Shown: positions 1 through 64,000 of the stretch, piece after piece | Position numbering within the stretch: position 1 is the stretch's first letter | Layout of the letters: each line of letters opens with the position of its first letter | Assembly: GCA_024637115.1 (NCBI GenBank) | Contig: JAGXFU010000014.1 | Location: forward strand, 6,524 to 70,523 | DNA from: Actinomycetes bacterium | Lineage (GTDB): Bacteria > Actinomycetota > Coriobacteriia > Anaerosomatales > JAGXFU01 | Length of the DNA: 64,000 bases | Direction of reading: 5' to 3' | Program-made: the position numbers and the translations under genes | Notes under the pieces: model-generated | Told to the model about the DNA's origin: nothing | Database searches by the model: none | Seen by the model: only the letters and a program-made list of their open reading frames with translations

Positions 1-1789
1 CAAGAAGATCGTCAACCTCCCTGTCACGGACGATTCTTGGCAATTCGGGAACGATCCGCTCGGGAATCTCCTCGGCCGGCACATCCATAAGTGCCCAGTG
101 CGGCATGATGACCCGCTGTGCACCCGCACCGATGCATGCGCGAGCGGTGACAAGGTCATCGGTATGAATCACGATCTGCGGCGCGATTGGGGCGATGGAG
201 CGGCGACGCTCTACGCGCTGCTGCCTGGGATGACGCAACTCCCGATGCGCCCATGGCTTGAGCATGACGCGTTCTAGGTCTTCGACCGCCTCGCGTCGAG
301 CACGATGTAGCGCGGAGAAGCCGATTCCAACTTCCGGCTGCAACTCGATGTCCCATGTCGCCGCCTCGAACAAGGTCCCCCCAAAGCGACCAACATGTTC
401 AGTGATCTCATCAACCGTGACCGACTTCGTACGCGCCGACTCTACAATCGGTCCTTGGGCGACACCAACCCGACTCCCCTGCCGGACTTCGACGCGCAGT
501 GGCGAACCCACTACGAGTCGCACCGAGACATCCAGCGGTAGCGGGTGCCCGCCGCGATCCTCGGCGTAGGTGCGCCGCGCTGCGTCAATGAGGGTCGAGT
601 TGGAAACACGGAATACACGATCGCCCGCTGACGCAGGTTTCTCTGTTCGAATCACGACGGTCGAACCCGCCGGTCCCGTGGGGACTGCAGAACCCGACAA
701 GTCCATCCTTCCGACCTTCTGCGCAAAGCGACCTTGAGAGGTCCACACTTCGATGATGTCATCGGTATCGAGAGCACTATCCAAAGAGATGTGGACGGCA
801 CGGTCGACCACCTTGCTGATGCGACCCACGTGCACTCCGCGATTGTTGGGCCGCGTGTAGCTCATCATGCGGTTGTCGCGTATGTCCTCGAGGTAACCGG
901 GAGTGAACCCACGGGAGAACGCCTCGGCAAGAATAGATCGTTCTGCCTCGGTCACTGCGAACGATTCGGGTTCTGTGGCAAGACGATCGAGCGCGCGGCG
1001 GTATACGCCGGTCACGAGTGCAACGTACTCCGGATCCTTCATGCGACCCTCGATCTTGAGGGCGCTCACGCCCGATGCAACAAGTTCCGGAAGCGTGTCT
1101 ATCGAACAGAGATCCTTCGGGCTCAGGAGATGCGGTCCGGGGGTCTTGAGGACGCGGCTCTTTTCGTCGAGCAGCTCGTAGGGCAAACGGCACGGCTGTG
1201 CGCACGTGCCTCGGTTCGCAGACCTTCTCCCGATCAGTGAGGAGAGAAGACACTGACCCGAGTAGCACATACAGAGGGCGCCATGCACAAACACCTCGAC
1301 CTCGAGATTGCTGGAGGCGGCAATACTTGTCGCTTCACTGCGCGACACTTCTCGGGCGAGCGTCACACGCGAGACGCCGAGACGCTCCAACTCGGTGACG
1401 GTCGCGGTGTTGTGCGTATTGATTTGAGTGGACGCGTGCATGCGCACCTGCGGCAGCTCGGCAGCGATGAGTCTCGCGAAGCCAAGATCCTGAACGATCA
1501 CCGCATCAACGCCGACCGCCCAGGCCTGATCGATCAGCTGCAGCGCATCATCCATTTCCTCGGACAAGACCACGACATTGGCGGTGAGGTAGACTCGTAC
1601 CCCCTTGAGATGCGCGAACCGAACTGCATCTGACAACGTCTCAGTTGTGAAGTTCTCGGCTCCTTGCCGCGCATTGAGTCGATCGAGGCCGAGATATACG
1701 GCATCTGCGCCGTTGTTCACTGCAGCGCGCAGTGCCAACGGGCTGCCTGCCGGTGCGAGAAGTTCGGGAATTCTGAGTGTTGTACTCAC
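1..1789 (-). CDS. U32 peptidase-family protein (RlhA-like Fe-S RNA hydroxylase); C-terminus runs off the window start
   Basis: Absent from the ORF track; translated by hand: PELLAPAGS, ADAVYLG, NARQGAENF, EVFVHGALCMCYSGQC, SANRGTCAQPCR, LSPKDL, LKIEGRMK. The sampled codons near base 1 are still in frame (IVPELPRIVRD). GTG start at 1789 is inferred. Confidence 0.85.
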   Translation of the reverse strand, partial: MSTTLRIPELLAPAGSPLALRAAVNNGADAVYLGLDRLNARQGAENFTTETLSDAVRFAHLKGVRVYLTANVVVLSEEMDDALQLIDQAWAVGVDAVIVQDLGFARLIAAELPQVRMHASTQINTHNTATVTELERLGVSRVTLAREVSRSEATSIAASSNLEVEVFVHGALCMCYSGQCLLSSLIGRRSANRGTCAQPCRLPYELLDEKSRVLKTPGPHLLSPKDLCSIDTLPELVASGVSALKIEGRMKDPEYVALVTGVYRRALDRLATEPESFAVTEAERSILAEAFSRGFTPGYLEDIRDNRMMSYTRPNNRGVHVGRISKVVDRAVHISLDSALDTDDIIEVWTSQGRFAQKVGRMDLSGSAVPTGPAGSTVVIRTEKPASAGDRVFRVSNSTLIDAARRTYAEDRGGHPLPLDVSVRLVVGSPLRVEVRQGSRVGVAQGPIVESARTKSVTVDEITEHVGRFGGTLFEAATWDIELQPEVGIGFSALHRARREAVEDLERVMLKPWAHRELRHPRQQRVERRRSIAPIAPQIVIHTDDLVTARACIGAGAQRVIMPHWALMDVPAEEIPERIVPELPRIVRDREVDDLL

Positions 1790-1885
1790 AGAGTTGGTAT
1801 CCGTTCGGTGACGTGGGCGGAAAAGACCTGGCACGATGTTCGCGCCATCAGGCACAATAGACAAACTGGAGGTGATCAGCCAGCC

Positions 1886-4120
1886 ATGTCAAGTTATCGA
1901 CGTAGAACGCGGCGAAATCGTAGAACGCCGGGACTGAACGCCGCACGCGTTGCGGCGGTCTTGCTTGCTCTTACCCTAATCATGGTTCTAGCTGGCGCTG
2001 TCACCGCAGTTGCCGTGGTGCAATCCTGGCTCACGAATCTGCCCGACTACGAATCGCCGGAGGCTTTCGAAGTCGCACAGACGACCCGTATATGGTCGGC
2101 GGACGGAGTGCTCCTCGCCCGCTTGTATCTCGAGAACCGTACTATAGTACCCATGTCAGAGATTTCCACGGATCTCGCCAATGCCGTCGTAGCAACCGAA
2201 GACGAACGATTCTACGAGCACAGCGGCGTAGATATCCTGGGTATCGCACGTGCGCTCGTCATCGACATCACGACAGGTAGTCTCGACGAAGGTGCCTCGA
2301 CCATCACTCAGCAGTATGTGGATAACACACTCCTGCGTGATGAACGTACCTCGCGATCCTTCGAGTACAAAGCGCGCGAGGCGTTCCTCGCACTCGAACT
2401 CGAGAAGCGCAAGTCCAAGGAGGACATCCTAGGGCTTTATCTCAATACAATCTACCTCGGTGAGGGCGCGTACGGCGCCCAAGCTGCATCCAAGACGTAC
2501 TTCGCCAAGAACGCCAGCGAGCTAACGCTCCCCGAGGCCGCGCTCCTGGCAGGACTTGCTCAAGCACCGAGCAGGCTGAGCCCCTACGACAATCCTGAGG
2601 GCGCACTCGTTAGGCGCAACCTCGTACTGAGCCGCATGCTGACCAACGAATTCATCACGCAGGAACAGTATGACGCGGCAGTTGAAACGCCAATTGAACC
2701 GAAACGCTCCGCTGAACCGGATCAGGGCGTCTACCGGGCTCACTATTTCGTCTCGCACGTGAAGAAGCTTCTGCAACAGGAGTTCAGCCAGGCGCTCGTA
2801 TTCCAGGGCGGGCTCGATGTGCATACGACCATCGACACGAGAATCCAGAAGATGGCTGAAGATTCGGTCAAGGGACATCTCGGACAACCGGGAGACCCTG
2901 ATGTAGCCCTCGTATCCATCGATCCTCGCGACGGGTCAATCAAGGCAATGTACGGAGGCAAAGACTTCAGCACGAACAAGTTCAATCTTGCCACGCAGGG
3001 TCGCCGTCAACCGGGCTCGTCATTCAAGATGTTCGTCCTTGTCACCGCACTCGAAAATGGCATGCCCCCCTATCGCTATGTCGACGGATCATCTCCCGCG
3101 AGGATTCCCACGAACCCTCCGTGGGTTGTTTCCAATAGCGGCGGTAGCGGCGGGAGAATGACTCTGGAATCCGGCACTCGTGGCTCAGTCAACACGGTGT
3201 TCGCCCGGTTGATCTGGGACTTGAACGACGATGAGGAGACCGGTGCGGAGAAGGTCGCGAAGACCGCGAGGCGCATGGGTATCACGTCGGAAATCCCCCC
3301 GTACCCATCGATCGCGCTTGGCAGCCAGAATGTAACGGTTCTTGAGATGGCCTCCGCGTACGGGACGCTCGCAACCAACGGTGTGCACTTCGCCCCCATG
3401 GCCATCACAAAGGTGGTCGACCCCAAGGGCGATGTGGTGTTTGAGGCCAAGCCGGACGGGATTCGGGCACTCGAGCCTGAAATCGCCTACGCAGCAACGA
3501 GCGTCCTCAAAGGTGTCATTACCGGCGGCACGGCGAGATCTGCCAACATCGGGCGTCCGGCTGCCGGTAAGACCGGAACCTCTCAGAACTACCGAGATGC
3601 ATGGTTCTGCGGCTACACACCCCAACTCTCTACCGCGGTTTGGGTCGGATACTACGAAAAAGAGACGCCGATGCGCTCGGTAAGAGGAATGCGCGGCTTT
3701 GGCGGCACTTTGGCCGCTCCCATCTGGGCGGCATTCAACAAGAAAGCTCTGGCAAAGGAACCCAAGCTCGACTTTGAGAAGCAGGACAAGCCAAAGTACA
3801 CATGGAAGCCCGCATGGTCATCCTCTGACGAATCCCCGGATCTGGTTGGCTTGACCAAGGGTCAAGCCACTAAGGCCGCCAAGGCCGCGGGCTTCACCGT
3901 GAAGTTCGTGGAGATCTGGAACGCGACCGTGCCCGTTGGGCATGTGGTCTCTCAGACACCAAAAGCCGGCGGTGCGATCAGGTTCGGCGGGCAGATCACC
4001 ATCATGATATCAAAGGGTGCCGAACCTGCCCCCGAGCCCACACCCAAACCCACACCCAAGCCACCAACCCCTGAACCAGAACCTCCTCCACCCACACCGG
4101 ATACAACACCTACACCGTAA
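1886..4120 (+). CDS. ponA: Class A penicillin-binding protein (PBP1A/PonA-like) with PASTA domain and Pro-rich tail
   Basis: Transglycosylase motifs EDERFYEH and GASTITQQ; transpeptidase motifs SSFK, SVN and KTGT; PASTA PDLVGLT...VVSQTP; PT/PE tail. SD GGAGGTG before ATG 1886. Confidence 0.93.
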   Translation: MSSYRRRTRRNRRTPGLNAARVAAVLLALTLIMVLAGAVTAVAVVQSWLTNLPDYESPEAFEVAQTTRIWSADGVLLARLYLENRTIVPMSEISTDLANAVVATEDERFYEHSGVDILGIARALVIDITTGSLDEGASTITQQYVDNTLLRDERTSRSFEYKAREAFLALELEKRKSKEDILGLYLNTIYLGEGAYGAQAASKTYFAKNASELTLPEAALLAGLAQAPSRLSPYDNPEGALVRRNLVLSRMLTNEFITQEQYDAAVETPIEPKRSAEPDQGVYRAHYFVSHVKKLLQQEFSQALVFQGGLDVHTTIDTRIQKMAEDSVKGHLGQPGDPDVALVSIDPRDGSIKAMYGGKDFSTNKFNLATQGRRQPGSSFKMFVLVTALENGMPPYRYVDGSSPARIPTNPPWVVSNSGGSGGRMTLESGTRGSVNTVFARLIWDLNDDEETGAEKVAKTARRMGITSEIPPYPSIALGSQNVTVLEMASAYGTLATNGVHFAPMAITKVVDPKGDVVFEAKPDGIRALEPEIAYAATSVLKGVITGGTARSANIGRPAAGKTGTSQNYRDAWFCGYTPQLSTAVWVGYYEKETPMRSVRGMRGFGGTLAAPIWAAFNKKALAKEPKLDFEKQDKPKYTWKPAWSSSDESPDLVGLTKGQATKAAKAAGFTVKFVEIWNATVPVGHVVSQTPKAGGAIRFGGQITIMISKGAEPAPEPTPKPTPKPPTPEPEPPPPTPDTTPTP

Positions 4121-4124
4121 TCAG

Positions 4125-4151
4125 GAAAGCCCGCCGAATCGGCGGGCTTTC
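4125..4151. terminator. Bidirectional intrinsic terminator
   Basis: GAAAGCCCGCCG-AAT-CGGCGGGCTTTC, a perfect 12-bp stem between convergent genes. Confidence 0.85.
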
Positions 4152-4175
4152 TCGCTCTTGTTATGCGTGGGCTGG

Positions 4176-5150
4176 CTACTCGACCTCAGGGGCACGCTTG
4201 ACGCGAACCATTCCAGACGTGCAGTACACCTTGATATCTCCTGCCTTCTCGACCTCATCAAGAATCAGGTTCATCCCCAACGTGTCGCTCGATATATGGC
4301 CGGCGATGATCAGATTGAGTTTTAGCTTCTCGGCCTTCTTGCGATGCTCCTCGGAATAGTGCATCCCTACGAGCGTGCCTACCCCAGCCTGTGAGAGACG
4401 CTTCAGCGCGCCCTCCGGACCTTCGGTTCCGCCAGTCATGTCCACAACAATGCGCCCCGCTCGTGCCTGGGCGTCGCCCTGAATGATGATGGGGCCGTAC
4501 CCCTTCTTTGCCGCATCTGCATACTCATCTATCTCACGAAGAGTCTTGACCACATCGTCGAGCGTGCGTGGACAGGCATCATTCAATGTTCGCTGGACGA
4601 ATGCATTCACGCAGTTGTCCGCTGCGGTGTGGCAGGACATCATTGCCAACCCGAGCAGCTCTGCAGCATGTACGGCGCGATAGTGGTTGGCCGGCATGAT
4701 CCTACGGCGTATCTCCTGTGCGCGGGGACCGATCAATGCATCGCCCGCGGCAATACTGACACCCTGATCGGCCCACAGATCCGCCTGCATCAGCATGACC
4801 TCGTGAAGCTCGGCGTATCCGGACCCCTCGGGATGGTGCGCCAACACGAGATCGATAGGCTCACCCTTCTCTCTCAGCCTGTCGGCGAGGAGCACTTCCG
4901 CCGGCTCCATATCGATCCCAACCAAGAGTCCACGTACCTCAAGCTCCGGATCGCCATGGTTGATGCGTGTATCGACATAGGGGTTCGTGAGCTTCTCGGC
5001 ATCAAAGAATGCCTTCTCGGCATCGTCCATCTTCTGATACGCCTTCTCCACGGCCGCAAGCGCTGCTTCGATTTCCTCGGCGTCGCGCTTGTCCTCGGCC
5101 ATGCCCTTCTCAACTGCAATCCGGTAGATATCGCCTAGTTTCACCGTCAC
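4176..5150 (-). CDS. NIF3/NGG1p-interacting factor family protein
   Basis: NPYxDTRI, LVGIDME, LAHHPEG, SCHTAADN, GMHYSE and AGHISSD metal-binding motifs. Confidence 0.8.
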   Translation of the reverse strand: MTVKLGDIYRIAVEKGMAEDKRDAEEIEAALAAVEKAYQKMDDAEKAFFDAEKLTNPYVDTRINHGDPELEVRGLLVGIDMEPAEVLLADRLREKGEPIDLVLAHHPEGSGYAELHEVMLMQADLWADQGVSIAAGDALIGPRAQEIRRRIMPANHYRAVHAAELLGLAMMSCHTAADNCVNAFVQRTLNDACPRTLDDVVKTLREIDEYADAAKKGYGPIIIQGDAQARAGRIVVDMTGGTEGPEGALKRLSQAGVGTLVGMHYSEEHRKKAEKLKLNLIIAGHISSDTLGMNLILDEVEKAGDIKVYCTSGMVRVKRAPEVE

Positions 5151-5164
5151 GTCCCAATTCCTTT

Positions 5165-5863
5165 CTAGCGTTTACGGGCGCCGCCGACCCTGGTAACGGG
5201 ACCGACTCGACCTCTCGATACGTTGGTATTCCCCTCGATATAGAAACGCAGAGGTAGCTCGTAGCCGGACGACAAGCCGATGCGTCCGGAAATCGAGACC
5301 TGCTCACCGTCTACGAGTCCCCCCTCGAAAACGGCGATGGCACCTTCACCAAGTCTACCCGCGTTATGTGACAAGTCCAGCCCCATGGCGGCCGCCAGCT
5401 TCCCCGGGCCATTGGTCAACTCATGATCCGGTCGCCCCTGTCTGCGCTCACGCATGACATCGAGTCCGGCGAGCGATTGCACCCCACGGATCAAGACTCC
5501 ACCCGCGTGGCCGTTCTCCTCGGTGACCAGGTTAAGCATGTGATGGTTTCCGTACGTGAAATAGACGTACGCTTGCCCCGGTGGCCCGAACATGACCGCG
5601 TTTCGCGCCGTGATTCCCTTGGTGGCCGCATGGCTTCCGGGATCATCGGCACCCAGATACGCCTCGGTCTCAACTATGCGTCCGGCAACCATGGCGCCAC
5701 CCGCACGCGAGACGAGCACGGCACCAAGGAGTTCACGGGCGACAGTGACGGTGTCGCGACCAAAGAACGACGCGTCGAGCGGCCGGCCCCATCGAGAGGG
5801 CCAGGACTCGGGCTCTGCCGACTGCGATCGTTGTGCATCATCCATGTGTATAGCCTCTGCCAT
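5165..5863 (-). CDS. mpg: DNA-3-methyladenine glycosylase (MPG/AAG family)
   Basis: VARELLG, GRIVETEAYLG, MFGPPGQAYVYFTYG, LTNGPGKL, RIGL. Start uncertain (5863 or 5845). Confidence 0.9.
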   Translation of the reverse strand: MAEAIHMDDAQRSQSAEPESWPSRWGRPLDASFFGRDTVTVARELLGAVLVSRAGGAMVAGRIVETEAYLGADDPGSHAATKGITARNAVMFGPPGQAYVYFTYGNHHMLNLVTEENGHAGGVLIRGVQSLAGLDVMRERRQGRPDHELTNGPGKLAAAMGLDLSHNAGRLGEGAIAVFEGGLVDGEQVSISGRIGLSSGYELPLRFYIEGNTNVSRGRVGPVTRVGGARKR

Positions 5864-5982
5864 GCGCCATCGGGTATCGACGGGACAATTCGATGATACC
5901 CGTATACCAGAGCCCAAGAAGGTACTACGCTGATCGCAGGCAAGAGGTTGAACCTTGCAACACACGCGAGAGGCTGATCACC

Positions 5983-6621
5983 GTGCTCGGATTCGCATAC
6001 GGTTCCCTTCTACTATCGGCGCTCACCTGCTATCTGATCGGACTGGCAGTGATTGCACCGAGCGATGCGTGGTTGCGCAAGCGTAGCGGCATCATGGCGC
6101 TCATCGTGGCAAGCTTGTCTTTCGTACCGCTACCGCCTCAACTGACCTTGCTCGGCTCGGTCGTTGAAGGACCGTTGGCCACAGCGGGAATATCTCTTGG
6201 TTGGCCCACGTCGGTTTCCAAGCCTGTGTATCTCGTTGTCTGGGGAATCACCTCGCTCGCCGCCGTGCTGGTTGGAATGCGAGTGTGGAATGCGGGCAAA
6301 CCCGGCTGGCGCGAATCGTCAAGCTCACGAGCGAACGACTCTTCCTCGGTCGGCAGGGCGCGCGCGTTGCTCACCATGGTCGATTCACTTGAGGACGGTC
6401 TTGACGCACTCGCACGAACCGGAGTGGACCGAAAAGGGGCTGAGCAGCTTGGTGAGGAACTGCACACTCTCGGACGCAGATATGCAGACTCATTGCCGGA
6501 GTCTGCCGGTGATGTGTATCGCCTTGTTGCGACGAGGGTCTCCCCCGGACTGGCGAATGTGGTCACCCGCCATCTGCTCGAAGGTGCCGCGCGAGGTGGC
6601 TACGTGACCGCGAAGCGCTGA
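5983..6621 (+). CDS. Hypothetical membrane protein
   Basis: About three hydrophobic segments then a helical soluble domain; GTG start after GAGAGG is inferred. Confidence 0.6.
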   Translation: MLGFAYGSLLLSALTCYLIGLAVIAPSDAWLRKRSGIMALIVASLSFVPLPPQLTLLGSVVEGPLATAGISLGWPTSVSKPVYLVVWGITSLAAVLVGMRVWNAGKPGWRESSSSRANDSSSVGRARALLTMVDSLEDGLDALARTGVDRKGAEQLGEELHTLGRRYADSLPESAGDVYRLVATRVSPGLANVVTRHLLEGAARGGYVTAKR

Positions 6622-6631
6622 GCCCTCAAGG

Positions 6632-8047
6632 CTACTCCAGGTTCGCTTCAACCCATGCAGCGTCGGCAGCAAGCACATCGCGAGCAGCCATGATCTGATC
6701 GAGAACGGCCTCGTTGCCAGTCCCGCCAGCGCTGGTTCTCCGGGCGACCACGGCGTAGATATCGACAGCTTCGAGCACGTCGTCGTCAAACGCGGGGTCT
6801 ACTGCCGCGAACTCAGCCGCCGTCAACTCCTGAAGCGTACGACCACTCCGCTCACATTCCAGCACCAACCGACCAACCACTTCGTGTGCATCACGAAATG
6901 GCATGCCTGTGTTCACAAGGTAATCCGCAACATCGGTAGCCGCCATGAACCCGCCTTGTGCGCCTTCGATCATCCGCTCGGCATTGATGTGCATGCTCGC
7001 GAGCATGCCATCCATTGCCATGAGCGCATCAAGCGTCGTGTCGATTGCGTCGAATACGCCCTCCTTGTCCTCCTGCATGTCTTTGTTGTAGGCAAGCGGA
7101 AGGCCTTTGAGAACGGTGAGAAGCCCGACAAGATCCCCCACTACGCGTCCGGTCTTGCCCCTCGTCAACTCGGCGAAGTCGGGGTTCTTCTTCTGCGGCA
7201 TGATGCTTGAGCCGGTTGCGTACGTGTCGTCCATCGTCACAAAGCCGAACTCCTCTGTCGACCAGAGTATGAGCTCCTCGCAGAGCCGCGAGAGATGGAC
7301 CATCGTCACCGTGCAGGCGTAGGTGAGATCCAGCAAGAAATCACGATCCGAGACGCTGTCCATGGAGTTCTGGCTCACCTGAGAGAACCCGAGGCGATCC
7401 GAGACAGAATCACGGTCGATATCGAAGGTTGTACCGGCGAGAGCTGCCGAACCCAAGGGCATGACATCCGCCGACTCTTGTGCATGACGGAAGCGTGTCG
7501 CATCGCGGGAGAGCATCCAAAAATAGGCCAGCAGGTGATGGCTGAACAGCACCGGTTGCGCCTTCTGCAGATGGGTGTAGCCCGGCATCACCTGTCCATG
7601 GAACTCCTCGGCGAGATGAAGGATCGTCGTGCGCATCGACGTGACCGCGTGCGCGAGAGCGACCGCCTGATCCATGGCATACATCCGGGTATCCAGTGCC
7701 ACCTGGTCGTTTCTGCTGCGAGCCGTGTGCAGGCGACCACCAGCGGTTCCAATACGCTCAATGAGCGTGCGCTCGATCGCCATATGGATGTCTTCGTCGA
7801 CGATGCGGAACTCGAACTTGCCGTCGCGAATCTCCCGATAGATCTCGGAGAGGCCCGTCTCTATGGAGTCCGCATCAGCCTCGGTGATCACACTCTGCTG
7901 CGCAAGCATGCGGGCATGCGCGATCGAGCCCTTGATGTCCTGGGCCCACATGCGTTTGTCCACCATGAGGGACGCACCATACTGTTCGAGGAACGCACTC
8001 GGGGACTTCTCGAACCGCCCGCCCCAGGGCTTCTTGGCATCGGCCAC
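6632..8047 (-). CDS. argH: Argininosuccinate lyase
   Basis: WGGRF, RSRNDQV, PGYTHLQ, GSSIMPQKKNPD; SD GAGGAGG before GTG 8047. Confidence 0.97.
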   Translation of the reverse strand: MADAKKPWGGRFEKSPSAFLEQYGASLMVDKRMWAQDIKGSIAHARMLAQQSVITEADADSIETGLSEIYREIRDGKFEFRIVDEDIHMAIERTLIERIGTAGGRLHTARSRNDQVALDTRMYAMDQAVALAHAVTSMRTTILHLAEEFHGQVMPGYTHLQKAQPVLFSHHLLAYFWMLSRDATRFRHAQESADVMPLGSAALAGTTFDIDRDSVSDRLGFSQVSQNSMDSVSDRDFLLDLTYACTVTMVHLSRLCEELILWSTEEFGFVTMDDTYATGSSIMPQKKNPDFAELTRGKTGRVVGDLVGLLTVLKGLPLAYNKDMQEDKEGVFDAIDTTLDALMAMDGMLASMHINAERMIEGAQGGFMAATDVADYLVNTGMPFRDAHEVVGRLVLECERSGRTLQELTAAEFAAVDPAFDDDVLEAVDIYAVVARRTSAGGTGNEAVLDQIMAARDVLAADAAWVEANLE

Positions 8048-8110
8048 GTCGTTGTGCCTCCTCGGCAAGTATCCTGTCAGATCGAATTCGGTCTCGTGTC
8101 GTGAAAGAGT

Positions 8111-9337
8111 CTAGACTTCGCCTTCTTTACCCACCTTGCGACGCTGACGCGCCCAGACCTTGGTGGGCAACCCATGCAGATCGATGAAGCCCTTGGCGGC
8201 CTTGTGATCGAAGTTGTCGGCCTCATCGTACGTTGCGAGATTGTAGTCATAGAGGGAGTACGGCGAACGGCGACCAACCGGCACGCACGAGCCTTTGTAG
8301 AAGCGAAGGCGCACGTCACCGCTCACAAGCTGCTGTGTGGTCTCGATGAACCCGTCGAGCGCCTCTTTGAGCGGTGAGAACCACATACCGTTGTAGACCA
8401 ATTCCGACCACTTCTGCTCAATCTGCAATTTGTAGTGAAGCACATCGCGCTCCAGGCACAGGTCTTCGAGCGCTTTGTGCGCCGTGATGAGCGTGAGCGC
8501 TCCAGGAACCTCATATATCTCTCTCGACTTCACGCCGATGAGACGATTCTCGATCATGTCGATTCGTCCAAAACCGTGCTTTCCGGCGAGCTCATTCATG
8601 CGATTGATGATCTCGTGGAAGCTCATCCGCTCGCCATCAAGCGCCACCGGGACGCCCTGCGCAAAGCTGATTTCCGCGTACTCCGGCTCATCGCAGTTGT
8701 TGCCACGCGAGTCGGCCGTAAGCGTGTAGATATCTGCAGGCGGCTCGACCCACGGATCCTCAAGAACGCCGCACTCGATGGCACGACCCCAGAGATTGTC
8801 ATCGATCGAGTACGGGTTCGCCTTGGTGGTGGGAACGGGGATGTCTCGCTCCATGGCATAGACCATCTCCTGCTCCCGGGTCTTGAGCTCCCACTCGCGC
8901 ACCGGTGCCACAATCTCGATATCAGGATCGAGACACGAAATACCGACCTCAAAGCGCACCTGGTCATTACCCTTACCTGTGCAGCCGTGGCCGATGAACC
9001 TGGCACCGGATCGGTGCGCCTCTTCGACAAGATGCTTCACGATGATGGGGCGGCTCATGGCGCTTACAAGAGGATACTTGTTCTCGTAGAGCGCATTGGC
9101 CTTGAGCGCCTTGGTGATGTACTCCTCGACGTACTCTTCACGAACATCTTTCACAATCGACTCGATCGCACCGATACCGAGCGCCTTCTGACGCACGAAC
9201 TCAAGATCCTGGCGCTCCTGACCAACGTCGATCGCCAGCGCGATGACGTCCATATCATGGTTCTCCTGGATCCACTTGATCGCTACCGAGGTGTCAAGAC
9301 CACCCGAGTATGCGAGAACACACTTTTCCCGTGCCAT
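8111..9337 (-). CDS. argG: Argininosuccinate synthase
   Basis: LAYSGGLDTS, HGCTGKGNDQVRFE, YSIDDNLWG, ENRLIGVKSRE. Confidence 0.97.
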   Translation of the reverse strand: MAREKCVLAYSGGLDTSVAIKWIQENHDMDVIALAIDVGQERQDLEFVRQKALGIGAIESIVKDVREEYVEEYITKALKANALYENKYPLVSAMSRPIIVKHLVEEAHRSGARFIGHGCTGKGNDQVRFEVGISCLDPDIEIVAPVREWELKTREQEMVYAMERDIPVPTTKANPYSIDDNLWGRAIECGVLEDPWVEPPADIYTLTADSRGNNCDEPEYAEISFAQGVPVALDGERMSFHEIINRMNELAGKHGFGRIDMIENRLIGVKSREIYEVPGALTLITAHKALEDLCLERDVLHYKLQIEQKWSELVYNGMWFSPLKEALDGFIETTQQLVSGDVRLRFYKGSCVPVGRRSPYSLYDYNLATYDEADNFDHKAAKGFIDLHGLPTKVWARQRRKVGKEGEV

Positions 9338-9393
9338 GTGCCTGTCCCTTTCTCACCACGGGCGACGTGCTCGCCACCCGTGAATCATCTGGG

Positions 9394-9822
9394 CTACTCG
9401 CCCCTGAACTTGTCGATCTGATCCTGCAAACGCTGCGCGCTGGGCTCATCGGCGGTGATAACGAGAATCGTGTCGTCCCCCGCAATACTGCCGAGGATAC
9501 CGTCGATGTCTGCGGCATCGAGCGCCGCCGCCACACCGGGCGCTGTACCCGTCGAAGACTTCACAAGCAGAAGATTGTTCGTATGGGCAACACTCAAGAC
9601 GAGCTCCGAGATCATGCGCTGGAGATGAAGGTCCTCGGCTAGAACGTATACGCCCTCGGGCAGCTTTCGAAGTCCCAACTCAGTGATGTCCCGTGAGACC
9701 GTGGCCTGCGTACAGTGGTACCCACACTTCTCGAGCTGCACCACCAAGTCGCGCTGCGTGCGTATTCGCTCCTCTCGCACGATGCGTTTGATCTCGTCCT
9801 GTCGTTGGCGTCGCTTTCTCAT
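9394..9822 (-). CDS. argR: Arginine repressor
   Basis: TQRDLV, TQATVSRDI, GSIAGDDT. Confidence 0.96.
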   Translation of the reverse strand: MRKRRQRQDEIKRIVREERIRTQRDLVVQLEKCGYHCTQATVSRDITELGLRKLPEGVYVLAEDLHLQRMISELVLSVAHTNNLLLVKSSTGTAPGVAAALDAADIDGILGSIAGDDTILVITADEPSAQRLQDQIDKFRGE

Positions 9823-9852
9823 CTCAACCTTCTATCGCTCGATGGTATCGGT

Positions 9853-10791
9853 CTAGCCGAGGAGAACGGATAGCAACGCCTTCTGGGCGTGCAACCGGTT
9901 CTCCGCCTCGTCATAGATGACGGATTGTGGCCCGTCCATGACCTCATCGGTGACTTCTTCGCCCCGATGTGCGGGCAGGCAGTGCATGAATAGCGCATCA
10001 GGTGCGGCCTTCGCCATGAGTGATGCGTCTACGCGGAACGTCTCGAATGCTGCAAGGCGAGAGGCGTGCTCACTCTCCTGCCCCATCGATGCCCACGTGT
10101 CCGTTGCAACGATGTCTGCACCCGCTACGGCATGAGCCGGATTGTTGGAAAGAGTGATCGAGGCACCGGTACTCCGCGCAATGCTTCGCGATTGCTCAAT
10201 GATCTCCGCCTTGGGCTCAAATCCCACCGGAGTGGCAACGCTCACGTTCATTCCGCTCAGAGCGCCGCCGAGCATGTAGGTATGCGCCATGTTGTTACCA
10301 TCGCCAACGTAGGCGAACCTGAGACCCGAAAGATCTCCCTTGTGTTCGCGTATCGTAAGCAGGTCTGCCAGCCCCTGGCACGGGTGATGGTCATCGGTGA
10401 GCGCGTTTACGACAGGAACGCGTGCGTGCTCTGCGATCTCTTCGACCATCGACTGCGAGAACGTACGGATGACGATGGCGTCCACATAGCGCTCCAGCAC
10501 CTTGGTTGTGTCCAAAACGCTTTCGCCCCGCGAAAACGCGGTGTCGGACCCGGCCAACAGAACAGGTGCAGCCCCGAGTCGTGCACACGCTACCTCAAAC
10601 GACACGAGCGTGCGCATCGACGGTTTCTGGAAGATGAGCGCAATGGACTTGCCGGCGAGAGGATGAGACCGGCTACCGGCGAGTCCCCATGCGCGTTTCT
10701 GACTCCCGGCGACATCGAGAAGGTGTGACAGCTCCGTGGATGAAAGGTCAGCGAGGGAAAGAAGGTCGCGCCCTTTGAGCACGTCGGTCAC
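9853..10791 (-). CDS. argF: Ornithine carbamoyltransferase (variant SMRT carbamoyl-phosphate motif)
   Basis: FQKPSMRT, HPCQ, DTWASMGQE, HCLPAHRGEE. Confidence 0.93.
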   Translation of the reverse strand: MTDVLKGRDLLSLADLSSTELSHLLDVAGSQKRAWGLAGSRSHPLAGKSIALIFQKPSMRTLVSFEVACARLGAAPVLLAGSDTAFSRGESVLDTTKVLERYVDAIVIRTFSQSMVEEIAEHARVPVVNALTDDHHPCQGLADLLTIREHKGDLSGLRFAYVGDGNNMAHTYMLGGALSGMNVSVATPVGFEPKAEIIEQSRSIARSTGASITLSNNPAHAVAGADIVATDTWASMGQESEHASRLAAFETFRVDASLMAKAAPDALFMHCLPAHRGEEVTDEVMDGPQSVIYDEAENRLHAQKALLSVLLG

Positions 10792-12002
10792 AATGCCACC
10801 TCCTGCGTGTCGAGCAATGATTGCAAGTGAGTGAGAAGTGTATCAATCTCAGCGTTTGTGCACACCAAGGGTGGCAAGAATCGGATGATATTCGTGCCGA
10901 TGTTGTTCAGCACCAGACCAAGTTCAAGTGCGTTCTCCGCGATCTGGGCCGCGTTCGGCTCGTGCAACTCGATGGCCAGCATCAATCCAACGCCACGAAC
11001 CTCCCGTATTGCCCCCGTCCGAGCACTTAGTGATTCAAGACCGGCAGCGAAGTATGCGCCGACAGTGGTTGCGTTCTCGCCCAGACCCTCGCTCTTGAGC
11101 GCGCTCAGAGTCGCGCGGGCAGCCGCACACACGGCCGGTCCGCCAGCGAACGTGGATCCGTGGTCACCCGGCTGAAACGCAACTCCGAGTTCGCCACGAC
11201 CAAGCACCGCTCCGATCGGCAGACCGTTGCCGACCGCTTTGGCGACCGTGAGGATGTCCGGTCTCACATCCGCGTGCATGTGTGCGAATGCAGGTCCGGT
11301 ACGATACATGCCGCACTGCACCTCATCAAAGATCAAGACGATCTCACGCTCATCACAGAGCTGGCGGACCGCACGCAGGTATTCCGGATCACACAGACGG
11401 ACTCCGCCTTCGCCCTGAACCGGCTCAAGCATCACAGCGCACACCGTCTCGTCGAGTGCGCCGGTTAGCGCATCGATGTCATTGAGCGGAACGTGGATGA
11501 ATCCTTCCGGCATAGGGGCAAAGGCTTCCTGTTTCCCGGGCTGGCCCGTAGCCGCCAATGCGGCAAGGGTACGACCATGGAAGCTGCCGAGGGCGGTCAC
11601 GATCGTGCGCGCTTCCGCTCCCTTGTGAAGATGCGCCCACTTGCGGGCAAGCTTGATCGCCCCTTCACTCGCCTCCGTACCGGAATTGCAGAAGAACACC
11701 CGCATATCGCCACCGGCAAGCTCGCAGAGTTCCTTGGCAAGTTCGGAGCGATGCTCAACGTAGTAGAGGTTACTCACGTGAACGAGCTTGGTGGCCTGAT
11801 CGCACATCGCCGCAGTGACCGCCGGATGCGCATGTCCGAGATTGACCGCGCCGATACCCGAGACGAAGTCAAGATATTCGCGACCTTCATCATCATAGAG
11901 ACGCATACCGTCGCCACGTACGAACATCACCGGTTTGCGCGTGTATGTCGGCATATGGAATGCCGCATCGAGTGCCGCTGATTGATCTAGCCGTGCACCC
12001 AT
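10788..12002 (-). CDS. argD: Acetylornithine aminotransferase
   Basis: FCNSGTEA, FHGRT, EPVQGEGG, FDEVQCG, AKAVGNG (PLP Lys), HGSTFAG. Confidence 0.95.
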   Translation of the reverse strand: MGARLDQSAALDAAFHMPTYTRKPVMFVRGDGMRLYDDEGREYLDFVSGIGAVNLGHAHPAVTAAMCDQATKLVHVSNLYYVEHRSELAKELCELAGGDMRVFFCNSGTEASEGAIKLARKWAHLHKGAEARTIVTALGSFHGRTLAALAATGQPGKQEAFAPMPEGFIHVPLNDIDALTGALDETVCAVMLEPVQGEGGVRLCDPEYLRAVRQLCDEREIVLIFDEVQCGMYRTGPAFAHMHADVRPDILTVAKAVGNGLPIGAVLGRGELGVAFQPGDHGSTFAGGPAVCAAARATLSALKSEGLGENATTVGAYFAAGLESLSARTGAIREVRGVGLMLAIELHEPNAAQIAENALELGLVLNNIGTNIIRFLPPLVCTNAEIDTLLTHLQSLLDTQEVAL

Positions 12003-12003
12003 A

Positions 12004-12954
12004 CTAGGACACCCCTCTCGAAGAGATTCCGTTGACCACTGCTACGGTTGCGCCGGAAGTGGTCACCTCTTCGAACTCGGCTCCTGTGATCCGATGATCG
12101 TCCGGATGGACCAGCATGGTTCCGACCCCCTGGTCGGTGAATACCTCAAGGAGCAACGAATGCGAAACGGTCCCGTTCAGAATGTGAGCCCGCCACACTC
12201 CGCCGCGGAGTGCATGCACGCACGCGCCGACTTTCGGGATCATGCCGCTCGCAAGGAGGTCGGCAACGATCATTTCCTCGGCATCACCCAGGGCGAGCGT
12301 GGAAATCAGTGACGTCTTGTCATCAAAGTCCGCATACAAGCCATCGACATCGGTCAGGAAGATGACCTTGTCCGCATCGAGTGCGGCTGCAAGCTCACCG
12401 GCAACGAGGTCTGCGTTGATGTTGAAACTGCCGCCGTCATCCCCTGCTGCGACGGTGGCGATAACCGGAATGAAGCCGTCTTCGATGAGTTTGTGAACGA
12501 CAGTGGTATCGATGTCGGTAACCTCACCCACACGGCCGAGGCGTTCGCTCTTCTGGGTCGCCTTGATGAGGTTCGCGTCATCGCCGGCAATGCCGACCGC
12601 CAGCCGACCGTGGGTGTTGATCGATGCCACAAGTTCCTTGTTCACTTTGCCGACAAGTACCATCTTGACGATCTCCATTGCCTCGTCAGAGGTCACTCGC
12701 AAGCCATCGTAGAACTCGACCGGCATATCAAGACGCTCCATGTATTTCGAAATCTCGGGACCGCCGCCATGGACGATGACAGGGTTGATGCCAACGAGCT
12801 TCATCAAGACGATGTCGCTTGCGACGCTCTCGCGCAGGGCCGGATCGGTCATGGCGGCGCCGCCGTACTTGATGACGACCGTTTTGCCCCACATCTGCTT
12901 GATCCACGGCAGGGCCTCGGTCAGCGTCTCTGCTTTGTGTAAGAACTGCTCCAT
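12004..12954 (-). CDS. argB: Acetylglutamate kinase
   Basis: VIKYGGAAM, VHGGGPEI, GLRVT, NINAD, GMIPKV; SD GGAGGGG before ATG 12954. Confidence 0.96.
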   Translation of the reverse strand: MEQFLHKAETLTEALPWIKQMWGKTVVIKYGGAAMTDPALRESVASDIVLMKLVGINPVIVHGGGPEISKYMERLDMPVEFYDGLRVTSDEAMEIVKMVLVGKVNKELVASINTHGRLAVGIAGDDANLIKATQKSERLGRVGEVTDIDTTVVHKLIEDGFIPVIATVAAGDDGGSFNINADLVAGELAAALDADKVIFLTDVDGLYADFDDKTSLISTLALGDAEEMIVADLLASGMIPKVGACVHALRGGVWRAHILNGTVSHSLLLEVFTDQGVGTMLVHPDDHRITGAEFEEVTTSGATVAVVNGISSRGVS

Positions 12955-13033
12955 GGTACGTCCCCTCCGGTTCGGCAAGCGACATGTGCTTGTCGCGAAT
13001 GATTCAAGTCCCTTGTGCGCTCCTGTCGTAGCG

Positions 13034-14248
13034 CTAGGTTCGGTAGTCACCGTTAATGCGAACGTACTCATATGACAGGTCGCACGTCAGGACTGTCGCC
13101 TGACCTTCTCCAATATGCAGGTCCACAATCACATCGATCTCGTCGTTGGCAAGCGCGATTGCGGCAGCTTTCTCGTCGAAGAGGAAACCAGTCCCGTGCT
13201 TGCAGGTTGTGATTCCTGCGAATATGACCTCGATTGCATCGGGGTCGACTTTCGCGCGCGACTTGCCAACGGCCATCACGACCCGACCCCAGTTCGCATC
13301 GGCGCCAAAGATCGCCGTTTTGAACAGTGGTGAATTGGCGATAGACAGCGCCGCTTCATGGGCGTCATCCTCACTAGCCGCACCGCGCACCGTCACGGTA
13401 ATGAGCTTGGTGGCGCCCTCGCCGTCGCGAACGATCATGCGGGCGAGTTCCCTACATACTTCCTCGATAGCAGCCGCAACCGGCTCATATCGCGGACTAT
13501 CGGGGGCAATCGCATCTCCTCCGGCTGCACCAGAGGCCATCAATACCACCATGTCGTTGGTCGAAGTATCACTATCAACGCTGATCCGATTGAATGTGCG
13601 GGTCGTGGCGGTTGTCAGTGCGGCACGAGTCGCCTCTGAGGTAAGCGGTGCATCGGTCGTGACGTAGGCGAGCATGGTAGCCATATTAGGCATGATCATC
13701 CCGCTGCCCTTCGCCATGCCCCCCACAACGTAGCGCGACCCATCAACGTCTACGGACAGCGCGATCTGCTTGGGAAACGTATCTGTCGTCATTATCGCCT
13801 CGGCCGCCGAAGTGCCATCAGCACTGTCGAGGAGAGCCGCAGCATCAGCGATACCCGCTGTCACACGTTCAATGGGAAGCGGCATTCCAATGACGCCTGT
13901 TGAGGCAACGAGCACCATCGAAGCATCAACGCCCAGGGAGTCTGCGCATGCACGAGCCATCGCCTCGGCATCGCGCATGCCCTGAGCACCTGTACACGCG
14001 TTCGCGTTGCCGGAGTTCGTAACCACCGCCCGAGCCATCCCTGACGCGATGTGGGCGCGAGAGAGATGCACCGGGGGTGCAGCCATCGAGTTCAATGTGA
14101 ATACTGCAGCTGCGGGACAGGCCTCTTGGGCAGCCAGGATCGCGACATCACGCTTGCCGGATTTCTTGAGTCCGGCACTCACCCCGGAGCACACGAATCC
14201 GACAGGAGCGACCACTCCGCCTTCTAGTGATGTGAACCTACTGCTCAT
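13034..14248 (-). CDS. argJ: Bifunctional glutamate N-acetyltransferase/amino-acid acetyltransferase
   Basis: NSGNANACTG, STGVIG, IMTTDT, AKGSGMIMPNMATML (autocleavage site), DTSTND, DANWGR. Confidence 0.96.
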   Translation of the reverse strand: MSSRFTSLEGGVVAPVGFVCSGVSAGLKKSGKRDVAILAAQEACPAAAVFTLNSMAAPPVHLSRAHIASGMARAVVTNSGNANACTGAQGMRDAEAMARACADSLGVDASMVLVASTGVIGMPLPIERVTAGIADAAALLDSADGTSAAEAIMTTDTFPKQIALSVDVDGSRYVVGGMAKGSGMIMPNMATMLAYVTTDAPLTSEATRAALTTATTRTFNRISVDSDTSTNDMVVLMASGAAGGDAIAPDSPRYEPVAAAIEEVCRELARMIVRDGEGATKLITVTVRGAASEDDAHEAALSIANSPLFKTAIFGADANWGRVVMAVGKSRAKVDPDAIEVIFAGITTCKHGTGFLFDEKAAAIALANDEIDVIVDLHIGEGQATVLTCDLSYEYVRINGDYRT

Positions 14249-14256
14249 CTCGCCCC

Positions 14257-15294
14257 CTAAACGACTGGAGCAGGGATAAGAAGCCCTGCGGTCTCTTCAT
14301 AGCCATACACGATATTCGCGCACTGGAGGGCCTGACCCGCTGTGCCCTTGACGAGGTTATCAATAACGCATGCCGCAACCAGCACTCCCGTCCTGTCTAC
14401 AGTGACTCCGATGTGCGCCCGATTCGTTCCGCGCACCTCGGCGGTCGAGGGCATGCGTCCAGCGGGGTGCACCGTGAGGAACGGCTCGTTGGCGTAGCGC
14501 TCACGATAGAGCTCAACTGCTTCGTCCGAACTCATCGGCTCGATCAGATCGAGATAGACCGTAGCGAGAAGACCGCGGCTCATAGGTACGAGATGTGGCA
14601 CGAACACAACTGACACCGGGTGGCCGGCCGCGATCGAAAGACCCTGCTCGATCTCGGGAGTGTGACGATGGGTTCCCACCTTGTACGGTTGGATGGCTTC
14701 ATTCACCGTTGGATAGTGGGTGCTCGCCGAGGGAGTCTTACCTGCGCCTGAGACGCCTGACTTGGCATCGACGAACGCACGACTCCCTGCAACGAGTTCC
14801 GCCTCAAAAGCGGGCGCCGCCGCCAGCAGAGTCGCGGTCGGATAACAGCCGGGGCACGCTACAAGCTGGGCACCCGGGAGCGTTGAGCGATCAAGCTCGG
14901 GCAAACCGTACACGGCTCTTTCGAGCAACTCATCGCTCGAATGAGCGACTTGATACCACCGTTCGTATACTTCCGGATCCTTAAGCCGATAGTCAGCCGA
15001 AGCATCAATGACGGTAAGACCGGCCAACAAGAGTTGAGGCGCGATCTCCAGGGCAGCCGTATGTGGAACGGCCAGAAAGGCGACATCGGCCATCTGAGCA
15101 ATGTGCTCTAGATTCGGCTCGGTATAGACGAGACTCGTGAGTCCTCCCAAAGAGGGGTACATATCTGTGACGGCGCGCCCCGCCTGGGCATTCGACGTGG
15201 CAAGCGTTATCTCAAACGAAGGATGCCCGAGAAGAAGGCGTGTGAGTTCCACTCCTGCGTAGCCGGGAGCACCGATTATCGCCGCGCGCGTCAC
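14257..15294 (-). CDS. argC: N-acetyl-gamma-glutamyl-phosphate reductase
   Basis: GAPGYAG, SADYRL, PGCYPT, SGVSGAG, HRHTPEI, DNLVKGTAGQA. Confidence 0.96.
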   Translation of the reverse strand: MTRAAIIGAPGYAGVELTRLLLGHPSFEITLATSNAQAGRAVTDMYPSLGGLTSLVYTEPNLEHIAQMADVAFLAVPHTAALEIAPQLLLAGLTVIDASADYRLKDPEVYERWYQVAHSSDELLERAVYGLPELDRSTLPGAQLVACPGCYPTATLLAAAPAFEAELVAGSRAFVDAKSGVSGAGKTPSASTHYPTVNEAIQPYKVGTHRHTPEIEQGLSIAAGHPVSVVFVPHLVPMSRGLLATVYLDLIEPMSSDEAVELYRERYANEPFLTVHPAGRMPSTAEVRGTNRAHIGVTVDRTGVLVAACVIDNLVKGTAGQALQCANIVYGYEETAGLLIPAPVV

Positions 15295-15324
15295 TGATTG
15301 CCTCCTCCGTATAGGAATGAGGCA

Positions 15325-15353
15325 ATTCTATGGTCAAATCGCATACACGTCAA
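15325..15353 (-). promoter_or_regulatory. Housekeeping sigma promoter of the arg operon
   Basis: TTGACG-17 nt-TAGAAT on the minus strand, about 30 nt above argC. Confidence 0.8.
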
Positions 15354-15384
15354 CGCATATGCGAAAATACTTCATACATATGCG
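15340..15384. promoter_or_regulatory. Tandem ARG boxes (ArgR operator) overlapping the -35
   Basis: TTCATACATATGCG (15371-15384) and TCAACGCATATGCG (15350-15363); CATATGCG recurs at 21-bp spacing; extra half site at 15340-15347. Confidence 0.7.
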
Positions 15385-15391
15385 CCTGAAG

Positions 15392-17851
15392 TCAGGAGCG
15401 TAGCTCCGCACCCAATGATGCGGAGACCTTACGGATCGCGCGATCATGCGCCGGCCGTACTTCCTCATCGGTGAGCGTACGATCCTCTGCCCGATAGGAG
15501 AGCGCGAACGCAAGACTCTTCTTGCCTTCAGGAATACCGGCACCGCGGTACACGTCAAAGAGCCTCACGCTCTCCAGCAACTTGCCGCCGGCCTTGGACA
15601 GTGACTGCTCCACACTCTCGGCAGTCACCGCTTCGTCGACGACAAGCGCCACATCAAACGAAATTGCCGGAAATCTGGGTACATCAGTGGACGGTCTTAT
15701 CGCGACGGCGGCCTTGATGAGCGCGGCGAGCTGCAGCTCGAACATGACGACCGGTGCCTGAGCCTCAAACTGCTCGAGAACGCGCGGATGCACCTCACCG
15801 AGCCACCCGACTGACTGACCTCTCACGACAATCTCTGCGGCGCGCCCCGGCTGAAGCCACGGCACATCCGCAGAGCGTGTTGACCATCGGGAAATGCCGA
15901 GGTCTTCGAGCAGTATTTCGACGATTCCCTTTCCATCAAAGAAGTTGAGTTGTGGTCCGCGCAGCGCCGCATCCACCCCTTTGTCCTTGGAACGCGGATC
16001 ATGCCACGTCGGCGCGTGCCAGCGACCCGCGAGCAGGCCCGCCACAACATCTCTCTCACGCGGCAGCTTTCGTCCCTCTGATGTCGAGAACACCCGCCCA
16101 AGTTCGTAGAGGTGCACATTCTCCACCCCGCGTCGCTGATTGTAGGAAACCGCTCGCAACAGACCCGGGGCAAGTGTGCGGCGCAGCACAGCCTGCTCTT
16201 CGGACATGGGATTGAGGAGTTCGACCAGGAGTTCCCCATCGTCGAGCTCCCACGAGAGCCGACCAAGATCACCGGGGTCGACGAAGGCGTAGGTGATCGT
16301 CTCATTGAGACCGGCAGCTCGCATCGTGGCAGCGATTCGCTCGCGCCACCGCTGGCCCGAGTCGAGACCGCCGATGCGCTCTCTTCCACCGGGGAGCGTC
16401 GAGGGAACGCGATCCATCCCCCACACGCGCAGAACCTCCTCGATCAGGTCTATCTCACGGGTGAGATCGGGACGGAACGAAGGGATGTCGACCGAGAAGC
16501 TGTCATCACCATCGTGCACCTCCACACCAAGACCAAGCGCCCGCAGAACGGTCTCGATATCTTGCGCCGGGAGCTGTGTTCCAAGCATGCGGTTCACACG
16601 AGACCGTCTGAGTTCAAGCGACCTGTCCTGGATCGGTTCGGGACACACGTCAACCAGTCCCGGCGCCACAAGACCACCGCAGTACTCGGCCATGAGCTGC
16701 GCTGCCCTGTTCTGGGCGGCAATACAGCCCATCGGATCGACTCCACGCTCGAATCGCATGGATGCCTCAGAGATGAGGGCTAACGACCTGCTGGTGTGGC
16801 TCGTAACGACTTGATCAAACGAAGCAGCTTCGAGAATGATGTCCACGGTCTCCTCGGAAACCTCGGTGTTCTCGCCGCCCATGACGCCCGCCAGGCCGAC
16901 TGGCCCGTTCGGGTCGGCAATGATCAGCATACCGGGGTCGAGAGGGCGATCCTGGCCGTCAAGGGTCGTCAGACGCTCTCCGGCTCCAGCCCGACGCACG
17001 ATGATATGAGACACCCCCTCTGAATCCCTACCGAGAGTGGCCGCGTCGAATGCGTGCAGCGGTTGTCCGAGCTCGAACATCACATAGTTCGTGATATCCA
17101 CAACGTTGTTCACCGGTCGCTGCCCGAGCGCGACTATTCGCTCGACCAGCCAATCAGGCGACGGGCCGATCTTCACATTTCGGATCAACCGCGCGGTATA
17201 TCGGGAACAGAGCTCCGGATCGAGAATGTCTACGCGGAGCGAATCAGCAATCGGCTCTCCGGTCTCATCCGGGAATCCGCTCGGGATCTCGAAGGTCGTA
17301 CCGAGAACGGCTGCCATCTCGCGCGCCATTCCGACAACCGAGAGACAATCAGGTCGATTCGGCGTGATCTCCAGTTCCAGGACCGTGTCGGTAAGGTCCT
17401 TGTACTCCGCGAACGGCACACCCACCGGTGCATCCGGCGGGAGAATCAACAAGCCGGATTGGTCTGACCCCATGCCCAGTTCTGCCGCCGAGCAGTTCAT
17501 GCCCATGCTCACAACGCCGCGCAACTTGGCCTTTTTGATCTCCATGCCGTTGGGCAACGTAGAGCCAACGGTTGCAACCGGCACCTTATCTCCGGTCTCG
17601 AAGTTCTGCGCTCCACACACGATTGTCAGTAGTGCGTCTGAACCGACATCAACGGTGGTCACCCACAGCTTGTCAGCGTCCGGATGTGACTCCTTGGCGA
17701 CAATCTGACCAACGACAACGCCGTCAAGCGCTTCGCCGATAGTGATCACTGTTTCAACAGCCGTACCCGTAAGATCAAGTCGGTCTTTCAGCTCGTCTAT
17801 CGACATATCGATATCGAGCAGGGTCTTCATCCATTTCAGCGAGATTCGCAT
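15392..17851 (-). CDS. pheT: Phenylalanine-tRNA ligase beta subunit
   Basis: HPDADKL, IVCGAQN, TPNRPDC, NNVVDITNYV, RFERGVD, DLIEEV and a C-terminal anticodon-binding domain. Confidence 0.97.
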   Translation of the reverse strand: MRISLKWMKTLLDIDMSIDELKDRLDLTGTAVETVITIGEALDGVVVGQIVAKESHPDADKLWVTTVDVGSDALLTIVCGAQNFETGDKVPVATVGSTLPNGMEIKKAKLRGVVSMGMNCSAAELGMGSDQSGLLILPPDAPVGVPFAEYKDLTDTVLELEITPNRPDCLSVVGMAREMAAVLGTTFEIPSGFPDETGEPIADSLRVDILDPELCSRYTARLIRNVKIGPSPDWLVERIVALGQRPVNNVVDITNYVMFELGQPLHAFDAATLGRDSEGVSHIIVRRAGAGERLTTLDGQDRPLDPGMLIIADPNGPVGLAGVMGGENTEVSEETVDIILEAASFDQVVTSHTSRSLALISEASMRFERGVDPMGCIAAQNRAAQLMAEYCGGLVAPGLVDVCPEPIQDRSLELRRSRVNRMLGTQLPAQDIETVLRALGLGVEVHDGDDSFSVDIPSFRPDLTREIDLIEEVLRVWGMDRVPSTLPGGRERIGGLDSGQRWRERIAATMRAAGLNETITYAFVDPGDLGRLSWELDDGELLVELLNPMSEEQAVLRRTLAPGLLRAVSYNQRRGVENVHLYELGRVFSTSEGRKLPRERDVVAGLLAGRWHAPTWHDPRSKDKGVDAALRGPQLNFFDGKGIVEILLEDLGISRWSTRSADVPWLQPGRAAEIVVRGQSVGWLGEVHPRVLEQFEAQAPVVMFELQLAALIKAAVAIRPSTDVPRFPAISFDVALVVDEAVTAESVEQSLSKAGGKLLESVRLFDVYRGAGIPEGKKSLAFALSYRAEDRTLTDEEVRPAHDRAIRKVSASLGAELRS

Positions 17852-17924
17852 CTCGGTCCTCGTTCCCTTCTGCAACTACCAGACAGATTCACGCGGGCGC
17901 ACCAGACGCACCCGGCAATGCACA

Positions 17925-18986
17925 TCAGAATTGGCGGAGGAAGCGCATATCACCCTCGACCAGCATTCTCAGATCAGGGATGTTGTACTTGAGGGCGGCG
18001 ATCCGCTCAACACCCATCCCGAAAGCAAAACCGCTGAAACGCTCCGTGTCGATATCCACGTAGCCGAACACGTTCGGGTCAACCATGCCGCACCCGAGAA
18101 TCTCGAGCCACCCTGTGTACTTGCAGAATCGGCAGCCGTCTCCTCCACAGATCCCACAGGATACGTCTACCTCAGCCGAAGGCTCGGTGAACGGGAAGAA
18201 GTGCGGCCTGAAGCGCGTCTTGCGATCGTGGCCGAACATCTCCTTGCAGAAATAGTCGAGTGTTCCCTTGAGATCACCAAAGGTGATGCCCTCATCGACC
18301 ACCAGGCCCTCCACTTGTGTGAACTGCGGCAGGTGACTGGGATCGGCAATGTCTCGCCTGAAGACCTTGCCCGGAGCAAGCACGTAGATCGGTGGCTCCT
18401 CGTTCTCCATCACGCGTACTTGCACAGGACTTGTGTGCGTACGCAGGAGCACATCCGACTCACCGGTAGTGCGCGCATCACCGGCCTCAAGGTCGCGCAC
18501 ATAGAACGTGTCAGTCGCGGCACGAGCCGGATGTGCAGGTGGGTGATTGAGGGCCGTGAAGTTGTAGTAGTCGAGCTCGACTTGAGGACCCTCCACAATG
18601 CGATATCCCAGACCAATGAACACCTCGACCACCTGTCGAGTGATCATCTCAATAAGGTGTTCTCTGCCGGGGACGCGCCCGCGTCCCGGAAGGGTCACGT
18701 CAACTGCATCTGCACTGACCTTCGCTTCGAGCTCCACGTGCTCAAGATCGCGCCTTCGCCCGTCCAGCGCAGCCTCCAATTCCTGCCGGACCTCATTAGA
18801 GGTCTTGCCAACAATCGGTCGCTCTTGGGCCGAGAGCGATCCAAGCCCTCGTAGGATTGCGGTTAACTCACCCTTTTTGCCAAGGTAAGCAACCCGTACT
18901 GTCTCGAGCGATGCGCCGTCTCCGGCAGCAGCTATCTCAGTCAACGCCTTCGTCCGCATGTCGTTGAGTTCGTCTATGGTACTCAT
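17925..18986 (-). CDS. pheS: Phenylalanine-tRNA ligase alpha subunit
   Basis: HPARAATDTFY, LLRTHTSPVQ, HLPQFTQVEG, FPFTEPS, GFAFGMGVER. Confidence 0.97.
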   Translation of the reverse strand: MSTIDELNDMRTKALTEIAAAGDGASLETVRVAYLGKKGELTAILRGLGSLSAQERPIVGKTSNEVRQELEAALDGRRRDLEHVELEAKVSADAVDVTLPGRGRVPGREHLIEMITRQVVEVFIGLGYRIVEGPQVELDYYNFTALNHPPAHPARAATDTFYVRDLEAGDARTTGESDVLLRTHTSPVQVRVMENEEPPIYVLAPGKVFRRDIADPSHLPQFTQVEGLVVDEGITFGDLKGTLDYFCKEMFGHDRKTRFRPHFFPFTEPSAEVDVSCGICGGDGCRFCKYTGWLEILGCGMVDPNVFGYVDIDTERFSGFAFGMGVERIAALKYNIPDLRMLVEGDMRFLRQF

Positions 18987-19035
18987 ACTCTCGCGTCGTC
19001 TCCTGTCCACCCGCGACTGTCCCTGCCTTATCCAG

Positions 19036-19337
19036 AAATCAAGAAGGGAGCCGGCCTTCGTCCTGTCACATGAGGACGAGAGTCGACTCCCGCGGTACCA
19101 CCTCGGTTGATCCGCTTACGCGAACCCGCTCGATGCACGCCTCGTGTGGCGCACGTGTACAGACTCACTTCTGCACCGACCTGATATCGGAGGTTCCGGC
19201 TCCCCTATTGAGACACGCTCGTCCGTTCAGTTCGCGGCTGCTGGAGTGAACCGCTCAGTCCTCGCCGAAGACCCTTTCAATCATGGGGCCTCTCCCTGTC
19301 CAGCGACTGAAGTACCTGAACGCCTCTCCGTCATTGC
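19036..19337 (-). ncRNA. Phe T-box riboswitch (transcription-terminator type) upstream of pheS
   Basis: Stem I with AGGGAGAG and GATTGAAAG elements; specifier UUC at 19248-19250 followed by ACUCC pairing to the 5' GGAG; T-box AGGTGGTACCGCG at 19091-19103; long terminator stem 19046-19091 with a U-rich tail. Confidence 0.88.
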
Positions 19338-19736
19338 CATGCTATGCGATTGGTTCTGAAGTTTAGCACCATGAGCTGAGGGCATCCACCCGCGCGATAC
19401 GCTACCAAGCGGGATCGTGAAGATGACACGGCCGCGAACCTGATCAAGGGGCACCGGTGAGCGATCCCTGGTGGAATTCGCATCCCCTTTAGTCCAAAGG
19501 TCTCCCGACTCAGAGAGTCGGTGAACGCGATGCAGCACCAACGACGCCCCGTCTGCGTAGAGCACGATGTCACCCGGCTCCACCGCAAGGCCGGATACAA
19601 CGACACAGATATCTCCACGCGCAAGCGCGGGTTCCATCGACCCACCCGCCACGATTGCGAGACGCATCCAGAGACCGCCCAAGACGACCATGAAACCGGC
19701 ACATGCCCACGCGGTCGGTACCATGAGCCTCCGCAC
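19281..19736 (-). CDS. sipW: Signal peptidase I, SipW/ER-type (S26B)
   Basis: GGSMEP (Ser), VLHRV (His), TKGDAN and an N-terminal TM; start overlaps the stop of the upstream gene. Confidence 0.82.
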   Translation of the reverse strand: MRRLMVPTAWACAGFMVVLGGLWMRLAIVAGGSMEPALARGDICVVVSGLAVEPGDIVLYADGASLVLHRVHRLSESGDLWTKGDANSTRDRSPVPLDQVRGRVIFTIPLGSVSRGWMPSAHGAKLQNQSHSMAMTERRSGTSVAGQGEAP

Positions 19737-20218
19737 TAGTGCGCCTGCTCGGCGTCGATGTAGAGCGTCATTCGAACGTAGTCGCCCGCCAGGTCATTGT
19801 CAGCCGATGCGGGTAGCGTGACCGCAGTGTAGTACGTTGTGGCCGCCCCGGCGGCGAGCCGTATCGGAGCTGTCTGTAGCCCCGAGATGGGACCCTGATA
19901 GACGACCGCTCCCTCGCAGGTAACCACACAAGTGAGCGCGTTATAGAAGTCCGTGATCCCCATCTTCTTTGCACCGCTCACCACGATGTCCGATGCCAGG
20001 GCACCGGTGTTGCGCACCGTGACTGGTCGCATCTGGGTCTCACCCGGTGCGAGCGCGTCGATTGACAGGGCCGATGCTGTGGGCTCCGCAGACACCTCAA
20101 CATCACCAGCCCGAATGACGTTGTCCGGCACTTGAGCCTGGCCGGTGAAGTAGGCACTGGCCACCGTGAGACTGATTGCCAGCAGTGCGCCAATCGTGAC
20201 CGACAGAATCCTGTTCAT
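19736..20218 (-). CDS. TasA/CalY-like secreted fibre protein with SipW-class signal peptide
   Basis: Signal peptide ending ASAYFT; LAPGET, VTVRNTG; C-terminal NDLAGDYVRMTLYIDAEQ; SD GAGGAGGAG. Confidence 0.75.
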   Translation of the reverse strand: MNRILSVTIGALLAISLTVASAYFTGQAQVPDNVIRAGDVEVSAEPTASALSIDALAPGETQMRPVTVRNTGALASDIVVSGAKKMGITDFYNALTCVVTCEGAVVYQGPISGLQTAPIRLAAGAATTYYTAVTLPASADNDLAGDYVRMTLYIDAEQAH

Positions 20219-20342
20219 GGCTCCTCCTCGAATCACGCATGGTCGAGGGGAACCACGCTCGATGTCCGTGGCCGGAATGGCCACACGTTGGATAATGCCG
20301 AACGACACGAACCCAACTCAAACCGAGTCCAAACTACCGCCG

Positions 20343-20379
20343 GAATAGAGCGAGGGCCCCGCATCAGCGGAGCCCTCGC
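20343..20379 (-). terminator. Terminator after rplT
   Basis: GCGAGGGCTCCGC-TGAT-GCGGGGCCCTCGC followed by TCTATT. Confidence 0.7.
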
Positions 20380-20405
20380 ATACACGTCTATGACAGTGCT
20401 GGCGG

Positions 20406-20765
20406 CTAGGCCGAAACCTGCTGCTTGGCAATCTCAACGAGCTTCTCGAATGAAGCCGCATCATTGATGGCCATATCAGAGAGAACCTTGCGGTCCAGAC
20501 CGATCTCAGCCTTCTTGAGACCGTTCATGAACTGTGAGTACGACATACCGTACAAACGTGCGCCCGCGTTGATGCGAGTGATCCAGAGACGGCGAATCTC
20601 ACGCTTCTTGTTGCGACGGTCGCGATACACGTACTGCAGCGAGTGCTGCACCTGCTCTTTGGCAGCACGATAGCTACGGCTCTTGGCACCATAGTAGCCT
20701 TTGGCTCTTGTAAGTGTAGTCCGACGCTTCTTCTTCGCCGCTACTGCTCTTTTTACTCGAGGCAT
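20406..20765 (-). CDS. rplT: 50S ribosomal protein L20
   Basis: MPRVKR, AKGYYG, RRLWITRINA, LDRKVLSDMA. Confidence 0.98.
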   Translation of the reverse strand: MPRVKRAVAAKKKRRTTLTRAKGYYGAKSRSYRAAKEQVQHSLQYVYRDRRNKKREIRRLWITRINAGARLYGMSYSQFMNGLKKAEIGLDRKVLSDMAINDAASFEKLVEIAKQQVSA

Positions 20766-20802
20766 GCTCGATCACACTCCCTTTGCGTTCAAAGCGCCGG
20801 CT

Positions 20803-21000
20803 CTAGCCGATGCCGAGATTCTTACGAATGACCCTAGCGTCGGACTTGTGAACAAAAGAATCGGCACGGAACGCACGCTTCCGCTTGGGGCTCTTCTTCT
20901 CAAGAATGTGGCTCTTGAAAGCATTGCCACGCTTGAGCTTGCCGGTGCCGGTGGTCTTGAAGCGCTTGGCGGTTCCCTTGTGGGTCTTCATCTTAGGCAT
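20803..21000 (-). CDS. rpmI: 50S ribosomal protein L35
   Basis: [33 protein letters not shown]. Confidence 0.98.
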
Positions 21001-21004
21001 CGTG

Positions 21005-21586
<582 letters not shown>

Positions 21587-21638
21587 GGACCTTCACCTCC
21601 ATGTGTGGACGGACCCGCTCCTGCGAGTTCCGCCTCGG

Positions 21639-21674
21639 AAAAACAGAACGTCCCGCGGCTTGGCCGACGGGACG
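21639..21674 (-). terminator. Terminator-like hairpin in the infC leader (possible attenuator)
   Basis: CGTCCCG-TCGGC-CAA-GCCG-CGGGACG followed by TTCTGTTTTT. Confidence 0.5.
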
Positions 21675-21842
21675 AATACCAGCCAAGGAACAACATCGCA
21701 TCGCTGCGACGCAACGTTCCTCAAGCTTGATGGTGCTCGACCAGACAGCTGCCTGTAAGTGGCGCCGCAAGGTGGGGACCTAATCACAACCCCGGAAGGG
21801 ATCGGGGTCCCACTTAATATGCGATATGCAGTTGGACTTGCG

Positions 21843-21871
21843 AGTATACCGACTCTGGTCGGTGGTGTCTA
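21843..21871 (-). promoter_or_regulatory. Promoter for infC-rpmI-rplT
   Basis: TAGACA-17 nt-TATACT overlapping the thrS stop codon. Confidence 0.7.
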
Positions 21872-23782
21872 CGGAAGCTGCCCGTTGACCCGTTCAATAA
21901 ACGTCTCGATGCTCTCGGCACCCAGGTCGCCCTCGGTTCGATCGCGCACTGAGACCTGATCGGCCTCTGTCTCTTTGTCGCCCAGAACCAGCATATAGGG
22001 TACCTTCTGTTGCTGCGCCTTGGCGATCTTGACCCTCATCGGCTCCTGCTCTGCATGCATCTCAACACGCACACCCGCCGCCTCAAGACGCTTCTTGACC
22101 GACGCGGCATGCTCCTGGTGTCGATCCGCGATCGGGATGATGACGGCCTGCACCGGCGCGAACCAGATCGGGAACGCGCCCGCATAGTGCTCGATCAAGA
22201 TGCCGAGGAAGCGTTCCATGCTGCCAAGGATGGTGCGATGGAGCATGAACGGGCGAGCCTCAGTGTTCTCGGCAGTCCGATAGTTGATATCGAAGCGCTC
22301 GGGCAAGTTGAAGTCGACCTGAATCGTGGCTGTCTGCCACGTACGTCCGATGGCGTCGCGCAGCTTGATGTCGATTTTGGGACCGTAGAAGGCGCCGTCG
22401 CCCTCGTTGATGTCGTAGTCCATGCCGCGCTCGTCGAGCGCGCTCTTGAGCGACGAGGTTGCCACATCCCACATCTCTTCGGACCCGATGGACTTCTCAG
22501 GCCGGGTCGAGACCTCCGCGGTGTACTCGAAACCGAACACGCTGTTCACGTAGTCCACGAGTTCGAGCATCTTGATGACCTCGGAGTGCACCTGGTCAGG
22601 CATGCAGAAGATGTGCGCATCGTCCTGGGTGAAGCCACGCGCCCGCATGAGGCCATGCATGACACCGGAGAGTTCATGCCGATAGACCGTGCCGAACTCG
22701 AAGAGTCGCATCGGCAAATCGCGATAGGAGCGGATGTCGTTCTTGAACACCATGATGTGCCCGGGGCAGTTCATGGGCTTGATGCCGTAGTCGTTGACGC
22801 GGCCGTCGCCCTCGTCGATCTGGAAGAAGTACATGTTCTCGCGGTAATTGTCCCAGTGACCCGACGTCTTCCAGACATCCGCCTTGTACATGTGGGGCGT
22901 GATGACCTCTTCGTAGCCGCGACGGTACAGCTCTCGGCGCAACCACTCCTGAATGATCCGGAGCATGCGCGCACCTTTGGGGTGGTAGAGGGGTAGCCCA
23001 GCGCCCGCGTCCTCGTGCAGCGAGAACAGGTCGAGTTCCTTGCCCAGCTTGCGATGATCACGCTTCTCGGCCTGCTCGATTCGCTCGAGATATGCGTCGA
23101 GGTCCTTCTGCGAGAACCAGGCCGTGCCGTAGATGCGCTGGAGCATGGGACGGTTTGAGTCACCCCGCCAGTACGCGCCCGCGACCTTCATCAGCTTGAA
23201 CGCGCCGATCCGACCGGTGTCAGCTATATGCGGTCCACGGCACAGGTCGGTGAACTGACCCTGGTTGTATACCGAGATGATCTCACCCTCAGGAAGCTCC
23301 TCGATCAGTTCCTGCTTGAGTGGCTCACCATCGAACTGATCCCATGCCTCGAGTTTGGTGATCTCAGCGCGCCGGAACGGAATCTCCTCGGAGATTATCT
23401 GACGCATTCGTTCCTCGATAGCATCGAGATCTTCGGGTGTGAACGGGCGCTTCACCTGGAAGTCATAGTAGAACCCATCCTCAATGGACGGTCCGATACC
23501 AAAGGTCGTCTCCGGGAACAGCATCTTGACGGCCTCTGCCATCACGTGTGCTGTGGAGTGACGCAGGATATCGAGTGCCTCGTCTGAACGATCAGTGATG
23601 ATAGCGACCTCGTCGCCGGCGCTCACCACGGTATCGATATCGACGAGCGCACCGTTGACCTTTCCGGCAAGCGCGGCCTGCGCGAGGCGCGGGCCGATAG
23701 CTGCCGCAACATCCAGGACTGTGGCGCCTTCGGCAACCGCCTTCTCGCTACCATCAGGAAGTATGACTGTGATCTCAGGCAT
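21869..23782 (-). CDS. thrS: Threonine-tRNA ligase
   Basis: TGS domain, LRHSTAH, DLCRGPH, RDHRKLG, KPMNCPGH, GAFYGPKID, LHRTILGSMERF. Confidence 0.98.
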   Translation of the reverse strand: MPEITVILPDGSEKAVAEGATVLDVAAAIGPRLAQAALAGKVNGALVDIDTVVSAGDEVAIITDRSDEALDILRHSTAHVMAEAVKMLFPETTFGIGPSIEDGFYYDFQVKRPFTPEDLDAIEERMRQIISEEIPFRRAEITKLEAWDQFDGEPLKQELIEELPEGEIISVYNQGQFTDLCRGPHIADTGRIGAFKLMKVAGAYWRGDSNRPMLQRIYGTAWFSQKDLDAYLERIEQAEKRDHRKLGKELDLFSLHEDAGAGLPLYHPKGARMLRIIQEWLRRELYRRGYEEVITPHMYKADVWKTSGHWDNYRENMYFFQIDEGDGRVNDYGIKPMNCPGHIMVFKNDIRSYRDLPMRLFEFGTVYRHELSGVMHGLMRARGFTQDDAHIFCMPDQVHSEVIKMLELVDYVNSVFGFEYTAEVSTRPEKSIGSEEMWDVATSSLKSALDERGMDYDINEGDGAFYGPKIDIKLRDAIGRTWQTATIQVDFNLPERFDINYRTAENTEARPFMLHRTILGSMERFLGILIEHYAGAFPIWFAPVQAVIIPIADRHQEHAASVKKRLEAAGVRVEMHAEQEPMRVKIAKAQQQKVPYMLVLGDKETEADQVSVRDRTEGDLGAESIETFIERVNGQLP

Positions 23783-23803
23783 CTAGCGTATGCACCTCCA
23801 TAT

Positions 23804-23827
23804 AAAACGCCCCACCGAAGCGGGGCG
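23804..23827 (-). terminator. Intrinsic terminator-like hairpin just above the thrS SD
   Basis: CGCCCCGC-TTCG-GTGGGGCG-TTTT; SD GGAGG only 4 nt downstream. Confidence 0.6.
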
Positions 23828-23851
23828 ATTCGGCTCTGTTCGGTTCCTACC

Positions 23852-24286
23852 CTACTGCTTTGTCTTGCAGTACGGGCATACATTCCACCCGAGCTTGAGC
23901 GGCCTCTCGCACTCAGTACATGGTTTGCGCAACTTCTTCATGCATGACGGGCAGATGAGGAAGTCATTCTCGACGGGTTTGTAGCAGGCAGGACATGTCT
24001 CGAGATCGCGCTCCAAGGACACTTCCTTCGCACGAATCTCCAGATCACGCTCACGCGCATCTGCCGCGTACTCGGGCGGTCGAACCACAAGGTAGATGGC
24101 CCACCCGGCAATGTTGAAGAGAAACACCGTCAGGGCCCAGAACCACGCCATGGCTCCGCGACGATCTGCATCGCGATATGCCCAAAACGTCAGGGCAAAG
24201 TGGAAGACAAAAAAGAAGAGCGTGCACAGCTGTGTGACCAACTTGAACTCGCCGCTACTTGTGATCGGCTGGAGGATGTCTCCCAT
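23852..24286 (-). CDS. Membrane protein with PLDc_N-like TM hairpin and double zinc ribbon
   Basis: WAYRDADRRG...GWAIYLVVRP followed by CPAC, CPSC, CTEC and CPYC. Confidence 0.8.
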   Translation of the reverse strand: MGDILQPITSSGEFKLVTQLCTLFFFVFHFALTFWAYRDADRRGAMAWFWALTVFLFNIAGWAIYLVVRPPEYAADARERDLEIRAKEVSLERDLETCPACYKPVENDFLICPSCMKKLRKPCTECERPLKLGWNVCPYCKTKQ

Positions 24287-24357
24287 GTGCTCCCTTTCGC
24301 TCACGCTCCCAAACGGCGCGACTAGACGGATTCTAGCAGAACAGACGCCGAGGAGCT

Positions 24358-25692
24358 TCAGTCATTGCGCAGTACGCGTCGCGCCTCGGCAGCGGTTACG
24401 AAACTCCCTGTCGCCACGACATCACTGCCGGTCTTACGCGCGGCAACCAGGGCCTCCCTCACCGTCTCGAACACGCTCGGCTCAACACCCACGATCTGGC
24501 GAACCATGTCGGCGAGCTCCTTTGTATCGCGAGAGCGATTCGACTCAGGCCTGCCAAGGAACCAGGCACCTGAAACATCCCTCAACGCTTCAATGATTCC
24601 TTGCGCATCTTTGTCGCCGAGAACCCCAAGCACGAGCGCCGGGCGTAAGTTCGAATCCGGCCATGCATCAGAGATCGCCCGAGCAAGAACTCGCGCGGCT
24701 TGCGGATTGTGAGATCCGTCGGCGATGACGATCGGGTCGCGAGCAACGACCTCAAAGCGTGCCGCCATGCGGAATGTGGCGAGCGCAGCAGTCACTGCGG
24801 AGTAGTCGAGTGCACGTCCGAGGGCGGCCTCGGCCGCCGCGATAGCTGTCGCGACGTTAGGGGCCTGGTATGCCGGCGCAGCAACGTCGAGCACACCATA
24901 GTCGGCGTGAACGCCCACAACACTGATTCGAGAGAAACCCTCTGGGCTTTCCGGCCTGGCGTCAATGGCATAGCGAACTGTGAGCTCCTCGCCGACCGGC
25001 GTAGGACGCGACGTTGGCCGAACAGCACGGGGATGAAGCTCGAAACGAGCGGCGCGTGTCAGAAATACATCTTCGACCCCCTCGGTACCCGGCCCCAGAA
25101 TGGGAGTAGAAGCGGCCTTGATGATATGCGCCTTGTCCGACGCAATCTCCTCGCGCGTGTTGCCCAGATGGCTGGTGTGATCGAGACCGACGCCCGTGAT
25201 AACGGCCACAGAGGGACTCACGACACTCGTCGCATCCCACCTTCCACCCATCCCGACCTCGAGAACCGCCACATCTACGCCCTGCTCGCGAAAGAGCCAG
25301 AGCGCGGCGGCAGTGAGTAACTCGAACTCTGTGGGCTCATCGACATGCGCGGCACGAGCAGCTTCAAGAGCTGCCGCGACGCCCCGGACAAAGTCAGGTT
25401 CTGAGACGGCCGCGCCGCCAAGCTCTATGCGCTCAGCGTAGGAATCAAGATGAGGGCTCGTGTAACAGCCGGTCTTAAGGCCGTGGGCGTGAAGGATTGC
25501 CTCTGTCAGGCGCGCAGTCGATGATTTGCCGTTCGTCCCCGTGACCTGAACGCTTGAGAAGCCAGCATCAGGACGACCCGTCACATCGAGCATCGCCGTG
25601 ATCGAATCCAGCGATGGATGGATCCCGAACGTGAGCGCGGAAGATAGCACAGCGCTCGCCTGAGCAAAGGTACGCGGCACCGACGCTCCCAT
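24358..25692 (-). CDS. folC: Folylpolyglutamate synthase/dihydrofolate synthase
   Basis: VTGTNGKSS, YTSPHL, PTEFE, EVGMGGRWDAT, DGSHNP. Confidence 0.93.
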   Translation of the reverse strand: MGASVPRTFAQASAVLSSALTFGIHPSLDSITAMLDVTGRPDAGFSSVQVTGTNGKSSTARLTEAILHAHGLKTGCYTSPHLDSYAERIELGGAAVSEPDFVRGVAAALEAARAAHVDEPTEFELLTAAALWLFREQGVDVAVLEVGMGGRWDATSVVSPSVAVITGVGLDHTSHLGNTREEIASDKAHIIKAASTPILGPGTEGVEDVFLTRAARFELHPRAVRPTSRPTPVGEELTVRYAIDARPESPEGFSRISVVGVHADYGVLDVAAPAYQAPNVATAIAAAEAALGRALDYSAVTAALATFRMAARFEVVARDPIVIADGSHNPQAARVLARAISDAWPDSNLRPALVLGVLGDKDAQGIIEALRDVSGAWFLGRPESNRSRDTKELADMVRQIVGVEPSVFETVREALVAARKTGSDVVATGSFVTAAEARRVLRND

Positions 25693-25706
25693 TGCCAGAG
25701 CCCCTG

Positions 25707-28364
25707 TCAGCCTTCGAGTTCGGCGAGTTGGGTCACAAGCGTAGCGACCGTCTCAACGAGCTCTGCAGCCCGGAGGCGATCCTTCTCGATGATCTCGGGT
25801 GCGGCTTTGGAGAGGAACCCCTCATTGCCCAACTTGCGCTCGATCTTGTCCAGCTCATCGCGGGTCTTACCCAGAACCTTCGCAACTCTCGCCTTCTCGG
25901 CATCGAAGTCAACGAGTCCTTCAAGCGGAACGAATATCTCGACACCGGCCGCAACGGCGGCTGCGGCATGGGCGGGCTTCTCGGCAACTGGGTCAATGGT
26001 GAGCATACCAACACCCGAGAGCGCCGCGATCTCCTCGGCTAGGCTCTCAAAGAGCACCGCATCAGAGCCCGAGGCTTTCACGAAGACATCGATTCGAGTC
26101 TTGGGAGGCACCGTGTACCTGGCGCGGATCGCCCTGATAGCGGTGACGACCTCGCGCAAGACCGCAACCGAGCGCTCAGCATCGGCATCTGAATAGCCAG
26201 CAAGATCTGCCGGTGAAGGCCATGCCGCGATCATCAGCGATTCGGCGCCGTCAGCGTTGGAGAGCGGGAGACGACGCCATATCTCCTCGGTGACGAAGGG
26301 CATCATCGGGTGAAGAAGACGTAGGGCCCGGTCCAAGACGAACACGAGATTGCGCTTGACCGACAACGCCGATTCTCCACCGGCGTAGATTCGACCCTTG
26401 GCCAACTCGATGTACCAGTCACAGTACTCGGACCAGAAGAAGTCGTAGAGAGCGCGCGAGACTTCGCCAAACTGATAAGTTTGCAAACCAGCGTCAACCG
26501 CGCTCGACAGCTCGGCGAGCCTGGAAAGAATCCAGGCATCCGCAACCGTTGTGATCTCCGGCGGGCCAGGTACGTAATCATCATCGATATTCATGAGAAC
26601 GAAGCGGCTGGCATTCCAAATCTTGTTCGCAAAGTTCCGGCTGCTCGCCAGCTTCTCTTCTGAGAAGCGGATGTCCTGGCTGCCTGTGGTCTGTAGCATG
26701 AGTCCAAAGCGCATACCGTCTGCGCCGTAGTGTGCCATCAGATCCAGTGGGTCCACGCCTGTACCGAGCGACTTGCTCATTCTCCTGCCCTCGGCGTTGA
26801 AGACCGTTGGGTGGATGATGACATCGCGGAACGGAATCTCGCCGTCCTGGCAGTACATGCCGCTCATGATCATTCGGGCGACCCAGAGAAACAGAATGTC
26901 ACGCGCGGTCGAAAGTACGCCCGTGGGGTAGAAGTAGTCGAGTTCCTCGCTGGCGTCGGGCCAACCGAATGTTGCGAACGGCCAGAGCTGGCTCGAGAAC
27001 CAGGTGTCGAGAACGTCTTCGTCCTGACGAATATCGTCACTGCCGCATGTGGGACAGGTATCGAGATCGTCCATGGACGCGCGCATGTCTCCGCATGCGT
27101 CGCAGTAGAACACCGGAATGCGATGTCCCCACCACAGCTGTCGCGAGATACACCAGTCTCGAATGTTCTCCATCCAGTGGTAGTACACGTTCTCCCATCG
27201 CTCAGGATGGAACGTGACGCGACCGTCCCGCACCGCATCAATAGCGGGCGCGGCAAGCGGCTTCATATCCACGAACCACTGATCGGACAGCCACGGCTCG
27301 ATCACTGTGTTGCAGCGATAGCAGTGGCCCACGGAGTGCACGTGATCGTCGATCTTGACCAATAGGCCCGCAGCATCGAGGTCGGCTATGACCTTCTTGC
27401 GCGCCTCGTAGCGATCCAGGCCAGCGTAGGGACCGCCGTTCTCGTTGATCGTTGCGTCGGCGGCCATAACGTTGATCTTGGGGCAATCGTGCCGCTCCCC
27501 GATCTCGAAGTCGTTGGGATCGTGGGCAGGCGTGACCTTGACCGCTCCGCTCCCGAAACTCGGATCGACATAGTCATCGGCGACGATCGGAATCTCCCTG
27601 CCGATCAGAGGAAGTACGACCGTGGCTCCCACAAGCGCCCGGTAGCGCTCGTCATCAGGGTGAACGGCGATACAGGTGTCACCGAGCATCGTCTCAGGAC
27701 GAGTTGTCGCGACCACCACATGATCAACACCTGCGACCGGGTCCTTGAGGGGGTAGCGCAGATGCCAGAGATGGCTGTCCAGGTCTTCGTGCTCGACCTC
27801 GATGTCAGAGATCGCAGTGGAGCATCGCGGACACCAGTTGATGATGCGCTTGCCGCGATAGATGAGCCCCTGATCGAACCACTCCACGAACACTTTTCTC
27901 ACTGCGCGCTGATAGCTCGGATCCATGGTGAACCACTCATTGGAGTAGTCACAGCTGCAGCCCATCCGTTTGAGCTGCTCGATGATGACCGAGCCGTGCT
28001 CGCGACGCCATACCCAGCACAGCTCGATGAACTCCTCGCGACTCAAGTCATGTCTGGACAGGCCTTGTTTCGCGAGCTTCTGCTCAACCTTGTTCTGGGT
28101 GGCAATCCCGGCATGATCGGTACCGACGACCCAGCGCGCTGGCTGACCGGTCATGCGTGCGCGCCGAATGACAACGTCCTGAATGGTGTTGTTGAGTGCG
28201 TGACCCATGTGTAGTGAGCCCGTCACGTTAGGCGGCGGAATGACAATGGAAAACGGCTCTACGCCGTCGACGACTGCCTGCTCGAAGTAACGCCCCTGCA
28301 TCCATGAACTGAAGATAGGGCCTTCAACTGAATCGGGGTCGTATGCCTTAGGCATCTCACTCAT
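25707..28364 (-). CDS. valS: Valine-tRNA ligase
   Basis: PPPNVTGSLHMGH, DHAGIATQ, WCISRQLWWGHRIP, KMSKS-like RMSKS, C-terminal coiled coil. Confidence 0.98.
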   Translation of the reverse strand: MSEMPKAYDPDSVEGPIFSSWMQGRYFEQAVVDGVEPFSIVIPPPNVTGSLHMGHALNNTIQDVVIRRARMTGQPARWVVGTDHAGIATQNKVEQKLAKQGLSRHDLSREEFIELCWVWRREHGSVIIEQLKRMGCSCDYSNEWFTMDPSYQRAVRKVFVEWFDQGLIYRGKRIINWCPRCSTAISDIEVEHEDLDSHLWHLRYPLKDPVAGVDHVVVATTRPETMLGDTCIAVHPDDERYRALVGATVVLPLIGREIPIVADDYVDPSFGSGAVKVTPAHDPNDFEIGERHDCPKINVMAADATINENGGPYAGLDRYEARKKVIADLDAAGLLVKIDDHVHSVGHCYRCNTVIEPWLSDQWFVDMKPLAAPAIDAVRDGRVTFHPERWENVYYHWMENIRDWCISRQLWWGHRIPVFYCDACGDMRASMDDLDTCPTCGSDDIRQDEDVLDTWFSSQLWPFATFGWPDASEELDYFYPTGVLSTARDILFLWVARMIMSGMYCQDGEIPFRDVIIHPTVFNAEGRRMSKSLGTGVDPLDLMAHYGADGMRFGLMLQTTGSQDIRFSEEKLASSRNFANKIWNASRFVLMNIDDDYVPGPPEITTVADAWILSRLAELSSAVDAGLQTYQFGEVSRALYDFFWSEYCDWYIELAKGRIYAGGESALSVKRNLVFVLDRALRLLHPMMPFVTEEIWRRLPLSNADGAESLMIAAWPSPADLAGYSDADAERSVAVLREVVTAIRAIRARYTVPPKTRIDVFVKASGSDAVLFESLAEEIAALSGVGMLTIDPVAEKPAHAAAAVAAGVEIFVPLEGLVDFDAEKARVAKVLGKTRDELDKIERKLGNEGFLSKAAPEIIEKDRLRAAELVETVATLVTQLAELEG

Positions 28365-28501
28365 GTGGACGCAACTACCTCCAACGTGACGGGTCTGACT
28401 CTATGGATTCTAGGACAAGCGGGCGCCGATAGACAGGCAGGAACACCGATTCAGCAACAAGCCAACCAGACGCTCAAGGCCGTTCATCCTTATTAATAAG
28501 C

Positions 28502-28614
28502 CGTGCATCGGAAACCCCGAGCCGCCCGCTACGAACGAGTCGTAGAATCGGTTCGTTAGTTGACTCACTATTGATTCACTGAACACGAAGCGCGGCTCGG
28601 TACCGGGCTGCACG
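28502..28614 (+). other. Candidate structured RNA leader (long irregular hairpin) ending 2 nt before an SD
   Basis: Nested pairings CGTGCA/TGCACG, CCGAGCCG/CGGCTCGG and CGCT/AGCG, with internal alternative hairpins. Confidence 0.45.
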
Positions 28615-28632
28615 CAAGGAGGGGACATCGAT

Positions 28633-28860
28633 ATGGCCTGCTCATTGACTGAGGGATGCATCTTCTTTAACGACAAGATGGCGAACATGCCCAGCATGGC
28701 CAAGATGTACAAGCAGCGCTACTGCGAGGATTCATTTGAAACCTGCGCACGCTACGAGGTCTTCAAGGCGATTGGTCGCGAGAATGTGCCCGCCGACCTC
28801 TACCCGAACGAAGCCGAAAAGGCCTCGGGGCTCATCTCGGGATTTCAGGTCAGCCAGTAG
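28633..28860 (+). CDS. Small conserved-looking 4-Cys protein of unknown function
   Basis: Strong SD AAGGAGGGG; C3-x5-C9...C31-x6-C38 followed by ARY and VPADLYPN. Confidence 0.75.
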   Translation: MACSLTEGCIFFNDKMANMPSMAKMYKQRYCEDSFETCARYEVFKAIGRENVPADLYPNEAEKASGLISGFQVSQ

Positions 28861-28882
28861 CGCTACCGCCCGAGCAGGCCAG

Positions 28883-30145
28883 TCAGGCAGGCGTGGCCTC
28901 GGATTGCCCGCGGCGTACGACTGTCGGCTGACCGCCGTGGACGACGCATTCCTCGGTCACCACGACCTTCTCGATGTCATCGACGCTCGGCAGCTCATAC
29001 ATCGTGTCGAGCAGGAGCGACTCCATGATCGAGCGAAGGCCTCGGGCCCCCGTTGCGCGCTCGATCGCCAGAACTGCTATCGCAGACAAGGCCGCGTCTG
29101 TGAAGCTGAGTTCAACGTCCTCAAGCTCGAACAGTCTCTGATACTGCTTCACGAGCGCGTTCTTGGGCTCTGTGAGGATATGTACGAGGTCGTCCTCGCT
29201 CAACTCCACGACATTTGTGATCACGGGCAGTCGTCCCACGAACTCGGGAATCATGCCGAACTTGTGCAGGTCTTCGGGAAGCACTCTCCCAAAGAGCTCC
29301 CCGGCTTTATGCTGGCTTGCATCGGTGAGGTCCGCACCAAAGCCAACACCCTTGCGCCCCATGCGATCACCGATCATCTTCTCAAGGCCCACAAACGCGC
29401 CGCCGAGGATGAACAGTACATTCGTCGTGTCAATCTTGATGAGCTCCTGCTGCGGATGCTTGCGACCACCTTGTGGCGGAACAGACGCTTCAGTGCCCTC
29501 GAGAATCTTGAGGAGCGCCTGCTGAACGCCCTCCCCACTCACGTCGCGAGTAATCGACAGGTTCTCGGCCTTGCGCGCAACTTTGTCTATCTCATCGATG
29601 TAGATGATGCCTACTTCGGCCTTCTTCACGTCAAAGTCAGCTGCCGTAATGAGTTTGAGCAGGATGTTCTCGACATCCTCACCAACATAGCCCGCTTCTG
29701 TCAGAGCCGTTGCGTCTGCAATCGCGAACGGGACCTTGAGAACCCGAGCCAGAGTTTGCGCGAGGAGCGTCTTGCCGCAGCCTGTGGGGCCGAGCATGAG
29801 AATGTTGCTCTTGGCCAGCTCAACGTCATCTGCGCCGGCCTCAGGTAAAACGCGGACGCGTTTGTAGTGGTTGTAGACCGCGACCGAAAGCACCTTCTTG
29901 GCCCGTTCCTGCCCGATCACGTATTGGTTAAGCGCCTCATAGATCTCCACCGGGGTCGGCAGCGCGTCGCCGAGCGGCGCGCCGGGATGCTCTTCGGCGA
30001 GCTCGTCTTCGACGATGTCGTTGCACAAATCGATACACTCATCGCAGATATATACACCCGGTCCGGCAATGAGCTTGCGAACCTGTCGCTGGCTCTTACC
30101 GCAAAACGAGCACTTGAGATGATCGGGGTTCTCGGTGCGAGGCAT
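28883..30145 (-). CDS. clpX: ATP-dependent Clp protease ATP-binding subunit ClpX
   Basis: CSFCGK zinc finger, [35 protein letters not shown]. Confidence 0.98.
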
Positions 30146-30150
30146 GTGAG

Positions 30151-30774
30151 TTACTCAGCTTCCTCGCCGCGTGTCACGAACACATGATCGACAAGGCCAT
30201 ACGCCCGGGCCTCTGCTGCCGTCATGATGTTGTCGCGCTCGGTATCGAAATGAATCTTGTCCGCTGGCTGCCCGGTGTGGTGTGCAAGGATGTCATCGAG
30301 TGCTCCGCGCATACGCAGCATCTCTTTGGCCTGAATCTCGATATCTGTCACCTGGCCCTGCGTGCCACCCCACGGCTGATGTATGAGGATACGACCGTTG
30401 GGGAGTGCCGCGCGCTTGCCAGCTGCGCCAGCCGCAAGCAGGACCGCCGCCATCGACGCGCACTGACCGATGCATATCGTGGCAATATCGCACTTGATGT
30501 ACTGCATCGTGTCGTAGATTGCGAGACCCGCAGTCACGGACCCACCCGGTGAGTTGATATAGAGCTGGATGTCCTTGTCAGAATCATCTGACTCGAGATG
30601 GAGCATCTGGGCGATGATGAGGTTGGCAATCTCGTCGCCGATCTCATGTCCGAGGAAGATCACCCGTTCATTGAGCAATCGCGAGAAGATATCGAAACTG
30701 CGCTCGCCACGCGAGGTCTGCTCGATGACGATGGGGACAAGACCTTGAGCTTCATAACGTGCGTCGCTTGCCAT
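30151..30774 (-). CDS. clpP: ATP-dependent Clp protease proteolytic subunit
   Basis: YINSPGG, CASMAA (Ser), IHQP (His), DTERD. Confidence 0.97.
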
Positions 30775-30839
30775 TCTGTGGCTCCTTCGAATCAACGAAT
30801 CCGTGACGTGGCTCCACGGGAACGTGGTTGTATGTAGTC

Positions 30840-32177
30840 TTACTTTCCCTCGTCGGCACTCTCTGCCTCGGAAGACTCGTCCTTTTCTATGATTTCAACG
30901 TTCTGCATGAGCCAGAGGACGGCCTTCTTGTGCATGAGCTGCTCGATGATGACCGACATCACGCCGGTCTCTTCCCACTTGGCGCGCAGCTCCGCCACAG
31001 AAGAATCCGAGTCTGACGAGAAGTTTCTGACATCCTCGTCAATGTCCTCGTCAGTCACCGCGAACTCAAGAGCACGGAACAGTGCCTCAAGCGCAAGCTC
31101 TTCACGTACTGCAAGCTCAGCCTGCGCGGCAATGTCGCTCTCAAAGGCCTCTTGAGTCGTACCCGTCTGCACCAGATAATCTGAGAGTGAGAGCTTGTTC
31201 GACTCGAGGTTGTTCGCGAAGTCGCGAACCATCTGACCTTTGACGTTCTCAATCATCGTGGCAGGCACATCGCCCTCAAGTCGCTCAGCGATGGCGGCGC
31301 GTGCACCAGTCTCCAGCAACTGACTCTGTCCCGCCTCTTTCGATGCGTCGAGTTGCGAGCGCACTGAATCACGAAGCTCCTCAAGCGAGTCAAAGCCACC
31401 TACGTTGCTGGCGAACTCATCGTCGATCTCAGGAAGGACCTTCTCCTTGATCTCATGAACCGTCACATCGAAGGTAGCGGTCTTGCCCACGAAATCAGGG
31501 TTGCTCGAAGTGTCCGGTATGTCGAACGCCACCTGTGTCTCGCCACCGGCTTCCACGCCGATGAGGCCCTCGTCGAACTCAACGGGCATCAGGCCGCGAT
31601 TCATCTCATACAGATACTTGTCGACGGTGTTGCCTTCGTACTCCTCGCCGTCGACTTTGCCAACGAATGACACGAGCACAAAGTCATCAATGTCGACTCC
31701 ACGATCCTCGACTACCTCAAGCGACGCGTAGCGCTCTGCGGTGGCCTTGATCTGTGCGTCGATCTCGCGGTCGCTCGCCTTGGACGGCGGAACGGTCACG
31801 CTGAGATTCTCCGTCGAAGAGAGCGTGAGCTCGGGGCGAACCTCGACCTCCGCAACGTAGTTGAACTCGCTACCGGCGACCATGAGATCCAAGTCCTCGA
31901 CCTCGGGCTGTGCGATCGGACGCAGGTTCTCCGCATCGAGCGCCTTACTGTAGGTCTCGGTGAGCAATTCATCCTGCGCATCGGCGACCACAGCCTCACG
32001 ACCCACATGCGTGTCGATGATCGGCTTAGGAGCCTTGCCTGCACGGAACCCGGGAATCTTGATCTTCTTTGCGATGCGCTTGTACGCCGCATCGATTGCC
32101 GCATCGACTTCCTCGACGGGCACGCTGACTGTAAGTTTGACGACGTTTCCGTCCAGCTGCTCAACGCTAGTCTTCAA
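30840..32177 (-). CDS. tig: Trigger factor
   Basis: [14 protein letters not shown]-like domain, upstream of clpPX. Confidence 0.95.
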
Positions 32178-32222
32178 AGGTCCTCCTACGTTTCGACAGG
32201 TCTCCCGGTCGGGATATTACTG

Positions 32223-32307
32223 TGGTGCGGGCGAGAGGACTCGAACCTCCATGAGTTGCCCCACCGGGTCCTAAACCCGGCGCGTCTACCAATTCCGCCA
32301 CGCCCGC
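32223..32307 (-). tRNA. tRNA-Leu(TAG)
   Basis: Anticodon arm CCGGG-TTTAGGA-CCCGG, long variable arm, encoded CCA. Confidence 0.95.
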
Positions 32308-32377
32308 ATCCTGAACGGCTACCAAGTATAGCGAAACGGCCGAGGAGGCGCTCCCCGGCCGCTCGTATCAAGCAAGA

Positions 32378-32453
<76 letters not shown>

Positions 32454-32462
32454 GCGTCAGCG

Positions 32463-32490
32463 ATTGTACCCACTTGCCAAGTAATTGCAA
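32463..32490 (-). promoter_or_regulatory. Promoter for tRNA-Lys
   Basis: TTGCAA-16 nt-TACAAT. Confidence 0.65.
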
Positions 32491-32556
32491 GCCCGCACAT
32501 GTGGTAACGCCTCAAGAGCTGGTCCCACCCGACGGAGACCTGAATTGCCAGGAAAC

Positions 32557-32589
32557 GGAAAAGCCCCCGGGACATACGCCCGGGGGCTT
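32557..32589 (-). terminator. Terminator after the Pro-Gly-Arg-His tRNA cluster
   Basis: AAGCCCCCGGG-7 nt-CCCGGGGGCTT followed by TTCC. Confidence 0.85.
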
Positions 32590-32600
32590 CTCAAATGCAT

Positions 32601-32678
32601 TGGGGTGGGTAACGGGGCTCGAACCCGCGACCTTCGGAGCCACAGTCCGACGCTCTAACCAACTGAGCTACACCCACC
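32601..32678 (-). tRNA. tRNA-His(GTG)
   Basis: Anticodon arm TCGGA-CTGTGGC-TCCGA, encoded G-1, CCA. Confidence 0.95.
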
Positions 32679-32687
32679 GTGAAAACC

Positions 32688-32764
32688 TGGCACGCCCGGA
32701 GGGATTCGAACCCCCGACCTAGAGATTAGAAGTCTCCCGCTCTATCCAGCTGAGCTACGGGCGC
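32688..32764 (-). tRNA. tRNA-Arg(TCT)
   Basis: Anticodon loop CTTCTAA, CCA. Confidence 0.95.
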
Positions 32765-32826
32765 GTACTAAGCGACCGCAGGAGTGCCGAGGAAAGACGG
32801 TACTCTGGGACGCTTTAGGTTGTCAA

Positions 32827-32902
32827 TGGAGCGGCGGACGGGACTCGAACCCGCAACAATCAGCTTGGAAGGCTGATGCTCTACCAATTGAACTACCGCC
32901 GC
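32827..32902 (-). tRNA. tRNA-Gly(TCC)
   Basis: Anticodon arm TCAGC-CTTCCAA-GCTGA, CCA. Confidence 0.95.
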
Positions 32903-32906
32903 ACTC

Positions 32907-32983
32907 TGGTCGGGCCGGCCGGATTCGAACCGGCGGCCCCCTGCTCCCAAAGCAGGTGCGCTACCAAGCTGCGCCACGGCCCG
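32907..32983 (-). tRNA. tRNA-Pro(TGG)
   Basis: Anticodon arm CCTGC-TTTGGGA-GCAGG, CCA. Confidence 0.95.
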
Positions 32984-33037
32984 ACCCATGCTCACAAGCC
33001 GACTCCCTCGCGGGCCATCTGCTTGAAGGCAAGGGAC

Positions 33038-33066
33038 AGTATAGATTCCCGCAAGGAGTCGGGCAA
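33038..33066 (-). promoter_or_regulatory. Promoter for the tRNA cluster
   Basis: TTGCCC-17 nt-TATACT. Confidence 0.65.
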
Positions 33067-33099
33067 ATCCAATCACGAACCCCGCACGAAATCTCTGAC

Positions 33100-33696
33100 T
33101 CAGTCGCGTTCGAGCATCTCGCGAAGCGCGCGCAACGCCGCTCCACGATGACTGATCATGTTCTTCTCCCGGGTGGTGAGTTCGGCCATCGTTCGGCCGG
33201 GTACCGCATCCGGCAAGAACAAGGGGTCATAGCCGAATCCGCCGTTCCCGCGCGCCTCGAATCCAATAGACCCTTCGCACGCGCCCTGCGATACGGTCTC
33301 GTTGCCATCGTCATCGATAAAGACCATCGCGCAGCGAAAGCGGGCGGTGCGCTGAAGTACCGGAGCATCCTGAAGTGCCAGCAGCAGTCTGGAGTTGTTC
33401 TCTGCGTCGCTCGCGCAGGGACCGGCATATCGGCTGGAGTACACACCGGGTTCGCCATCAAGGGCATCGACCTCAAGACCACTATCGTCTGCAAGCGATG
33501 CGAGGCCGGTGTGCTCACGCACCGCCAGCGCCTTGATCCGAGCATTCGCAACGAAGGTCTCGCCTGTTTCCTCGACATCCGGCCACTCGCCGAGTTCCGC
33601 TTCAGAGACGAACTCCCAGCCGGGGAAGGCAAGGGTTGCCCGTATCTCCTCGAGTTTGCCGGGATTCTTGGTTGCGACGACGACCCTACGTGGCAC
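33100..33696 (-). CDS. rdgB: dITP/XTP pyrophosphatase (HAM1 family)
   Basis: ATKNPGK, EETGETFVANA, ADDSGLEVDAL, GFGYDP, SHRG. Confidence 0.95.
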   Translation of the reverse strand: MPRRVVVATKNPGKLEEIRATLAFPGWEFVSEAELGEWPDVEETGETFVANARIKALAVREHTGLASLADDSGLEVDALDGEPGVYSSRYAGPCASDAENNSRLLLALQDAPVLQRTARFRCAMVFIDDDGNETVSQGACEGSIGFEARGNGGFGYDPLFLPDAVPGRTMAELTTREKNMISHRGAALRALREMLERD

Positions 33697-33706
33697 ACCT
33701 TGATCG

Positions 33707-34450
33707 CTAGATCTCAAAGACATCCGTATCCTCCGCAGCCATCCTCTGCTGTAGCGCGACAAGACGATCGACCCCACCGGAGGCAAGATCGAGCATCGCG
33801 TCGAGACGCCCCTTGTCAAACGGCGTGCGCTCGCCTGTGCCCTGCACCTCGATGAAGCGCCCTTTGCCGTCCATCACGATATTCATGTCGACCTCTGCAA
33901 TGCTGTCTTCGGAGTAGTCAAGGTCGAGCAGCAACTCTCCATCGACCATGCCGACCGATGTCGCAGCGACATGATCGAGCAGCGGGATATCAGTGATCTT
34001 GCCTGCATCGCGCCACGTTGAGAGCGCATCAAGAATCGCGATGTATGCACCGGTGATCGCCGCCGTCCTGGTGCCGCCGTCGGCCTGAATCACATCGCAG
34101 TCAATATTGACGGTGTACTCGCCGCCAAGCCCACCCATATCGACGACTGACCGCAAAGAGCGACCGATCAGGCGCTGAATCTCATGCGTGCGACCCCGTG
34201 GGCCGCCACTCGTGGACTCGCGACGTGTACGGGTGTGCGTCGAAGCCGGCATCAATGCGTATTCCGCGGTGACCCATCCCAGACCCTTGCCGCGTCGCCA
34301 TCCGGAAACCCCGTCGGTGATGCTCGCTGCGCACAGCACTCGCGTGTCTCCGAGCTCGAACACGCAACTACCGTGAGCGTGCTTGAGATAGCGCCTCGTC
34401 ACGCGTACCGGTCTCAGTTCGTTCGCCGCTCTGCCTTCGCTTCGTGCCAT
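33707..34450 (-). CDS. rph: Ribonuclease PH
   Basis: GWVTAEY, EIQRLIGRSLR, DCDVIQADGGTRTA, DLDYSED, EVQGTGE. Confidence 0.97.
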   Translation of the reverse strand: MARSEGRAANELRPVRVTRRYLKHAHGSCVFELGDTRVLCAASITDGVSGWRRGKGLGWVTAEYALMPASTHTRTRRESTSGGPRGRTHEIQRLIGRSLRSVVDMGGLGGEYTVNIDCDVIQADGGTRTAAITGAYIAILDALSTWRDAGKITDIPLLDHVAATSVGMVDGELLLDLDYSEDSIAEVDMNIVMDGKGRFIEVQGTGERTPFDKGRLDAMLDLASGGVDRLVALQQRMAAEDTDVFEI

Positions 34451-34453
34451 TGA

Positions 34454-35227
34454 TTACTCCCCTCGCCCGACAGCCAGTGCCGGAATGTCGTAACAGTCCA
34501 ATTCCCGCGCGATATCAACGGGGCCCGAAAAGGCGGAACTCGCCTCGGATTCCATCTCAGCACGATCATTCGTGGGCCACACATGTGTGAGCACCAATCT
34601 TCCTGCGGTCGCTTGATTCGCAAGTTCTCCGGCTTCTCGTGCCGTGAGATGCGGAGCCCGCCCTGCATACTGCTGCGGCAGGGTTGCCTCGGCAAGCAGC
34701 AGCGTGGCTCCTTGAGCCGCCGCGTTCACGCGATCACCCGGTGCGCTGTCAGATGTGTAGCACATCGTTGCCCCCTGATGCTCGACTCTCAGTGCAAACG
34801 TCGGCTCTGAGTGATCGACCGCGCACGGCGTGACCGTGGTCGTCCGAAGGCTGAGCGCCACTCCATCCCGGAGGGTGTGTACACAGAATGCCTCGGCGAA
34901 CTCCTGACGACCGCGCTCACTGAGCAGCAGACCCATTCGCTCGAACAGCCCTTCGGGCACGTATATATCCAGGGGCGCAGCGGGTCCGTCGGGTGCATAA
35001 CGCACGAGGGCTTGCAGCGCGTAGATGTCTGCAAAATGATCAACATGGTCATGCGTGATGAATACGGCGTCAAGTGAGAGCGGATCGATGATCCCTCCGA
35101 GATTGGCGAGCGTACCGTTGCCGCAATCAAGCAGAATAGCGCTGCCACCCGCCTGGATGAGGTAGCCCGCACATGCCTGGCCCGCTCCCGGATACGACGC
35201 CGATGCGCCGAGTATCGTCAGGCGCAT
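34454..35227 (-). CDS. MBL-fold metallohydrolase (RNase Z/cAMP phosphodiesterase-like)
   Basis: THDHVDH, YTSDS, HLTA, LTHVWP; conserved position between murI and rph. Confidence 0.88.
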   Translation of the reverse strand: MRLTILGASASYPGAGQACAGYLIQAGGSAILLDCGNGTLANLGGIIDPLSLDAVFITHDHVDHFADIYALQALVRYAPDGPAAPLDIYVPEGLFERMGLLLSERGRQEFAEAFCVHTLRDGVALSLRTTTVTPCAVDHSEPTFALRVEHQGATMCYTSDSAPGDRVNAAAQGATLLLAEATLPQQYAGRAPHLTAREAGELANQATAGRLVLTHVWPTNDRAEMESEASSAFSGPVDIARELDCYDIPALAVGRGE

Positions 35228-36135
35228 GAGTCGTCCTCTGTACCTGGCCCGCGTGCGAACGCCAGCAATGAGTCGACATCCGGCAGGTCGGCAATGTCCA
35301 CATGCTCTACACGTACGATCGGGCGACGCAACACGCGCGAACCGAACCGTATGAACTCACGGGAATCACCGGTTGTGGCAAACGAGTGCTGGGGTTGTCC
35401 GGACCTCGCTCGCTGATCGCGCCTGTCGAGGGTCTCAGCCACCTCGCGCGCGGTCTCCTCGGCAGAAGAGATAAGCGTGACTCGAGGACCCATCACCTGC
35501 CCGATCGCCGCTGAGAGGAGCGGGAAATGGGTGCAACCAAGGATAAGCGTGTCGATATCGTTGCGCTTGAGCGGATCGAGGTAGTCGCGCGCCAGCTCAT
35601 AGAATGACGAGCGAATCACCACATCCGAGCATTCTGCGAGCCAGTCTTCGAGGGTACCCGGGCCCATCCGCAGACCCGCTTCAACGACATCAACGAACTT
35701 GGGTGTGGGAATCGAGTAGACCGTCACTCCGGCATCGAGTGCTCGGACCGCTGTGCTGTACGAACCCGACTCGACCGTTCCGACGGTGCCGATCACTCCA
35801 ACACTGTGATTCGTAGTGGCCTGCACCGCCGCGCGTGCCCCCGGTTCGATGACTCCCAGCACCGGAACGTCGAACGCTCGCTGGGCGAGCGCGAGTCCTG
35901 CGGCGGTGGCCGTGTTGCACGCGACAACGAGCAGCTTCACATCATGTGCGGCCAGCCACGAGCCGATCTCAAGCACGAACCGACGGACCTCGCCCTGATC
36001 CCGCGGTCCGTAGGGGCAGCGCGCAGTATCCCCGAAGTACACGATCGATTCATGTGGTAGCGCATCCATGATCGCTCGCGCAACGGTGAGGCCACCGAGG
36101 CCACTATCGAAGACGCCGATTGGTCGTTTGTCCAT
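35218..36135 (-). CDS. murI: Glutamate racemase
   Basis: GVFDSGLGG, GDTARCPYG, VACNTAT, LGCTHFP. Confidence 0.97.
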   Translation of the reverse strand: MDKRPIGVFDSGLGGLTVARAIMDALPHESIVYFGDTARCPYGPRDQGEVRRFVLEIGSWLAAHDVKLLVVACNTATAAGLALAQRAFDVPVLGVIEPGARAAVQATTNHSVGVIGTVGTVESGSYSTAVRALDAGVTVYSIPTPKFVDVVEAGLRMGPGTLEDWLAECSDVVIRSSFYELARDYLDPLKRNDIDTLILGCTHFPLLSAAIGQVMGPRVTLISSAEETAREVAETLDRRDQRARSGQPQHSFATTGDSREFIRFGSRVLRRPIVRVEHVDIADLPDVDSLLAFARGPGTEDDSCA

Positions 36136-36200
36136 GCCGAGAAGTATACCCGTGCCGGGGCAGCGGACAGCATGTGTGACGGAGCCGTATACTCTCGAGC

Positions 36201-36635
36201 ATGGACGCTTTGGTGATATGCATCGGGAACAAGGCGCGCGGGGACGACGGCGTAGCCAGACTGGTTGGGGAACTCCTCGAGTCGAGGCTCCCCGCCGGTG
36301 TCACGCTCATCAACGAACCACAGCTCGATATCGTAATGGCCGAGGAGATCGCGCAGGCGCGTTTCGTGGCCTTCGTTGATGCCGAGCGTCGCAACGATCC
36401 GCCCGTGGCGGTAGACGACGTTGTAGCGGGCACAGCAGGCACACACGCACACGCCATCGACCCGCCGGGCCTTCTCTCGCTCGCAACCACCCTCTATGGG
36501 GCCGCTCCCCCGACGGTACTGGTCAGTGTCGCAGGCCCGCACATGGGGCATGGCGAAGGACTCTCACACACAGCACGGGCCGCCTCCGAAGAAGCGGCCC
36601 GCGTTACGCTCGAACTACTTGACCAAACGCGCTAG
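36201..36635 (+). CDS. Hydrogenase maturation endopeptidase (HycI/HoxW/HyaD family)
   Basis: IGNKARGDDGV, FVDA, HAH; adjacent to the [NiFe] hydrogenase genes. Confidence 0.85.
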   Translation: MDALVICIGNKARGDDGVARLVGELLESRLPAGVTLINEPQLDIVMAEEIAQARFVAFVDAERRNDPPVAVDDVVAGTAGTHAHAIDPPGLLSLATTLYGAAPPTVLVSVAGPHMGHGEGLSHTARAASEEAARVTLELLDQTR

Positions 36636-36877
36636 CGTCCCATCGAGTTCCACTGTCGAAGCGCTTCTTCTGCACCCGAAGCGCCCCACATATCGACCAC
36701 TCGCTGATCGCTCGTGATCGCTTTGCACAACTTCTCGTATCCAGTTGCATCCATGCCCATGGTATTGGCGCCGGACGCGTTTGATGCTGAGGCGACGATC
36801 AACATCGCCACCGCCTTGCCGAAACTCGACTCGAGTCTCGTGCGTACATGGTTCTCGAAGGCGGCCTGATACTCCAT
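36632..36877 (-). CDS. Hypothetical 81-aa protein, last gene of the hydrogenase operon
   Basis: ATG directly abuts the large-subunit TAA (TAAATG); purine-rich SD within the upstream gene. Confidence 0.7.
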   Translation of the reverse strand: MEYQAAFENHVRTRLESSFGKAVAMLIVASASNASGANTMGMDATGYEKLCKAITSDQRVVDMWGASGAEEALRQWNSMGR

Positions 36878-38293
36878 TTACACCGCCCCCCTTTCTGCGA
36901 CGACCGTCCCGTCAGGATCGATCATCTCAACAACGAGCGGCATGCGACCAATCTCATGCGTCGCACAGCTGAGACACGGGTCATGCGCTCTGATGCCCAG
37001 CTCCATACGACGAACGGTTGCATCGGACATCGCCTCGTCCTTACCGGCAGAACGCACCGCTTCAAGAACGACTCCGTCAAGCGAGGCCACATTATGCGTG
37101 GTCGCAACGATGAGATTCGCGGCAGTGACGCGCCCGACGTCATCGGCCTCGTAGTGATGAATAAGCGTGCCCCGGGGTGCTTCGATCGAAGCGATTCCCG
37201 TTCCCGGACCGCGCTCCACCTTGACGCGCACGTTATCGGAGCAGATCTCGGGATCGGAAAGGATCGTTTCCATCTTTTCGTAGCAAGCGACCAGTTCGAT
37301 CATGCGAGCCCAGTGATAGGCGAGCACCGCATGAACCGGACGTCCAAGCTCTGAGCGGAAGGCCGCGAGCATCTCGCTCGAGACGGGCCCGGGCATAGAC
37401 TCAGCGAGGTTCAGTCGCGCCAGAGGACCAACGCGATACGATCCGCGCTCCGGTCCACGCGACGTGAGGAACGGTGACTTCGCATAGCTATAGGGCAGTA
37501 CGCGCTCGGTGATGCGATTCATGTAGTCCGAGGCATCGAAGCGATCTTCGATTCGTCCATCCTCGGCCATCACAGCGATTGAGCCGTCATAGAGCTCAAA
37601 CTCTCCGTTGGCTCCGAGTGTGGACATCAATGGCATTGGCGTACGGCCGTATCCGTCGTTCGCATCGAGTAGCCGGAGCGTAGACTCGCGTGCGAGATCG
37701 GCAGCCGCCACCGCATCAGACATGCCGTCGTGAACCATCTCAAGCATCTCGTCGCGCTGTTCGGCGGTGATGCCCTTGCTCATGCCGCCCGGTATCGCCG
37801 TGACCGGATGACTTGAACGTCCACCGACCATCTTGACGATGGTCTGCCCTGTCTTGCGCAGATGGATTGCTCGTGCAGCCAGGTCGGGACGCGCCTGGAT
37901 GACCCCAAGGATGTCCCGACTACCCGCGCCGTCACCGGTGAGGAAATCGGGTCCTGCGAGGAAGAAGAAGTGCAGCGCATGATCTTGCGACGTGGCACCG
38001 AGATGCATGAGTTCGCGAAGCAGTCGCGCAGCCCTCGGAATCTCGACGCCATACAGGGCGTCTACCGCCTTGACCGCTGCGAGATGGTGAGTCACCGGAC
38101 ACACGCCGCAGATGCGACTCGTGATGAGCGGCATCTCCCAAATCATCCGACCCTTGAGCATCTTCTCGAAACCACGGAACTCTGTGATATCGAAGTGGGC
38201 GTTCTCTACCTGGCCACTGTCATCGAGGAACAACGAGACTCGGCCATGGCCTTCGATACGTTTGACGGACGGGAGTCTGACGACCTCAGGCAT
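36878..38293 (-). CDS. mvhA: [NiFe]-hydrogenase large subunit, group 3c (MvhA-like)
   Basis: RIEGHG, EFRGFEK, L1 RICGVC, L2 DPCLSCATH plus a 25-aa cleavable tail, [11 protein letters not shown]. Confidence 0.88.
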
Positions 38294-39170
38294 CCTCATC
38301 ACCCCCATGGTCGTAGGCTTCTGGGAACACGGACACCGGCATCGAGAATCGATATCCGGTGCCGACTAGATCGTCAAGGAACATGATGGCTCCTGCCGGT
38401 AGCACCGCTGCAAGCGCATCGATCATCTTGGCACCCTGTTCAAAATCGTGACGGCTCGGGCCATGGCACCCGCGGCACGGAACGCCTGCACCCGTGCAGA
38501 GCGCGCCGCAACCTTCTCGGGTCATCGGCCCCATGCAGATGACGCCCTGTTCCAGGAAACACAGTGCCGGATCGATCTCATCAAGTTCCATGATCCCGTA
38601 CACGGCATCCGTGAGGAACTCCGCTGTCGGCTCGAGCAGTGCTCGCTTCTCGCGAGCGCACTCGTCGCACAAGTTGCGTCGAGGCAGATCCAAATCCCGC
38701 CCTTCGACCACGTTGGTCAGAGCCGAGATGATCGCCTCAGTCTCCGGCGCACAGCCAGGGATCGAGATATCGACCTCAACGACGTCAGAGAGCGCCTTGA
38801 CGCGACGGGTCAGCTTGGGCAGCCCTTCGCTGGGCTTGTCCTCACCGTAGACGTCTTCGAGCACTTCTCGCGTGGGATACAAGTTGCGCAGCCCACCGAT
38901 GCCTCCGAGAACCGCACAAGATCCCAACGCGATAAGTGTCTTGGATGCAGCGCGCGCGGCGAGCAGCTTTCGCTCGTCCATTTCAGTCGTGACAGCACCT
39001 TCCACGATAACGACATCACATTCAGTCAAGTCGTCCTCTGCGAGAATCGGAGAAGCGACCAACTCAACCTTGCCGAGGAGGTCTAGAAGGCCCTCGCCAG
39101 CGTCGAGCAGGGAAACGTAGCATCCCTCGCAGCCACCAAGAACGACGTGAGCCAATCTCGGTTTACTCAT
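38286..39170 (-). CDS. mvhG: [NiFe]-hydrogenase small subunit (MvhG-like)
   Basis: GCEGC, GSCA, PGCAP, CDEC, CFLEQG, CMGPMT, GCGALC, PCRGCHG. Confidence 0.88.
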
Positions 39171-40777
39171 TGCGGGCCTCCTTTCCCATTGTCGAAACTA
39201 CCGATACTGGTGAATACCTCATTGACCTGTTCAACGAATCTCTCGCCCTCGAATGGGGAGATATCGATGATTCGCAAACGCCCGTCGTCGATGTTGCGAG
39301 AACGAAGGACCGTGCGCAGCAGGTTGATTCGGCGATCCATGTCAAGATTGCCGATGAGATTGTGGCAGTGGCCCTCGCGGCACCTGAAAACGGTAACGCC
39401 GTCAAAGCCCTGCTTGAACGCCTCAAGCACATAAAGCGTATCGAGTCGTCCTCCACAGGGAATGCGGATCGGCAGGAATGAAGCCGGATACGATCCGTTG
39501 CCTGCCTGAACAGACACGCTCGCATGATCGCCTGCAGGATAACCACATCCGCCGCATAGGAATCCGACAACTTTGTCCCCGCCCTGCGTATCTACCTCCG
39601 CAAGCGTGCGAATGGCTCCAATGAGGTAGTCATGCGGTGAGTTCACGATATCCCGCGCACCCACAGGGCAGGAGACTACGCATTTCCCACAACCCCGGCA
39701 GCGACGAATATCCACATGGGACAGACCGTCCTCACCAATGCTGCAAGCTCCGAATGCGCATGTCTTTACGCACGATGCGCACCCACCGCAGAGCGTCTCA
39801 TCGACCTGCGAGACATCAACGAAGTGGACGGTCTTGGGTTGCGAGAGCTTCAACACAAGAGCGAGCGCCGCAGAATCGGCGGCTGACACCTTTGTTGCAA
39901 TCTCTTCTGAGGCCCCGCGAATCGGCACGACCATGATGCCCGAGTCGACTGTTTCGGCAGGATGCGTACTTGGATCAATGGATCGCGCACGACCCTGATC
40001 ATCGATGTCAACCTTGAAGTGCTGACGCAACTCCTCGATCCACCCCGGTTCATCGGGGCGCGCAAGCAGCAAGCCGCCCACTCTGAACATCGCACTGCCC
40101 GTTGGAGCAGCCAGAGTGACGGAGTAGTCTCCGAGCCATCCGCTGCCATCAGAGAGACGGGCATCATCCACAAACTCAGCATTCGGGTGACCCGATACGA
40201 ACGATACGGTCGCCTTGAGATTCGCGCTGTCCTGGACACTTCGAAGGCCGGCTCCCCTGTCGGCAACGACGACCTTATAGCCGAGTTGCAGGAGTCGCTG
40301 AGCGGCAACCATGCCCTCAGTCGTGGCGCCAAGGATCAGAACCGAATGCTTTGGGTCGGTCTCGATGCCCTCAACGACCGGTGCCAGCGTTGCCCGCAGA
40401 CTGGCAACCTGAATCAGGGCTCGTGCCTTCGAGGTGGCGCCCACCGGATCGTCTGCGTGCACCAAGGCGACCTGCTCAAGGACATTAGCCGCAATCACAC
40501 GATTCGGATTGAGCCCCGCGTCGATCAGTCTCTGCTTGAGGTGTTGCCCCGAAAGACTCCGGGTGTAGTGCTCGATGGAATGCCCCGCGAGTACCACAGC
40601 ATCGAGATCGGCGTCGGAGATATCGCGAATCATCCGTTCTTGAGCGGCAGGATCGAAGAAGTCTTCAAAGACCCTTACGACCGCCGCTGTCTCATCCATG
40701 CCCTCGATCGCGGCGTCAACATCGACGATACCGTCGAGCTGACCCGAGCACCGGGACACATACAGGCCTAGTGGCAC
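39167..40777 (-). CDS. Degenerate HdrA/QmoB-like scaffold fused to a 2x[4Fe-4S] ferredoxin and an MvhD [2Fe-2S] domain
   Basis: HdrA-like GLNPN, NVLEQVALVH and ATSKA; CGGCASCVKTC and CRGCGKCVVSC; MvhD GFLCGGC, RIPCGGR, CREGHCH. Confidence 0.8.
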   Translation of the reverse strand: MPLGLYVSRCSGQLDGIVDVDAAIEGMDETAAVVRVFEDFFDPAAQERMIRDISDADLDAVVLAGHSIEHYTRSLSGQHLKQRLIDAGLNPNRVIAANVLEQVALVHADDPVGATSKARALIQVASLRATLAPVVEGIETDPKHSVLILGATTEGMVAAQRLLQLGYKVVVADRGAGLRSVQDSANLKATVSFVSGHPNAEFVDDARLSDGSGWLGDYSVTLAAPTGSAMFRVGGLLLARPDEPGWIEELRQHFKVDIDDQGRARSIDPSTHPAETVDSGIMVVPIRGASEEIATKVSAADSAALALVLKLSQPKTVHFVDVSQVDETLCGGCASCVKTCAFGACSIGEDGLSHVDIRRCRGCGKCVVSCPVGARDIVNSPHDYLIGAIRTLAEVDTQGGDKVVGFLCGGCGYPAGDHASVSVQAGNGSYPASFLPIRIPCGGRLDTLYVLEAFKQGFDGVTVFRCREGHCHNLIGNLDMDRRINLLRTVLRSRNIDDGRLRIIDISPFEGERFVEQVNEVFTSIGSFDNGKGGPQ

Positions 40778-40954
40778 GTTGCCTCACCCCTGTTCGGTTG
40801 ATTACAGATGGGCGCTATGGCGGGCCCACGTCATTTCCGATGTCCGGTCGGAAACAGGAACGTATGCCAAACCCTTGCATTAACCCTGTAGCAAGTGTCG
40901 GCCCCTGGGAAGGGTGAGTTGAGACACGGATAGCCGAACGGTATGGTTTCAAGG

Positions 40955-41018
40955 AGTGAGCGGCATCACATTAAGGTGTCTGAGCCGAATCACGACAAAA
41001 CGTGTGACCCCCGTCACA
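40955..41018. promoter_or_regulatory. Two CRP/FNR-family operator sites upstream of the hydrogenase operon
   Basis: TGTGA-CCCCCG-TCACA (41003-41018, perfect) and AGTGA-GCGGCA-TCACA (40955-40970). Confidence 0.6.
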
Positions 41019-41033
41019 CATTCCTCACCCCGG

Positions 41034-42086
41034 CTAGCCTTCAACGAGGCGGAGTATCTCCTCGGCAATGCCGTGGACAGGCAGAACGGTATCTACGCCG
41101 CCGAGATCCGCAGCTGCTTTAGGCATGCCCCAGACCGTAGAGGTCTTCTCATCCTGAGCGATCGTCGCGCCGCCGATGTCGTGCAGGTACTTCAGACCGC
41201 GCGCGCCGTCGGCGCCCATTCCCGTGAGGATGACCCCCACCGCACTGCGTCCGACAGAGCGGGCGACGCTCTCAAAGAGAGTGTCTGCCGACGGGATATA
41301 GAGCTGTCCCTCAAGCGGCTCGGTATGACGTATCGTGAGTCCATCCATGGAGAGATTGCGCCCCGTTGGCGCGAGATATGCCGCTCCGGGCTCCACATCC
41401 TGCCCGGGCTTGGCCTCACGCACAGAGATCTTGCATCCTGAGTCAAGCCAACTCACGAGGCCGGGCACAAAGCCATCAGCAATGTGCTGTGCGATCACGA
41501 TCGGTACCGGAAACTCCGGGGTCAACCTACCGAGGATCGCCAGCAGGGCCGAAGGCCCGCCTGTCGATGAGCCGATCGCGACCATCGAACGACCACCAAG
41601 GCGCGTTGGCCCTGTGGGAGTACCCAGAGTATGTGGAGATGGTTTGGGGCGCCTACCCGTGATGTGTGTGATTACACGAATCCGCGAGAGCACTTTGACC
41701 TTGCGGATGACTTCTTTTCCGATCGTTTCGAGATCCGCCCAATCGCGAGGCTCAGGTTTCTTGATGACTTCAAGCGCACCTCGCGCCAAAGCGTCGAACG
41801 CCCGTCCCATGCCTTCGCCATACACTGAGGACGAAACCACAAGAATCGGCGTGGGCGTGTACGCCATGATCTTCTCGGTGGCCTCGAGCCCGTCGACTTT
41901 GGGCATGTGGATATCCATAGTGACGAGATCGGGCCTCAACTGGGCAACGGCGTCGATTGCTTCCTGCCCATCTCGAACCATACCGACGACATCGATCTCA
42001 GGGTCGGTCGAGAGTATCTGGGCGAGCATCTCCCTGGCGACGAGGGAATCGTCGACTATGAGCACGCGAATCGTACGAGCAGACAT
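41034..42086 (-). CDS. cheB: Chemotaxis methylesterase CheB (REC + methylesterase)
   Basis: LIVDDS, TMDIHMP, GSSTGG, QHI, LTGMGADGA. Confidence 0.95.
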   Translation of the reverse strand: MSARTIRVLIVDDSLVAREMLAQILSTDPEIDVVGMVRDGQEAIDAVAQLRPDLVTMDIHMPKVDGLEATEKIMAYTPTPILVVSSSVYGEGMGRAFDALARGALEVIKKPEPRDWADLETIGKEVIRKVKVLSRIRVITHITGRRPKPSPHTLGTPTGPTRLGGRSMVAIGSSTGGPSALLAILGRLTPEFPVPIVIAQHIADGFVPGLVSWLDSGCKISVREAKPGQDVEPGAAYLAPTGRNLSMDGLTIRHTEPLEGQLYIPSADTLFESVARSVGRSAVGVILTGMGADGARGLKYLHDIGGATIAQDEKTSTVWGMPKAAADLGGVDTVLPVHGIAEEILRLVEG

Positions 42087-42100
42087 ATGGCTTCCCACCA

Positions 42101-44446
42101 CTAGCGGATGAGCCGCTCAACAGTATCAAGCAGCGTATCCTGATTGAAGACCGACTTGGTGATATACGCTTCGGCACCGGCCTCGATACCTTCGGCCTTT
42201 TCCTCATCTCGCTCAAGTGATGTGACAATGATGACCGGGATGTTCAGCAGCTGTGGGTCGTTCTTGATCGCGCGCGTAAGCTGGAACCCGGTCATATTGG
42301 GCATCTGTACGTCGGTGATCACCGCATCCGGCTCCAGGCCTTCACGGAGCTTCTGTAGACCCTGTGCCCCGTCCATGGCGACCTCGACTTCATAGCCCGC
42401 GGCCTCGAAAATGGACCTCTCGAGTTCTCTCGTGGTGAATGAGTCCTCGCAAATGAGGACTCTTCTGGGCCCGCTGCTCTCCTTCTCGGCAGTCATCTGA
42501 CCGTACGTGCGCTGGCCGGAACGATGACGGGCGTTGTCCATCAGGTCGGGCACATTGAGAATCGGCACCACCTCGCCGGCGCCGAGAATCGTGACTCCCG
42601 CCACGTTCACGACCTTGTGAAGATGCGACCCCAACGTCTTGATAACAATCTGTTGCTCACCCACGAGCGCATCGACAATGAAGCCCATTCGATGACCCGA
42701 GAAGCCAATAGTCGCTATGGGAATCTTGGCGCCCTCAAACCCGTGACCGGGCACGCCGAGGATATCGGTGAGTCGCACGAGAGGAACCGTTCTGCGCTGC
42801 CTGCGAATCACCTCGCGACCTTCGATCTTGATGATCTCTGAAGGATCCACCCTGAGGGTTTCCTCGACCGAAGCCGTTGGAAGTGCGTACATGCGATCGC
42901 CCACCCGGAGCATGAGCGCCCGAATGATTGCCAGCGTCAGAGGGATGGTGAGCCTGAACGTGGTTCCTTTGCCCATCTCACTCTGAACATCAAGAGAACC
43001 TTTGAGCTTCTCCACGATGAATTCGCGAACGACATCCATGCCCACGCCGCGACCCGATATCTCGGTGATGATCGCCGCAGTCGAGAAGCCCTTCTCAAAG
43101 ATCAGGTATGTGGCTTCCCTATCAGTCAGCGCGCTGGCCTCGGATTCAGAAATATAGCCCTTGCGCACCGCAGCTGCTCGAACCTTGTCCGGATCGATGC
43201 CCCGTCCGTCGTCGGAAATCTCAATGACGATGTGATCGCCCTCTTGACGCGCGGACATGCGAATCGTGCCCTTCGCCGGTTTGCCAAGCTCAACTCGGTC
43301 GGCGGCAGGCTCAAGTCCGTGATCTACCGCATTGCGCATGATGTGAACAAGGGGATCGTTGATCTCTTCGAGAACCTTCTTATCGAGCTCCGTGTCTCCA
43401 CCCTCAAGAACCAGCTCAACATCCTTCTTGAACGAGCGCGCAAGATCGCGCATCGCCCGGGGGAATGCCTGAAAGACCGTGGAGACAGGAAGCATGCGTA
43501 GCCGCATACCCTGCTCCTGAAGATCCGTCACAACGATCGAGGTTCTGGAGACGTCATCGTTGTAACCCTTAAGGAATCCGGTTTGAGCGCGCCTGCGGTC
43601 CACGAGGTATCCGTCGAGAGTGCTCACTTCATCCATGATCGAGAGCATCATGCCATCGTCATCAACGGGCACTGAATTCAGCAGCGACTTCAATCTAAGC
43701 CACGCTTGCCAGATATCGGTCAGATCATTGGCCGCCTGCCGCAGCTCGACCGTACGCTGCTCGTCCTTGATCTGAGCGATGACTACTTCGCTCACCAAGT
43801 TCAGAAGCGTGTCGATCTGCGCAGTCTTGACCCGGATCGTCGGCTGAACCTTCGCCTTGAGCGAATCCTCGCGTTGTGCCTGGCGAGATACGCCGTCACC
43901 GGAGGTCTCATCGTCGTGCACGTCCTCCAGGTCATCGACCGCTTCATCACCATCGTCGTATTCCTCGGAGGAATCAGACTCAGCCGGAGGTGCAGGTGCA
44001 GGCACAGCAGTCTCGGTCGCGACTGTCGTTTCAGGCGTACCGGCAGCGGCTTCTGCTCCACCCGCTGCCAGAGCAGACAAACGAGTCTGGAGCGCGTCGA
44101 GGTCGATCTCGAGCTTGATGTCTTTTCCGGCGTTCTCCGCCAGGTACACGATCGCGTCGAGCGCTTCAAAGAAGTAGTCGCTCATATCCGGCGTGTACTT
44201 CATCTCGCCTTCGCGCACGCGAATCATGAAGTCCTCAAGCCGATGTGCGATGTCAGATATCTCAATCAGACCGACCATACGGGAGGAGCCCTTGACCGTA
44301 TGTGCGTCGCGCATCATCTGATCGATGAGCTCTCGATTTCCCGGGTCCATCTCCAGTTGGATAACGCCTTCGTTCAGGCGCTGCAGAAGATCCTGCGCTT
44401 CCTCCTGAAACTTCCCAATAAACGCACTACGGTCGAACTCGACCAT
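42101..44446 (-). CDS. cheA: Hybrid CheA histidine kinase (Hpt-dimer-HATPase-CheW-REC)
   Basis: AHTVKGSSRM, HIMRNAVDHG, DDGRGID, GRGVGMDVV, CheW domain, C-terminal REC (TDVQMP). Confidence 0.95.
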   Translation of the reverse strand: MVEFDRSAFIGKFQEEAQDLLQRLNEGVIQLEMDPGNRELIDQMMRDAHTVKGSSRMVGLIEISDIAHRLEDFMIRVREGEMKYTPDMSDYFFEALDAIVYLAENAGKDIKLEIDLDALQTRLSALAAGGAEAAAGTPETTVATETAVPAPAPPAESDSSEEYDDGDEAVDDLEDVHDDETSGDGVSRQAQREDSLKAKVQPTIRVKTAQIDTLLNLVSEVVIAQIKDEQRTVELRQAANDLTDIWQAWLRLKSLLNSVPVDDDGMMLSIMDEVSTLDGYLVDRRRAQTGFLKGYNDDVSRTSIVVTDLQEQGMRLRMLPVSTVFQAFPRAMRDLARSFKKDVELVLEGGDTELDKKVLEEINDPLVHIMRNAVDHGLEPAADRVELGKPAKGTIRMSARQEGDHIVIEISDDGRGIDPDKVRAAAVRKGYISESEASALTDREATYLIFEKGFSTAAIITEISGRGVGMDVVREFIVEKLKGSLDVQSEMGKGTTFRLTIPLTLAIIRALMLRVGDRMYALPTASVEETLRVDPSEIIKIEGREVIRRQRRTVPLVRLTDILGVPGHGFEGAKIPIATIGFSGHRMGFIVDALVGEQQIVIKTLGSHLHKVVNVAGVTILGAGEVVPILNVPDLMDNARHRSGQRTYGQMTAEKESSGPRRVLICEDSFTTRELERSIFEAAGYEVEVAMDGAQGLQKLREGLEPDAVITDVQMPNMTGFQLTRAIKNDPQLLNIPVIIVTSLERDEEKAEGIEAGAEAYITKSVFNQDTLLDTVERLIR

Positions 44447-44476
44447 TGATGTACTCCTCCCGGCCGGGCACGCCGT

Positions 44477-45712
44477 CTAGTCGATGATTTGAAATGCGGA
44501 ACCGACCTGTGCCGATTCCTTTGCAATTGCAGACAGCTGCTCGGCTGAGCCTGCGACCTGTCGTCCGCCTGCAGCGGTCTGCTGGGCAACCGCAGCGACC
44601 TCTCGCATTGCTTTGACGACTTGATCCGTGGCGCTCTTTTGCTGCTGAGTCGCCGCAGAGATCTCTTTGGCAGCAACGGTAGTCTGTTCGATCATCTCAA
44701 GAATCTGGTCGAGAGACTCACCAGTCATGTGCGCGAGATCAACGCCGCCCTGTACCTGCTTGAGTTCTTGCTCGGTCGCGATGACAAGATCGTTCGCGGC
44801 ACCCTGAATCTCGATCATGATCGTCGAGATCTCGCTCGTAGAGTCAACCACTGACTCCGCAAGCTTTCTGATCTCGATAGCGACAACGGAGAAGCCCTTC
44901 CCGGCTTCTCCCGCGCGCGCGGCTTCGATAGCGGCATTGAGAGCGAGGATCTTTGTCTGATCGGCGATCGAGTTGATGATCTCCAGGACCTGACCGATCT
45001 GCTGACTACGCTCGCCGAGCGATAGGATCTTGTTCGCAGACGTCTGACTACGAGTCTTGATGTCTTCCATAGCGGTAAGGGTATTGAGTACCGCCTGCTG
45101 TCCCGATTCCGCACTACCGAGGGATGCCTCTGCCATGTTGACGACCTGGTTGGCATTGTCGGCAATCTGACGGTAGGTTGCTGCGAGCTCTTCCATCGTT
45201 GCCGTTGTCTGGCTGATCGATGCGGCCTGCTCGGCCGAGCCTGATGCTTGCTCCTCGGTGGCTGAGAGAATCTCGTTCGATGCCTGAGCGAGTCGCCTTG
45301 AAGACTCCTGGGTCTGCCTGATCAGATAGACGATGAGATCCAGCATCTGGTTGTACGACGTGGCAAGGACACCGAACTCGTCCTCGGACTTCACATTGAC
45401 CTTCAGACCGATCTCTCCCTGGCAGGCCGCCTTCACGCTCTCAACGACGTGCTCGAGCGGTGCCATGAAACGCTTGCCGACCTTGATGAAGGCCATCATC
45501 CAGGCGAAGCCGAGCACAATGATCGCAAGGACCAGAGCACCTACCTCGACAACTGAGACGTCCGCGAACGCAGAGCCGATATCCCCACCGGTAAGAATAA
45601 TCATGGCAATGGTCCACTGAAGGGCGTTGAACACAAGGAACAGCCCGGCGATTGCCAGTGAGTACTTCCACAGGAACTTGCTGCGGAACTTGCCGACTAT
45701 CGATGAAAACAT
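44477..45712 (-). CDS. Methyl-accepting chemotaxis protein (2 TM, tiny external loop, HAMP)
   Basis: [46 protein letters not shown] methylation sites. Confidence 0.93.
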
Positions 45713-45735
45713 TGTGCCCTCCTAGTGGCGGGGTG

Positions 45736-46293
45736 CTACGAATTTGCAACGATCGGTTCAAGAATCCGATCGATATTGACAAGACCAATCAGCCGACTCT
45801 CCCAGTACACAGAGCCAGCAATGAACTCAGCTGAGACTTTGTCCATCACCGAAAGTGGCGGCTCAACCCCCTCGCGTGGAATATCGAGGATGTCACCGAT
45901 TTCATCGACAACGATCGCAGTGGTGCACTCCTCATTCTGAATGACGATCGCAGGAGCTAGAGCGATGTCCGACGTGAGCTGGCCCAGACGCATGAGTTTC
46001 GCGACGTCCATCACGGAGATGATCTCTCCTCTGATGTTCACAACACCGAGAATGAACTCAGGCACGCACGGAATCGGAGTGATCGCGTACTCCTGATAGA
46101 TCTCTCGAACATCAGAGACGTAGACCGCGTACCACTCGTCACCCAGACGAAAGAGCAGGATGCCCACACTATCTCCGACGTCCTCGCCAGTAGCTTCATG
46201 GGCAAGGGAATCGGCCCTGCGGGCAAGCACCTCATCCGCAGTCGCCGCGATAGACGAACCGGGAACCAATCCACGTTCTACGATCTCCGCCAT
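45736..46293 (-). CDS. cheW: CheW adaptor
   Basis: LLFRLGDEWYA, ITPIPCVPEFILGVVNIRGEII. Confidence 0.92.
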   Translation of the reverse strand: MAEIVERGLVPGSSIAATADEVLARRADSLAHEATGEDVGDSVGILLFRLGDEWYAVYVSDVREIYQEYAITPIPCVPEFILGVVNIRGEIISVMDVAKLMRLGQLTSDIALAPAIVIQNEECTTAIVVDEIGDILDIPREGVEPPLSVMDKVSAEFIAGSVYWESRLIGLVNIDRILEPIVANS

Positions 46294-46296
46294 GAG

Positions 46297-47007
46297 CTAG
46301 TACCCTCCCCCGACGAGATTGATCGACGCAAGCAGCCGATCGACGTCGAGCAGATACACAAGCTGATTGTCCATTCGACACACACCGATCATACGATCCG
46401 CGAGTCCGTGCATCTTGGGCGGTGCCGCAAGACATCCCTCGGGTAGCCCGACCACATCCTCGACCTCGTCAACCAGAAGCGCGACGAGTTGGCCGTGCGA
46501 CCTGCAGATAATCATAGGTGTATCGAGATGATACTCCTGTGATGTCATACCGAGCAGTGTTCTGATGTCGAGCGCGGGGATGACCTGTCCGCGAAGATTG
46601 ATCATGCCAACGAGACCGTGTCCTGAAGATGGCACCTGAGAGAATGCCACAATCTGCTGGATCTCTTGAACGCTGTCAATGCCGATCGAGTAGCGCTGAT
46701 CCGCAAGATGAAAGACGATCATCTTGTCGATCATCGCTTCCATTGAATCCTCAACAGGTGACGGCGTGACGTTCTCCGCCCCCGCGACTTCAACAGGGAT
46801 AGCATCCTTCTGGGGTGCATCCACGGACACGGGCGCCTCCACGGTCTCTTGCGGGACTTCTTTGACAGGCTGAGCTTCCGCTGTCGCTTCTGATGCTGAC
46901 TTGGTCGCCTTCACTGGTTTCGGCTTCTTGCCGACCTTCTCTTTAGCCTTCGCCTTCTTGCCGGGCTTGGGCTTGGGCTCATCATCTGTCTTCTTGCGTG
47001 TCGCCAT
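46297..47007 (-). CDS. cheW: CheW adaptor with Lys-rich N-terminal extension
   Basis: FHLADQRYSI, GMINLRGQVIP; about 90-aa N-terminal low-complexity region. Confidence 0.88.
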   Translation of the reverse strand: MATRKKTDDEPKPKPGKKAKAKEKVGKKPKPVKATKSASEATAEAQPVKEVPQETVEAPVSVDAPQKDAIPVEVAGAENVTPSPVEDSMEAMIDKMIVFHLADQRYSIGIDSVQEIQQIVAFSQVPSSGHGLVGMINLRGQVIPALDIRTLLGMTSQEYHLDTPMIICRSHGQLVALLVDEVEDVVGLPEGCLAAPPKMHGLADRMIGVCRMDNQLVYLLDVDRLLASINLVGGGY

Positions 47008-47011
47008 TGAC

Positions 47012-48913
47012 TCACTCCGCGAATCTCAGTACGCGGTTGAGCTCTTCTGCACTCACGAGCCCCGACCTGACCTTTGCGAGACCTGAAGTCACCATCGGTC
47101 GCATGCCTGCCGCCTGTGCCGAGGCCGCGATCTCCTCGGCAGAATCGGCCCGTGAAATGCGTGTGCGAACCGATTCGGTGAACGGTAGGACTTCGAAGAT
47201 GCCCGTGGCACCCTGGAATCCAGACTGCGCGCACGTGGCGCATCCACGACCGACCTTGGAGACGAGGCCTTCCTCGGCACCGGGAATAGTTGCGGCCATG
47301 ACGCCATCGTCATCCGAGGTGCAGTGCGGACAGTTCATGCGTACAAGCCGCTGCCCCACGCCAAGCGTAAGTGCCGAGGAGAGAGAAACCGGCTCGGCAC
47401 CGAGATCGAGCATGCGACGCACGCCTGAGACGATGTCCCCACCGCTGAACGTCGCAATCACGAGCTTCCCAAGGCCAGCCGCTTCGACGGCCAGGTGAAC
47501 ATCCTCAACGGACTGCATCGCGTCGATCGCCATGACATCGGTATCCTGACGGATTCCGGCCGCGAAATACGACTCGGCGCCGACCGACTCACCCGGATTC
47601 ACCAACACCTGGGCTACAGCCGGAATCTCATAGTCGATCGAGCGCTCGACGGAGTAGACGGTCTTTCCAACTTTCGCGGCATGGTTGAGGAGCGCATAGT
47701 ACGTGGAGCTGCGTCCACCTGCAACCGGGCCGCATACCAGAAGGAGCCCACGCCCACGCTCGACCATCGCATGCAGTGCACGTACCTCGGCTTCGTTCAT
47801 ACCGAGCTCAGCAAGCCCGCGTGGGACAGGCTTGTCGGAGGTGAGCGTCAAGACCACACGCTGACCCGCAACGGTTGGAACCGCTGAGACGGTGACCACC
47901 AGATCGCGATCGGCGATCTTAGCTTTCACCCGACCAAGGGCAGGCCGAGAAGACTGCACCGAGGATAGACGCGCGTAGCTCTTGAATCCGTCAACGAGCG
48001 CCGACTGCATCGAGAGTGGAGCGCTGGCTATCTTCTCAAGTTTGCCGCCGACACGATAGACGAGGAAGAAGTCTTCCTTGTACGGCAGGAGGTGAATACG
48101 GCCGACGCCGCGTCGGACAGCATGGTCGAGAATCTCAGAAACGAGTCCGGCGACCTTGCGGGCATCGGCAACGGCAAGCACGTCGAGATCGATCTCTGGA
48201 GGTCCATCCGGCGCAGCGGTCTCAACGACTTCCTCGATACCCTGCGTGGGCTCGGGGAGATCAGGCGGTTCCTGGGCAGGTATCTGAGCCACTACGGGCG
48301 TTGACTCGGTCAGCGGGGCTTCAAAGAAGTCACCCGCGTCGATCTCGGTGTCGACTCCGAGGAAATCCTCCACACTCGGGGCCGGAGACAGAACATGTTC
48401 AGTCGATTCGGCGGTTTCGGGCATCGCTCCGACTTCGGGCTCAAATGCAGGAGCGGCCGGTACCGACTCTCCTGGAGCGTCTTCGTAGTACTGGTCGATC
48501 GCACGGGTGACGTCACCAGCATCAGAAAGGACTGCCTCGACCTCCAGACCGAGCTCAACGGCGAGGGAATCAAGCTTGAACACGTCCATCGCATCCCCGA
48601 TGACTACCGTGAGCATGCCCTCGATCTCAAAGAGCGGCAGCACACTTCTGCTCCTGGCAAGCGATACCGGAAGCAGGAGAAGCGCCTCGCTATCGGGCGC
48701 ATAGCTGGATAGGTCGACTCGAGGTATGCCCAGATCCTCTTCCATGGCACTCTCGAGATCCGCCGATGTGACGATGCCGCGCTGTAACAGGACATCGCCC
48801 ACAGTGATTCCAGCGCTCGCCGCCGCTTCGATGATCGAGGAGATTTGCTCGACCGTAAGCAAGCCGGCATTCACCAGCGCATCAAGAACCCTGGATGTGA
48901 TTGTTTCCGACAT
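47012..48913 (-). CDS. PilB/GspE-family protein with degenerate ATPase motifs (predicted pseudo-ATPase)
   Basis: T2SSE_N-like N-terminus, RQD, QRLVR, CPHC...CATC, GIFE; Walker A is GPVAGGRS. Confidence 0.85.
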   Translation of the reverse strand: MSETITSRVLDALVNAGLLTVEQISSIIEAAASAGITVGDVLLQRGIVTSADLESAMEEDLGIPRVDLSSYAPDSEALLLLPVSLARSRSVLPLFEIEGMLTVVIGDAMDVFKLDSLAVELGLEVEAVLSDAGDVTRAIDQYYEDAPGESVPAAPAFEPEVGAMPETAESTEHVLSPAPSVEDFLGVDTEIDAGDFFEAPLTESTPVVAQIPAQEPPDLPEPTQGIEEVVETAAPDGPPEIDLDVLAVADARKVAGLVSEILDHAVRRGVGRIHLLPYKEDFFLVYRVGGKLEKIASAPLSMQSALVDGFKSYARLSSVQSSRPALGRVKAKIADRDLVVTVSAVPTVAGQRVVLTLTSDKPVPRGLAELGMNEAEVRALHAMVERGRGLLLVCGPVAGGRSSTYYALLNHAAKVGKTVYSVERSIDYEIPAVAQVLVNPGESVGAESYFAAGIRQDTDVMAIDAMQSVEDVHLAVEAAGLGKLVIATFSGGDIVSGVRRMLDLGAEPVSLSSALTLGVGQRLVRMNCPHCTSDDDGVMAATIPGAEEGLVSKVGRGCATCAQSGFQGATGIFEVLPFTESVRTRISRADSAEEIAASAQAAGMRPMVTSGLAKVRSGLVSAEELNRVLRFAE

Positions 48914-48927
48914 GACGTCAGCCCGAT

Positions 48928-49308
48928 CTAGCCGGTGACCTTATCGAGCTCCTCGGCAACCGCCGATAGAAGCCTTTCAGGCTCGATCGGCTTAGTGAGG
49001 TACTGGTTGGCGCCGGTTCGGATACCCGTTGCCATTGCCTGCTCCTCGGTCTTAGCCGTGAGCATGATGATTGGAATTCCTTTGTACTTCTGGTCAAACT
49101 TGAGAAGACGGCACACTCGGTACCCGTCAAGTTTGGGGAGCATGACATCGAGCAGGATCAAGTCAGGCATCTCTGCCCGAGCCTTCTCCAACGCCTCGGC
49201 GCCGTCGGCAGCAGTGATGACCTCGTAGCCGCCCGATATCAAGATCGCCTTGATCATCTCAAGGATGGTCGGGCTGTCATCGACCGCAAGGATGCGCGCG
49301 TTCGCCAT
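48928..49308 (-). CDS. Single-domain response regulator (CheY-like)
   Basis: AVDDS, LLDVMLP, MLTA, YLTKP. Confidence 0.93.
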   Translation of the reverse strand: MANARILAVDDSPTILEMIKAILISGGYEVITAADGAEALEKARAEMPDLILLDVMLPKLDGYRVCRLLKFDQKYKGIPIIMLTAKTEEQAMATGIRTGANQYLTKPIEPERLLSAVAEELDKVTG

Positions 49309-49347
49309 ACCGTAACTCCCCTCTGCATCATGTGCACCTACCGGTAT

Positions 49348-50916
49348 CTATCGCCTTTCCGGCGGGGCATCTTTAGGTCGTAAACTGCCCTTTCGACACT
49401 CTATCAGACTACGCTCGCAGGTCTTAGCCAAAAGGTCGGGTCTGAACCCGCCCAGAAACACCGTCCACTCGCCCTCGGGATTCTCGTACAAGTAGCGCAT
49501 CGTATTCTCATATTCACGGCATGCGCTGTCCTCGGCACCCTGGTGTTTATAGAGGTTCGCCAGAGAGAAATGTGCAAGGACGAACGCGGGGTCGATGTAG
49601 ATCGTCTTCTTGAGCTCCGAGATGGCTCGAACCGAGTCACCTTGCTGCTGGTAGATGATACCGAGCACATAGCGAGCCGCAGGCAGAAGCGGCTCGATTG
49701 CGAGCGCCCGTTGACACTCGGCGATCGCGGCATCCATCTGCCCGCTGTCCGCATGGGCGAACGCCGTAAGCAGGTACGCCTGTGGGTTGTTCGAATCGAG
49801 TTCCAAGACGGCCGAAGCGGCCTCGAGAACCGCTGCCGTGCGACCATCCACAGACGCCTCCCGCGCGGCACGCAGGAGTGATTCGATTTCGCCCGCCACG
49901 TCACCGGCCGATTCGGACGGAATGAGTACGGGTTGTGGTTTATCGACACCCGGAGGCAACACAGGGCGTCGAGGTTCTGTACGCTTTCTGGCACGCCTGC
50001 GCGCAGCCGCCGCCGGCGTGGTCTCCCGCATCGAGACCGCCTCGGCAAAGTTGTAGTGCTTCTTTGGGAATGGTTTTCGATAGAGGAATACGCCCCCGAC
50101 CTCAACGGCCTCGAATCTGTCCGAGATGCTGGTGAGCGTCTCGGAGTGACCGATGAACAGATAGCCACCCGGATTGAGACTGTCGAAGAAGTTGTTGACC
50201 ACGCGTCGCGTTGATTCCAGGCGAAAGTAGATCGTGACGTTGCGGCAGAAGATCACATCCCAATTCCCCATGAGCGCGAGCGGATATGGCTCCTTGATGA
50301 GATTCTGGTACTGAAAGGTCGTGAGCTTGCGTACCTTGTCGACAACTCGGTGTCCGTGAGCGGTGGGCTCAAAGAACCGCGTTGACGAGGAGGTGGGAAC
50401 GCTCAGGAGCCCCCGAGCCGGATAGACACCGGCTTTGGCCTTGAGCAGCGCATTCGTTGACACATCTGTGCCCAGCACCTCGAGCTTGTACCCAAACGGC
50501 TCCAGGCCGGAGTCCAACAGCGTCATCGCGATCGAATAGGGCTCCTCGCCAGTCGAACAACCCGCCGACCAGACACGGAAGTGACGATCGTATTCGCCTT
50601 TGCTTTCCATGATCTGAGGAATGATCTGCGTGCGAAGCGCCTCAAACTGTGCGGGGAATCGAAAGAAGCTCGTCTCGTTGATCGTGACGAGGTTCATAAG
50701 CTCTTTGAATTCCTCTTCATCTGACGTGAGCATCGCGAAGTAGTCAGCAAGAGAGTCGAATCCAAACCGCGTTGCGCGCGTGATGAGCGAAATCCTGAGC
50801 GAATCGGATTTCTGCTCCTCCAGGAAGATGCCAGAATGCTTATGTATGTAGTCCCTGAATCGACCGAACTCCTCGGGAGTAAGGTCTTTAGAGAGGCTTT
50901 CGCCGTTTCCGGGCAT
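49348..50916 (-). CDS. cheR: CheR methyltransferase with C-terminal TPR repeats (WspC/FrzF-like)
   Basis: INETSFFR, WSAGCSTGEEPYS, FCRNVTIYF, TPR helices. Confidence 0.93.
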   Translation of the reverse strand: MPGNGESLSKDLTPEEFGRFRDYIHKHSGIFLEEQKSDSLRISLITRATRFGFDSLADYFAMLTSDEEEFKELMNLVTINETSFFRFPAQFEALRTQIIPQIMESKGEYDRHFRVWSAGCSTGEEPYSIAMTLLDSGLEPFGYKLEVLGTDVSTNALLKAKAGVYPARGLLSVPTSSSTRFFEPTAHGHRVVDKVRKLTTFQYQNLIKEPYPLALMGNWDVIFCRNVTIYFRLESTRRVVNNFFDSLNPGGYLFIGHSETLTSISDRFEAVEVGGVFLYRKPFPKKHYNFAEAVSMRETTPAAAARRRARKRTEPRRPVLPPGVDKPQPVLIPSESAGDVAGEIESLLRAAREASVDGRTAAVLEAASAVLELDSNNPQAYLLTAFAHADSGQMDAAIAECQRALAIEPLLPAARYVLGIIYQQQGDSVRAISELKKTIYIDPAFVLAHFSLANLYKHQGAEDSACREYENTMRYLYENPEGEWTVFLGGFRPDLLAKTCERSLIECRKGSLRPKDAPPERR

Positions 50917-50927
50917 GTCGCCCCCCG

Positions 50928-51677
50928 CTATTCCGCGATCGAGACTTCGTCGGATGCACCGAGCTTCTCAATCAAACCAGCCGCAAACATCCCGTAGAGG
51001 ATTCTGGCTGTCTCAAAATCGTTGTAGCCGGTCAACTCAACGAGCTCACGGACAGTCCTGCCACCGTGCAGGAAACACAAGAGCATCCACTCTTTGGGCT
51101 TCAGATGAATCTCCATGGACTTGTCGCCGGGGGCAGAGGCCATGATAAAACGTGTATCCATGGAGGGAATCTTCTGACGGATTCGATTCCACAGTTCAAG
51201 GCGACGAGCCGCCTCCATGATGATGTTCTCAACAGATACCGAGATGCCGATGTCCTCGTCTTCACACGCCTCATCGGCCTCGAAACGCAGCTCCCCCTCT
51301 TCCCAGCGAAAGAGATCGAACAGCGTGTCATTGATCTGCTCCTGAATGAAGTTCTCAAGTACTTTTGAATCGAGATAGCCCTCGTCGACAAGAATCTGAC
51401 CCAGCCGGCGATTGGCCTTTTCCTTCTTCTGAATCTTTTGCAGACCCAGTGCCTGACGCAACTGCTTCTCGGAGATGACGCCCGCCTTGACCAGGCGACG
51501 CCCAAGCGACTCCCGGTTCCAGTTGCTCGACGCAAAGAACACTCGGCCCTTCTTGATGCAGACCTTGCCTTCGGCATCCGGGCGCTCCATGTACAGCGTG
51601 CCGGTCTTGCGACCGGAAGAAAGCAGCCGAAACATGTCTTCGAGCGAAAAGTCCCTGAGATTGCCCTCGAGTGCCAC
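50928..51677 (-). CDS. DUF4388 (PATAN-like) protein with internal MshEN-like tandem motif
   Basis: LEGNLRDFSLEDMFRLL, KTGTL, LFRWEEGELRF; SLGRRLVKAGVI...ALGLQ and RLGQILVDEGYL...IQEQ. Confidence 0.85.
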   Translation of the reverse strand: MALEGNLRDFSLEDMFRLLSSGRKTGTLYMERPDAEGKVCIKKGRVFFASSNWNRESLGRRLVKAGVISEKQLRQALGLQKIQKKEKANRRLGQILVDEGYLDSKVLENFIQEQINDTLFDLFRWEEGELRFEADEACEDEDIGISVSVENIIMEAARRLELWNRIRQKIPSMDTRFIMASAPGDKSMEIHLKPKEWMLLCFLHGGRTVRELVELTGYNDFETARILYGMFAAGLIEKLGASDEVSIAE

Positions 51678-51769
51678 GCGCCGTCCTTTCGAGCATCATG
51701 AGAGGCCAAAACATGAGGCGTCAGCGTCGCGAGTCGATAGCACCCGCGCGGCCAATACGCCCTCTTTGA

Positions 51770-51797
51770 ATCCTAGCACGGCGCCTGCGCAGGTAAA
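51770..51797 (-). promoter_or_regulatory. Candidate promoter of the chemosensory operon
   Basis: TTTACC-16 nt-TAGGAT with a TG extension. Confidence 0.45.
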
Positions 51798-51898
51798 AGC
51801 ACTGTAAACGGCAGCAACACGCGGCGCGCGACGGTCCCCACCACTACGGCGTGTTCACAGCGGCACACGAGCGCTACACTGCACTCAAGGAGGCATCA

Positions 51899-52543
51899 AT
51901 GAGACGGCTCGTGGCTGCAGCGCTCGTGGCGACTGCCTTGGTCGGCATCGTCTGGCTGTCGCGCGCATCGCGCTCCCCGATACCGACCGGCGTGGCCGAG
52001 GCAACGCCTCCGGCACGCGAACCCTCTCGGCCGGAGCCTCGCATCGCCGAAAGCGACCAACAGCCTCTACCAGAGATACTGATCGACCCGGCCATTGTTA
52101 TCGAGAAGTCCACTCGCAGCCTTGTCGTGTACTCTGCCGGCGAGCCGGTAAAGAGATACCGTATCGGTCTCGGAGGGGCTCTCGTTGGCAACAAGAGCGC
52201 CGAAGGCGACGGGCGCACACCCGAGGGTGAATTCTACGTGTGCACCAAGAACGAGGAATCGCGGTTTCACCGTGCCCTGGGCATCTCGTATCCGAACGAG
52301 GAAGCCGCCGAACGCGGCCTTGCCGAAGGGATCATCAACAAACGGGAGTACCGGCAGATTATCGAGGCAATCGTACATTTCAGGCGCCCGCCCTGGAGGA
52401 CTGCCTTGGGTGGAGAGATCATGATTCACGGCAACGGTTCAGATAATGACTGGACACAGGGCTGCGTAGCTTTGACCGACGCCGAGATCGAAGAGCTGTT
52501 CATTGAGATCCCGCTCGGCACAATGGTCGAGATCAGGCCCTGA
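51899..52543 (+). CDS. L,D-transpeptidase (YkuD family), exported
   Basis: EGDGRTPEG, IMIHG, WTQGC; signal-like N-terminus; SD AAGGAGG. Confidence 0.9.
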   Translation: MRRLVAAALVATALVGIVWLSRASRSPIPTGVAEATPPAREPSRPEPRIAESDQQPLPEILIDPAIVIEKSTRSLVVYSAGEPVKRYRIGLGGALVGNKSAEGDGRTPEGEFYVCTKNEESRFHRALGISYPNEEAAERGLAEGIINKREYRQIIEAIVHFRRPPWRTALGGEIMIHGNGSDNDWTQGCVALTDAEIEELFIEIPLGTMVEIRP

Positions 52544-52552
52544 CCCAGAGTG

Positions 52553-53023
52553 CTACTTGCCCTCTTTGGCGTCGATGGATTCAATATCGAATGCGAGCGC
52601 AGTGAAGCTCTCCAGCCGACCTTCGAGCGCCCACGCTCGCGAAGCCCAGTAGCCGCTCGGATCATCTTCCAGGGATGCAACGAGGATCTCGATCGCATGA
52701 CGTTTCTCGTCGACGGTCCGCAATACGCGCATGGATCCTCGCATCACTACGGATTCGAAGGGATGCTCACACTCTCCTTGCGAGTAGCCGCCATCGACCA
52801 CAACCGTCCCGCACGCACGCGGATTCCTGGTGATCACGTCTAGTTTGTAGCCCTCGTGCGCCACATGAAAGAACAATGTGTTCGCAGCGGCATCGTATCC
52901 GTAACTCAGAGAAACCACGTACGGCTCCCCTTGATCTGACAGCGCAAATGTGGCGAAGCGACCCCGTCTCAGAATCGACTCTATATGTGTCTCGTCGGTG
53001 ATGCGCCTGTCCTGTCTGCGCAT
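52553..53023 (-). CDS. Pyridoxamine 5'-phosphate oxidase-like (NimA family) flavin-binding protein
   Basis: MRRQDR, PYVVSLSYGY, FFHVAHEGYKLD, FESVV. Confidence 0.88.
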   Translation of the reverse strand: MRRQDRRITDETHIESILRRGRFATFALSDQGEPYVVSLSYGYDAAANTLFFHVAHEGYKLDVITRNPRACGTVVVDGGYSQGECEHPFESVVMRGSMRVLRTVDEKRHAIEILVASLEDDPSGYWASRAWALEGRLESFTALAFDIESIDAKEGK

Positions 53024-53046
53024 GTGACAGCGGTGGCGTGGCCGCG

Positions 53047-53463
53047 TCACCGTGTCGCCACCACGCGAACGTCCGAGATTCGTGCCGCCAGACCCGTCTC
53101 AGGATCACCGGCGGCAAAGCCAAGCAAGAGCGGCCAAAACCCCAGGGATGAAGTTGCCGCCCACACGAACGCATGCGCGACACCAAGGCGCTTCTCTGAA
53201 AGGCCCAGTTCAAGAAGAAACATCGTAGGCGTGCGACCCCACGCCATGGCGAACACGGAGAGATAAAGCACATGCGTGACCACAACAGTTCCGACAATGG
53301 ATGCAACGAACACAGGAATCGGCAGTAGCTGACGCACCACCGGAAACGGAAATGCGAGCACCGCCAGCAAGAATGCGACGGCGAAATCGGAGATTGCTGA
53401 ATTCCTGACACGACGACGATCGGCGGGACCCACAGGAGTGAATTCGGACGGGCCTGCCATCAC
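53047..53463 (-). CDS. Small membrane protein (RDD-like)
   Basis: Three to four hydrophobic segments, WGRTP motif; overlaps its neighbours as if co-transcribed. Confidence 0.55.
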   Translation of the reverse strand: MMAGPSEFTPVGPADRRRVRNSAISDFAVAFLLAVLAFPFPVVRQLLPIPVFVASIVGTVVVTHVLYLSVFAMAWGRTPTMFLLELGLSEKRLGVAHAFVWAATSSLGFWPLLLGFAAGDPETGLAARISDVRVVATR

Positions 53464-54356
53464 TCACCACCTTCTTCTGAGACTCCCGGACGCGCCGCTC
53501 CAAGGGCAGAGAGCAGTTCAGACACTTCTCGTGCGGTCGAGAGGCCGCCATCATCGCACAGCAGGAATCCTCCGCGTTGTGCGCGTATCGCAGCCAGAGA
53601 ACCTGCCTGTAGCGCGGCTGGTCCGCCCTCGCGAACAGCGTCGCCGGAAATCCCACCGAGCACTGAGAGTCCCAGATTGTTGGCATGCGCGCAGAATCGA
53701 TCGAATCCACTGTCAGGTAGTCCGCCGGAATGAACGGCTACGAAACCTGCCCGTCGGGCCCCAGTGAGAAGCGCGCGAGTATCCCCATCCGTATGCCAGA
53801 TGGAGAGAAGTCCTTCCTCGGCAGCCGTGTCCACGATCGTCTGCAGCAGAGGGAACACGACGTCCGTCGCATGATCGGGCGCGATGAGCATGCCTTCTGC
53901 TCCCGCAAGATCTTCGGCCACCACGATTGCGGTGACCTGAAGGCGGGCTCCGCGACGGACGTACTCGGCAAGGTGCGGCAATTCCGCTCGCATGTCCTGC
54001 TTCAAAGCCTCTGGATCGCGCGCCGTTCGCCGCAGTGTCTCGGACCATCCATCTCGGGCTGCCACCACACCTAAAGGACCCGGGACTACCCATAGAACCG
54101 CTCCACCGGCCGCCGCGACTCGATCGGAGGCTTCGTCTGCCCATATCTCCCACGCAGGCACGAACACGAAGTCGAGGTCTGCCTGGTCAACGAGTGCCGC
54201 GAGCAGTCGGGGCATATCGTGCGCCACGCTCCATCTCAGGCCCGCCAGAGCATCGTGATCGAGGAATGTCGCCCCAAAAGGCACACTCGGTCCTCCGACC
54301 AGAGCATCGTGCACACGACTCTCCGCTTCTGTTCGTGCCAGATCAGCGCGTGCCAT
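53460..54356 (-). CDS. Uroporphyrinogen decarboxylase/MtbA-fold protein of unknown function
   Basis: AEDLAG..GMLIAP, VFPLL, IWHTDGD, VLGGI; SD GAGG before ATG 54356. Confidence 0.7.
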   Translation of the reverse strand: MARADLARTEAESRVHDALVGGPSVPFGATFLDHDALAGLRWSVAHDMPRLLAALVDQADLDFVFVPAWEIWADEASDRVAAAGGAVLWVVPGPLGVVAARDGWSETLRRTARDPEALKQDMRAELPHLAEYVRRGARLQVTAIVVAEDLAGAEGMLIAPDHATDVVFPLLQTIVDTAAEEGLLSIWHTDGDTRALLTGARRAGFVAVHSGGLPDSGFDRFCAHANNLGLSVLGGISGDAVREGGPAALQAGSLAAIRAQRGGFLLCDDGGLSTAREVSELLSALGAARPGVSEEGGE

Positions 54357-54432
54357 GTCCTCAAAAGGCGAGTCGAATACATCGCACGCGCCGAGTTCCG
54401 AATCGAAGATGTCGCGATCAGCGAACATCGAT

Positions 54433-54897
54433 CTAGAACAGACCTATGCCGGCGAGCACGCCCTCGGAGAGAGCCCACATGATTCCAAACGCCAGCAGCA
54501 CGCCAAGGACGACTCCCGCGAGAGCGCGGTGCCACTCCATGTCGAGCATCCAGGCAGCGAGCGAACCCGAGTACGCTCCCGTTCCTGGCAATGGAATGCC
54601 AACGAAGAGGGCGAGCCCAAGGACACCCCACCTCTCGACCTTGGGACCGGCCTTGTGGCGAATCGATTCCAGCTTTCGATGCAGCCAGGAGCCTTCGGGG
54701 ATCAAGTGGTAGACCCAGCCACTAATGAAGTAGACAGGAAAGAAGATGATCATGTTCGTGAGAACAATGATCGGAAAGTAGAGTTGGTCTCCCTGCTGAA
54801 CAGCCAACGGTACGGCACCGCGCAGCTCAACCCACGGTACGAACGTGAGCACGATGTACTTGAGGTACGGCGGTAGGCCCGCAACCAGGTCTTCCAT
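54433..54897 (-). CDS. Small multi-drug export family membrane protein (COG2426)
   Basis: PWVELRGAVP, LFVGIPLPGTGAYSG; SD AAGGAG. Confidence 0.88.
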   Translation of the reverse strand: MEDLVAGLPPYLKYIVLTFVPWVELRGAVPLAVQQGDQLYFPIIVLTNMIIFFPVYFISGWVYHLIPEGSWLHRKLESIRHKAGPKVERWGVLGLALFVGIPLPGTGAYSGSLAAWMLDMEWHRALAGVVLGVLLAFGIMWALSEGVLAGIGLF

Positions 54898-54978
54898 GGA
54901 ACTCCTTCGTATACGAACTGTGACTGCGCAACACATTGCGCGACAGTAGGATTCTAACGGAAGCCACCGGGGAACGAC

Positions 54979-56691
54979 TCACAATCCAGTGGTGGCGCCT
55001 CCGAGATCTCGGATCAATGCCGCGAGATCAGATGAGGGAACCTGCAAATGGTACCCCTGGCCAAGTTCAAAACCGGCGTTACGTACCCGCTCAAGAAGCC
55101 CGGCGTCTTCGACCCATGAGGCTACTGCGACGTGACCCTGAGACTCGATAAGGCCGCGCACGGCTTCAACGAACGTGGCGCTCTCACCGTCAACCGAAAG
55201 AGCTGTGATAATGGAGCCGTCAAGCTTTACCTGATCGAACGGCAGCTCCCGAAGCAGTCCGAACAGACCCAGGCCTGCACCGAATTCATCAAGCACGAAA
55301 CTACACCCCAGCCTTCCGAGGCGATCGATCCAGTTTCGGGCGGAGGCCAAATTGCCCACCACGGCTGACTCCGACATCTCGAAGACGAGTCGGGATGGAT
55401 CGACCCCCTGCCTTCGTAGTTCTTCATCTACGTAGCGCGGGAGCGAATCATCTGCGAGGTCACCATGCGACAGGTTGATGGAGAGCGCCGCGCCCTCGTT
55501 GTCAGACAGCGAGCGAATTGCCATTCCAATGACGAGACGGGTGAGTCGCGGCATGAGCCCGAGTCGCTCGGCAGTGGGCAGGAACTCGGCCGGCATAATC
55601 ACATCGCCGCTTGGCGAAAGCATCCGGACGAGCACCTCATAGTACGCAACGCGGTGATCCGACAGACGAATGACGGGCTGATAGTGAAGAACGAACTGCT
55701 TGTCGGCGAGCGCCTCACGCAAGCGCCCTATGATGCGGTCGGCATCGCCGTCATCTTTGGCATCTTGCGAGTCAAGAATGCAGACTTGGTTGCGGCCTCG
55801 CTCTTTTGCCTGATACATGGCCACATCGGCCAAGTCAAAGACCGCGCGCGCCTCAAGCGCTCCATCAACAAGTACCAATCCTGCGGATATCCCAAGGCCG
55901 ATCTCTCGCGACCGCGTCACGAATTCCTCCTCGGTCGCTGCCCGACGCATTCGCTCGGCGACGCTCTCAGCCTCAGGAAGATCAGTCTGCTCAAAGAGCA
56001 CGGCGAACTCATCTCCGCCAATGCGAGCAAGCAGGTCTCCGGAGCGCACATGCTGGCGGAGAAGCAGCGAGAAGTTGACTAACGCCTGATCGCCAGCCAG
56101 ATGACCGAGCGAGTCGTTGTACGACTTGAAGTTATCGACATCGAGCATGAGGAGTACCGCCGGGGTTCCGCGTCGCGCACGCGACACCGCCCGAGAAAGC
56201 GACGATTCGAACATCCGACGGTTTGGCAGACCGGTGAGCGAATCATGTGTGGCCATATACGCGAGTTGCTCTTCGCGCTGCCTGCGCTCGGTCAGATCGA
56301 GACACATCCCGACAAGACCGTCGAAATCTCCGGCTTCGGTGTGAAACGGACTCGTAAAACAGACGAACCAGCGATATTGTCCGTCGGCACGTCGCAACTG
56401 GAATTCGGTTTGGAAGGGCTGGTGCCGCACCACGGCATCCTTGATGATTCGCTGAAGCTGTGTCCGATCCTCAGGAAGCACCCGGCCAAGAAGGTCAGCG
56501 TCCTCGTCGTCCACATGCGGAGCACCTGTGAACTCACGCCATGCGCCGTTGACGAACACGAGCTCCCCGCGCCAATCGGTCATCCATGCAAGCAACGGAA
56601 GACCGTCAAGGAACCGATGTAGGGAGTCTATGAACTCTCCGACGCCGGAGAGTTCCGGCGCGTTTTGTACCTCATCGTCCGATCCGAACAT
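54979..56691 (-). CDS. PAS-GGDEF-EAL protein (intact cyclase, degenerate EAL)
   Basis: PAS/PAC, DSLTGLPNRR, RSGD I-site, GGDEF; EAL domain EVLVR, DEFGAG, ASWVE. Confidence 0.92.
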   Translation of the reverse strand: MFGSDDEVQNAPELSGVGEFIDSLHRFLDGLPLLAWMTDWRGELVFVNGAWREFTGAPHVDDEDADLLGRVLPEDRTQLQRIIKDAVVRHQPFQTEFQLRRADGQYRWFVCFTSPFHTEAGDFDGLVGMCLDLTERRQREEQLAYMATHDSLTGLPNRRMFESSLSRAVSRARRGTPAVLLMLDVDNFKSYNDSLGHLAGDQALVNFSLLLRQHVRSGDLLARIGGDEFAVLFEQTDLPEAESVAERMRRAATEEEFVTRSREIGLGISAGLVLVDGALEARAVFDLADVAMYQAKERGRNQVCILDSQDAKDDGDADRIIGRLREALADKQFVLHYQPVIRLSDHRVAYYEVLVRMLSPSGDVIMPAEFLPTAERLGLMPRLTRLVIGMAIRSLSDNEGAALSINLSHGDLADDSLPRYVDEELRRQGVDPSRLVFEMSESAVVGNLASARNWIDRLGRLGCSFVLDEFGAGLGLFGLLRELPFDQVKLDGSIITALSVDGESATFVEAVRGLIESQGHVAVASWVEDAGLLERVRNAGFELGQGYHLQVPSSDLAALIRDLGGATTGL

Positions 56692-56770
56692 CCACGCGTC
56701 CCCTCCTCACGGGCTCGCAGATTCCGCGCATAGATGATTCCCGCCATGGACGGGTCTCACACGAACGCAC

Positions 56771-56801
56771 AAAAGCCCACCCCGAATCAGGGCAGGCTTT
56801 T
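56771..56801 (-). terminator. Terminator after tmRNA
   Basis: AAAAGCCTGCCCTG-ATT-CGGGGTGGGCTTTT. Confidence 0.8.
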
Positions 56802-56809
56802 GGGATATG

Positions 56810-57163
56810 TGGTGGAGGTGGCGAGAATCGAACTCGCGTCCGCCAAGACACCCTGGGAAGCATCTCCAGGCTCAGTCACCGGAGGAGTCTCGGCATCTAC
56901 ACAACCCGGTGACCCGCGGTGTAGATGCCATAGCGGTTCGATCTTAAGCAGCGACATACCGCCCACGTTCGTTGCAGCAGTCCCCTGTAATGGCGCCTAC
57001 TCCGGTGACGGGGACTCTCACCGGGTCGGCGTCGCTACACTATTTAGGCAGCGAGTGCGTAATTGTTGTCGACGCTTGTCGACTTGTGCCCCTGTTTAAC
57101 GAGGTAAGGCGACCTCGGCCTGCTTCTTCCCTCAGAATCATGACGTCGAAGCCAGTCACCCCC
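56810..57163 (-). ncRNA. ssrA: tmRNA; tag peptide probably (A)VDNNYALAA
   Basis: 5' GGGGGTGACTGGCTTCGAC, 3' GGTTCGATTCTCGCCACCTCCACCA-like TLD end; tag ORF ends GCA CTC GCT GCC TAA (57044-57073); next to smpB. Confidence 0.95.
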
Positions 57164-57278
57164 ACATGGGCGACACCGACGGTGTCAAAGAGCGCCCGAC
57201 CACCACGGTCGGAACACGAAGTATATACCCTGGAGCGACAACGCGCCTGTCGGGTAGCCGACAGCGGCCTGCGCAGAT

Positions 57279-57749
57279 CTAGCCGTCCTTCTGGCGATCG
57301 CGCAGCGCCCGCTGCATATCGCGGTTCTGGTCTCGTTCGGCAATCGTTGCACGCTTGTCATACTGTTTTTTGCCGCGCGCGAGTCCGATCTCGATCTTGA
57401 CCCGATTGTCCCTGTTGAAATACAGCCGCATCGGAACCAGCGTATTGCCGCGCTCCCGCGTCTTGCCGATCAGATAGCGAATCTCTTGCTTGTGGAGCAG
57501 CAACTTGCGGTCCCGATCAGGGTCAACGTTGAAGCGGTTGCCGTGGCTGTACGGCGAGATATGCATCCCATGGATGAAGACCTCTCCCCGCTTCACGTAT
57601 GCGTAGCTCTCACGCAGGTTGCATCCACGTTCGCGAAGCGACTTGACCTCGGTTCCGGTCAGCGCAAGACCGGCCTCGAATACCTCATCGATGAAGTAAT
57701 CGTGCCGCGCCTTCTTATTAACCGCTATCTGTCGCTCTTCGCGCGCCAT
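57279..57749 (-). CDS. smpB: SsrA-binding protein
   Basis: NKKARHDY, GTEVKSLR, RKLLLHK, GKKQYDKR. Confidence 0.97.
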   Translation of the reverse strand: MAREERQIAVNKKARHDYFIDEVFEAGLALTGTEVKSLRERGCNLRESYAYVKRGEVFIHGMHISPYSHGNRFNVDPDRDRKLLLHKQEIRYLIGKTRERGNTLVPMRLYFNRDNRVKIEIGLARGKKQYDKRATIAERDQNRDMQRALRDRQKDG

Positions 57750-57797
57750 ATTCCAACCTGCCGAGGTGACCTGTCGCTGTCGTGGGCGGTAAATCAT

Positions 57798-57830
57798 AGC
57801 ACGCACGCGAGATCCTCTCGCGTGCGTGCT
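57798..57830. repeat. Perfect 15-bp inverted repeat over the smpB promoter region
   Basis: AGCACGCACGCGAGA-TCC-TCTCGCGTGCGTGCT, abutting the extended -10 TGCTATGAT on the minus strand. Confidence 0.8.
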
Positions 57831-57851
57831 CGTCGCTATCTGAGGTCGGCG

Positions 57852-58913
57852 CTACGGTGTGAAATCCGTGCCCGGCTCGAGTCGCAGTACGAATGATGCG
57901 AGTAGCTTGGCAGTATTCTCAAGGTCCTCAAGGGACAGGACCTCCGAGGGTGTGTGCATATAGCGCAAAGGCAGGCTCACCAGCGCGGCGGCCTTACCAC
58001 CGCGAGAAAGCTGGATCGCGTTCGCATCGGTTCCGGTGCCTCGCGGCTCGCCGTCGAGCTGATACGGAATATTTTCCGCCTCGGCTGCCTCCACCAACAA
58101 CTCGAACACGCGCGGATTGATATTGGCACCGCGCGTGATGATGGGACCCGATCCGCAGGTAGCCTCGCCATGCTTGCGCTTGTCGACGTCCGGATAGTCT
58201 GTTGCGTGGCCGACCTCCACCGCAATGCCGATGTCAGGATTCACCCCGTACGCCGAAGTGATGCCCCCGCGAAGCCCGATCTCTTCTTGAACGGTGGCCG
58301 CAGCAACGACGTCACCCTTGCAGCCGCCCGCTTCTTTGACGAGACGAAGCACCTCGGCACATGCCCACGCGCCCATCTTGTCATCGAACCCGCGCGCGAC
58401 AGCCATGTTGGCGCCGAATTCCTCGAGTCCCACATCGAACGTGATGGGGTCTCCGATACGCACGACTCGCTTGACATCCTCTGCCGGAAGACCGAGATCG
58501 ATGAACATCTTGTGCATCTTGGTGACCTTCTTGCGCTCTTCTTCCTCGAGCAGGTGGATGGGCATCCGACCCAGCACACCGAGCAGTGCACCCTCGGACG
58601 TGTGAACCCGAACACGCTTGCCGGGCAAAACGTGCGGATCGACTCCGCCAACCGGCTTGAACGCAATGTACCCATCATCGGTAATGTACGTGGCCATCAG
58701 GCCGATCTCGTCGATATGACCCGCAAGCATTACGACAGGACCGTTGTCGCTGCCCCGCAGTAGCGCATGGACCGAACCCATCACATTGGTCTCGACCGCA
58801 TCTGCGATTGGCGTCACGTACTCACGGTATACTGCCGCTGCCGGCTGCTCATAACCGGACGGCGATGGGGCTTCAACGAGGCTCTTTAGGAATTCGAGTG
58901 ACTCAGAACGCAT
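57852..58913 (-). CDS. M42 family metallo-aminopeptidase
   Basis: AGHIDEIG, FDDKMG, VQEEIG, GTGTDA, RYMHT. Confidence 0.93.
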   Translation of the reverse strand: MRSESLEFLKSLVEAPSPSGYEQPAAAVYREYVTPIADAVETNVMGSVHALLRGSDNGPVVMLAGHIDEIGLMATYITDDGYIAFKPVGGVDPHVLPGKRVRVHTSEGALLGVLGRMPIHLLEEEERKKVTKMHKMFIDLGLPAEDVKRVVRIGDPITFDVGLEEFGANMAVARGFDDKMGAWACAEVLRLVKEAGGCKGDVVAAATVQEEIGLRGGITSAYGVNPDIGIAVEVGHATDYPDVDKRKHGEATCGSGPIITRGANINPRVFELLVEAAEAENIPYQLDGEPRGTGTDANAIQLSRGGKAAALVSLPLRYMHTPSEVLSLEDLENTAKLLASFVLRLEPGTDFTP

Positions 58914-58991
58914 CAAAACGCCTCCTCTGTGGATATGCAAACGATGCTCAGTGTACGACTAGGGGACGGCATGTGTCACCGACAGAAGATC

Positions 58992-60758
58992 CTAGTCAGA
59001 GCGTGTCCGCCTTCGTGCGACGAGATCGGCTGCTCGGCGACGTCTGCGCCAGTCAGCGCACACATCGTCGAGTGCGAGCACGTCTGTTGACGAGACAATA
59101 CCCAGAAGCGAGCACGGGTCATCACTCTCGACAACAGGCATACGATCAATATCTGTCTCCGCCATGATCGAGACAAGGTCGCCAACCAGCATATCTCGGG
59201 TAACGGACTCCAGATTGCGCATCATGACATCCGCGATGATGAGCTCAGACCAGTCTTCTCGAGGGATTTCGCCGATATCCGTAAGGGCCATCATGCCAAC
59301 AAGGCACTCCTCGCCATCCAGAACCGGCAGCGACTTGTGCCGCATGTGCACGATGTGGTCTGTCACGAAGTCCTCGACGCTGTCAGAAGCGTGGACGACG
59401 TCCACGTCGTGCGTCATGATGTCGACGACCCGCAGACCCATGAGTCGATCGACCCGATTCTCACGACGCCATCGTTGATGCTCCGAGACCGATACGCGGC
59501 CGGCCATCGAGAATGCCACCGCTGCGGCAACCAGACCCGGAATAATGTAGCCCGCGCCACCGGTTGTCTCTGCGATGAACACGGTGGCGGCAATCGGGGT
59601 GTTGTAGCCAGCGGCGAGAAACGCGGCCATACCCACAACGGGGAACATCGGCCCCGCCGCCCCGGGAAGGAACCCACGGACGATTACCCCGAGGTCGGCT
59701 CCAAGCATGATCATTGGAATGAAAATGCCGCCGGCAGCTCCGGTTGCCAGGGTTGCCACCGTGGCTCCTGTCTTGAGAAAGAGCAGTTGCACAGCCTCGG
59801 CCTGTGTATAGCTACCAGCCATAAGTCCGCTGATTCCCTCATAACCCGTGCCCAGAACCAGCGGCTCGCCAAAGATCTTGAAGCTCGCCAGACCAAGAAG
59901 ACCGCATACCAGACCGCCAAGACCCGTTCGCACCCAGAGCGGAAGCCCGCTCCCCTGGGCGATGCGACCAACAAGGCGATACGAGTAGACAAAGACTCGC
60001 GCCACGAGACCCACAACGAAACCGAGGATGATCGCGTAGAACAAGTCGCGTGTTGTCATCGTGTATCTCTCGGATACCTGGAACAACGGCTCAATACCCA
60101 GAAACTGAACGAGTACCAAGTAGCTCACGACCGAGGAGACCAACGACGGAATCAGCGCCTCCCGGGTAATGTCATCTCGATAGGGCACCTCGAGCGCAAA
60201 GATGATTCCTGTTAGTGGCGCTTTGAAGATGGCGCTCACGCCAGCGGCGGCACCAGCCACCATGAGAGTCCGCACATCCTCATCAGTGAAGCCCCAGCGA
60301 CGGATCTTGCGTAGAACAAACGACCCCACGGCACCACCGGCATAGATGCTCGGACCTTCAAGACCCGCGCTGCCACCGAATCCAAGCGTTGCGATTGCGG
60401 CCAGGATCTTTCCGGGGAAAGAGCGGAAGCGAAACACTCCGCTACGCTCGTGGAACACCTGAATGACCTCTTCGGTCCCGTGAATCTCCGGGTTGACCGT
60501 GAGGTACTGAAGAATAAGCCCTGAGAGCAAGAGGCCGAACGTGGGAAACAGCACAACGGTGAATGAGTTCATATTCGAAGAGGCCACACCCCATACCGCG
60601 AGTACCGCCTGGTCGAGCATTGTCACGAGCAGCCCAACAAGAAGGCCGACGATAGCAGCGACTATGAACCACTTCTTCATCCGCACCCAGAACGCCTCTG
60701 AGCCCTTGCGGGTCATCTCGGCGTATTCGGCCAGGCGCGGACCCGTGCTCAAGTCCAC
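58992..60758 (-). CDS. ClC-family chloride channel/antiporter with tandem CBS domains
   Basis: GLEGP, GAAAGVSAIFKAPLTG, GGIFIP, two CBS domains. Confidence 0.92.
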   Translation of the reverse strand: MDLSTGPRLAEYAEMTRKGSEAFWVRMKKWFIVAAIVGLLVGLLVTMLDQAVLAVWGVASSNMNSFTVVLFPTFGLLLSGLILQYLTVNPEIHGTEEVIQVFHERSGVFRFRSFPGKILAAIATLGFGGSAGLEGPSIYAGGAVGSFVLRKIRRWGFTDEDVRTLMVAGAAAGVSAIFKAPLTGIIFALEVPYRDDITREALIPSLVSSVVSYLVLVQFLGIEPLFQVSERYTMTTRDLFYAIILGFVVGLVARVFVYSYRLVGRIAQGSGLPLWVRTGLGGLVCGLLGLASFKIFGEPLVLGTGYEGISGLMAGSYTQAEAVQLLFLKTGATVATLATGAAGGIFIPMIMLGADLGVIVRGFLPGAAGPMFPVVGMAAFLAAGYNTPIAATVFIAETTGGAGYIIPGLVAAAVAFSMAGRVSVSEHQRWRRENRVDRLMGLRVVDIMTHDVDVVHASDSVEDFVTDHIVHMRHKSLPVLDGEECLVGMMALTDIGEIPREDWSELIIADVMMRNLESVTRDMLVGDLVSIMAETDIDRMPVVESDDPCSLLGIVSSTDVLALDDVCADWRRRRRAADLVARRRTRSD

Positions 60759-60775
60759 GGGAAAATCAGCCTCCC

Positions 60776-62710
60776 CTACGCTGGTTCGAAGTCGATACGT
60801 CCCTCTGCAATGAGCACGCTTGTGATTCGCACACGCATGCGCTGCCCGAGACGATAAGTAGTACCCCTATTCTCACCGTAGAGCAGGAAGCGCTCCGCGT
60901 CGAGACGATAATAGTCATCCTTCATAGATTCTACGTGGATAAGTCCCTCGGCGGTGTTATCCAGTTGAATGAACAGCCCGAACGAGTGCACCCCCGTGAT
61001 GATGCCCTCAAACTCCTCGCCGATGTGCTCCGCCATGAGTTGAGCCAGCTTCAGACGAACTGACTCGTTCTCGGCGGATTCCGCCTCACGCTCCATCACA
61101 GAAGAATGCTCGGCAAGCCACTCGAGTTCGTGAATCATGGAAGCGGTGGGCTGCCGATCGAGCTCATGTGCCAGTTCGGCGCGAAGAAGCCGATGCACGA
61201 TCAGGTCGGGATAGCGCCGAATCGGACTCGTGAAGTGACAATACGCCGGGCTCGCCAGCCCGAAGTGCGGACCGAGGTAATCAACATAGCGCGCTCGCTG
61301 CATGGCTCGCAGCATCAATGAATTGATGAGCCTCTTCTCTGGTCGGTCATGCGCAAACTCGATGATCTTCTGGAACGTTGCGGGGGATGCTCCGTGTACG
61401 TCCTTGACCGGGTAGTCGAACTCCTTTAGGACAACAGCCACCTGAGCAAGAGCATCCGGATCGGGATCCTCGTGAATCCGGTAGACCATCGGGGCCTTCT
61501 TGGCCGTCATGTGACGCGCCACGACCTCATTGGCCAGAATCATTGCCTCTTCGATCATGTTGGTCGCCTGGGTACGCTCCCTGAGAACCACCTCAACCGG
61601 AGTCACGTTGTCAGGAGCAAGCCGTATCTTCGCCTCCACGGTCTCAAAGTCGAGACCGCCGCGCGCGATTCGTCGCTCAGCGATGTCTCCGGCAACGCGG
61701 GCAAACTCTGTGAGCAGGCGCTCGCTCTCCGAATCAGGATACGGATCCTCACCGTCAAGCATGCGCTGGACGCCGCCGTAGTCGAATCGTTGGTCCGATG
61801 CGATGACGGAAGGAGTGAGACGGTAGTCTTGAACGCTGCCGTCCTTGGCCAGGTCCATCAGAACACTGAACGCCAGGCGCTCCTCGCCGGGATTGAGTGA
61901 GCAGATGTCGTTCGAGAGATGCTCGGGAAGCATGGGCAGCACACGATCCACCAGATAGACGCTCGTTGCACGCCTGCGAGCCTCCACGTCGATGATCGAG
62001 TCCCAGGGCACGTAGTGGCTCACATCAGCGATGTGTACGCCAAGCCTCAACCGTCCGTCGATACGCTCGATGCTGATCGCATCATCGAAGTCGCGTGCAT
62101 CAACCGGATCGATGGTGATGGTGAACACATCGCGAAGGTCAGCGCGCGTTGAGTCATTGAGAGCTTCGCGTGTGTCCAGCACGATCTTCTCTGCCGACTG
62201 TTCGACCTCGGGAGGAAACTCGGTGGACAGACCGTGTGTCCGGATGATGATCTCAATGTCTATGCCGGGGTCTCCGGGTCTGCCGAGAACCTCCTCTATG
62301 CGACCCTGGGCCGCATTGTTCTTGGAAGGATAGGCCAGAATCCTGGCCATCACGACATCACCCGAGTTCGCCTCCCCCGAGTCGCGGCCATCAATAAAGA
62401 TGTCATGGCGCAGTCGCGGGTCATGTGGCACCACGATGCCCATGCGTCCGTGCTCTTCATAGACGCCCACAACAGTCTCGTTCGCCCGCTCCAAGACCTT
62501 CACGACTGAACCTGAGCGTCCCCGCGACCCTCCGGAGCGAACGCGCACCCCAACCGTATCTCCATGCATCGCCCCGTGGACTTCGCGCACGGGCACGTAG
62601 ATGTCGCCCTCTGGAGCCGCAACGAACCCGTATCCCTTGCGGTGCATCGAGATTCGACCGATAAGCATGCCTTTTGAGCGTGCCTGACTCATCTTCTTCT
62701 GACGCGCCAC
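60776..62710 (-). CDS. rnr: Ribonuclease R
   Basis: HRKGYGFV, TIDPVDARDFDDA, HIADVSHY, HFTSPIRRYPDL, S1 domain. Confidence 0.95.
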   Translation of the reverse strand: MARQKKMSQARSKGMLIGRISMHRKGYGFVAAPEGDIYVPVREVHGAMHGDTVGVRVRSGGSRGRSGSVVKVLERANETVVGVYEEHGRMGIVVPHDPRLRHDIFIDGRDSGEANSGDVVMARILAYPSKNNAAQGRIEEVLGRPGDPGIDIEIIIRTHGLSTEFPPEVEQSAEKIVLDTREALNDSTRADLRDVFTITIDPVDARDFDDAISIERIDGRLRLGVHIADVSHYVPWDSIIDVEARRRATSVYLVDRVLPMLPEHLSNDICSLNPGEERLAFSVLMDLAKDGSVQDYRLTPSVIASDQRFDYGGVQRMLDGEDPYPDSESERLLTEFARVAGDIAERRIARGGLDFETVEAKIRLAPDNVTPVEVVLRERTQATNMIEEAMILANEVVARHMTAKKAPMVYRIHEDPDPDALAQVAVVLKEFDYPVKDVHGASPATFQKIIEFAHDRPEKRLINSLMLRAMQRARYVDYLGPHFGLASPAYCHFTSPIRRYPDLIVHRLLRAELAHELDRQPTASMIHELEWLAEHSSVMEREAESAENESVRLKLAQLMAEHIGEEFEGIITGVHSFGLFIQLDNTAEGLIHVESMKDDYYRLDAERFLLYGENRGTTYRLGQRMRVRITSVLIAEGRIDFEPA

Positions 62711-62828
62711 GCGTCCTCCTTGGTTGGTGCGCACCTCAATTCAACGAGCGTACAGCAAACTGATTAGATTCGGCGACGGCAAGGGTGGTAGTATCACAGC
62801 AAGAAACACCACGCACGCCAGGAGTCCA

Positions 62829-63251
62829 ATGGATACCAGATCACTTGCCCCCGTGTTTGTGGGCTCGGGAACACTCACTAATCCCCGCGACATGGTTCGA
62901 GCGCTCGAAACGCTGGAATCGGTCGACTTCAAATGGGAAATCGACGGCGAGGTCCTCACCGAAGGTGAGGCCACGCTTGTCAAGCTCATGGCTGATTCGT
63001 CGTCGGCCACCATCGCCGTCAATGGCTGCGTATTCCTGAATGTAGCGAGCTTCAGGTTCCTCGACTTTGAAACCGACGAGCAAGGTCGTGCCACCGTATG
63101 CCTTCACGGAGATGGCACTCGACTGACTCTCGTGGCCGCCCCGGAACGCGACACCGAGGAACTACCTCGGGGTCAGATGCGGCTACTCGAAGAATCGCTG
63201 TTCGACCTGTCGCCCTACATCGTGGGCGACGATGACGAGGACGACGACTAG
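62829..63251 (+). CDS. Hypothetical acidic protein
   Basis: SD AGGAG before ATG 62829; beta-rich appearance; tail GDDDEDDD. Confidence 0.7.
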   Translation: MDTRSLAPVFVGSGTLTNPRDMVRALETLESVDFKWEIDGEVLTEGEATLVKLMADSSSATIAVNGCVFLNVASFRFLDFETDEQGRATVCLHGDGTRLTLVAAPERDTEELPRGQMRLLEESLFDLSPYIVGDDDEDDD

Positions 63252-64000
63252 AGCTGCTTGCGGATCTCTTCGAACGCTCGCTGGCGCTGCACGTCGGTCT
63301 CGGATTCACGCTGAAGCTCAGGATCCATCTCGACCTTGATGTCCGGACTGAGGCCCACACCGTCAATGACCCGAGCCTCCGGGGTGAGATAATGCGCGAT
63401 CGTGAACTTGATTCCGCCTCCGAAACTCAGACGCTCCACGGTCTGCACGCTACCCTTTCCGAAACTCTGCTCGCCGATCAACTTGGCCCGACCATAGTCT
63501 TGCAGTGCGCCTGCGAGCACCTCACTGGCTGATGCCGAGTTGCCGTTCATGAGAATCACAACAGGCTTGTCCGTGATGAAGTCACCTGTGGCCCTGTGCT
63601 CGATCTGGGGCTGGTCGCGCTCCTCAACCCTGACGATCACGCCGTCCTCAACGAACAGCGATGCCACTTCGACAGACGCACTCAGGAGCCCCCCGGGATT
63701 GTCGCGCACATCGAGCACGAAGCCCTTTGCGCCCTGCTCTTCGAGGTCGCGTATCTCAACGGCGACTTCCTCCGCGGCGATTGCATTGAAGCCAAGAAGT
63801 CGAATGTAGCCGACATCACCATCGATCTCGCTCATGACATTGGGGATGTCGATCTTGGCGCGCGTGATGGTGAATTCGATGAGTTCACCATCTGCCGCAG
63901 GGTCCTCGGCATCCGGTCGACGGACCGTGATGTCAACCGTGGTACCCTCCGGGCCACGCACACGCTTGACGACCTCTTCGGTAGTCCACTCATCGCGCGT
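63248..64000 (-). CDS. Carboxy-terminal processing protease (S41/CtpA); N-terminus outside the window
   Basis: PDZ end RGPEGT, GYIRL, DVRDNPGG, SASASE, FGKGSVQ, HYLTP. Confidence 0.92.
   Translation of the reverse strand, partial: TRDEWTTEEVVKRVRGPEGTTVDITVRRPDAEDPAADGELIEFTITRAKIDIPNVMSEIDGDVGYIRLLGFNAIAAEEVAVEIRDLEEQGAKGFVLDVRDNPGGLLSASVEVASLFVEDGVIVRVEERDQPQIEHRATGDFITDKPVVILMNGNSASASEVLAGALQDYGRAKLIGEQSFGKGSVQTVERLSFGGGIKFTIAHYLTPEARVIDGVGLSPDIKVEMDPELQRESETDVQRQRAFEEIRKQL

Follow-up and report, generated by a model that had tools for sequence, protein, structure and literature searches.

A shortened HdrA-MvhD fusion protein encoded with a group 3c-like [NiFe]-hydrogenase beside chemosensory genes

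Where do the electrons of a [NiFe]-hydrogenase go if the HdrA-like protein encoded with it has lost most of its cofactor sites, and why do its genes adjoin a chemosensory gene cluster? This question arises from a locus in the window, i.e., the whole stretch of 64 kb of DNA analyzed here. Hydrogenases of group 3c are routinely labelled as "Hdr-linked, electron-bifurcating" in metagenomes (HydDB, PMC5037454), and this label has entered models of metabolism for Actinomycetota, Bacillota, Planctomycetota and others from the subsurface. The first-pass annotation had regarded the HdrA-like protein, P0001, as a degenerate, non-bifurcating electron wire, the dead part of which might be kept as a docking scaffold for a separately encoded flavoprotein.

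The mini-HdrA gene and its family

The gene and the parts of its product were located as follows:

39167..40777, minus strand: mini-HdrA/ferredoxin/MvhD fusion protein P0001, 536 aa, gene 1 of the cassette (ORF; PDB sequence and fold matches)
40373..40777, minus strand: residues 1-135, remnant of the HdrA N-terminal domain (PDB alignments, family alignment; dN/dS 0.25-0.48)
39818..40372, minus strand: residues 136-320, remnant of the thioredoxin-reductase-like FAD domain, a Rossmann beta-alpha-beta unit with GATTEG (dN/dS 0.28-0.48)
39623..39817, minus strand: residues 321-385, 2x[4Fe-4S] ferredoxin, equivalent to the C-terminal ferredoxin of HdrA (Pfam Fer4, 8 Cys)
39203..39580, minus strand: residues 400-525, MvhD domain, [2Fe-2S] (PF02662, 8e-29; 5 Cys; Foldseek rmsd 1.3 A)

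Translation of 39167..40777 starts at a GTG codon and runs through an open frame without internal stops, giving, from the N- to the C-terminus, an HdrA N-domain, an FAD-domain remnant, an 8-Cys ferredoxin and a 5-Cys MvhD. P0001 derives from an HdrA-MvhD fusion of the HdrA2 type. Its best NCBIfam match is the HdrA2 model NF040770 (1e-63; 215.5 bits, below the cut-off of 1100), the HdrA model NF041778 yields 102 bits (below the cut-off of 1400), and the N-terminal part alone still matches HdrA in a sequence search of the PDB (E=5e-14 to 2e-11). In phmmer alignments against the PDB, residues 3-221 correspond to HdrA 14-241 in 8rvu_a and to 6-233 in 5odc_A, and residues 244-382 correspond to HdrA 505-642. 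As these blocks flank a gap, approximately 263 HdrA residues (~242-504) are swapped for about 22 in P0001, the deletion site lying between residues ~221 and ~244. The central domain, the inserted ferredoxin with HA5 and HA6, the CxGSR/CSxxCC cluster (HA4 motif) and the flavin-stabilizing K409/E356 segment are thereby absent, K409 and E356 being residues named critical in HdrA (PMC12054007). The inserted ferredoxin and the sequence CVGSR...YCSRICC, as seen in true HdrA-likes, e.g., P0153, map within this deletion, and the GGR and DCSICIL stretches are missing as well.

The remaining HdrA part has lost its cluster ligands. CHCG of the HdrA N-domain reads SRCS (8-11) in P0001, YMCADPGQ reads DFFDPAAQ with the cysteine replaced by F41, AACSPR reads AGHSIE with H66 in place of cysteine and a 5-aa insert, and REHCSWVH reads LEQVALVH with V103 at the cysteine position. 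Hence, all four HA3 cluster positions are substituted, and no N-domain cysteine is conserved family-wide. In the FAD fingerprint, IGGGVAG of HdrA is represented by LGATTEG, so that GATTEG (150-155) stands in place of GGGxxG, and the later FAD motif "hhAG..GPKDI" by GIMVVPIRG. Pfam recovers only Fer4 (324-375) and FlpD/MvhD PF02662 (403-525; 100.5 bits versus a cut-off of 22.3) and nothing from the flavin or pyridine-nucleotide families, whereas true HdrA-likes do match Pyr_redox_2/FAD models; the N-terminal 320 aa correspond to no family in either Pfam or NCBIfam.

The C-terminal half, on the other hand, is intact as the first-pass annotation had stated. Cysteines 330, 333, 336, 340, 360, 363, 366 and 370 of the ferredoxin, which aligns to HdrA 570-642, are invariant among 31 family members, as are Cys 408, 441, 466 and 471 of MvhD, with C411 nearly so, and the five MvhD cysteines align with those of 5odc_D. 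The AF2 model of P0001 is confident and compact (pLDDT 91.6), and Foldseek relates it to HdrA (E~1e-25) and to MvhD (TM 0.86-0.91, rmsd 1.3 A), the FAD-domain remnant giving weak TrxR/DLDH matches. In summary, the central domain, four of the six [4Fe-4S] sites (HA3-HA6) and the FAD fingerprint are lost, and the MvhD [2Fe-2S] cluster and the C-terminal 2x[4Fe-4S] are kept. Owing to the loss of HA3-HA6 and the fingerprint, flavin-based bifurcation is very unlikely; judged by these losses and by the K409/E356 deletion, P0001 is in all probability flavin-less and non-bifurcating, which supports the wire proposed at first reading.

The degenerate state is a property of the family. Altogether 205 homologues were found, at least 120 of them full length at 55-90% identity, together with about 20 full-length relatives from other phyla with 26-37% identity in the N-terminal part; species-representative genomes hold 214 relatives in more than 10 phyla. 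The degeneration is common to more than 200 homologues, i.e., the close relatives share it instead of being intact, and the remnant evolves under purifying selection (dN/dS 0.25-0.48) at a consistent family length of ~535 aa. The HdrA remnant would thus represent a redox enzyme domain kept under selection after losing its cofactors. One apparent CheB/mini-HdrA fusion, P0154, was judged a mis-called or frameshifted gene and no true fusion. Databases hold hundreds of members of the family, generically annotated as "hydrogenase iron-sulfur subunit". The suggestion that no module of such architecture had been described therefore applies to the literature searched, in which no paper on the mini-HdrA architecture or its linkage to che or kinase genes was found, and not to the databases.

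The hydrogenase cassette and its neighbors

Downstream of the fusion gene and upstream of it, the following features were assigned:

36201..36635, plus strand: hydrogenase maturation endopeptidase (TIGR00072, 9e-16), convergent with the cassette
36632..36877, minus strand: orf81, an 81-aa four-helix protein (AF2 pLDDT 91.4), directly abutting the large-subunit gene
36878..38308, minus strand: MvhA-like [NiFe]-hydrogenase large subunit, 476 aa (NF041785 VhuA, 8e-118; MvhA 5odc_F, 404 bits)
38286..39170, minus strand: MvhG-like [NiFe]-hydrogenase small subunit, 294 aa (NF045875 VhuG, 9e-67; PF01058)
41002..41019, minus strand: hairpin GTGTGAC-GGGG-GTCACAC followed by GTTTTGT, just past the cheB stop (read from the sequence)
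41034..51677, minus strand: chemosensory gene cluster, directly upstream on the strand of the cassette (Pfam, ORFs)

The cassette comprises the translationally coupled genes for mini-HdrA, MvhG, MvhA and orf81, with a 4-nt overlap between the end of the fusion gene and the start of the MvhG-like gene, as well as the maturation protease; it is conserved in nearly all of 80 loci inspected, in most of which the protease gene adjoins it. Both hydrogenase subunits are nearest to MvhA and MvhG with intact NiFe-binding CxxC pairs, and their assignment to group 3c follows the closest PDB and NCBIfam matches, VhuA and VhuG being the best NCBIfam models although the scores lie under the equivalog cut-offs. 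The large subunit features the motifs [20 protein letters not shown], RICGVCP and DPCLSCATH, the last followed by a 25-aa C-terminal extension. The orf81 product has no match in Pfam or NCBIfam, and its AF2 model has none in the PDB; nevertheless, it is conserved across phyla (99 database clusters, every one named "hypothetical") and co-occurs with che linkage (25/29 versus 3/17 loci).

A partner that could restore the Hdr function was not encountered. Searches with HdrA models revealed no canonical HdrA in the genome, and hdrBC or CCG-domain genes are absent from the window and from the surroundings of the cassette in the 80 loci. Of the three CCG proteins in the genome, two are GlcD-like fusions; the third, an HdrB-C fusion, is the only HdrB/C-like protein and sits by glutamate synthase genes, so that a canonical Hdr partner encoded elsewhere was rejected. 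A second MvhD-bearing ORF was likewise discarded as it belongs to the MetFV/Wood-Ljungdahl cluster, where a GltD-like/MvhD protein is encoded next to MetFV. As regards the docking scaffold, retention of the scaffold fits the selection data, but the separately encoded flavoprotein did not materialize: no conserved flavoprotein gene lies near the cassette in the 80 loci, and the conserved partners are orf81, che clusters and a Ser/Thr kinase, the last as a fusion seen in a sister clade. These partners point to signalling rather than a metabolic outlet.

The che cluster of the window encodes a DUF4388 protein, CheR-TPR, REC, PilB-like/MshEN, two CheW, an MCP with two TM helices and HAMP but without a ligand domain, CheA-REC and CheB, and the same cluster adjoins the cassette in about 22 related loci. 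The hairpin behind cheB, which was missed by a consensus scan for terminators, is possibly a weak terminator between the che and hydrogenase transcription units and suggests separate transcripts. A locus was counted as linked if two or more kinds of che genes lay within 10 kb; of the 52 loci with enough flank (8 kb or more), 31 were linked. The linkage spans at least nine lineages, in which gene order, strand arrangement and CheA architecture vary. Given ~1-6 CheA genes per 1.4-12.5 Mb in the linked genomes, the chance rate amounts to ~1-3%, and with a null of 3%, linkage in 9 or more of 21 lineages has a binomial probability of 4e-9. Since the linked CheA architectures and gene orders differ, a single co-transferred module of hydrogenase and che genes was ruled out.

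Within the class, the orthologous che cluster occurs in 125 of 301 genomes and the cassette in 34 of 301. In cassette-less relatives, murI directly follows cheB; thus, an optional indel of 4.6 kb between these two genes makes up the cassette, whereas nearly all members of the order have the cluster. Because the cluster outnumbers the cassette and persists in its absence, the Che system has no need of the hydrogenase, a dependence of the cluster on the enzyme was dismissed, and the adjacency within this order has to be considered as one inherited event.

Further signalling links were found. In a sister subclade (L078, L081, L086, L091), a Pkinase domain with intact motifs is fused to the MvhG-like subunit, and this Ser/Thr kinase fusion recurs in 41 database protein clusters; REC-DUF4388 and FHA-GAF-cyclase proteins are additional neighbors of family loci. 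Both the che linkage of the cassette and the fusion of a Ser/Thr kinase with the small subunit are new here. The cassette-linked MCPs have no sensor domain in common, ranging from soluble proteins consisting of the signalling domain only to sCache receptors, and many are devoid of any ligand-binding domain. No signalling domain is fused to hydrogenase proteins in the window.

Proposed function and competing explanations

Judged by its genomic neighborhoods in different phyla, the cassette is rather probably an H2- or redox-sensing signalling module, and we lean towards P0001 being the electron-wire or adaptor subunit of a distinct, widespread group 3c-like [NiFe]-hydrogenase subtype with such a sensory task. 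Based on the 5ODC architecture, electrons would pass from H2 via the [NiFe] site, three [4Fe-4S] clusters of MvhG and the [2Fe-2S] cluster of the MvhD domain to the 2x[4Fe-4S] ferredoxin and end there, without bifurcation because no flavin would be present. The redox state that H2 imposes on the Fe-S clusters might then be read via the cofactor-less HdrA remnant and/or orf81 by chemosensory proteins (MCPs without ligand domains, CheW, CheA) or, in the sister clade, by the Ser/Thr (Hanks) kinase fused to the small subunit. The working principle would be analogous to that of the regulatory hydrogenases HoxBC-HoxJ with different kinases, and the CheA-REC/CheR-TPR/PilB-like system encoded directly upstream would receive its input from the cassette in this genome. 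Chances are even that the family constitutes an unrecognized class of H2-sensing [NiFe]-hydrogenases from group 3c, in which the HdrA remnant and orf81 form the signal-transmitting surface.

Some observations run counter to the sensory reading. Unlike group 2b sensors, the enzyme retains all catalytic motifs, a cleavable extension at the C-terminus and a protease of its own. About 40% of the well-flanked loci lack che genes, the che cluster persists in genomes devoid of the cassette, and a physical link between hydrogenase and Che proteins is missing in the window, where the hairpin after cheB also speaks for separate transcripts.

The complete catalytic and maturation equipment of a working hydrogenase, with hypD in the genome, and the loci without che genes speak for a cytoplasmic hydrogenase that does not bifurcate and has a metabolic role only. 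Its 2x[4Fe-4S] domain would exchange electrons with a carrier such as soluble ferredoxin. It could, for example, supply or relieve the Wood-Ljungdahl pathway, as the CODH/ACS, CFeSP, MetFV and FDH encoded in the genome need low-potential electrons, and the proximity of che genes, a cluster that also occurs without the cassette, would reflect co-regulation or indirect energy taxis. Nevertheless, this alternative is unlikely, albeit the strongest one, as it leaves unexplained the recurrent and variously arranged che linkage in at least nine lineages against ~2-3% expected, the kinase-small subunit fusion of the sister clade, and the strict keeping of a cofactor-less 320-aa remnant; moreover, the hosts of the cassette belong to lineages of widely differing metabolism. 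Three other [NiFe] large-subunit genes besides hypD are encoded in the genome, and energy-yielding H2 use is therefore independent of the mini-HdrA enzyme. Consequently, a hydrogen or redox sensor is more likely than an energy enzyme.

Far more doubtful is a cryptic flavoprotein, in which the Rossmann remnant would bind FAD or another dinucleotide and bifurcate with a separate HdrA-like or HdrBC-like partner, a reading that takes up the flavoprotein docking of the first-pass annotation. The fold of the FAD domain, the invariant first glycine (G150) and the mostly kept acidic residue after beta-2 are compatible with it, GGGRRG or GSGEAA is present in a few distant members, complementary HdrA heterodimers have been proposed in ANME archaea (PMC9012536), and the genome does contain the GltD-like/MvhD protein and the HdrB-C fusion. 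Still, fingerprint positions 3 and 5 are changed to Thr/Ser and Glu in most members, GGR is absent and AG is converted to (V/I)P throughout the family alignment, the K409/E356 segment is deleted, flavin Pfam matches as in true HdrA-likes are missing, and a flavoprotein or hdrBC gene accompanies the cassette in none of the 80 loci as a conserved neighbor. A recently decayed pseudogene or an assembly or frameshift artefact of a normal hdrA2, for which nothing speaks but the missing motifs themselves, can be dismissed in view of the open frame, the steady length, the identical state in more than 200 homologues, which come from numerous assemblies and a range of phyla, a remnant dN/dS below 0.5 and the compact AF2 model.

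A large and phylogenetically broad subset of enzymes labelled as group 3c is, judged by sequence, very unlikely to bifurcate by means of a flavin and probably has no role in energy conservation. If the sensory reading holds true, the family would join [NiFe] 2b/2c and [FeFe] group C as the third lineage of sensors for H2, and would be the first of them wired to CheA-type and Hanks-type kinases. It would offer a molecular route for "hydrogenotaxis" and for H2-controlled behavior in anaerobes of more than 10 phyla; H2 taxis was shown in Methanococcus maripaludis (PMC3817446), for which no paper naming a receptor was found. Candidates in cultivable hosts are Thermincola, the examined loci of which stem from MAGs assigned to the genus, and Phosphitispora fastidiosa.

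Comparison with known systems

The closest architecture is that of HdrA2 ("type Ia HdrA", Methanosarcina HdrA2B2C2), which shows the same order of HdrA N-domain, FAD domain, 2x[4Fe-4S] and fused MvhD. P0001 differs by the lack of ~260 residues, of the N-domain cluster cysteines and of the FAD fingerprint, and by being encoded with mvhG and mvhA instead of hdrB2C2. QmoB of QmoABC resembles HdrA and likewise carries an MvhD-like domain at its C-terminus; however, it is a flavoprotein acting with QmoA/QmoC and AprAB, whereas P0001, compared by description, lacks the flavin motifs and has no qmoA/C or apr genes nearby.

The closest solved relatives of the large subunit, the small subunit and MvhD are found in MvhAGD-HdrABC (5ODC, group 3c), the wire of which from MvhD to the C-terminal ferredoxin of HdrA is retained in P0001. 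In contrast, the cassette has neither HdrBC nor HA3-HA6 and predictably no FAD, MvhD is fused, orf81 is an additional gene, and the context is chemosensory and not methanogenic or Hdr-related. HydDB gives group 3c only as Hdr-linked and bifurcating (PMC5037454), a functional definition from which the cassette deviates, being without flavin-containing HdrA and HdrBC.

With regard to the proposed function, the regulatory hydrogenases of group 2b, HoxBC/HupUV with the kinases HoxJ/HupT (mechanism, PMC6978683; class, PMC5037454), are comparable in that an Fe-S chain without a metabolic acceptor would report H2 to a protein kinase. The enzyme of the cassette is 3c-like, though, and keeps the C-terminal extension of the large subunit and the protease, both absent from group 2b. 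No HoxJ-like gene is present, the cassette neighbors being CheA-type; by gene context, the partner kinases would be of the CheA or Hanks type and not PAS histidine kinases. Among [FeFe]-hydrogenases, the groups C2 ("chemotactic") and C3 ("phosphatase-linked") are putatively sensory and predicted to signal H2 via methyl-accepting chemotaxis proteins or Ser/Thr phospho-signalling (HydDB, PMC5037454). These carry fused PAS/MCP domains, whereas the cassette encodes a [NiFe]-hydrogenase of the 3c type with an HdrA-remnant subunit.

Sequence, conservation and fold of mini-HdrA

Mini-HdrA, in which an HdrA-derived part is fused to ferredoxin and MvhD domains, is encoded by a real, open frame:

39167-40777, minus strand: mini-HdrA gene, GTG start, 536 aa

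Pfam recognized only the 2x[4Fe-4S] ferredoxin (residues 324-375) and the MvhD/FlpD domain (403-525; 100.5 bits) and matched no family to residues 1-320, while the top NCBIfam match, HdrA2, reached 215 bits against a cut-off of 1100. In phmmer searches of the PDB, residues 3-221 pair with HdrA 14-241 and residues 244-382 with HdrA 505-642, and the N-terminal part queried alone still matched HdrA (E~5e-14). Alignment to HdrA bears out every motif substitution listed in the first-pass annotation: CHCG reads SRCS, the N-domain cysteines 2, 3 and 4 are replaced by F41, H66 and V103, and the FAD fingerprint GGGVAG has become GATTEG. A ~260-residue deletion covers the two parts likewise reported as absent, namely the CxGSR/CSxxCC motif and the inserted ferredoxin, and also takes out K409 and E356 of HdrA, residues critical to flavin (FADH-) stabilization in bifurcation (PMC12054007). 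None of the flavin Pfam models matches mini-HdrA, whereas true HdrA-like proteins do match Pyr_redox_2/FAD. The C-terminal domains are intact as described, with 8/8 ferredoxin and 5/5 MvhD cysteines retained. From these sites we infer a protein without flavin, which hence would not bifurcate electrons.

A search of 5.8 billion proteins returned 205 mini-HdrA homologues, at least 120 of them full length (about 530-545 aa) with 55-90% identity and mostly from MAGs of Coriobacteriia/Actinomycetota. An exhaustive search with the N-terminal part only added ~20 full-length proteins of 26-37% identity, every one ~520-540 aa long, whose named members belong to Actinomycetota, Chloroflexota, Gemmatimonadota, and Armatimonadota. 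Likewise, a scan with one genome per species yielded 214 relatives and added Planctomycetota, Desulfobacterota, Bacillota (among them MAGs placed in Thermincola), Acidobacteriota, Latescibacterota, and Methanosarcinales. In a 31-sequence alignment of the family, no N-domain cysteine is conserved, the first glycine is the only invariant fingerprint position, and the 'hhAG' FAD motif reads 'hh(V/I)P' family-wide. For the cofactor-less remnant (the first ~320 residues), pairs of close relatives gave dN/dS values of 0.25-0.48 vs. 0.07-0.38 for the cluster-bearing domains; together with the alignment, this indicates that the degeneration is kept under purifying selection in homologues. AlphaFold2 produced a confident model (pLDDT 91.6, pTM 0.90), which Foldseek matched to HdrA (E~1e-25, TM ~0.6) and MvhD (TM 0.86-0.91), with weaker matches to thioredoxin/lipoamide reductases; in this model, the FAD-domain fold is retained though its motifs are gone. 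Decay of mini-HdrA is ruled out by the homologue surveys, dN/dS, and the confident model. The earlier proposal of a non-bifurcating wire with a retained scaffold is supported by the cofactor sites lost and kept and by the selection on the remnant.

The hydrogenase cassette and its genome

The MvhG-like small-subunit gene and the mini-HdrA gene share a 4-nt overlap, with the MvhA-like large-subunit gene next. The large subunit, whose top PDB match is MvhA (5odc_F), keeps the RIEGH, CxxC, PRGxxxH, and DPCxxCxxH motifs and carries a 25-aa C-terminal extension; a maturation protease gene is convergent with the cassette. The unit further comprises a small ORF:

36632-36877, minus strand: orf81, 81 aa, abutting the large-subunit gene, always directly after it

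This position is constant from Actinomycetota to Methanosarcinales. The 99 database clusters of orf81 are named 'hypothetical' without exception, Pfam and NCBIfam gave no family, and its confident, four-helix structure model matched no PDB fold. Two adjoining cassette copies occur at two loci of relatives (L044 2175-6362 and 6688-9341; L052 10001-14270 and 14430-18304, inverted).

The own genome (2.3 Mb, 92% complete) contains hypD and three further [NiFe] large-subunit genes. Neither a canonical HdrA in this genome nor hdrBC close to the cassette was found, and the suggested separate flavoprotein partner is thus not supported. Outside the window, at C13:241716-246685, the gene for a 446-aa HdrB-HdrC fusion with two CCG domains and two 4Fe-4S motifs immediately precedes glnA and split glutamate synthase genes of archaeal type; the fusion may supply GOGAT with electrons in an unusual way. 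A Wood-Ljungdahl cluster (C9:30059-50706) with CODH/ACS, CFeSP, FolD, MetV/MetF, NuoE/F-like proteins, and formate dehydrogenase includes a 659-aa GltD-like/Fe-S/MvhD fusion, the sole other MvhD domain of the genome. Additionally, a [NiFeSe]-type large-subunit gene (C17:98287-99777) has one in-frame TGA, probably encoding selenocysteine.

Chemosensory and kinase genes around the cassette

In the window, a che cluster on the same strand, encoding a DUF4388 protein, CheR-TPR, REC, a PilB-like/MshEN protein, two CheW, an MCP without ligand domain, CheA-REC, and CheB, ends 256 bp upstream of the mini-HdrA gene.

41002-41019, minus strand: 7-bp GC-rich hairpin with GTTTTGT tail, directly after the cheB stop

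The hairpin, at which a consensus terminator scan made no call, suggests separate transcription of che cluster and cassette. An orthologous che cluster is present in 125/301 class genomes and nearly universal in the window's own order; the cassette is present in 34 of the 301, with one large family being without it. In three cassette-less genomes (L104, L105, L106), cheB, murI, a metallo-beta-lactamase-fold gene, rph, and rdgB are contiguous, which is the window's order minus the 4.6-kb cassette (window 36201-41033). Cassette and protease are thus present or absent as one precise block at the cheB-murI junction, and this synteny marks the cassette as an optional addition to the Che system there. 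For the order to which the window belongs, the evidence for che linkage is more modest than across lineages.

Among 82 loci screened with the window's own proteins, 31 of the 52 having at least 8 kb of flank feature che genes of two or more kinds. These lie upstream of the cassette on the same strand in Coriobacteriia, but downstream in Ca. Geothermocultor with the same che-cluster type; they are also downstream at Armatimonadota, Planctomycetota, and Gemmatimonadota-type loci. In Thermincola/Bacillota the che operon is convergent and the MCP divergent, and in Desulfobacterales che genes flank both sides. Downstream of the gene for a 31%-identical homologue, in whose protein cluster a sequence from a Gemmatimonadota MAG is also placed, lie REC, MCP, CheA-REC, and CheW genes. 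Whether the linked CheA is a hybrid or a plain protein depends on the lineage, and at least 10-12 changes of linkage state are required on the family tree. As the genomes concerned hold ~1-6 CheA genes per 1.4-12.5 Mb, chance adjacency amounts to ~1-3%; linkage in at least 9 of ~21 lineages has P~4e-9 at a 3% null. The presence of orf81 tracks che linkage (25/29 loci vs. 3/17, counts not phylogeny-corrected). Besides, the second che cluster of the own genome (C1:40742-46970) and another [NiFe] large-subunit gene (C1:57991-59991) are ~11 kb apart, probably by coincidence.

One well-supported subclade of the cassette, from Desulfobacterota/Acidobacteriota, has small subunits of ~610 aa with a Hanks Ser/Thr kinase domain at the N-terminus (Pkinase E 1e-50 to 1e-54), whose G-loop, VAIK, HRDIKPAN, DFG, and SPE motifs are all intact. 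This fusion, which serves as Rosetta-stone evidence, is common to 41 database clusters, named only 'protein kinase' or as generic hydrogenase subunits.

L078:11619-13472: kinase-small-subunit fusion
L081:11627-13453: kinase-small-subunit fusion
L086:8973-10805: kinase-small-subunit fusion
L091:11512-13479: kinase-small-subunit fusion
L090:7334-9163: kinase-small-subunit fusion, by length only

Just upstream of the cassette, the che-less locus L078 features an FHA-GAF-adenylate/guanylate cyclase gene (7828-9489) and the che-less L090 a REC-DUF4388 gene (4612-5529), sharing DUF4388 with the head of the window's che cluster.

Proposed function and related systems

The cofactor sites kept and lost, the conserved four-gene unit, and the signaling context are established. 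By homology to the MvhAGD-HdrABC structure (5ODC), electrons would pass from the [NiFe] site via the MvhG clusters and the MvhD [2Fe-2S] cluster to the 2x[4Fe-4S] ferredoxin as end point. Judged by gene context, the H2-set redox state might be passed to CheA-type or Hanks-type kinases, with the selected, cofactor-less remnant and/or orf81 as the transmitting part. A signaling hydrogenase is, as read from sequence, the most likely function of the cassette. The main rival, a metabolic hydrogenase coupled to ferredoxin, is possible because full catalytic and maturation features are retained, no che genes were found at ~40% of the loci, and the hydrogenase-Che link is known here from gene context and not as a physical one.

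A literature search of partial coverage found no description of the mini-HdrA hydrogenase family. HydDB places sensory [NiFe] enzymes in groups 2b and 2c only, 'chemotactic' and 'phosphatase-linked' sensors only within [FeFe] group C, and offers no description of group 3c other than Hdr-linked and bifurcating (PMC5037454). The H2-to-kinase signaling proposed for the cassette would parallel that of HoxBC-HoxJ, a regulatory hydrogenase and its kinase.

Follow-up and report, generated by a model that had tools for sequence, protein, structure and literature searches.

What does a chemosensory operon do in a bacterium without flagella, when two of its nine genes are relatives of type IV pilus genes? 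The window analysed here, a DNA stretch of 64,000 nucleotides, belongs to an uncultured anaerobic actinobacterium of the order Anaerosomatales. Nine co-oriented open reading frames, g1 to g9, occupy its positions 41034-51677, all on the minus strand (Table 1), with the Pfam domains that an earlier sequence-only reading had described. Spacing within the operon ranges from a one-base overlap to 39 nt; a gap of 256 nt separates its end from hydrogenase genes, and a divergent YkuD gene lies at 173 nt. As that reading had stated for the window, neither flagellar nor pilus structural genes were seen, here in the annotated part (28.9-64 kb), and no pilus structural genes lie in or adjoining the operon. 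Nor did Pfam reveal an output enzyme or a DNA-binding domain among its products.

Table 1. Operon genes and motifs discussed in the text, in window positions
Feature	Positions	Strand	Basis
g1: PATAN/DUF4388 protein, 249 aa, stand-alone, inserted MshEN_N-type module, C-terminal helical domain, no REC	50928..51677	-	Pfam DUF4388, E 8e-34
Tandem MshE-type c-di-GMP motif in g1, residues 57-114	51336..51509	-	Regex against published motif
g2: CheR methyltransferase with C-terminal TPR domain, 522 aa	49348..50916	-	Pfam CheR_N, CheR, TPR families
g3: single-domain receiver, 126 aa	48928..49308	-	Pfam REC
g4: PilB/GspE-family pseudo-ATPase, 633 aa	47012..48913	-	Pfam T2SSE (206 bits), MshEN
Degenerate Walker A of g4 (GPVAGGRS, Lys to Arg)	47708..47731	-	Sequence motif comparison
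Degenerate Walker B (IDAMQS, catalytic Glu gone) and His box (LGKLVIATFSGG, both His gone) of g4	47438..47527	-	
g5: CheW with N-terminal extension of ~90 residues	46297..47007	-	Pfam CheW; orthologue N-termini
g6: second CheW, 185 aa	45736..46293	-	Pfam CheW
g7: MCP, 411 aa, HAMP and MCPsignal	44477..45712	-	Pfam; hydropathy
g8: hybrid CheA-REC, 781 aa	42101..44446	-	Pfam Hpt, H-kinase_dim, HATPase_c, CheW, REC
g9: CheB, REC and methylesterase	41034..42101	-	Pfam; sequence

The chemosensory part of the operon has the Pfam domains of a Che pathway, namely an MCP signalling domain, CheW, a CheA with HPt His, kinase and CheW-like domains, and a receiver. In the sequences, the hybrid kinase has HPt His49 and REC Asp712, CheB its Ser, His and Asp motifs, CheR its SAM motif, and the receiver g3 the residues DD10-11, D54, T84 and K106. 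With a hybrid CheA-REC, two CheW, CheR-TPR and CheB present, the Frz/Wsp-type core recognized earlier holds. The same is not true of the idea that the array senses surfaces, which finds no support in the receptor: g7 has two predicted transmembrane helices with a loop of ~10 residues between them and a HAMP domain, and neither Pfam nor hydropathy revealed a ligand-binding or sensory domain. The signalling domain of g7 has 40-heptad length, equal to that of Pseudomonas 40H receptors and ~29-32 residues longer than in E. coli receptors. Chemosensory classes are described in the Wuichet-Zhulin scheme (10.1101/2022.05.07.491037), and in the two features compared, the CheA-REC architecture and the 40-heptad receptor length, the operon is consistent with the ACF or the Tfp class. 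The N-terminal extension of g5 consists of a basic patch followed by an acidic/Pro/Ala-rich linker. The receiver g3 is 80-95% identical across the order; its nearest relatives outside the cassette (55-58% identity), found in Margulisiibacteriota, Saganbacteria, WOR-1 and Omnitrophota, are encoded directly upstream of canonical pilB-pilC, and its best paralogue in the own genome is the REC domain of a REC-REC-MshEN-T2SSE fusion.

The first of the two additional proteins, g4, is a member of the secretion/pilus ATPase family (PF00437, 205.9 bits versus a cut-off of 24.9), and reaches 281 bits with the NCBIfam PilB equivalog, below its 676-bit cut-off. Its MshEN-like N-terminus is followed by a variable acidic/Pro-rich linker, N2D, the degenerate core of the ATPase and an intact tetracysteine site (CxxC...CxxC). 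The claim that it is a dead pilus ATPase is borne out, since besides the Walker A Lys, the Walker B Glu and both His-box His, the Asp box (VERSID) and the arginine fingers are missing, and the loss of catalytic motifs extends to every Anaerosomatales orthologue (~70 species of the order). The host genome also encodes three canonical paralogues, which retain every ATPase motif. The MshEN-like N-terminus scores 31.8 bits with the 53-residue domain model NF053729, below the threshold of 38, and even a relaxed c-di-GMP motif had no match there in any of 21 orthologues; as this N-terminus does not fit the motif, any c-di-GMP input would come through the PATAN protein g1.

That protein matches PF14332 (PATAN/DUF4388) with 116.7 bits (cut-off 25) and is 80-97% identical across the order. 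It is not a PATAN-REC fusion: DUF4388 is the only domain of the two that it has, and the receiver has a gene of its own, the second one downstream of g1. The description of g1 as a DUF4388-MshEN protein stands as far as a tandem MshEN_N-type motif is concerned, and not in the strict sense, as the Pfam MshEN model has no match on it. Motif I, SLGRRLVKAGVISEKQLRQALGLQ (residues 57-80), and motif II, RLGQILVDEGYLDSKVLENFIQEQ (residues 91-114), are separated by a spacer of 10 residues; motif II is perfect and motif I is perfect save for position 1, where Ser57 replaces Arg. A phmmer comparison of residues 57-114 with the MshE structure 5HTL gave an E value of 7.9e-7, and the module reaches 47.6 bits with NF053729, above the curated NCBIfam cut-off of 38. 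The structure model of g1 is of moderate confidence only (pLDDT 67). Foldseek matched it best to 5htl_B (rmsd 1.5 A over 61 columns) and to 9glg_B, and it superposes on MshE and PilF with bound c-di-GMP. Regex, phmmer, Foldseek and NF053729 agree on a predicted c-di-GMP motif in a PATAN protein. Binding of c-di-GMP by g1 is not assured, because of the Ser in place of the guanine-stacking Arg in motif I and the spacer of 10 residues versus 5.

The sequence-only reading would have fallen if the PilB-like and DUF4388 genes were not kept together with the che genes, and both stay in every locus examined. The nine-gene order is the same in 20 of 20 loci from ~20 families of Anaerosomatales and, up to the contig ends, in each of the 73 actinobacterial loci from the species collection; orthologues of g4 were found in 39 of the 41 genomes of the order. 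Synteny within the order extends over the whole chromosomal region, so that the conserved gene order there is weak evidence, and it is the loci outside of it that carry weight. Sister lineages, including Ca. Geothermocultor, have the arrangement PATAN, small GTPase, CheR, REC, PilB-like, CheW, CheW, MCP, CheA, CheB, and their PilB copy is less decayed, with the Walker A Lys and the Walker B Glu retained, which suggests that the ATPase motifs of g4 decayed stepwise after recruitment into the operon.

FlhA was found in none of the 41 genomes of the order, and PilM is found in 34 of them; two fairly complete, cassette-bearing genomes (G210 and G228) had no PilM match. Pilus genes looked for elsewhere in the host genome, as the earlier reading had advised, were found as a full locus on contigs C16 and C5. 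In a closed relative, the pilus locus is contiguous (aroE, PilB2, Roadblock, PATAN, small GTPase, PilB, PilT, PilC, PilD ... PilM, PilN, PilO) and lies ~680 kb from the operon. The PATAN-bearing module of this locus is also present in further families of the phylum. Cultured members of Anaerosomatales are rods that do not swim and bear many pilus-like appendages (PMC9686372). In the trees, both g1 and g4 are paralogues of genes in the host's own type IV pilus locus: the operon PATANs form a clade (96/89) nested inside the pilus-locus PATANs, and the PilB-like proteins of the operon, set on a long stem, group as a single clade (94/94) within the PilB family. With this paralogy and without flagella, the connection to a type IV pilus machine is better grounded than when first proposed. 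Another che cluster of the genome encodes CheC and CheD and includes a GGDEF gene, with a PilT-like gene nearby; the pilus controller could be this cluster instead of the operon.

Several characterized systems resemble the operon in part. Frz of Myxococcus xanthus consists of FrzA, FrzB, FrzCD, FrzE, FrzF and FrzG; FrzX/FrzZ act on the MglA/MglB polarity module, and control of the pilus polarity module by a system of this type is known in Myxococcus. Both combine, in one cluster, a hybrid CheA-REC with two CheW-type proteins, one MCP, a TPR-bearing CheR and a CheB, and the sub-order CheW, CheW, MCP, CheA-REC matches. A further likeness is that the host pilus locus encodes a small Ras-like GTPase together with a Roadblock/LC7 protein, and the sister che operons hold a copy of the GTPase; this GTPase matches general small-GTPase models only and may be closer to the conservon type of actinobacteria than to MglA. 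In contrast to Frz, g7 is membrane-anchored with HAMP (FrzCD is cytoplasmic and has no transmembrane segments), the cassette has no FrzZ-type double receiver (no REC-REC gene by Pfam), the operon includes genes for a PATAN and a pseudo-PilB, and the host, a Gram-positive actinobacterium, has no gliding machinery. Wsp of Pseudomonas, with its hybrid CheA-REC, two CheW, CheR, CheB and membrane MCP in a non-flagellar role, shares this set with the operon, but has as output the receiver-GGDEF protein WspR, whereas no cyclase gene is present here.

The cyanobacterial Tax1/Pix systems comprise the PATAN-REC proteins PixG/PixE/TaxP, the CheY PixH, CheW, the MCP PixJ and the CheA-REC PixL. As in these, a PATAN and a separate CheY-like receiver head the operon, followed by CheW, MCP and CheA-REC. 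Differently from them, the PATAN g1 is not fused to a receiver and its MshE-type c-di-GMP motif is well preserved, the operon includes CheR, CheB and a dead PilB paralogue of its own, and g7 has no photosensory domain. The Pil-Chp system of Pseudomonas aeruginosa (PilG, PilH, PilI, PilJ, PilK, ChpA, ChpB, ChpC) likewise has two CheW-type adaptors, CheR, CheB, a hybrid kinase and single-domain receivers; however, ChpA has many Hpt domains, and the system has neither PATAN nor pseudo-ATPase. In Pseudomonas, c-di-GMP is linked to PilB through FimX. As for MshE and PilF (5HTL, 9GLG), g1 residues 57-114 fit their tandem 24-residue motif and four-helix fold, but the module sits within a PATAN domain and not at the head of an ATPase, and it is the ATPase-like protein of the operon, g4, that has lost the c-di-GMP motif. 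On the functional side, cyanobacterial PATAN regulators bind the pilus extension ATPase PilB1 (10.1101/2021.06.11.447907; PMC11181946), some DUF4388 proteins bear a GspE_N annotation (10.1101/2021.06.11.447907), and Pil-Chp is described as controlling where the extension and retraction ATPases act (PMC10519157; PMC13599512). A published che operon with this gene content was not found in our literature search, and to that extent it does not match an already characterized class. The claim of a new chemosensory system is therefore retained for the gene content, and not for the principle, as PATAN-to-PilB wiring and Frz-type control of pilus polarity were known before.

Taken together, we lean towards a non-flagellar chemosensory operon that targets the type IV pilus machine, the genes for which lie at other sites in the genome, and infer a Frz/Pil-Chp/Tax-like pathway controlling pili via a receiver, a PATAN adaptor and a pseudo-motor. 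By what is known of the protein families, the membrane-anchored g7, which has no extracellular domain, would form a signalling array with the two CheW and CheA-REC, adaptation would be methylation-based through g2 and g9, and g8 would phosphorylate g3. From the genomic context, g3 may act on PilB-type proteins; g1 may be a stand-alone adaptor that binds PilB-type ATPases, similarly to the cyanobacterial PATAN regulators, and that senses c-di-GMP via the inserted MshEN_N module; and g4, presumably not hydrolyzing ATP, may be a non-catalytic stand-in for the motor. It could either occupy the PilC/PilM platform in competition with PilB/PilB2 or assemble into mixed or inactive rings, and phosphorylation and c-di-GMP would decide where or whether pili extend. 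We infer both the c-di-GMP dependence and the output of the pathway, and each protein-protein step of this scheme is drawn by analogy.

The observations can be read in other ways. A g4 that is merely a pseudogene in decay, within a che operon that is ordinary in all other respects, would account for the loss of all catalytic motifs, but it is extremely improbable, given that the reading frame is intact in nearly all of ~90 loci across the order and the few interrupted copies sit in MAG loci where neighbouring genes are fragmented too. Moreover, identity is 43-78%, and residues 381-520, i.e., the degenerate core, are the most conserved part of the protein, and the substituted residues are themselves conserved (GGRS, ERSI[DE], GKLVIATF). 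This conservation effectively refutes the pseudogene.

An alternative cellular function without pili, such as control of secretion, of matrix or biofilm formation or of the neighbouring hydrogenase, or a response to redox state, in which the pseudo-PilB would be a mere scaffold binding c-di-GMP or the receiver and no longer tied to its pilus origin, we regard as unlikely. The core content is that of the ACF-type Wsp and Frz, the operon is distant from the pilus locus, in a few genomes the cassette occurs although PilM had no match, and ~14 GGDEF/EAL proteins are present in the genome. In 13 of the order's 20 loci, Mvh-type hydrogenase genes adjoin the cassette, as they do, on the opposite side, in Ca. 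Geothermocultor; within the order, this adjacency is explained by the general synteny of the region. Against such a function, both extra genes are recent paralogues of pilus-locus genes, the sister variant holds a copy of the pilus-locus small GTPase as well, and the operon lacks an output enzyme or DNA-binding domain of its own. It is also conceivable, and in our view quite improbable, that the direction is reversed, with PATAN and pseudo-PilB being input or positioning components that anchor the array to the base of the pilus or inform it of the motor's state (mechanosensing, as proposed for Pil-Chp), while the true output would be g3 or CheA-REC acting on something else. With no ligand-binding domain in the MCP, the signal must come from the membrane or the cell interior; g4 is encoded between the receiver gene and the two CheW genes, the long N-terminal extension of one CheW could tether partners, and Pil-Chp is reported to sense pilus activity (PMC10519157). 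Yet binding of a T2SSE protein to MCP, CheW or CheA is without evidence, cyanobacterial PATAN regulators act downstream of CheA (10.1101/2021.06.11.447907), and the pairing of REC and pilB genes suits an output role better.

Since g1 and g4 duplicate genes of the pilus locus, the operon most likely steers the pili of this bacterium, and would do so in a manner so far undescribed.

The open reading frames and Pfam assignments bear out the nine tightly packed, co-oriented minus-strand genes of the sequence-only reading (here the cassette, g1 to g9), with an intergenic spacing that ranges from a one-base overlap up to 39 nt. Downstream, a 256-nt gap separates the cassette from hydrogenase genes, and upstream a divergent L,D-transpeptidase gene lies 173 nt away. 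A promoter and terminator scan gave counts no higher than in shuffled sequence and is thus uninformative on the operon boundaries. By sequence inspection, CheA, the receivers, CheB, and CheR all have their catalytic or phospho-accepting residues. The MCP (g7) consists of two hydrophobic helices with a loop of ~10 residues and a HAMP domain, without a sensory domain; the proposed surface sensing by the array is a guess. Its signalling domain has the length of Pseudomonas 40-heptad receptors, ~29 to 32 residues longer than that of the 36-heptad E. coli receptors. The first CheW (g5) carries an N-terminal extension of ~90 residues, and in many of its orthologues a few basic residues (M-x-PRKK) open the protein and lead into a variable linker that is acidic and rich in Pro/Ala.

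Features of the cassette, its surroundings and related loci in the same genome (G000). Positions are those of the window unless a contig (C1, C5, C13 or C16) is named; L-numbers are fetched loci.
Feature	Position	Strand	Assignment
Cassette	41034-51677	-	nine-gene che operon
g1	50928-51677	-	DUF4388/PATAN
g1, residues ~165-249	50928-51200	-	winged-helix-like part
g2	49348-50916	-	CheR + TPR
g3	48928-49308	-	single receiver
g4	47012-48913	-	MshEN + T2SSE
g5	46297-47007	-	CheW
g5 N-terminus	46730-47007	-	extension
g6	45736-46293	-	CheW
g7	44477-45712	-	HAMP + MCP
g8	42101-44446	-	Hpt, dimerisation, HATPase, CheW, REC
g9	41034-42101	-	REC + CheB
Hydrogenase genes	36878-40777		MvhD-fusion, NiFe hydrogenase small/large subunits
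322-aa protein	53460-54428		no Pfam match
PAS-GGDEF-EAL protein	54979-56691		PAS, GGDEF, EAL
Pilus locus	C5:1-4727 and C16:216249-230799 (L073, L072; relative L218)		type IV pilus genes
C13 fusion	C13:254705-257206 (L075:2706-5207)		REC-REC-MshEN-T2SSE
Second che cluster	C1:27719-47006 (L076)		che genes

The nine-gene order, whose recurrence in other MAGs had been left to be checked, is identical in 20/20 fetched loci of the order Anaerosomatales (formerly OPB41) and in 73/73 actinobacterial loci from a species-collection scan, as far as contigs extend. Orthologues of g4 are present in 39 of the 41 sampled genomes of the order. The most conserved cassette proteins are g3 and g1, with median identities of 91% and 84%, respectively, versus 50 to 76% for the other seven genes. 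Given that the chromosome around the cassette is also syntenic within the order, conservation at this level by itself proves little, and loci from outside the order are the stronger evidence. Such loci were found in Ca. Geothermocultor quzhuomuensis and at least two other lineages, where a variant cassette has the order PATAN, small GTPase, CheR, REC, PilB-like, CheW, CheW, MCP, CheA, CheB. The PilB-like copies of this variant keep the Walker B Glu, and two of three that were examined also keep the Walker A Lys; the Asp box and the His box are gone. These variants came up only via a PATAN search and the species-collection scan; the g4 search of 200 other genomes of the phylum returned generic PilB homologues only, at ~30% identity.

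The neighborhood of the cassette follows the block RNase R, M42, SmpB, GGDEF-EAL, small exporter, 322-aa protein, cassette. The PAS-GGDEF-EAL gene, 3.3 kb upstream, recurs in 6/16 extended loci and was rejected as a specific partner: it is only part of this generally syntenic block, and its recurrence was therefore not counted as functional linkage. The genome, of 2.3 Mb, has ~14 GGDEF/EAL paralogues. The 322-aa protein is found upstream of the cassette, within ~4 kb, in 13/16 extended loci, directly adjoining it in about half of those 13. The hydrogenase genes lie directly downstream in 13/20 loci of the order, an adjacency that fits general synteny; in Ca. Geothermocultor the same genes are directly upstream. 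A second che cluster in the genome comprises CheR, MCP, CheW, CheY, CheB, CheA, CheC-like, CheD-like, and GGDEF proteins, with a PilT-like ATPase and another MCP nearby, in a lineage without flagella. Its CheA type is present in ~30 of the 41 genomes.

The dead pilus ATPase that had been noticed in the operon was confirmed at the level of motifs by alignment of g4 against three canonical MshEN-T2SSE paralogues from the same genome. Walker A reads GPVAGGRS (Lys to Arg), the Asp box VERSID, Walker B IDAMQS, without Glu, and the His box LGKLVIATFSGG, without His; the arginine fingers are gone, and both CxxC pairs of the zinc site are kept. All catalytic elements are likewise replaced in 20/20 g4 orthologues, from ~20 families of the order, and the loss extends to ~70 species of the species collection, where R, A, G or S, and never K, stands at the Walker A position. 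Non-actinobacterial matches from the same scan were rejected as pseudo-ATPases, all being canonical PilBs. It could be argued that g4 is a relic; however, residues 381-520, the former ATPase core, are its best-conserved stretch, with a mean identity to the window residue of 0.78 versus 0.32 in the linker, which makes a relic highly improbable. Since the degenerate core is the most conserved part, g4 is, as judged from sequence conservation, a maintained pseudo-enzyme and no decaying gene. It has also lost its own c-di-GMP motif, which was matched at the N-terminus of no orthologue; the g4 N-terminus scored 31.8 bits against the NCBIfam model NF053729, under the curated cut-off of 38.

The PATAN protein g1, which has no receiver domain, contains at residues 57-114 two copies of the 24-residue MshE c-di-GMP motif of Wang et al. 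(PMC5013675). The MshEN assignment made for this DUF4388 protein holds as far as the tandem motif, NF053729 (47.6 bits, over the cut-off of 38), and the structural match are concerned. Two features depart from it, as motif I deviates at position 1 (Ser for Arg; motif II is perfect) and the inter-motif spacer is 10 residues long versus 5 in MshE. In a phmmer search against PDB sequences, MshE-N (5HTL) was the top match (E 7.9e-7). The AlphaFold model has a mean pLDDT of 67, and ~80 over the MshEN_N-like part. The top two Foldseek matches were MshE and Thermus PilF GSPII-B, both c-di-GMP-bound structures, with the insertion superposed at an rmsd of 1.5 to 1.8 A over ~60 columns; with this moderate model, nothing credible was returned for the PATAN core or the C-terminal helical domain. 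In the model the C-terminal part adopts a small helical, winged-helix-like fold. With three independent lines (phmmer, the NCBIfam model, and predicted structure) in agreement, we assign residues 57-114 as a putative MshEN_N module. The tandem motif is also found in the wider PATAN family of the phylum. In the literature searched, the PATAN helical insertion is nowhere equated with MshEN_N; Han et al. remark only that a GspE_N annotation occurs on some DUF4388 proteins (10.1101/2021.06.11.447907).

Within the order, FlhA was detected in none of the 41 genomes, and PilM was found in 34. Two of the genomes (G210 and G228, 94 to 98% complete) carry the cassette without a PilM match; either a gap in the assembly hides the gene, or they retain the cassette without it. 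The check for pilus genes elsewhere in the genome of the window yielded a full pilus locus, split across the ends of two contigs, which in the closed-contig relative Coriobacteriaceae bacterium EMTCatB1 is contiguous: aroE, PilB2, Roadblock/LC7, PATAN, small Ras-like GTPase, PilB, PilT, PilC, PilD, pilin-like genes, PilM, PilN, PilO. The che cassette of EMTCatB1 is ~680 kb away. In this lineage PilB2 is a second intact PilB and, together with Roadblock/LC7, a long PATAN, and the GTPase, is encoded upstream of pilB-pilT-pilC. Other families of the phylum also have the Roadblock-PATAN-GTPase-PilB module in their pilus loci, two of the six loci including PilB2; the PilB2-Roadblock-PATAN-GTPase set appears to be an actinobacterial polarity module associated with the pilus. 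Two cultured Anaerosomatales are described as non-motile rods with numerous pilus-like appendages, in a paper that does not discuss che genes (PMC9686372).

The phylogenies connect the cassette with this locus. A supported clade (96/89) of che-linked proteins sits within the pilus-locus PATANs in the PATAN tree, and the T2SSE tree groups the che-linked PilB-like proteins as a single clade (94/94) with a long stem. Based on these trees, the PATAN gene of the cassette is thus a duplicate of a pilus-locus gene recruited into the che operon, as probably is the GTPase of the variant. The cassette PilB-like gene is placed in the same PilB family, with its exact sister group left ambiguous by the T2SSE tree. 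As for g3, the C13 fusion supplies its best paralogue within the genome, namely a receiver of that protein, and its nearest relatives beyond the cassette (55 to 58% identity) are receivers immediately upstream of canonical pilB-pilC. Such loci (L191, L199, L201, L202, L204, L210) belong to Margulisiibacteriota, Saganbacteria, WOR-1, and Omnitrophota; identity is 45 to 49% in Omnitrophota and one Saganbacteria locus. The gene fusion and the conserved adjacency suggest that PilB-type proteins are the direct targets of the g3 receiver family. The C13 fusion itself (833 aa, two receivers) has an intact Walker A and an altered Walker B (GEIEE) and His box.

The best-supported reading, which we hold to be somewhat probable, is that of a Frz/Pil-Chp/Tax-like pathway controlling type IV pili, in which g3 (receiver), g1 (PATAN adaptor with the c-di-GMP motif), and g4 (pseudo-motor) would make up the output module. 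Frz is alike in core content and in the small GTPase/Roadblock pair at the target. The analogy is close with cyanobacterial operons in which CheW, MCP, and CheA-REC are headed by PATAN regulators and CheY, and whose PATAN regulators bind PilB1 (10.1101/2021.06.11.447907; PMC11181946). A pathway with a non-pilus function is unlikely, and slightly more so is the case in which the PATAN and pseudo-PilB proteins serve as input or positioning parts.

It is a tentative and rather doubtful proposal that the dead PilB copy is the dedicated end-point of the pathway, a clutch or brake on pili. The phosphorylated receiver and the c-di-GMP-loaded PATAN protein would control its loading and unloading, at the pilus platform or in PilB rings, and this loading would work as the clutch or brake. 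The origin of such an output appears to lie in a duplicated polarity module, PilB2-Roadblock-PATAN-GTPase, from the actinobacterial pilus locus. The cassette holds up as a genuine feature with strong conservation, no description of it turned up in the literature searched, and it is made of known parts and known logic.

To our knowledge, only a few Gram-negative models (Pil-Chp, Frz, and the cyanobacterial Tax) have given an understanding of how chemosensory systems control type IV pili, and the cassette would bring in a Gram-positive case, from a subsurface lineage of Actinomycetota that is widespread and mostly uncultured. The cassette also raises the idea of an ancient receiver-PilB partnership, seen in REC-pilB gene pairs and REC-T2SSE fusions, and that of a catalytically dead motor paralogue as a signalling part; signalling through a non-working motor copy, if true, would be an output principle described for no chemosensory system. 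If the PATAN helical insertion is an MshE-type c-di-GMP module, as is likewise raised, PATAN proteins would make up a large group of candidate c-di-GMP receptors that has been overlooked. Finally, because the appendages of one cultured strain form on ferrihydrite only (PMC9686372), the cassette may bear on attachment to minerals.

Follow-up and report, generated by a model that had tools for sequence, protein, structure and literature searches.

A PilB paralogue in a chemosensory operon

The window, a 64,000-nucleotide stretch of contig JAGXFU010000014.1 from an Anaerosomatales genome, carries a chemosensory operon that includes a gene for a PilB/GspE paralogue. The nine genes, in operon order, are as follows.

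50928..51677, minus strand: stand-alone PATAN/DUF4388 protein, the first gene of the operon (Pfam DUF4388, 117 bits)
49348..50916, minus strand: CheR methyltransferase with C-terminal TPR (Pfam)
48928..49308, minus strand: CheY-like single-domain receiver, 14 nt upstream of the PilB paralogue gene (Pfam)
47012..48913, minus strand: PilB/GspE paralogue, 633 aa (open reading frame with ATG start, Pfam, alignment)
46297..47007, minus strand: CheW, Lys-rich in its N-terminal tail, beginning 4 nt past the stop codon of the PilB paralogue gene
45736..46293, minus strand: second CheW (Pfam)
44477..45712, minus strand: MCP with two hydrophobic, TM-like segments separated by a loop of ~15 aa, HAMP and signalling domain
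42101..44446, minus strand: hybrid CheA with Hpt, dimerisation, HATPase, CheW-like and REC domains (Pfam)
41034..42101, minus strand: CheB with REC and methylesterase domains (Pfam)

This gene order is identical in 80 of 80 loci wherever the contig reaches, with the PilB paralogue flanked by cheY and cheW in every one of them, and the regions flanking the operon differ. Chance resemblance or misassembly was rejected, as 80 independent assemblies all show the gene in this operon. The CheY-like receiver is the most conserved protein of the operon, with 78-96% identity in the 77 loci where it was found. Promoter and terminator scans yielded 3 and 10 sites, respectively, compared with shuffle means of 3.9 and 7.3, none of them above chance. 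The non-flagellar Tfp and ACF classes of Wuichet and Zhulin reportedly combine a hybrid CheA-REC, CheR-TPR and several CheW proteins with an absence of flagellar genes; the operon analyzed here encodes a hybrid CheA-REC, CheR-TPR and two CheW proteins in a genome lacking FliG.

Domain architecture and fold

The PilB paralogue shares its domain order with PilB, PilF and GspE (5TSG/5TSH, T. thermophilus PilF and V. cholerae EpsE) and comprises the following regions.

48743..48913, minus strand: aa 1-57, N-terminal helical half of MshEN, c-di-GMP motif degenerate (NF053729; AF2 helices 5-59)
48473..48742, minus strand: aa 58-147, alpha/beta half of MshEN/N1 (invariant alignment columns, Pfam MshEN, dN/dS 0.03-0.15)
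48194..48472, minus strand: aa 148-240, acidic, Pro/Ala-rich disordered linker of variable length (pLDDT <50, gappy alignment)
47819..48193, minus strand: aa 241-365, N2 domain, both arginine fingers gone (alignment to PilB_Gm)
47339..47818, minus strand: aa 366-525, former ATPase core (motifs mapped, dN/dS 0.01-0.07)
47015..47338, minus strand: aa 526-633, tetracysteine zinc module (C528, C531, C558 and C561) and C-terminal helices

Both Pfam T2SSE (PF00437, residues 250-627, 205.9-207.7 bits, cut-off 24.9) and Pfam MshEN (PF05157, residues 61-147, 56.4 bits, cut-off 23.1) match the protein, with a PF00437 score of 207.7 bits compared with 428-462 bits for the canonical PilBs of the same genome. 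PilB/PilF/GspE, including Geobacter metallireducens PilB (PilB_Gm), is the best sequence match class (1e-70), at an identity of only about 28-30%. Scores fall below the cut-offs of both the PilB equivalog TIGR02538 (280.9 bits, cut-off 675.65) and the GspE model TIGR02533 (260.7 bits, cut-off 630.25). A single-chain AF2 model yields a confident PilB-like fold (pLDDT 86.8), with lower pLDDT at the P-loop (76), and its top Foldseek matches are PilB_Gm (5tsh), PilF and EpsE, with PDB 4pht also among the matches. Within the broad family, residues 58-147 (LGIPRVDLSSYAPD...LPLFEIEG.LTV) are best conserved, down to 31% identity.

Loss of catalytic residues and retention of the pocket

Residues were mapped by alignment of the PilB paralogue to G. 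metallireducens PilB (5tsg), and alignment columns were counted in 120 homologues. The altered motif strings and coordinates given by the initial annotation were all correct, each substitution being confirmed against 5tsg. The motifs of the former ATPase core are listed below; GRIHLLP (271-277), PALGR (324-328) and GQRVVLT (350-356) are further altered strings, whereas RQD (455-457), QRLVR (521-525), CPHC (528) and CATC (558) are kept.

47708-47731, minus strand: P-loop GPVAGGRS, aa 395-402
47633-47653, minus strand: Asp box SVERSID, aa 421-427
minus strand: Walker B VMAIDAMQS, with DAMQS at aa 464-468
47444-47473, minus strand: His box LGKLVIATFS, aa 481-490

The Walker A lysine K331 corresponds to R401 (Arg in 100 of the 120 homologues, Ala in 15, Ser in 3, Val and Gly in one each), and S402 at the Walker A Ser/Thr position is invariant; GPVAGGRS hence departs from the GxxxxGK[ST] pattern of PilT-like secretion ATPases. 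Their hhhhG pattern followed by a catalytic glutamate is likewise lacking, the glycine of the atypical Walker B being replaced by an invariant D464 and the catalytic E395 by Ser, Ala, Gly, Pro or Thr (Glu in only 4/120). Within the Asp box, the equivalent of E353 (E423) is invariant, Arg takes the place of D354, and the position of the Mg ligand E357 is D427 (Glu or Asp in 119/120). The His-box residue H413 has become K483 (Lys in 117, Arg in 3 homologues), and H420 is replaced by Ser, Ala or Pro. Both arginine fingers, identified as R271 and R286 in the PilB_Gm structure paper, are substituted, R271 by T341 (Thr in 119/120) and R286 by T356 (Ser, Thr or Gln among homologues), and they are gone in deep branches of the family too. 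The arginine of the PQDGR motif is distinct from the arginine fingers; it is kept as an invariant R328.

The same altered motifs recur, near-invariant, in all 120 homologues, which excludes chance. The initial claim that every catalytic motif is altered thus holds at the level of motifs but does not extend to the pocket, where S402, E423 and D427 survive. Its assertion that the zinc motif is retained was borne out, with all four cysteines of the predicted metal site invariant (120/120). Arg401 and Arg467 are mutually exclusive: R467 occurs in 18 homologues, none of which has R401, and R401 in 100, none of which has R467, so that one positive charge is kept in the pocket. On the tree this swap goes back to just 2-4 events, too few for an independent-pairs test, and therefore carries no statistical weight. 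P-loops of the wider family are acidic or small (SPIGEGASE, APAANGAAA, APAGQSVGD).

Purifying selection and single origin

A single, stop-free copy of the PilB paralogue gene is present in 87 of 93 sampled Anaerosomatales genomes, covering 18 families. Rates were estimated from close pairs only, since distant pairs are unreliable in GC-rich genomes, where dS is saturated or composition-biased. Whole-gene dN/dS amounts to 0.06-0.17 (11 close pairs), the same range as for CheA, CheR, CheB and MCP, and gives no indication of neutral decay in the comparison across orthologues suggested alongside the initial annotation. Constraint is strongest in the former ATPase core (0.01-0.07), and the linker shows the highest values (0.08-0.41). 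With zero stops in 87 genomes and dN/dS far below 1, pseudogene decay was rejected. Order-wide conservation, near-invariant altered motifs, dN/dS and the PilB-like fold strongly support the view that the PilB paralogue is a maintained pseudoenzyme, not a pseudogene. Since the former active site is most constrained and keeps invariant polar residues, "pseudo-ATPase" should be read as non-hydrolysing rather than ligand-free.

Phylogenetic analysis places the PilB-paralogue family in one clade, separated from canonical PilBs by a deep split with 99% support, revealing a single origin from PilB-like ancestors. A canonical PilB with divergent annotation was rejected by equivalog scores, motif mapping and this tree. 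Deep, low-GC branches still possess the Walker A lysine or the Walker B Asp-Glu, and in their operons a gene for a Ras/Arf-like small GTPase adjoins PATAN; two divergent representatives belong to a different class within the phylum and have low GC. One intermediate member of the family, encoded in GCA_015711795.1, carries both the Walker A lysine and the Walker B Asp-Glu. The six Anaerosomatales genomes without the PilB paralogue also lack the orthologous CheA and keep canonical PilBs. The protein has lost its catalytic residues, evolves under purifying selection, and is fixed in its operon and lost together with it.

c-di-GMP motif and pilus genes

The initial annotation had proposed a split of functions, with an MshEN motif degenerate in the PilB paralogue and intact in the DUF4388 protein. 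Scores of NCBIfam NF053729, which describes the tandem RLGxx(L/V/I)(L/V/I)xxG...Q motif (cut-off 38 bits), agree with this proposal: the PilB paralogue, carrying R-V-L instead of R-L-G and missing the terminal Gln, remains below the cut-off (30.2-31.8 bits), whereas an insertion in the PATAN protein carries the MshE-type motif (47.6 bits). The three canonical PilBs of the genome score 58.2, 39.6 and 64.6 bits. The stand-alone PATAN protein is probably c-di-GMP-responsive.

Besides these three PilBs, the genome encodes PilT and one PilC, the sole pilC sharing a different contig with pilB and pilT. Unlike members of the PilB/GspE clade, the PilB paralogue sits in a che operon and not with pilC, pilM or pilins, none of which adjoins it; its catalytic motifs are replaced and it belongs to the separate clade described above. 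As no pilus gene lies next to the PilB paralogue, it is by homology and analogy that the protein is connected with pili. Cultured members of the Anaerosomatales are reported as non-motile, rod-shaped and coated with pili-like appendages (PMC9686372), and the controlled output may therefore not be motility. Abundant pili have been observed on Fe(III) minerals in isolates of Anaerosomatales (OPB41).

Discussion

The genomic context speaks for an adaptor within the che pathway. On balance we lean towards reading the PilB paralogue as an adaptor without catalytic function that connects CheY~P/PATAN to the type IV pilus machinery. In this view, a paralogue of the extension ATPase PilB that does not hydrolyse ATP would have become a core subunit of a chemosensory pathway, keeping the PilB architecture (N1/MshEN, disordered linker, N2, RecA-like CTD and zinc module) and shedding the parts that would convert ATP binding to work, namely the Walker A lysine, the catalytic glutamate, the arginine fingers and the His-box histidines. 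PilB-like surfaces, above all the conserved N1, may dock at PilB's site on the pilus base or onto PilB itself, and the adjacent CheY~P and the stand-alone PATAN protein may control this docking. Output of the MCP/CheA array could thereby gate or position pilus assembly in non-flagellated, heavily piliated bacteria. Which proteins it binds, which way the signal runs and how pili are affected are inferred in this model. Against an adaptor, within Anaerosomatales the ATPase core and not N1 is under the strongest constraint, a pattern that a specific ligand pocket or an oligomer interface would explain no less well than simple docking.

Archaeal CheF/ArlCDE adaptors and ArlH link CheY~P to a type IV filament motor with a PilB homologue, and ArlH, which binds nucleotide but hydrolyses it poorly, partners the motor ATPase. 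Their folds are, however, unrelated to the PilB paralogue (ArlH is KaiC-like), and they are archaeal and coupled to rotation, not to pilus assembly. In Synechocystis, PatA-type (PATAN-REC) Tax regulators likewise combine PATAN and CheY in a chemotaxis-like operon, which controls type IV pili, and PATAN domains bind PilC and the N-terminal part of PilB1 (bioRxiv 10.1101/2021.06.11.447907); here PATAN is unfused to REC, and the operon appears from its sequence to bring its own catalytically dead PilB-like protein. In Xanthomonas and Pseudomonas, c-di-GMP receptors and CheY-like proteins act on PilB (PilZ-FimX-PilB, and PilG/PilH of Pil-Chp), controlling pilus extension and polarity (PMC8389850, PMC10519157), but these regulators target active PilB, and a pseudo-ATPase intermediary has not been described. 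The idea that the nucleotide state or conformation of a PilB, and not motor work, may serve as a regulatory signal has a parallel in M. xanthus PilB (PMC5544727), where an active motor moonlights, whereas the protein described here is a dedicated paralogue, probably without catalysis.

A further-reaching possibility, which we advance tentatively and deem on the less probable side, is a new type of chemosensory pathway in which a non-hydrolysing PilB-like ring would be the obligatory hub. CheY~P and a c-di-GMP-sensing PATAN (ancestrally also a Ras-like GTPase) would act on this pseudo-motor, a second input would come from a small ligand bound by the pocket (S402, E423, D464, K483, and R401 or R467), and the ring would compete with PilB/PilT for, or position them on, the single PilC.

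A ligand-gated switch is compatible with the adaptor, yet as the primary function we rate it unlikely. The remodelled pocket would bind a nucleotide or other anionic ligand (ATP or ADP without turnover, GTP, c-di-GMP or (p)ppGpp), and occupancy would set a conformation or oligomeric state read by the che proteins. The lowest dN/dS of the protein in its core, the invariance or near-invariance of G400, S402, E423, D/E427, D464 and K483, the new acid D464, which occupies the classical Walker B site (Gly in PilT-like ATPases), and the single positive charge kept by the Arg401/Arg467 exclusivity all speak for such a pocket. The few events behind the arginine swap and the lower pLDDT of the P-loop weaken this reading, the acidic or small P-loops of the wider family argue against family-wide phosphate binding, and core constraint is equally explicable by hexamer interfaces.

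The PilB fold might instead serve as a hub of the array, or as an effector of another output such as exopolysaccharide, adhesion or development, which we consider quite unlikely. The gene's location, with cheY on one side and two cheW on the other at spacings of 4-14 nt, would suit such a scaffold, as would an MCP without sensory ectodomain and a hybrid CheA, resembling Wsp/Frz-type systems, and in M. xanthus exopolysaccharide production receives a signal from PilB that does not depend on pilus assembly (PMC5544727). However, N1 is kept, the domain which in GspE touches the machine (GspL; PDB 4pht), and the associations with PATAN and small GTPases indicate pilus or polarity modules: some mglA genes lie near PATAN-domain genes, as described by Wuichet and Sogaard-Andersen, and in Myxococcus the polarity of motility and the placement of PilB/PilT are under the control of MglA-family GTPases (PMC4316618).

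Distinctly doubtful is a poison or regulatory subunit, in line with the dominant-negative idea of the initial annotation, forming mixed hexamers with one of the three active PilBs and so throttling extension. Retention of the N2 and CTD folds, of an interface-forming architecture and of the zinc module would permit it, the genome offers three canonical PilBs for one PilC, and, with the arginine fingers missing, the subunits of a mixed ring would no longer cooperate; the low identity to canonical PilBs and the deep split nevertheless render interface compatibility doubtful, and the operon partners are che proteins rather than pilB. Residual ATP hydrolysis via the substitutes Arg401, Asp464 and Lys483 is highly improbable despite a P-loop whose length is correct and which includes S402, a pair of acids in the Asp box and an aspartate at the classical Walker B site. 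No acid follows Walker B (Glu in only 4 of 120), both arginine fingers and the gamma-phosphate histidine are missing, and 20 of the 120 homologues have Ala, Ser, Val or Gly instead of Arg401.

No published description of a degenerate PilB in a chemosensory operon was found in searches of the literature on PilB, PATAN and chemosensory proteins; a review of PilB cofactors mentions no such protein, and the paper describing Anaerosomatales (PMC9686372) mentions neither PilB nor chemotaxis genes. The route from chemotaxis-like pathways to the type IV pilus is unclear even in Pseudomonas, Myxococcus and cyanobacteria, and a PilB-shaped protein inside a signalling operon offers a concrete, testable physical link. 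The family moreover constitutes a natural series, from members that keep the Walker A lysine and Asp-Glu without arginine fingers or His box to fully degenerate ones, which can separate the binding from the catalysis parts of a secretion ATPase. Homologues are annotated in databases as "ATPase, T2SS/T4P/T4SS family", "PilB" or "TadA", annotations that are misleading for metabolic and motility inference. The family also serves as a near-universal marker for the Anaerosomatales (OPB41), bacteria that are widespread in the subsurface.

A PilB-like protein without its catalytic residues

P0001, a degenerate PilB/GspE paralogue, is encoded in the window as follows.

47012-48913, (-), open ORF with ATG start, 633 aa

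The start codon lies 14 nt past the stop of a cheY-like gene and the stop codon 4 nt before a cheW gene. Pfam places MshEN (N1) at residues 61-147 and T2SSE at 250-627. The AlphaFold2 model, obtained with the family alignment as input, reached a pLDDT of 86.8, with all domains above 90 and a disordered linker at 148-221, and its nearest folds in Foldseek are Geobacter metallireducens PilB (PilB_Gm), PilF and EpsE. Domain models assign P0001 to the T2SSE superfamily. As it falls below the PilB and GspE equivalog thresholds and fails five defining catalytic features, it should be filed as neither. In the literature, we found no account of a che operon that includes a catalytically dead PilB paralogue.

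In PilB_Gm, phosphate binding falls to Walker A (GxxxxGK[ST]) and catalysis to the Glu that follows Walker B. PilT-like ATPases have Gly in place of the Walker B acid, a role that Asp-box E357 fills by coordinating Mg. R271 and R286 act as arginine fingers; T411, H413 and H420 make up the His box, the last of them contacting the gamma-phosphate (bioRxiv 10.1101/082750). Residues were mapped via the HMMER alignment of P0001 to PilB_Gm (5tsg) and a family alignment of 120 sequences, correcting an offset of 20 between PDB chain and paper numbering.

Table. PilB_Gm residues, their P0001 equivalents and the states in 120 homologues
K331, Walker A Lys; R401; R100, A15, S3, V1, G1
T332, Walker A Thr; S402; invariant
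E353, Asp box; E423; invariant
D354, Asp box; R424; R98, Q9, A5, S5, others 3
E357, Mg ligand; D427; E68, D51, Q1
G394, Walker B; D464; invariant
E395, catalytic Glu; A465; S48, A29, G21, P12, T5, E4, Q1
R271, arginine finger; T341; T119, S1
R286, arginine finger; T356; S106, T9, Q5
H413, His box; K483; K117, R3
H420, His box; S490; S57, A42, P20, T1

By this map, P0001 has lost what it would need to hydrolyse ATP and to let subunits cooperate. The pocket is nevertheless not merely eroded, displaying a fixed set of polar residues that includes a newly gained classical Walker B Asp. The initial annotation had read the ORF as a pseudo-ATPase with every catalytic motif altered; its motif strings and coordinates are exact when checked against the translated ORF, and each replacement is directly visible in the alignment to 5tsg. 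Its listing of PQDGR as altered needs amendment: the string PALGR is correct, yet the Arg is kept (R328) and is neither arginine finger.

Within the family alignment (P0001 numbering), Arg at 401, the Walker A Lys position, and Arg at 467, a position of canonical GEIRD, are mutually exclusive. R401 occurs in 100 sequences, 97 of them with Q467, and all 18 sequences with R467 carry A, S, V or G at 401, a pattern that looks like a charge swap within the pocket.

The initial annotation had also noted that the MshEN-like region of P0001 lacks RLG and Q, which the DUF4388 (PATAN) protein has, and had suggested split functions. Scores against the NCBIfam MshE-type motif model (cut-off 38 bits) fit a division, predicted from motifs only, in which the PATAN protein rather than P0001 would sense c-di-GMP, with 47.6 bits for the PATAN protein versus 30-32 for P0001; the three canonical PilBs of the genome score 58, 40 and 65.

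P0001 is maintained within a che operon

P0001 is gene 4 of nine tightly packed, co-oriented genes in the order PATAN/DUF4388, CheR-TPR, CheY, P0001, CheW, CheW, MCP, CheA-REC, CheB. Tblastn with the nine window proteins recovered the identical order, as far as contigs reach, in 80 of 80 loci from species-representative genomes; flanking genes vary from locus to locus, and CheY is the most conserved operon protein (78-96% identity). In a census of one genome per species, 87 of the 93 genomes sampled from its order, Anaerosomatales/OPB41 (Coriobacteriia; 18 families, 58 genera), have a single copy of P0001 without internal stop codons; it was found in none of 108 genomes from other orders of the class. 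Sequences stem from MAGs throughout, bar two isolates, and the loci include 'Coriobacteriaceae bacterium EMTCatB1' as well as HGW-Actinobacteria and UBA MAGs. All six genomes of the order without P0001 also miss the orthologous CheA (four have only the second-system CheA, two have none), and all six keep canonical PilBs. P0001 and the operon therefore come and go together, and the pilus motors are independent of both. These comparisons establish P0001 as an obligate member of the che operon.

A word-indexed protein search yielded 120 homologues with 54-86% identity (only three below 58%), full length or nearly so and all with altered motifs. Across 11 close genome pairs, NG86 dN/dS of P0001 is 0.06-0.17, with dS near saturation in many pairs; CheA, CheR, CheB and MCP of these loci fall into the same range, and both CheWs lie above it. 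Constraint is weakest in the disordered linker (0.08-0.41) and strongest in the former ATPase core (aa 366-525; 0.01-0.07). The earlier proposal of a maintained rather than decaying gene, to be checked by alignment and dN/dS of orthologues, is borne out by these values, the altered motifs in all homologues and the stop-free ORFs. P0001 thus derives from PilB, is strongly selected and is predicted not to hydrolyse ATP.

Further features were observed in and around the operon.

44477-45712, (-), operon MCP
46297-47007, (-), first CheW
~36200-40777, MvhD/FlpD-ferredoxin gene and [NiFe] hydrogenase small and large subunits, adjoining the operon

Two hydrophobic, TM-like segments of the MCP are only ~15 residues apart, so that there is practically no room for an extracellular sensing domain; the MCP may receive its input via the membrane, HAMP or a partner protein. 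The first CheW has a ~90-aa N-terminal extension, Lys-rich at its start (KKTDDEPKPKPGKKAKAKEKVGKKPKPVK), and the lowest tblastn identities in the operon (36-65%). Identities to the window protein across the 80 loci form two groups for PATAN (~84-91% and ~59-70%) and, in the opposite pattern, for CheY (~86-89% and ~91-96%), which suggests lineage-specific rate shifts in both small proteins. At L011/L081 (contig_12476, long-read 1.2 Mb MAG), the PilB-like gene is intact and CheR, the MCP region, CheA and CheB are broken into several short called genes, most likely by assembly frameshifts rather than decay. The same hydrogenase gene set adjoins the operon at L045:221-4332, in the distant low-GC genome carrying the divergent relative P0147, so that this neighbourhood is conserved across classes.

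Origin from a PilB-like ancestor

When 1.8 billion representatives were searched exhaustively with HMMER, scores dropped in a step from family members (350-733 bits) to canonical PilBs (~220-310 bits), the latter matching P0001 in N2 and the RecA-like CTD only. In a sample of 401 genomes of the phylum, the family profile gave a still sharper separation, with 750-908 bits for members versus at most 350 for the rest. In a maximum-likelihood tree of N2 and CTD, a branch with 99% SH-aLRT support separates all degenerate sequences from 54 canonical ones, among them the PilBs of the window's own genome. Closest to the canonical side are three divergent relatives, P0143, P0147 and P0144. Walker B Asp-Glu is present in all three and the Walker A Lys is kept in P0147 and P0144; both arginine fingers and the His box are already gone. 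P0147 and P0143 are located in the same kind of operon as P0001, in low-GC hosts (G502 and G447, 32-36%) from another class of the same phylum.

Deep-branch operons contain one extra gene of ~170 aa between PATAN and CheR (L156:5529-6044; L045:5526-6038). The L156 product, a Ras/Arf-like small GTPase, scores above the cut-off for Arf (30.7 bits) and has an intact P-loop (GPRGVGKTT); its L045 homologue (26% identity, E 5e-18) reads GPFDAGRIA, with Lys replaced by Arg. No GTPase gene lies between PATAN and CheR in the window, where the gap is 11 nt. Motif states and deep-branch operons together point to a likely order of events, in which a PilB-like gene would have been recruited into a PATAN/GTPase/che operon, arginine fingers and His box were lost early, the Walker A Lys and catalytic Glu later, and the GTPase was lost in Anaerosomatales.

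Pilus motors and a second che system

The window's genome (2.3 Mb, 92% complete) encodes two che clusters, three canonical PilBs, three PilT-like genes, two Tad ATPases, one PilC and a REC-GspE-REC protein; of the PilB/PilT/Tad-type genes in this genome, only P0001 has lost all motifs. The REC-GspE-REC protein (834 aa; locus L004, C13:254702-257206, outside the window) is another PilB-family paralogue, modified in a different way: it is fused to two REC domains and has lost the His box (SRSLVVATMRASD), but Walker A (GPAGSGKT), the Asp box (TIEDPIE) and the Gly-Glu of Walker B are intact. The second che cluster (C1:34474-46970, likewise outside the window) reads CheR-MCP-CheW-CheY-CheB-CheA-CheC-CheD, with a gene for a PilT-like ATPase (C1:34474-35610) a few kb away. 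Since FliG is absent from this genome, pili may be under control of the second cluster as well. Anaerosomatales in culture are rods that lack motility and bear many pili-like appendages, which ferrihydrite induces in Parvivirga (PMC9686372).

A candidate link between chemosensory pathway and pilus

Across the broad family, conservation peaks in aa 58-147, the alpha/beta half of N1, and N1 is the domain by which GspE contacts its machine. In Synechocystis, both PilC and the N-terminal part of PilB1 are binding partners of the PATAN domain (bioRxiv 10.1101/2021.06.11.447907). Small GTPases of the MglA family direct the polarity of motility and the positioning of PilB and PilT in Myxococcus, and some mglA genes are encoded close to PATAN-domain genes (PMC4316618). 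N1 conservation, PATAN binding and mglA-PATAN proximity support a reading that we favor with modest confidence, namely that P0001 may well be a physical link between the che pathway and the pilus machine.

A ligand-gated switch built on the remodelled pocket seems unlikely; the extreme constraint on the core and the mutual exclusion of Arg401 and Arg467 (100 versus 18 sequences) speak for it, but the latter pattern represents just 2-4 events on the tree. It is quite improbable that P0001 is an array scaffold or an output without relation to pili, and we give slightly less credence to a poison subunit in mixed hexamers. A residual enzyme is scarcely credible. If P0001 does link pathway and pilus, CheY~P and the PATAN protein, with or without c-di-GMP, would set its occupancy of the PilB docking site or, alternatively, its binding to PilB itself.
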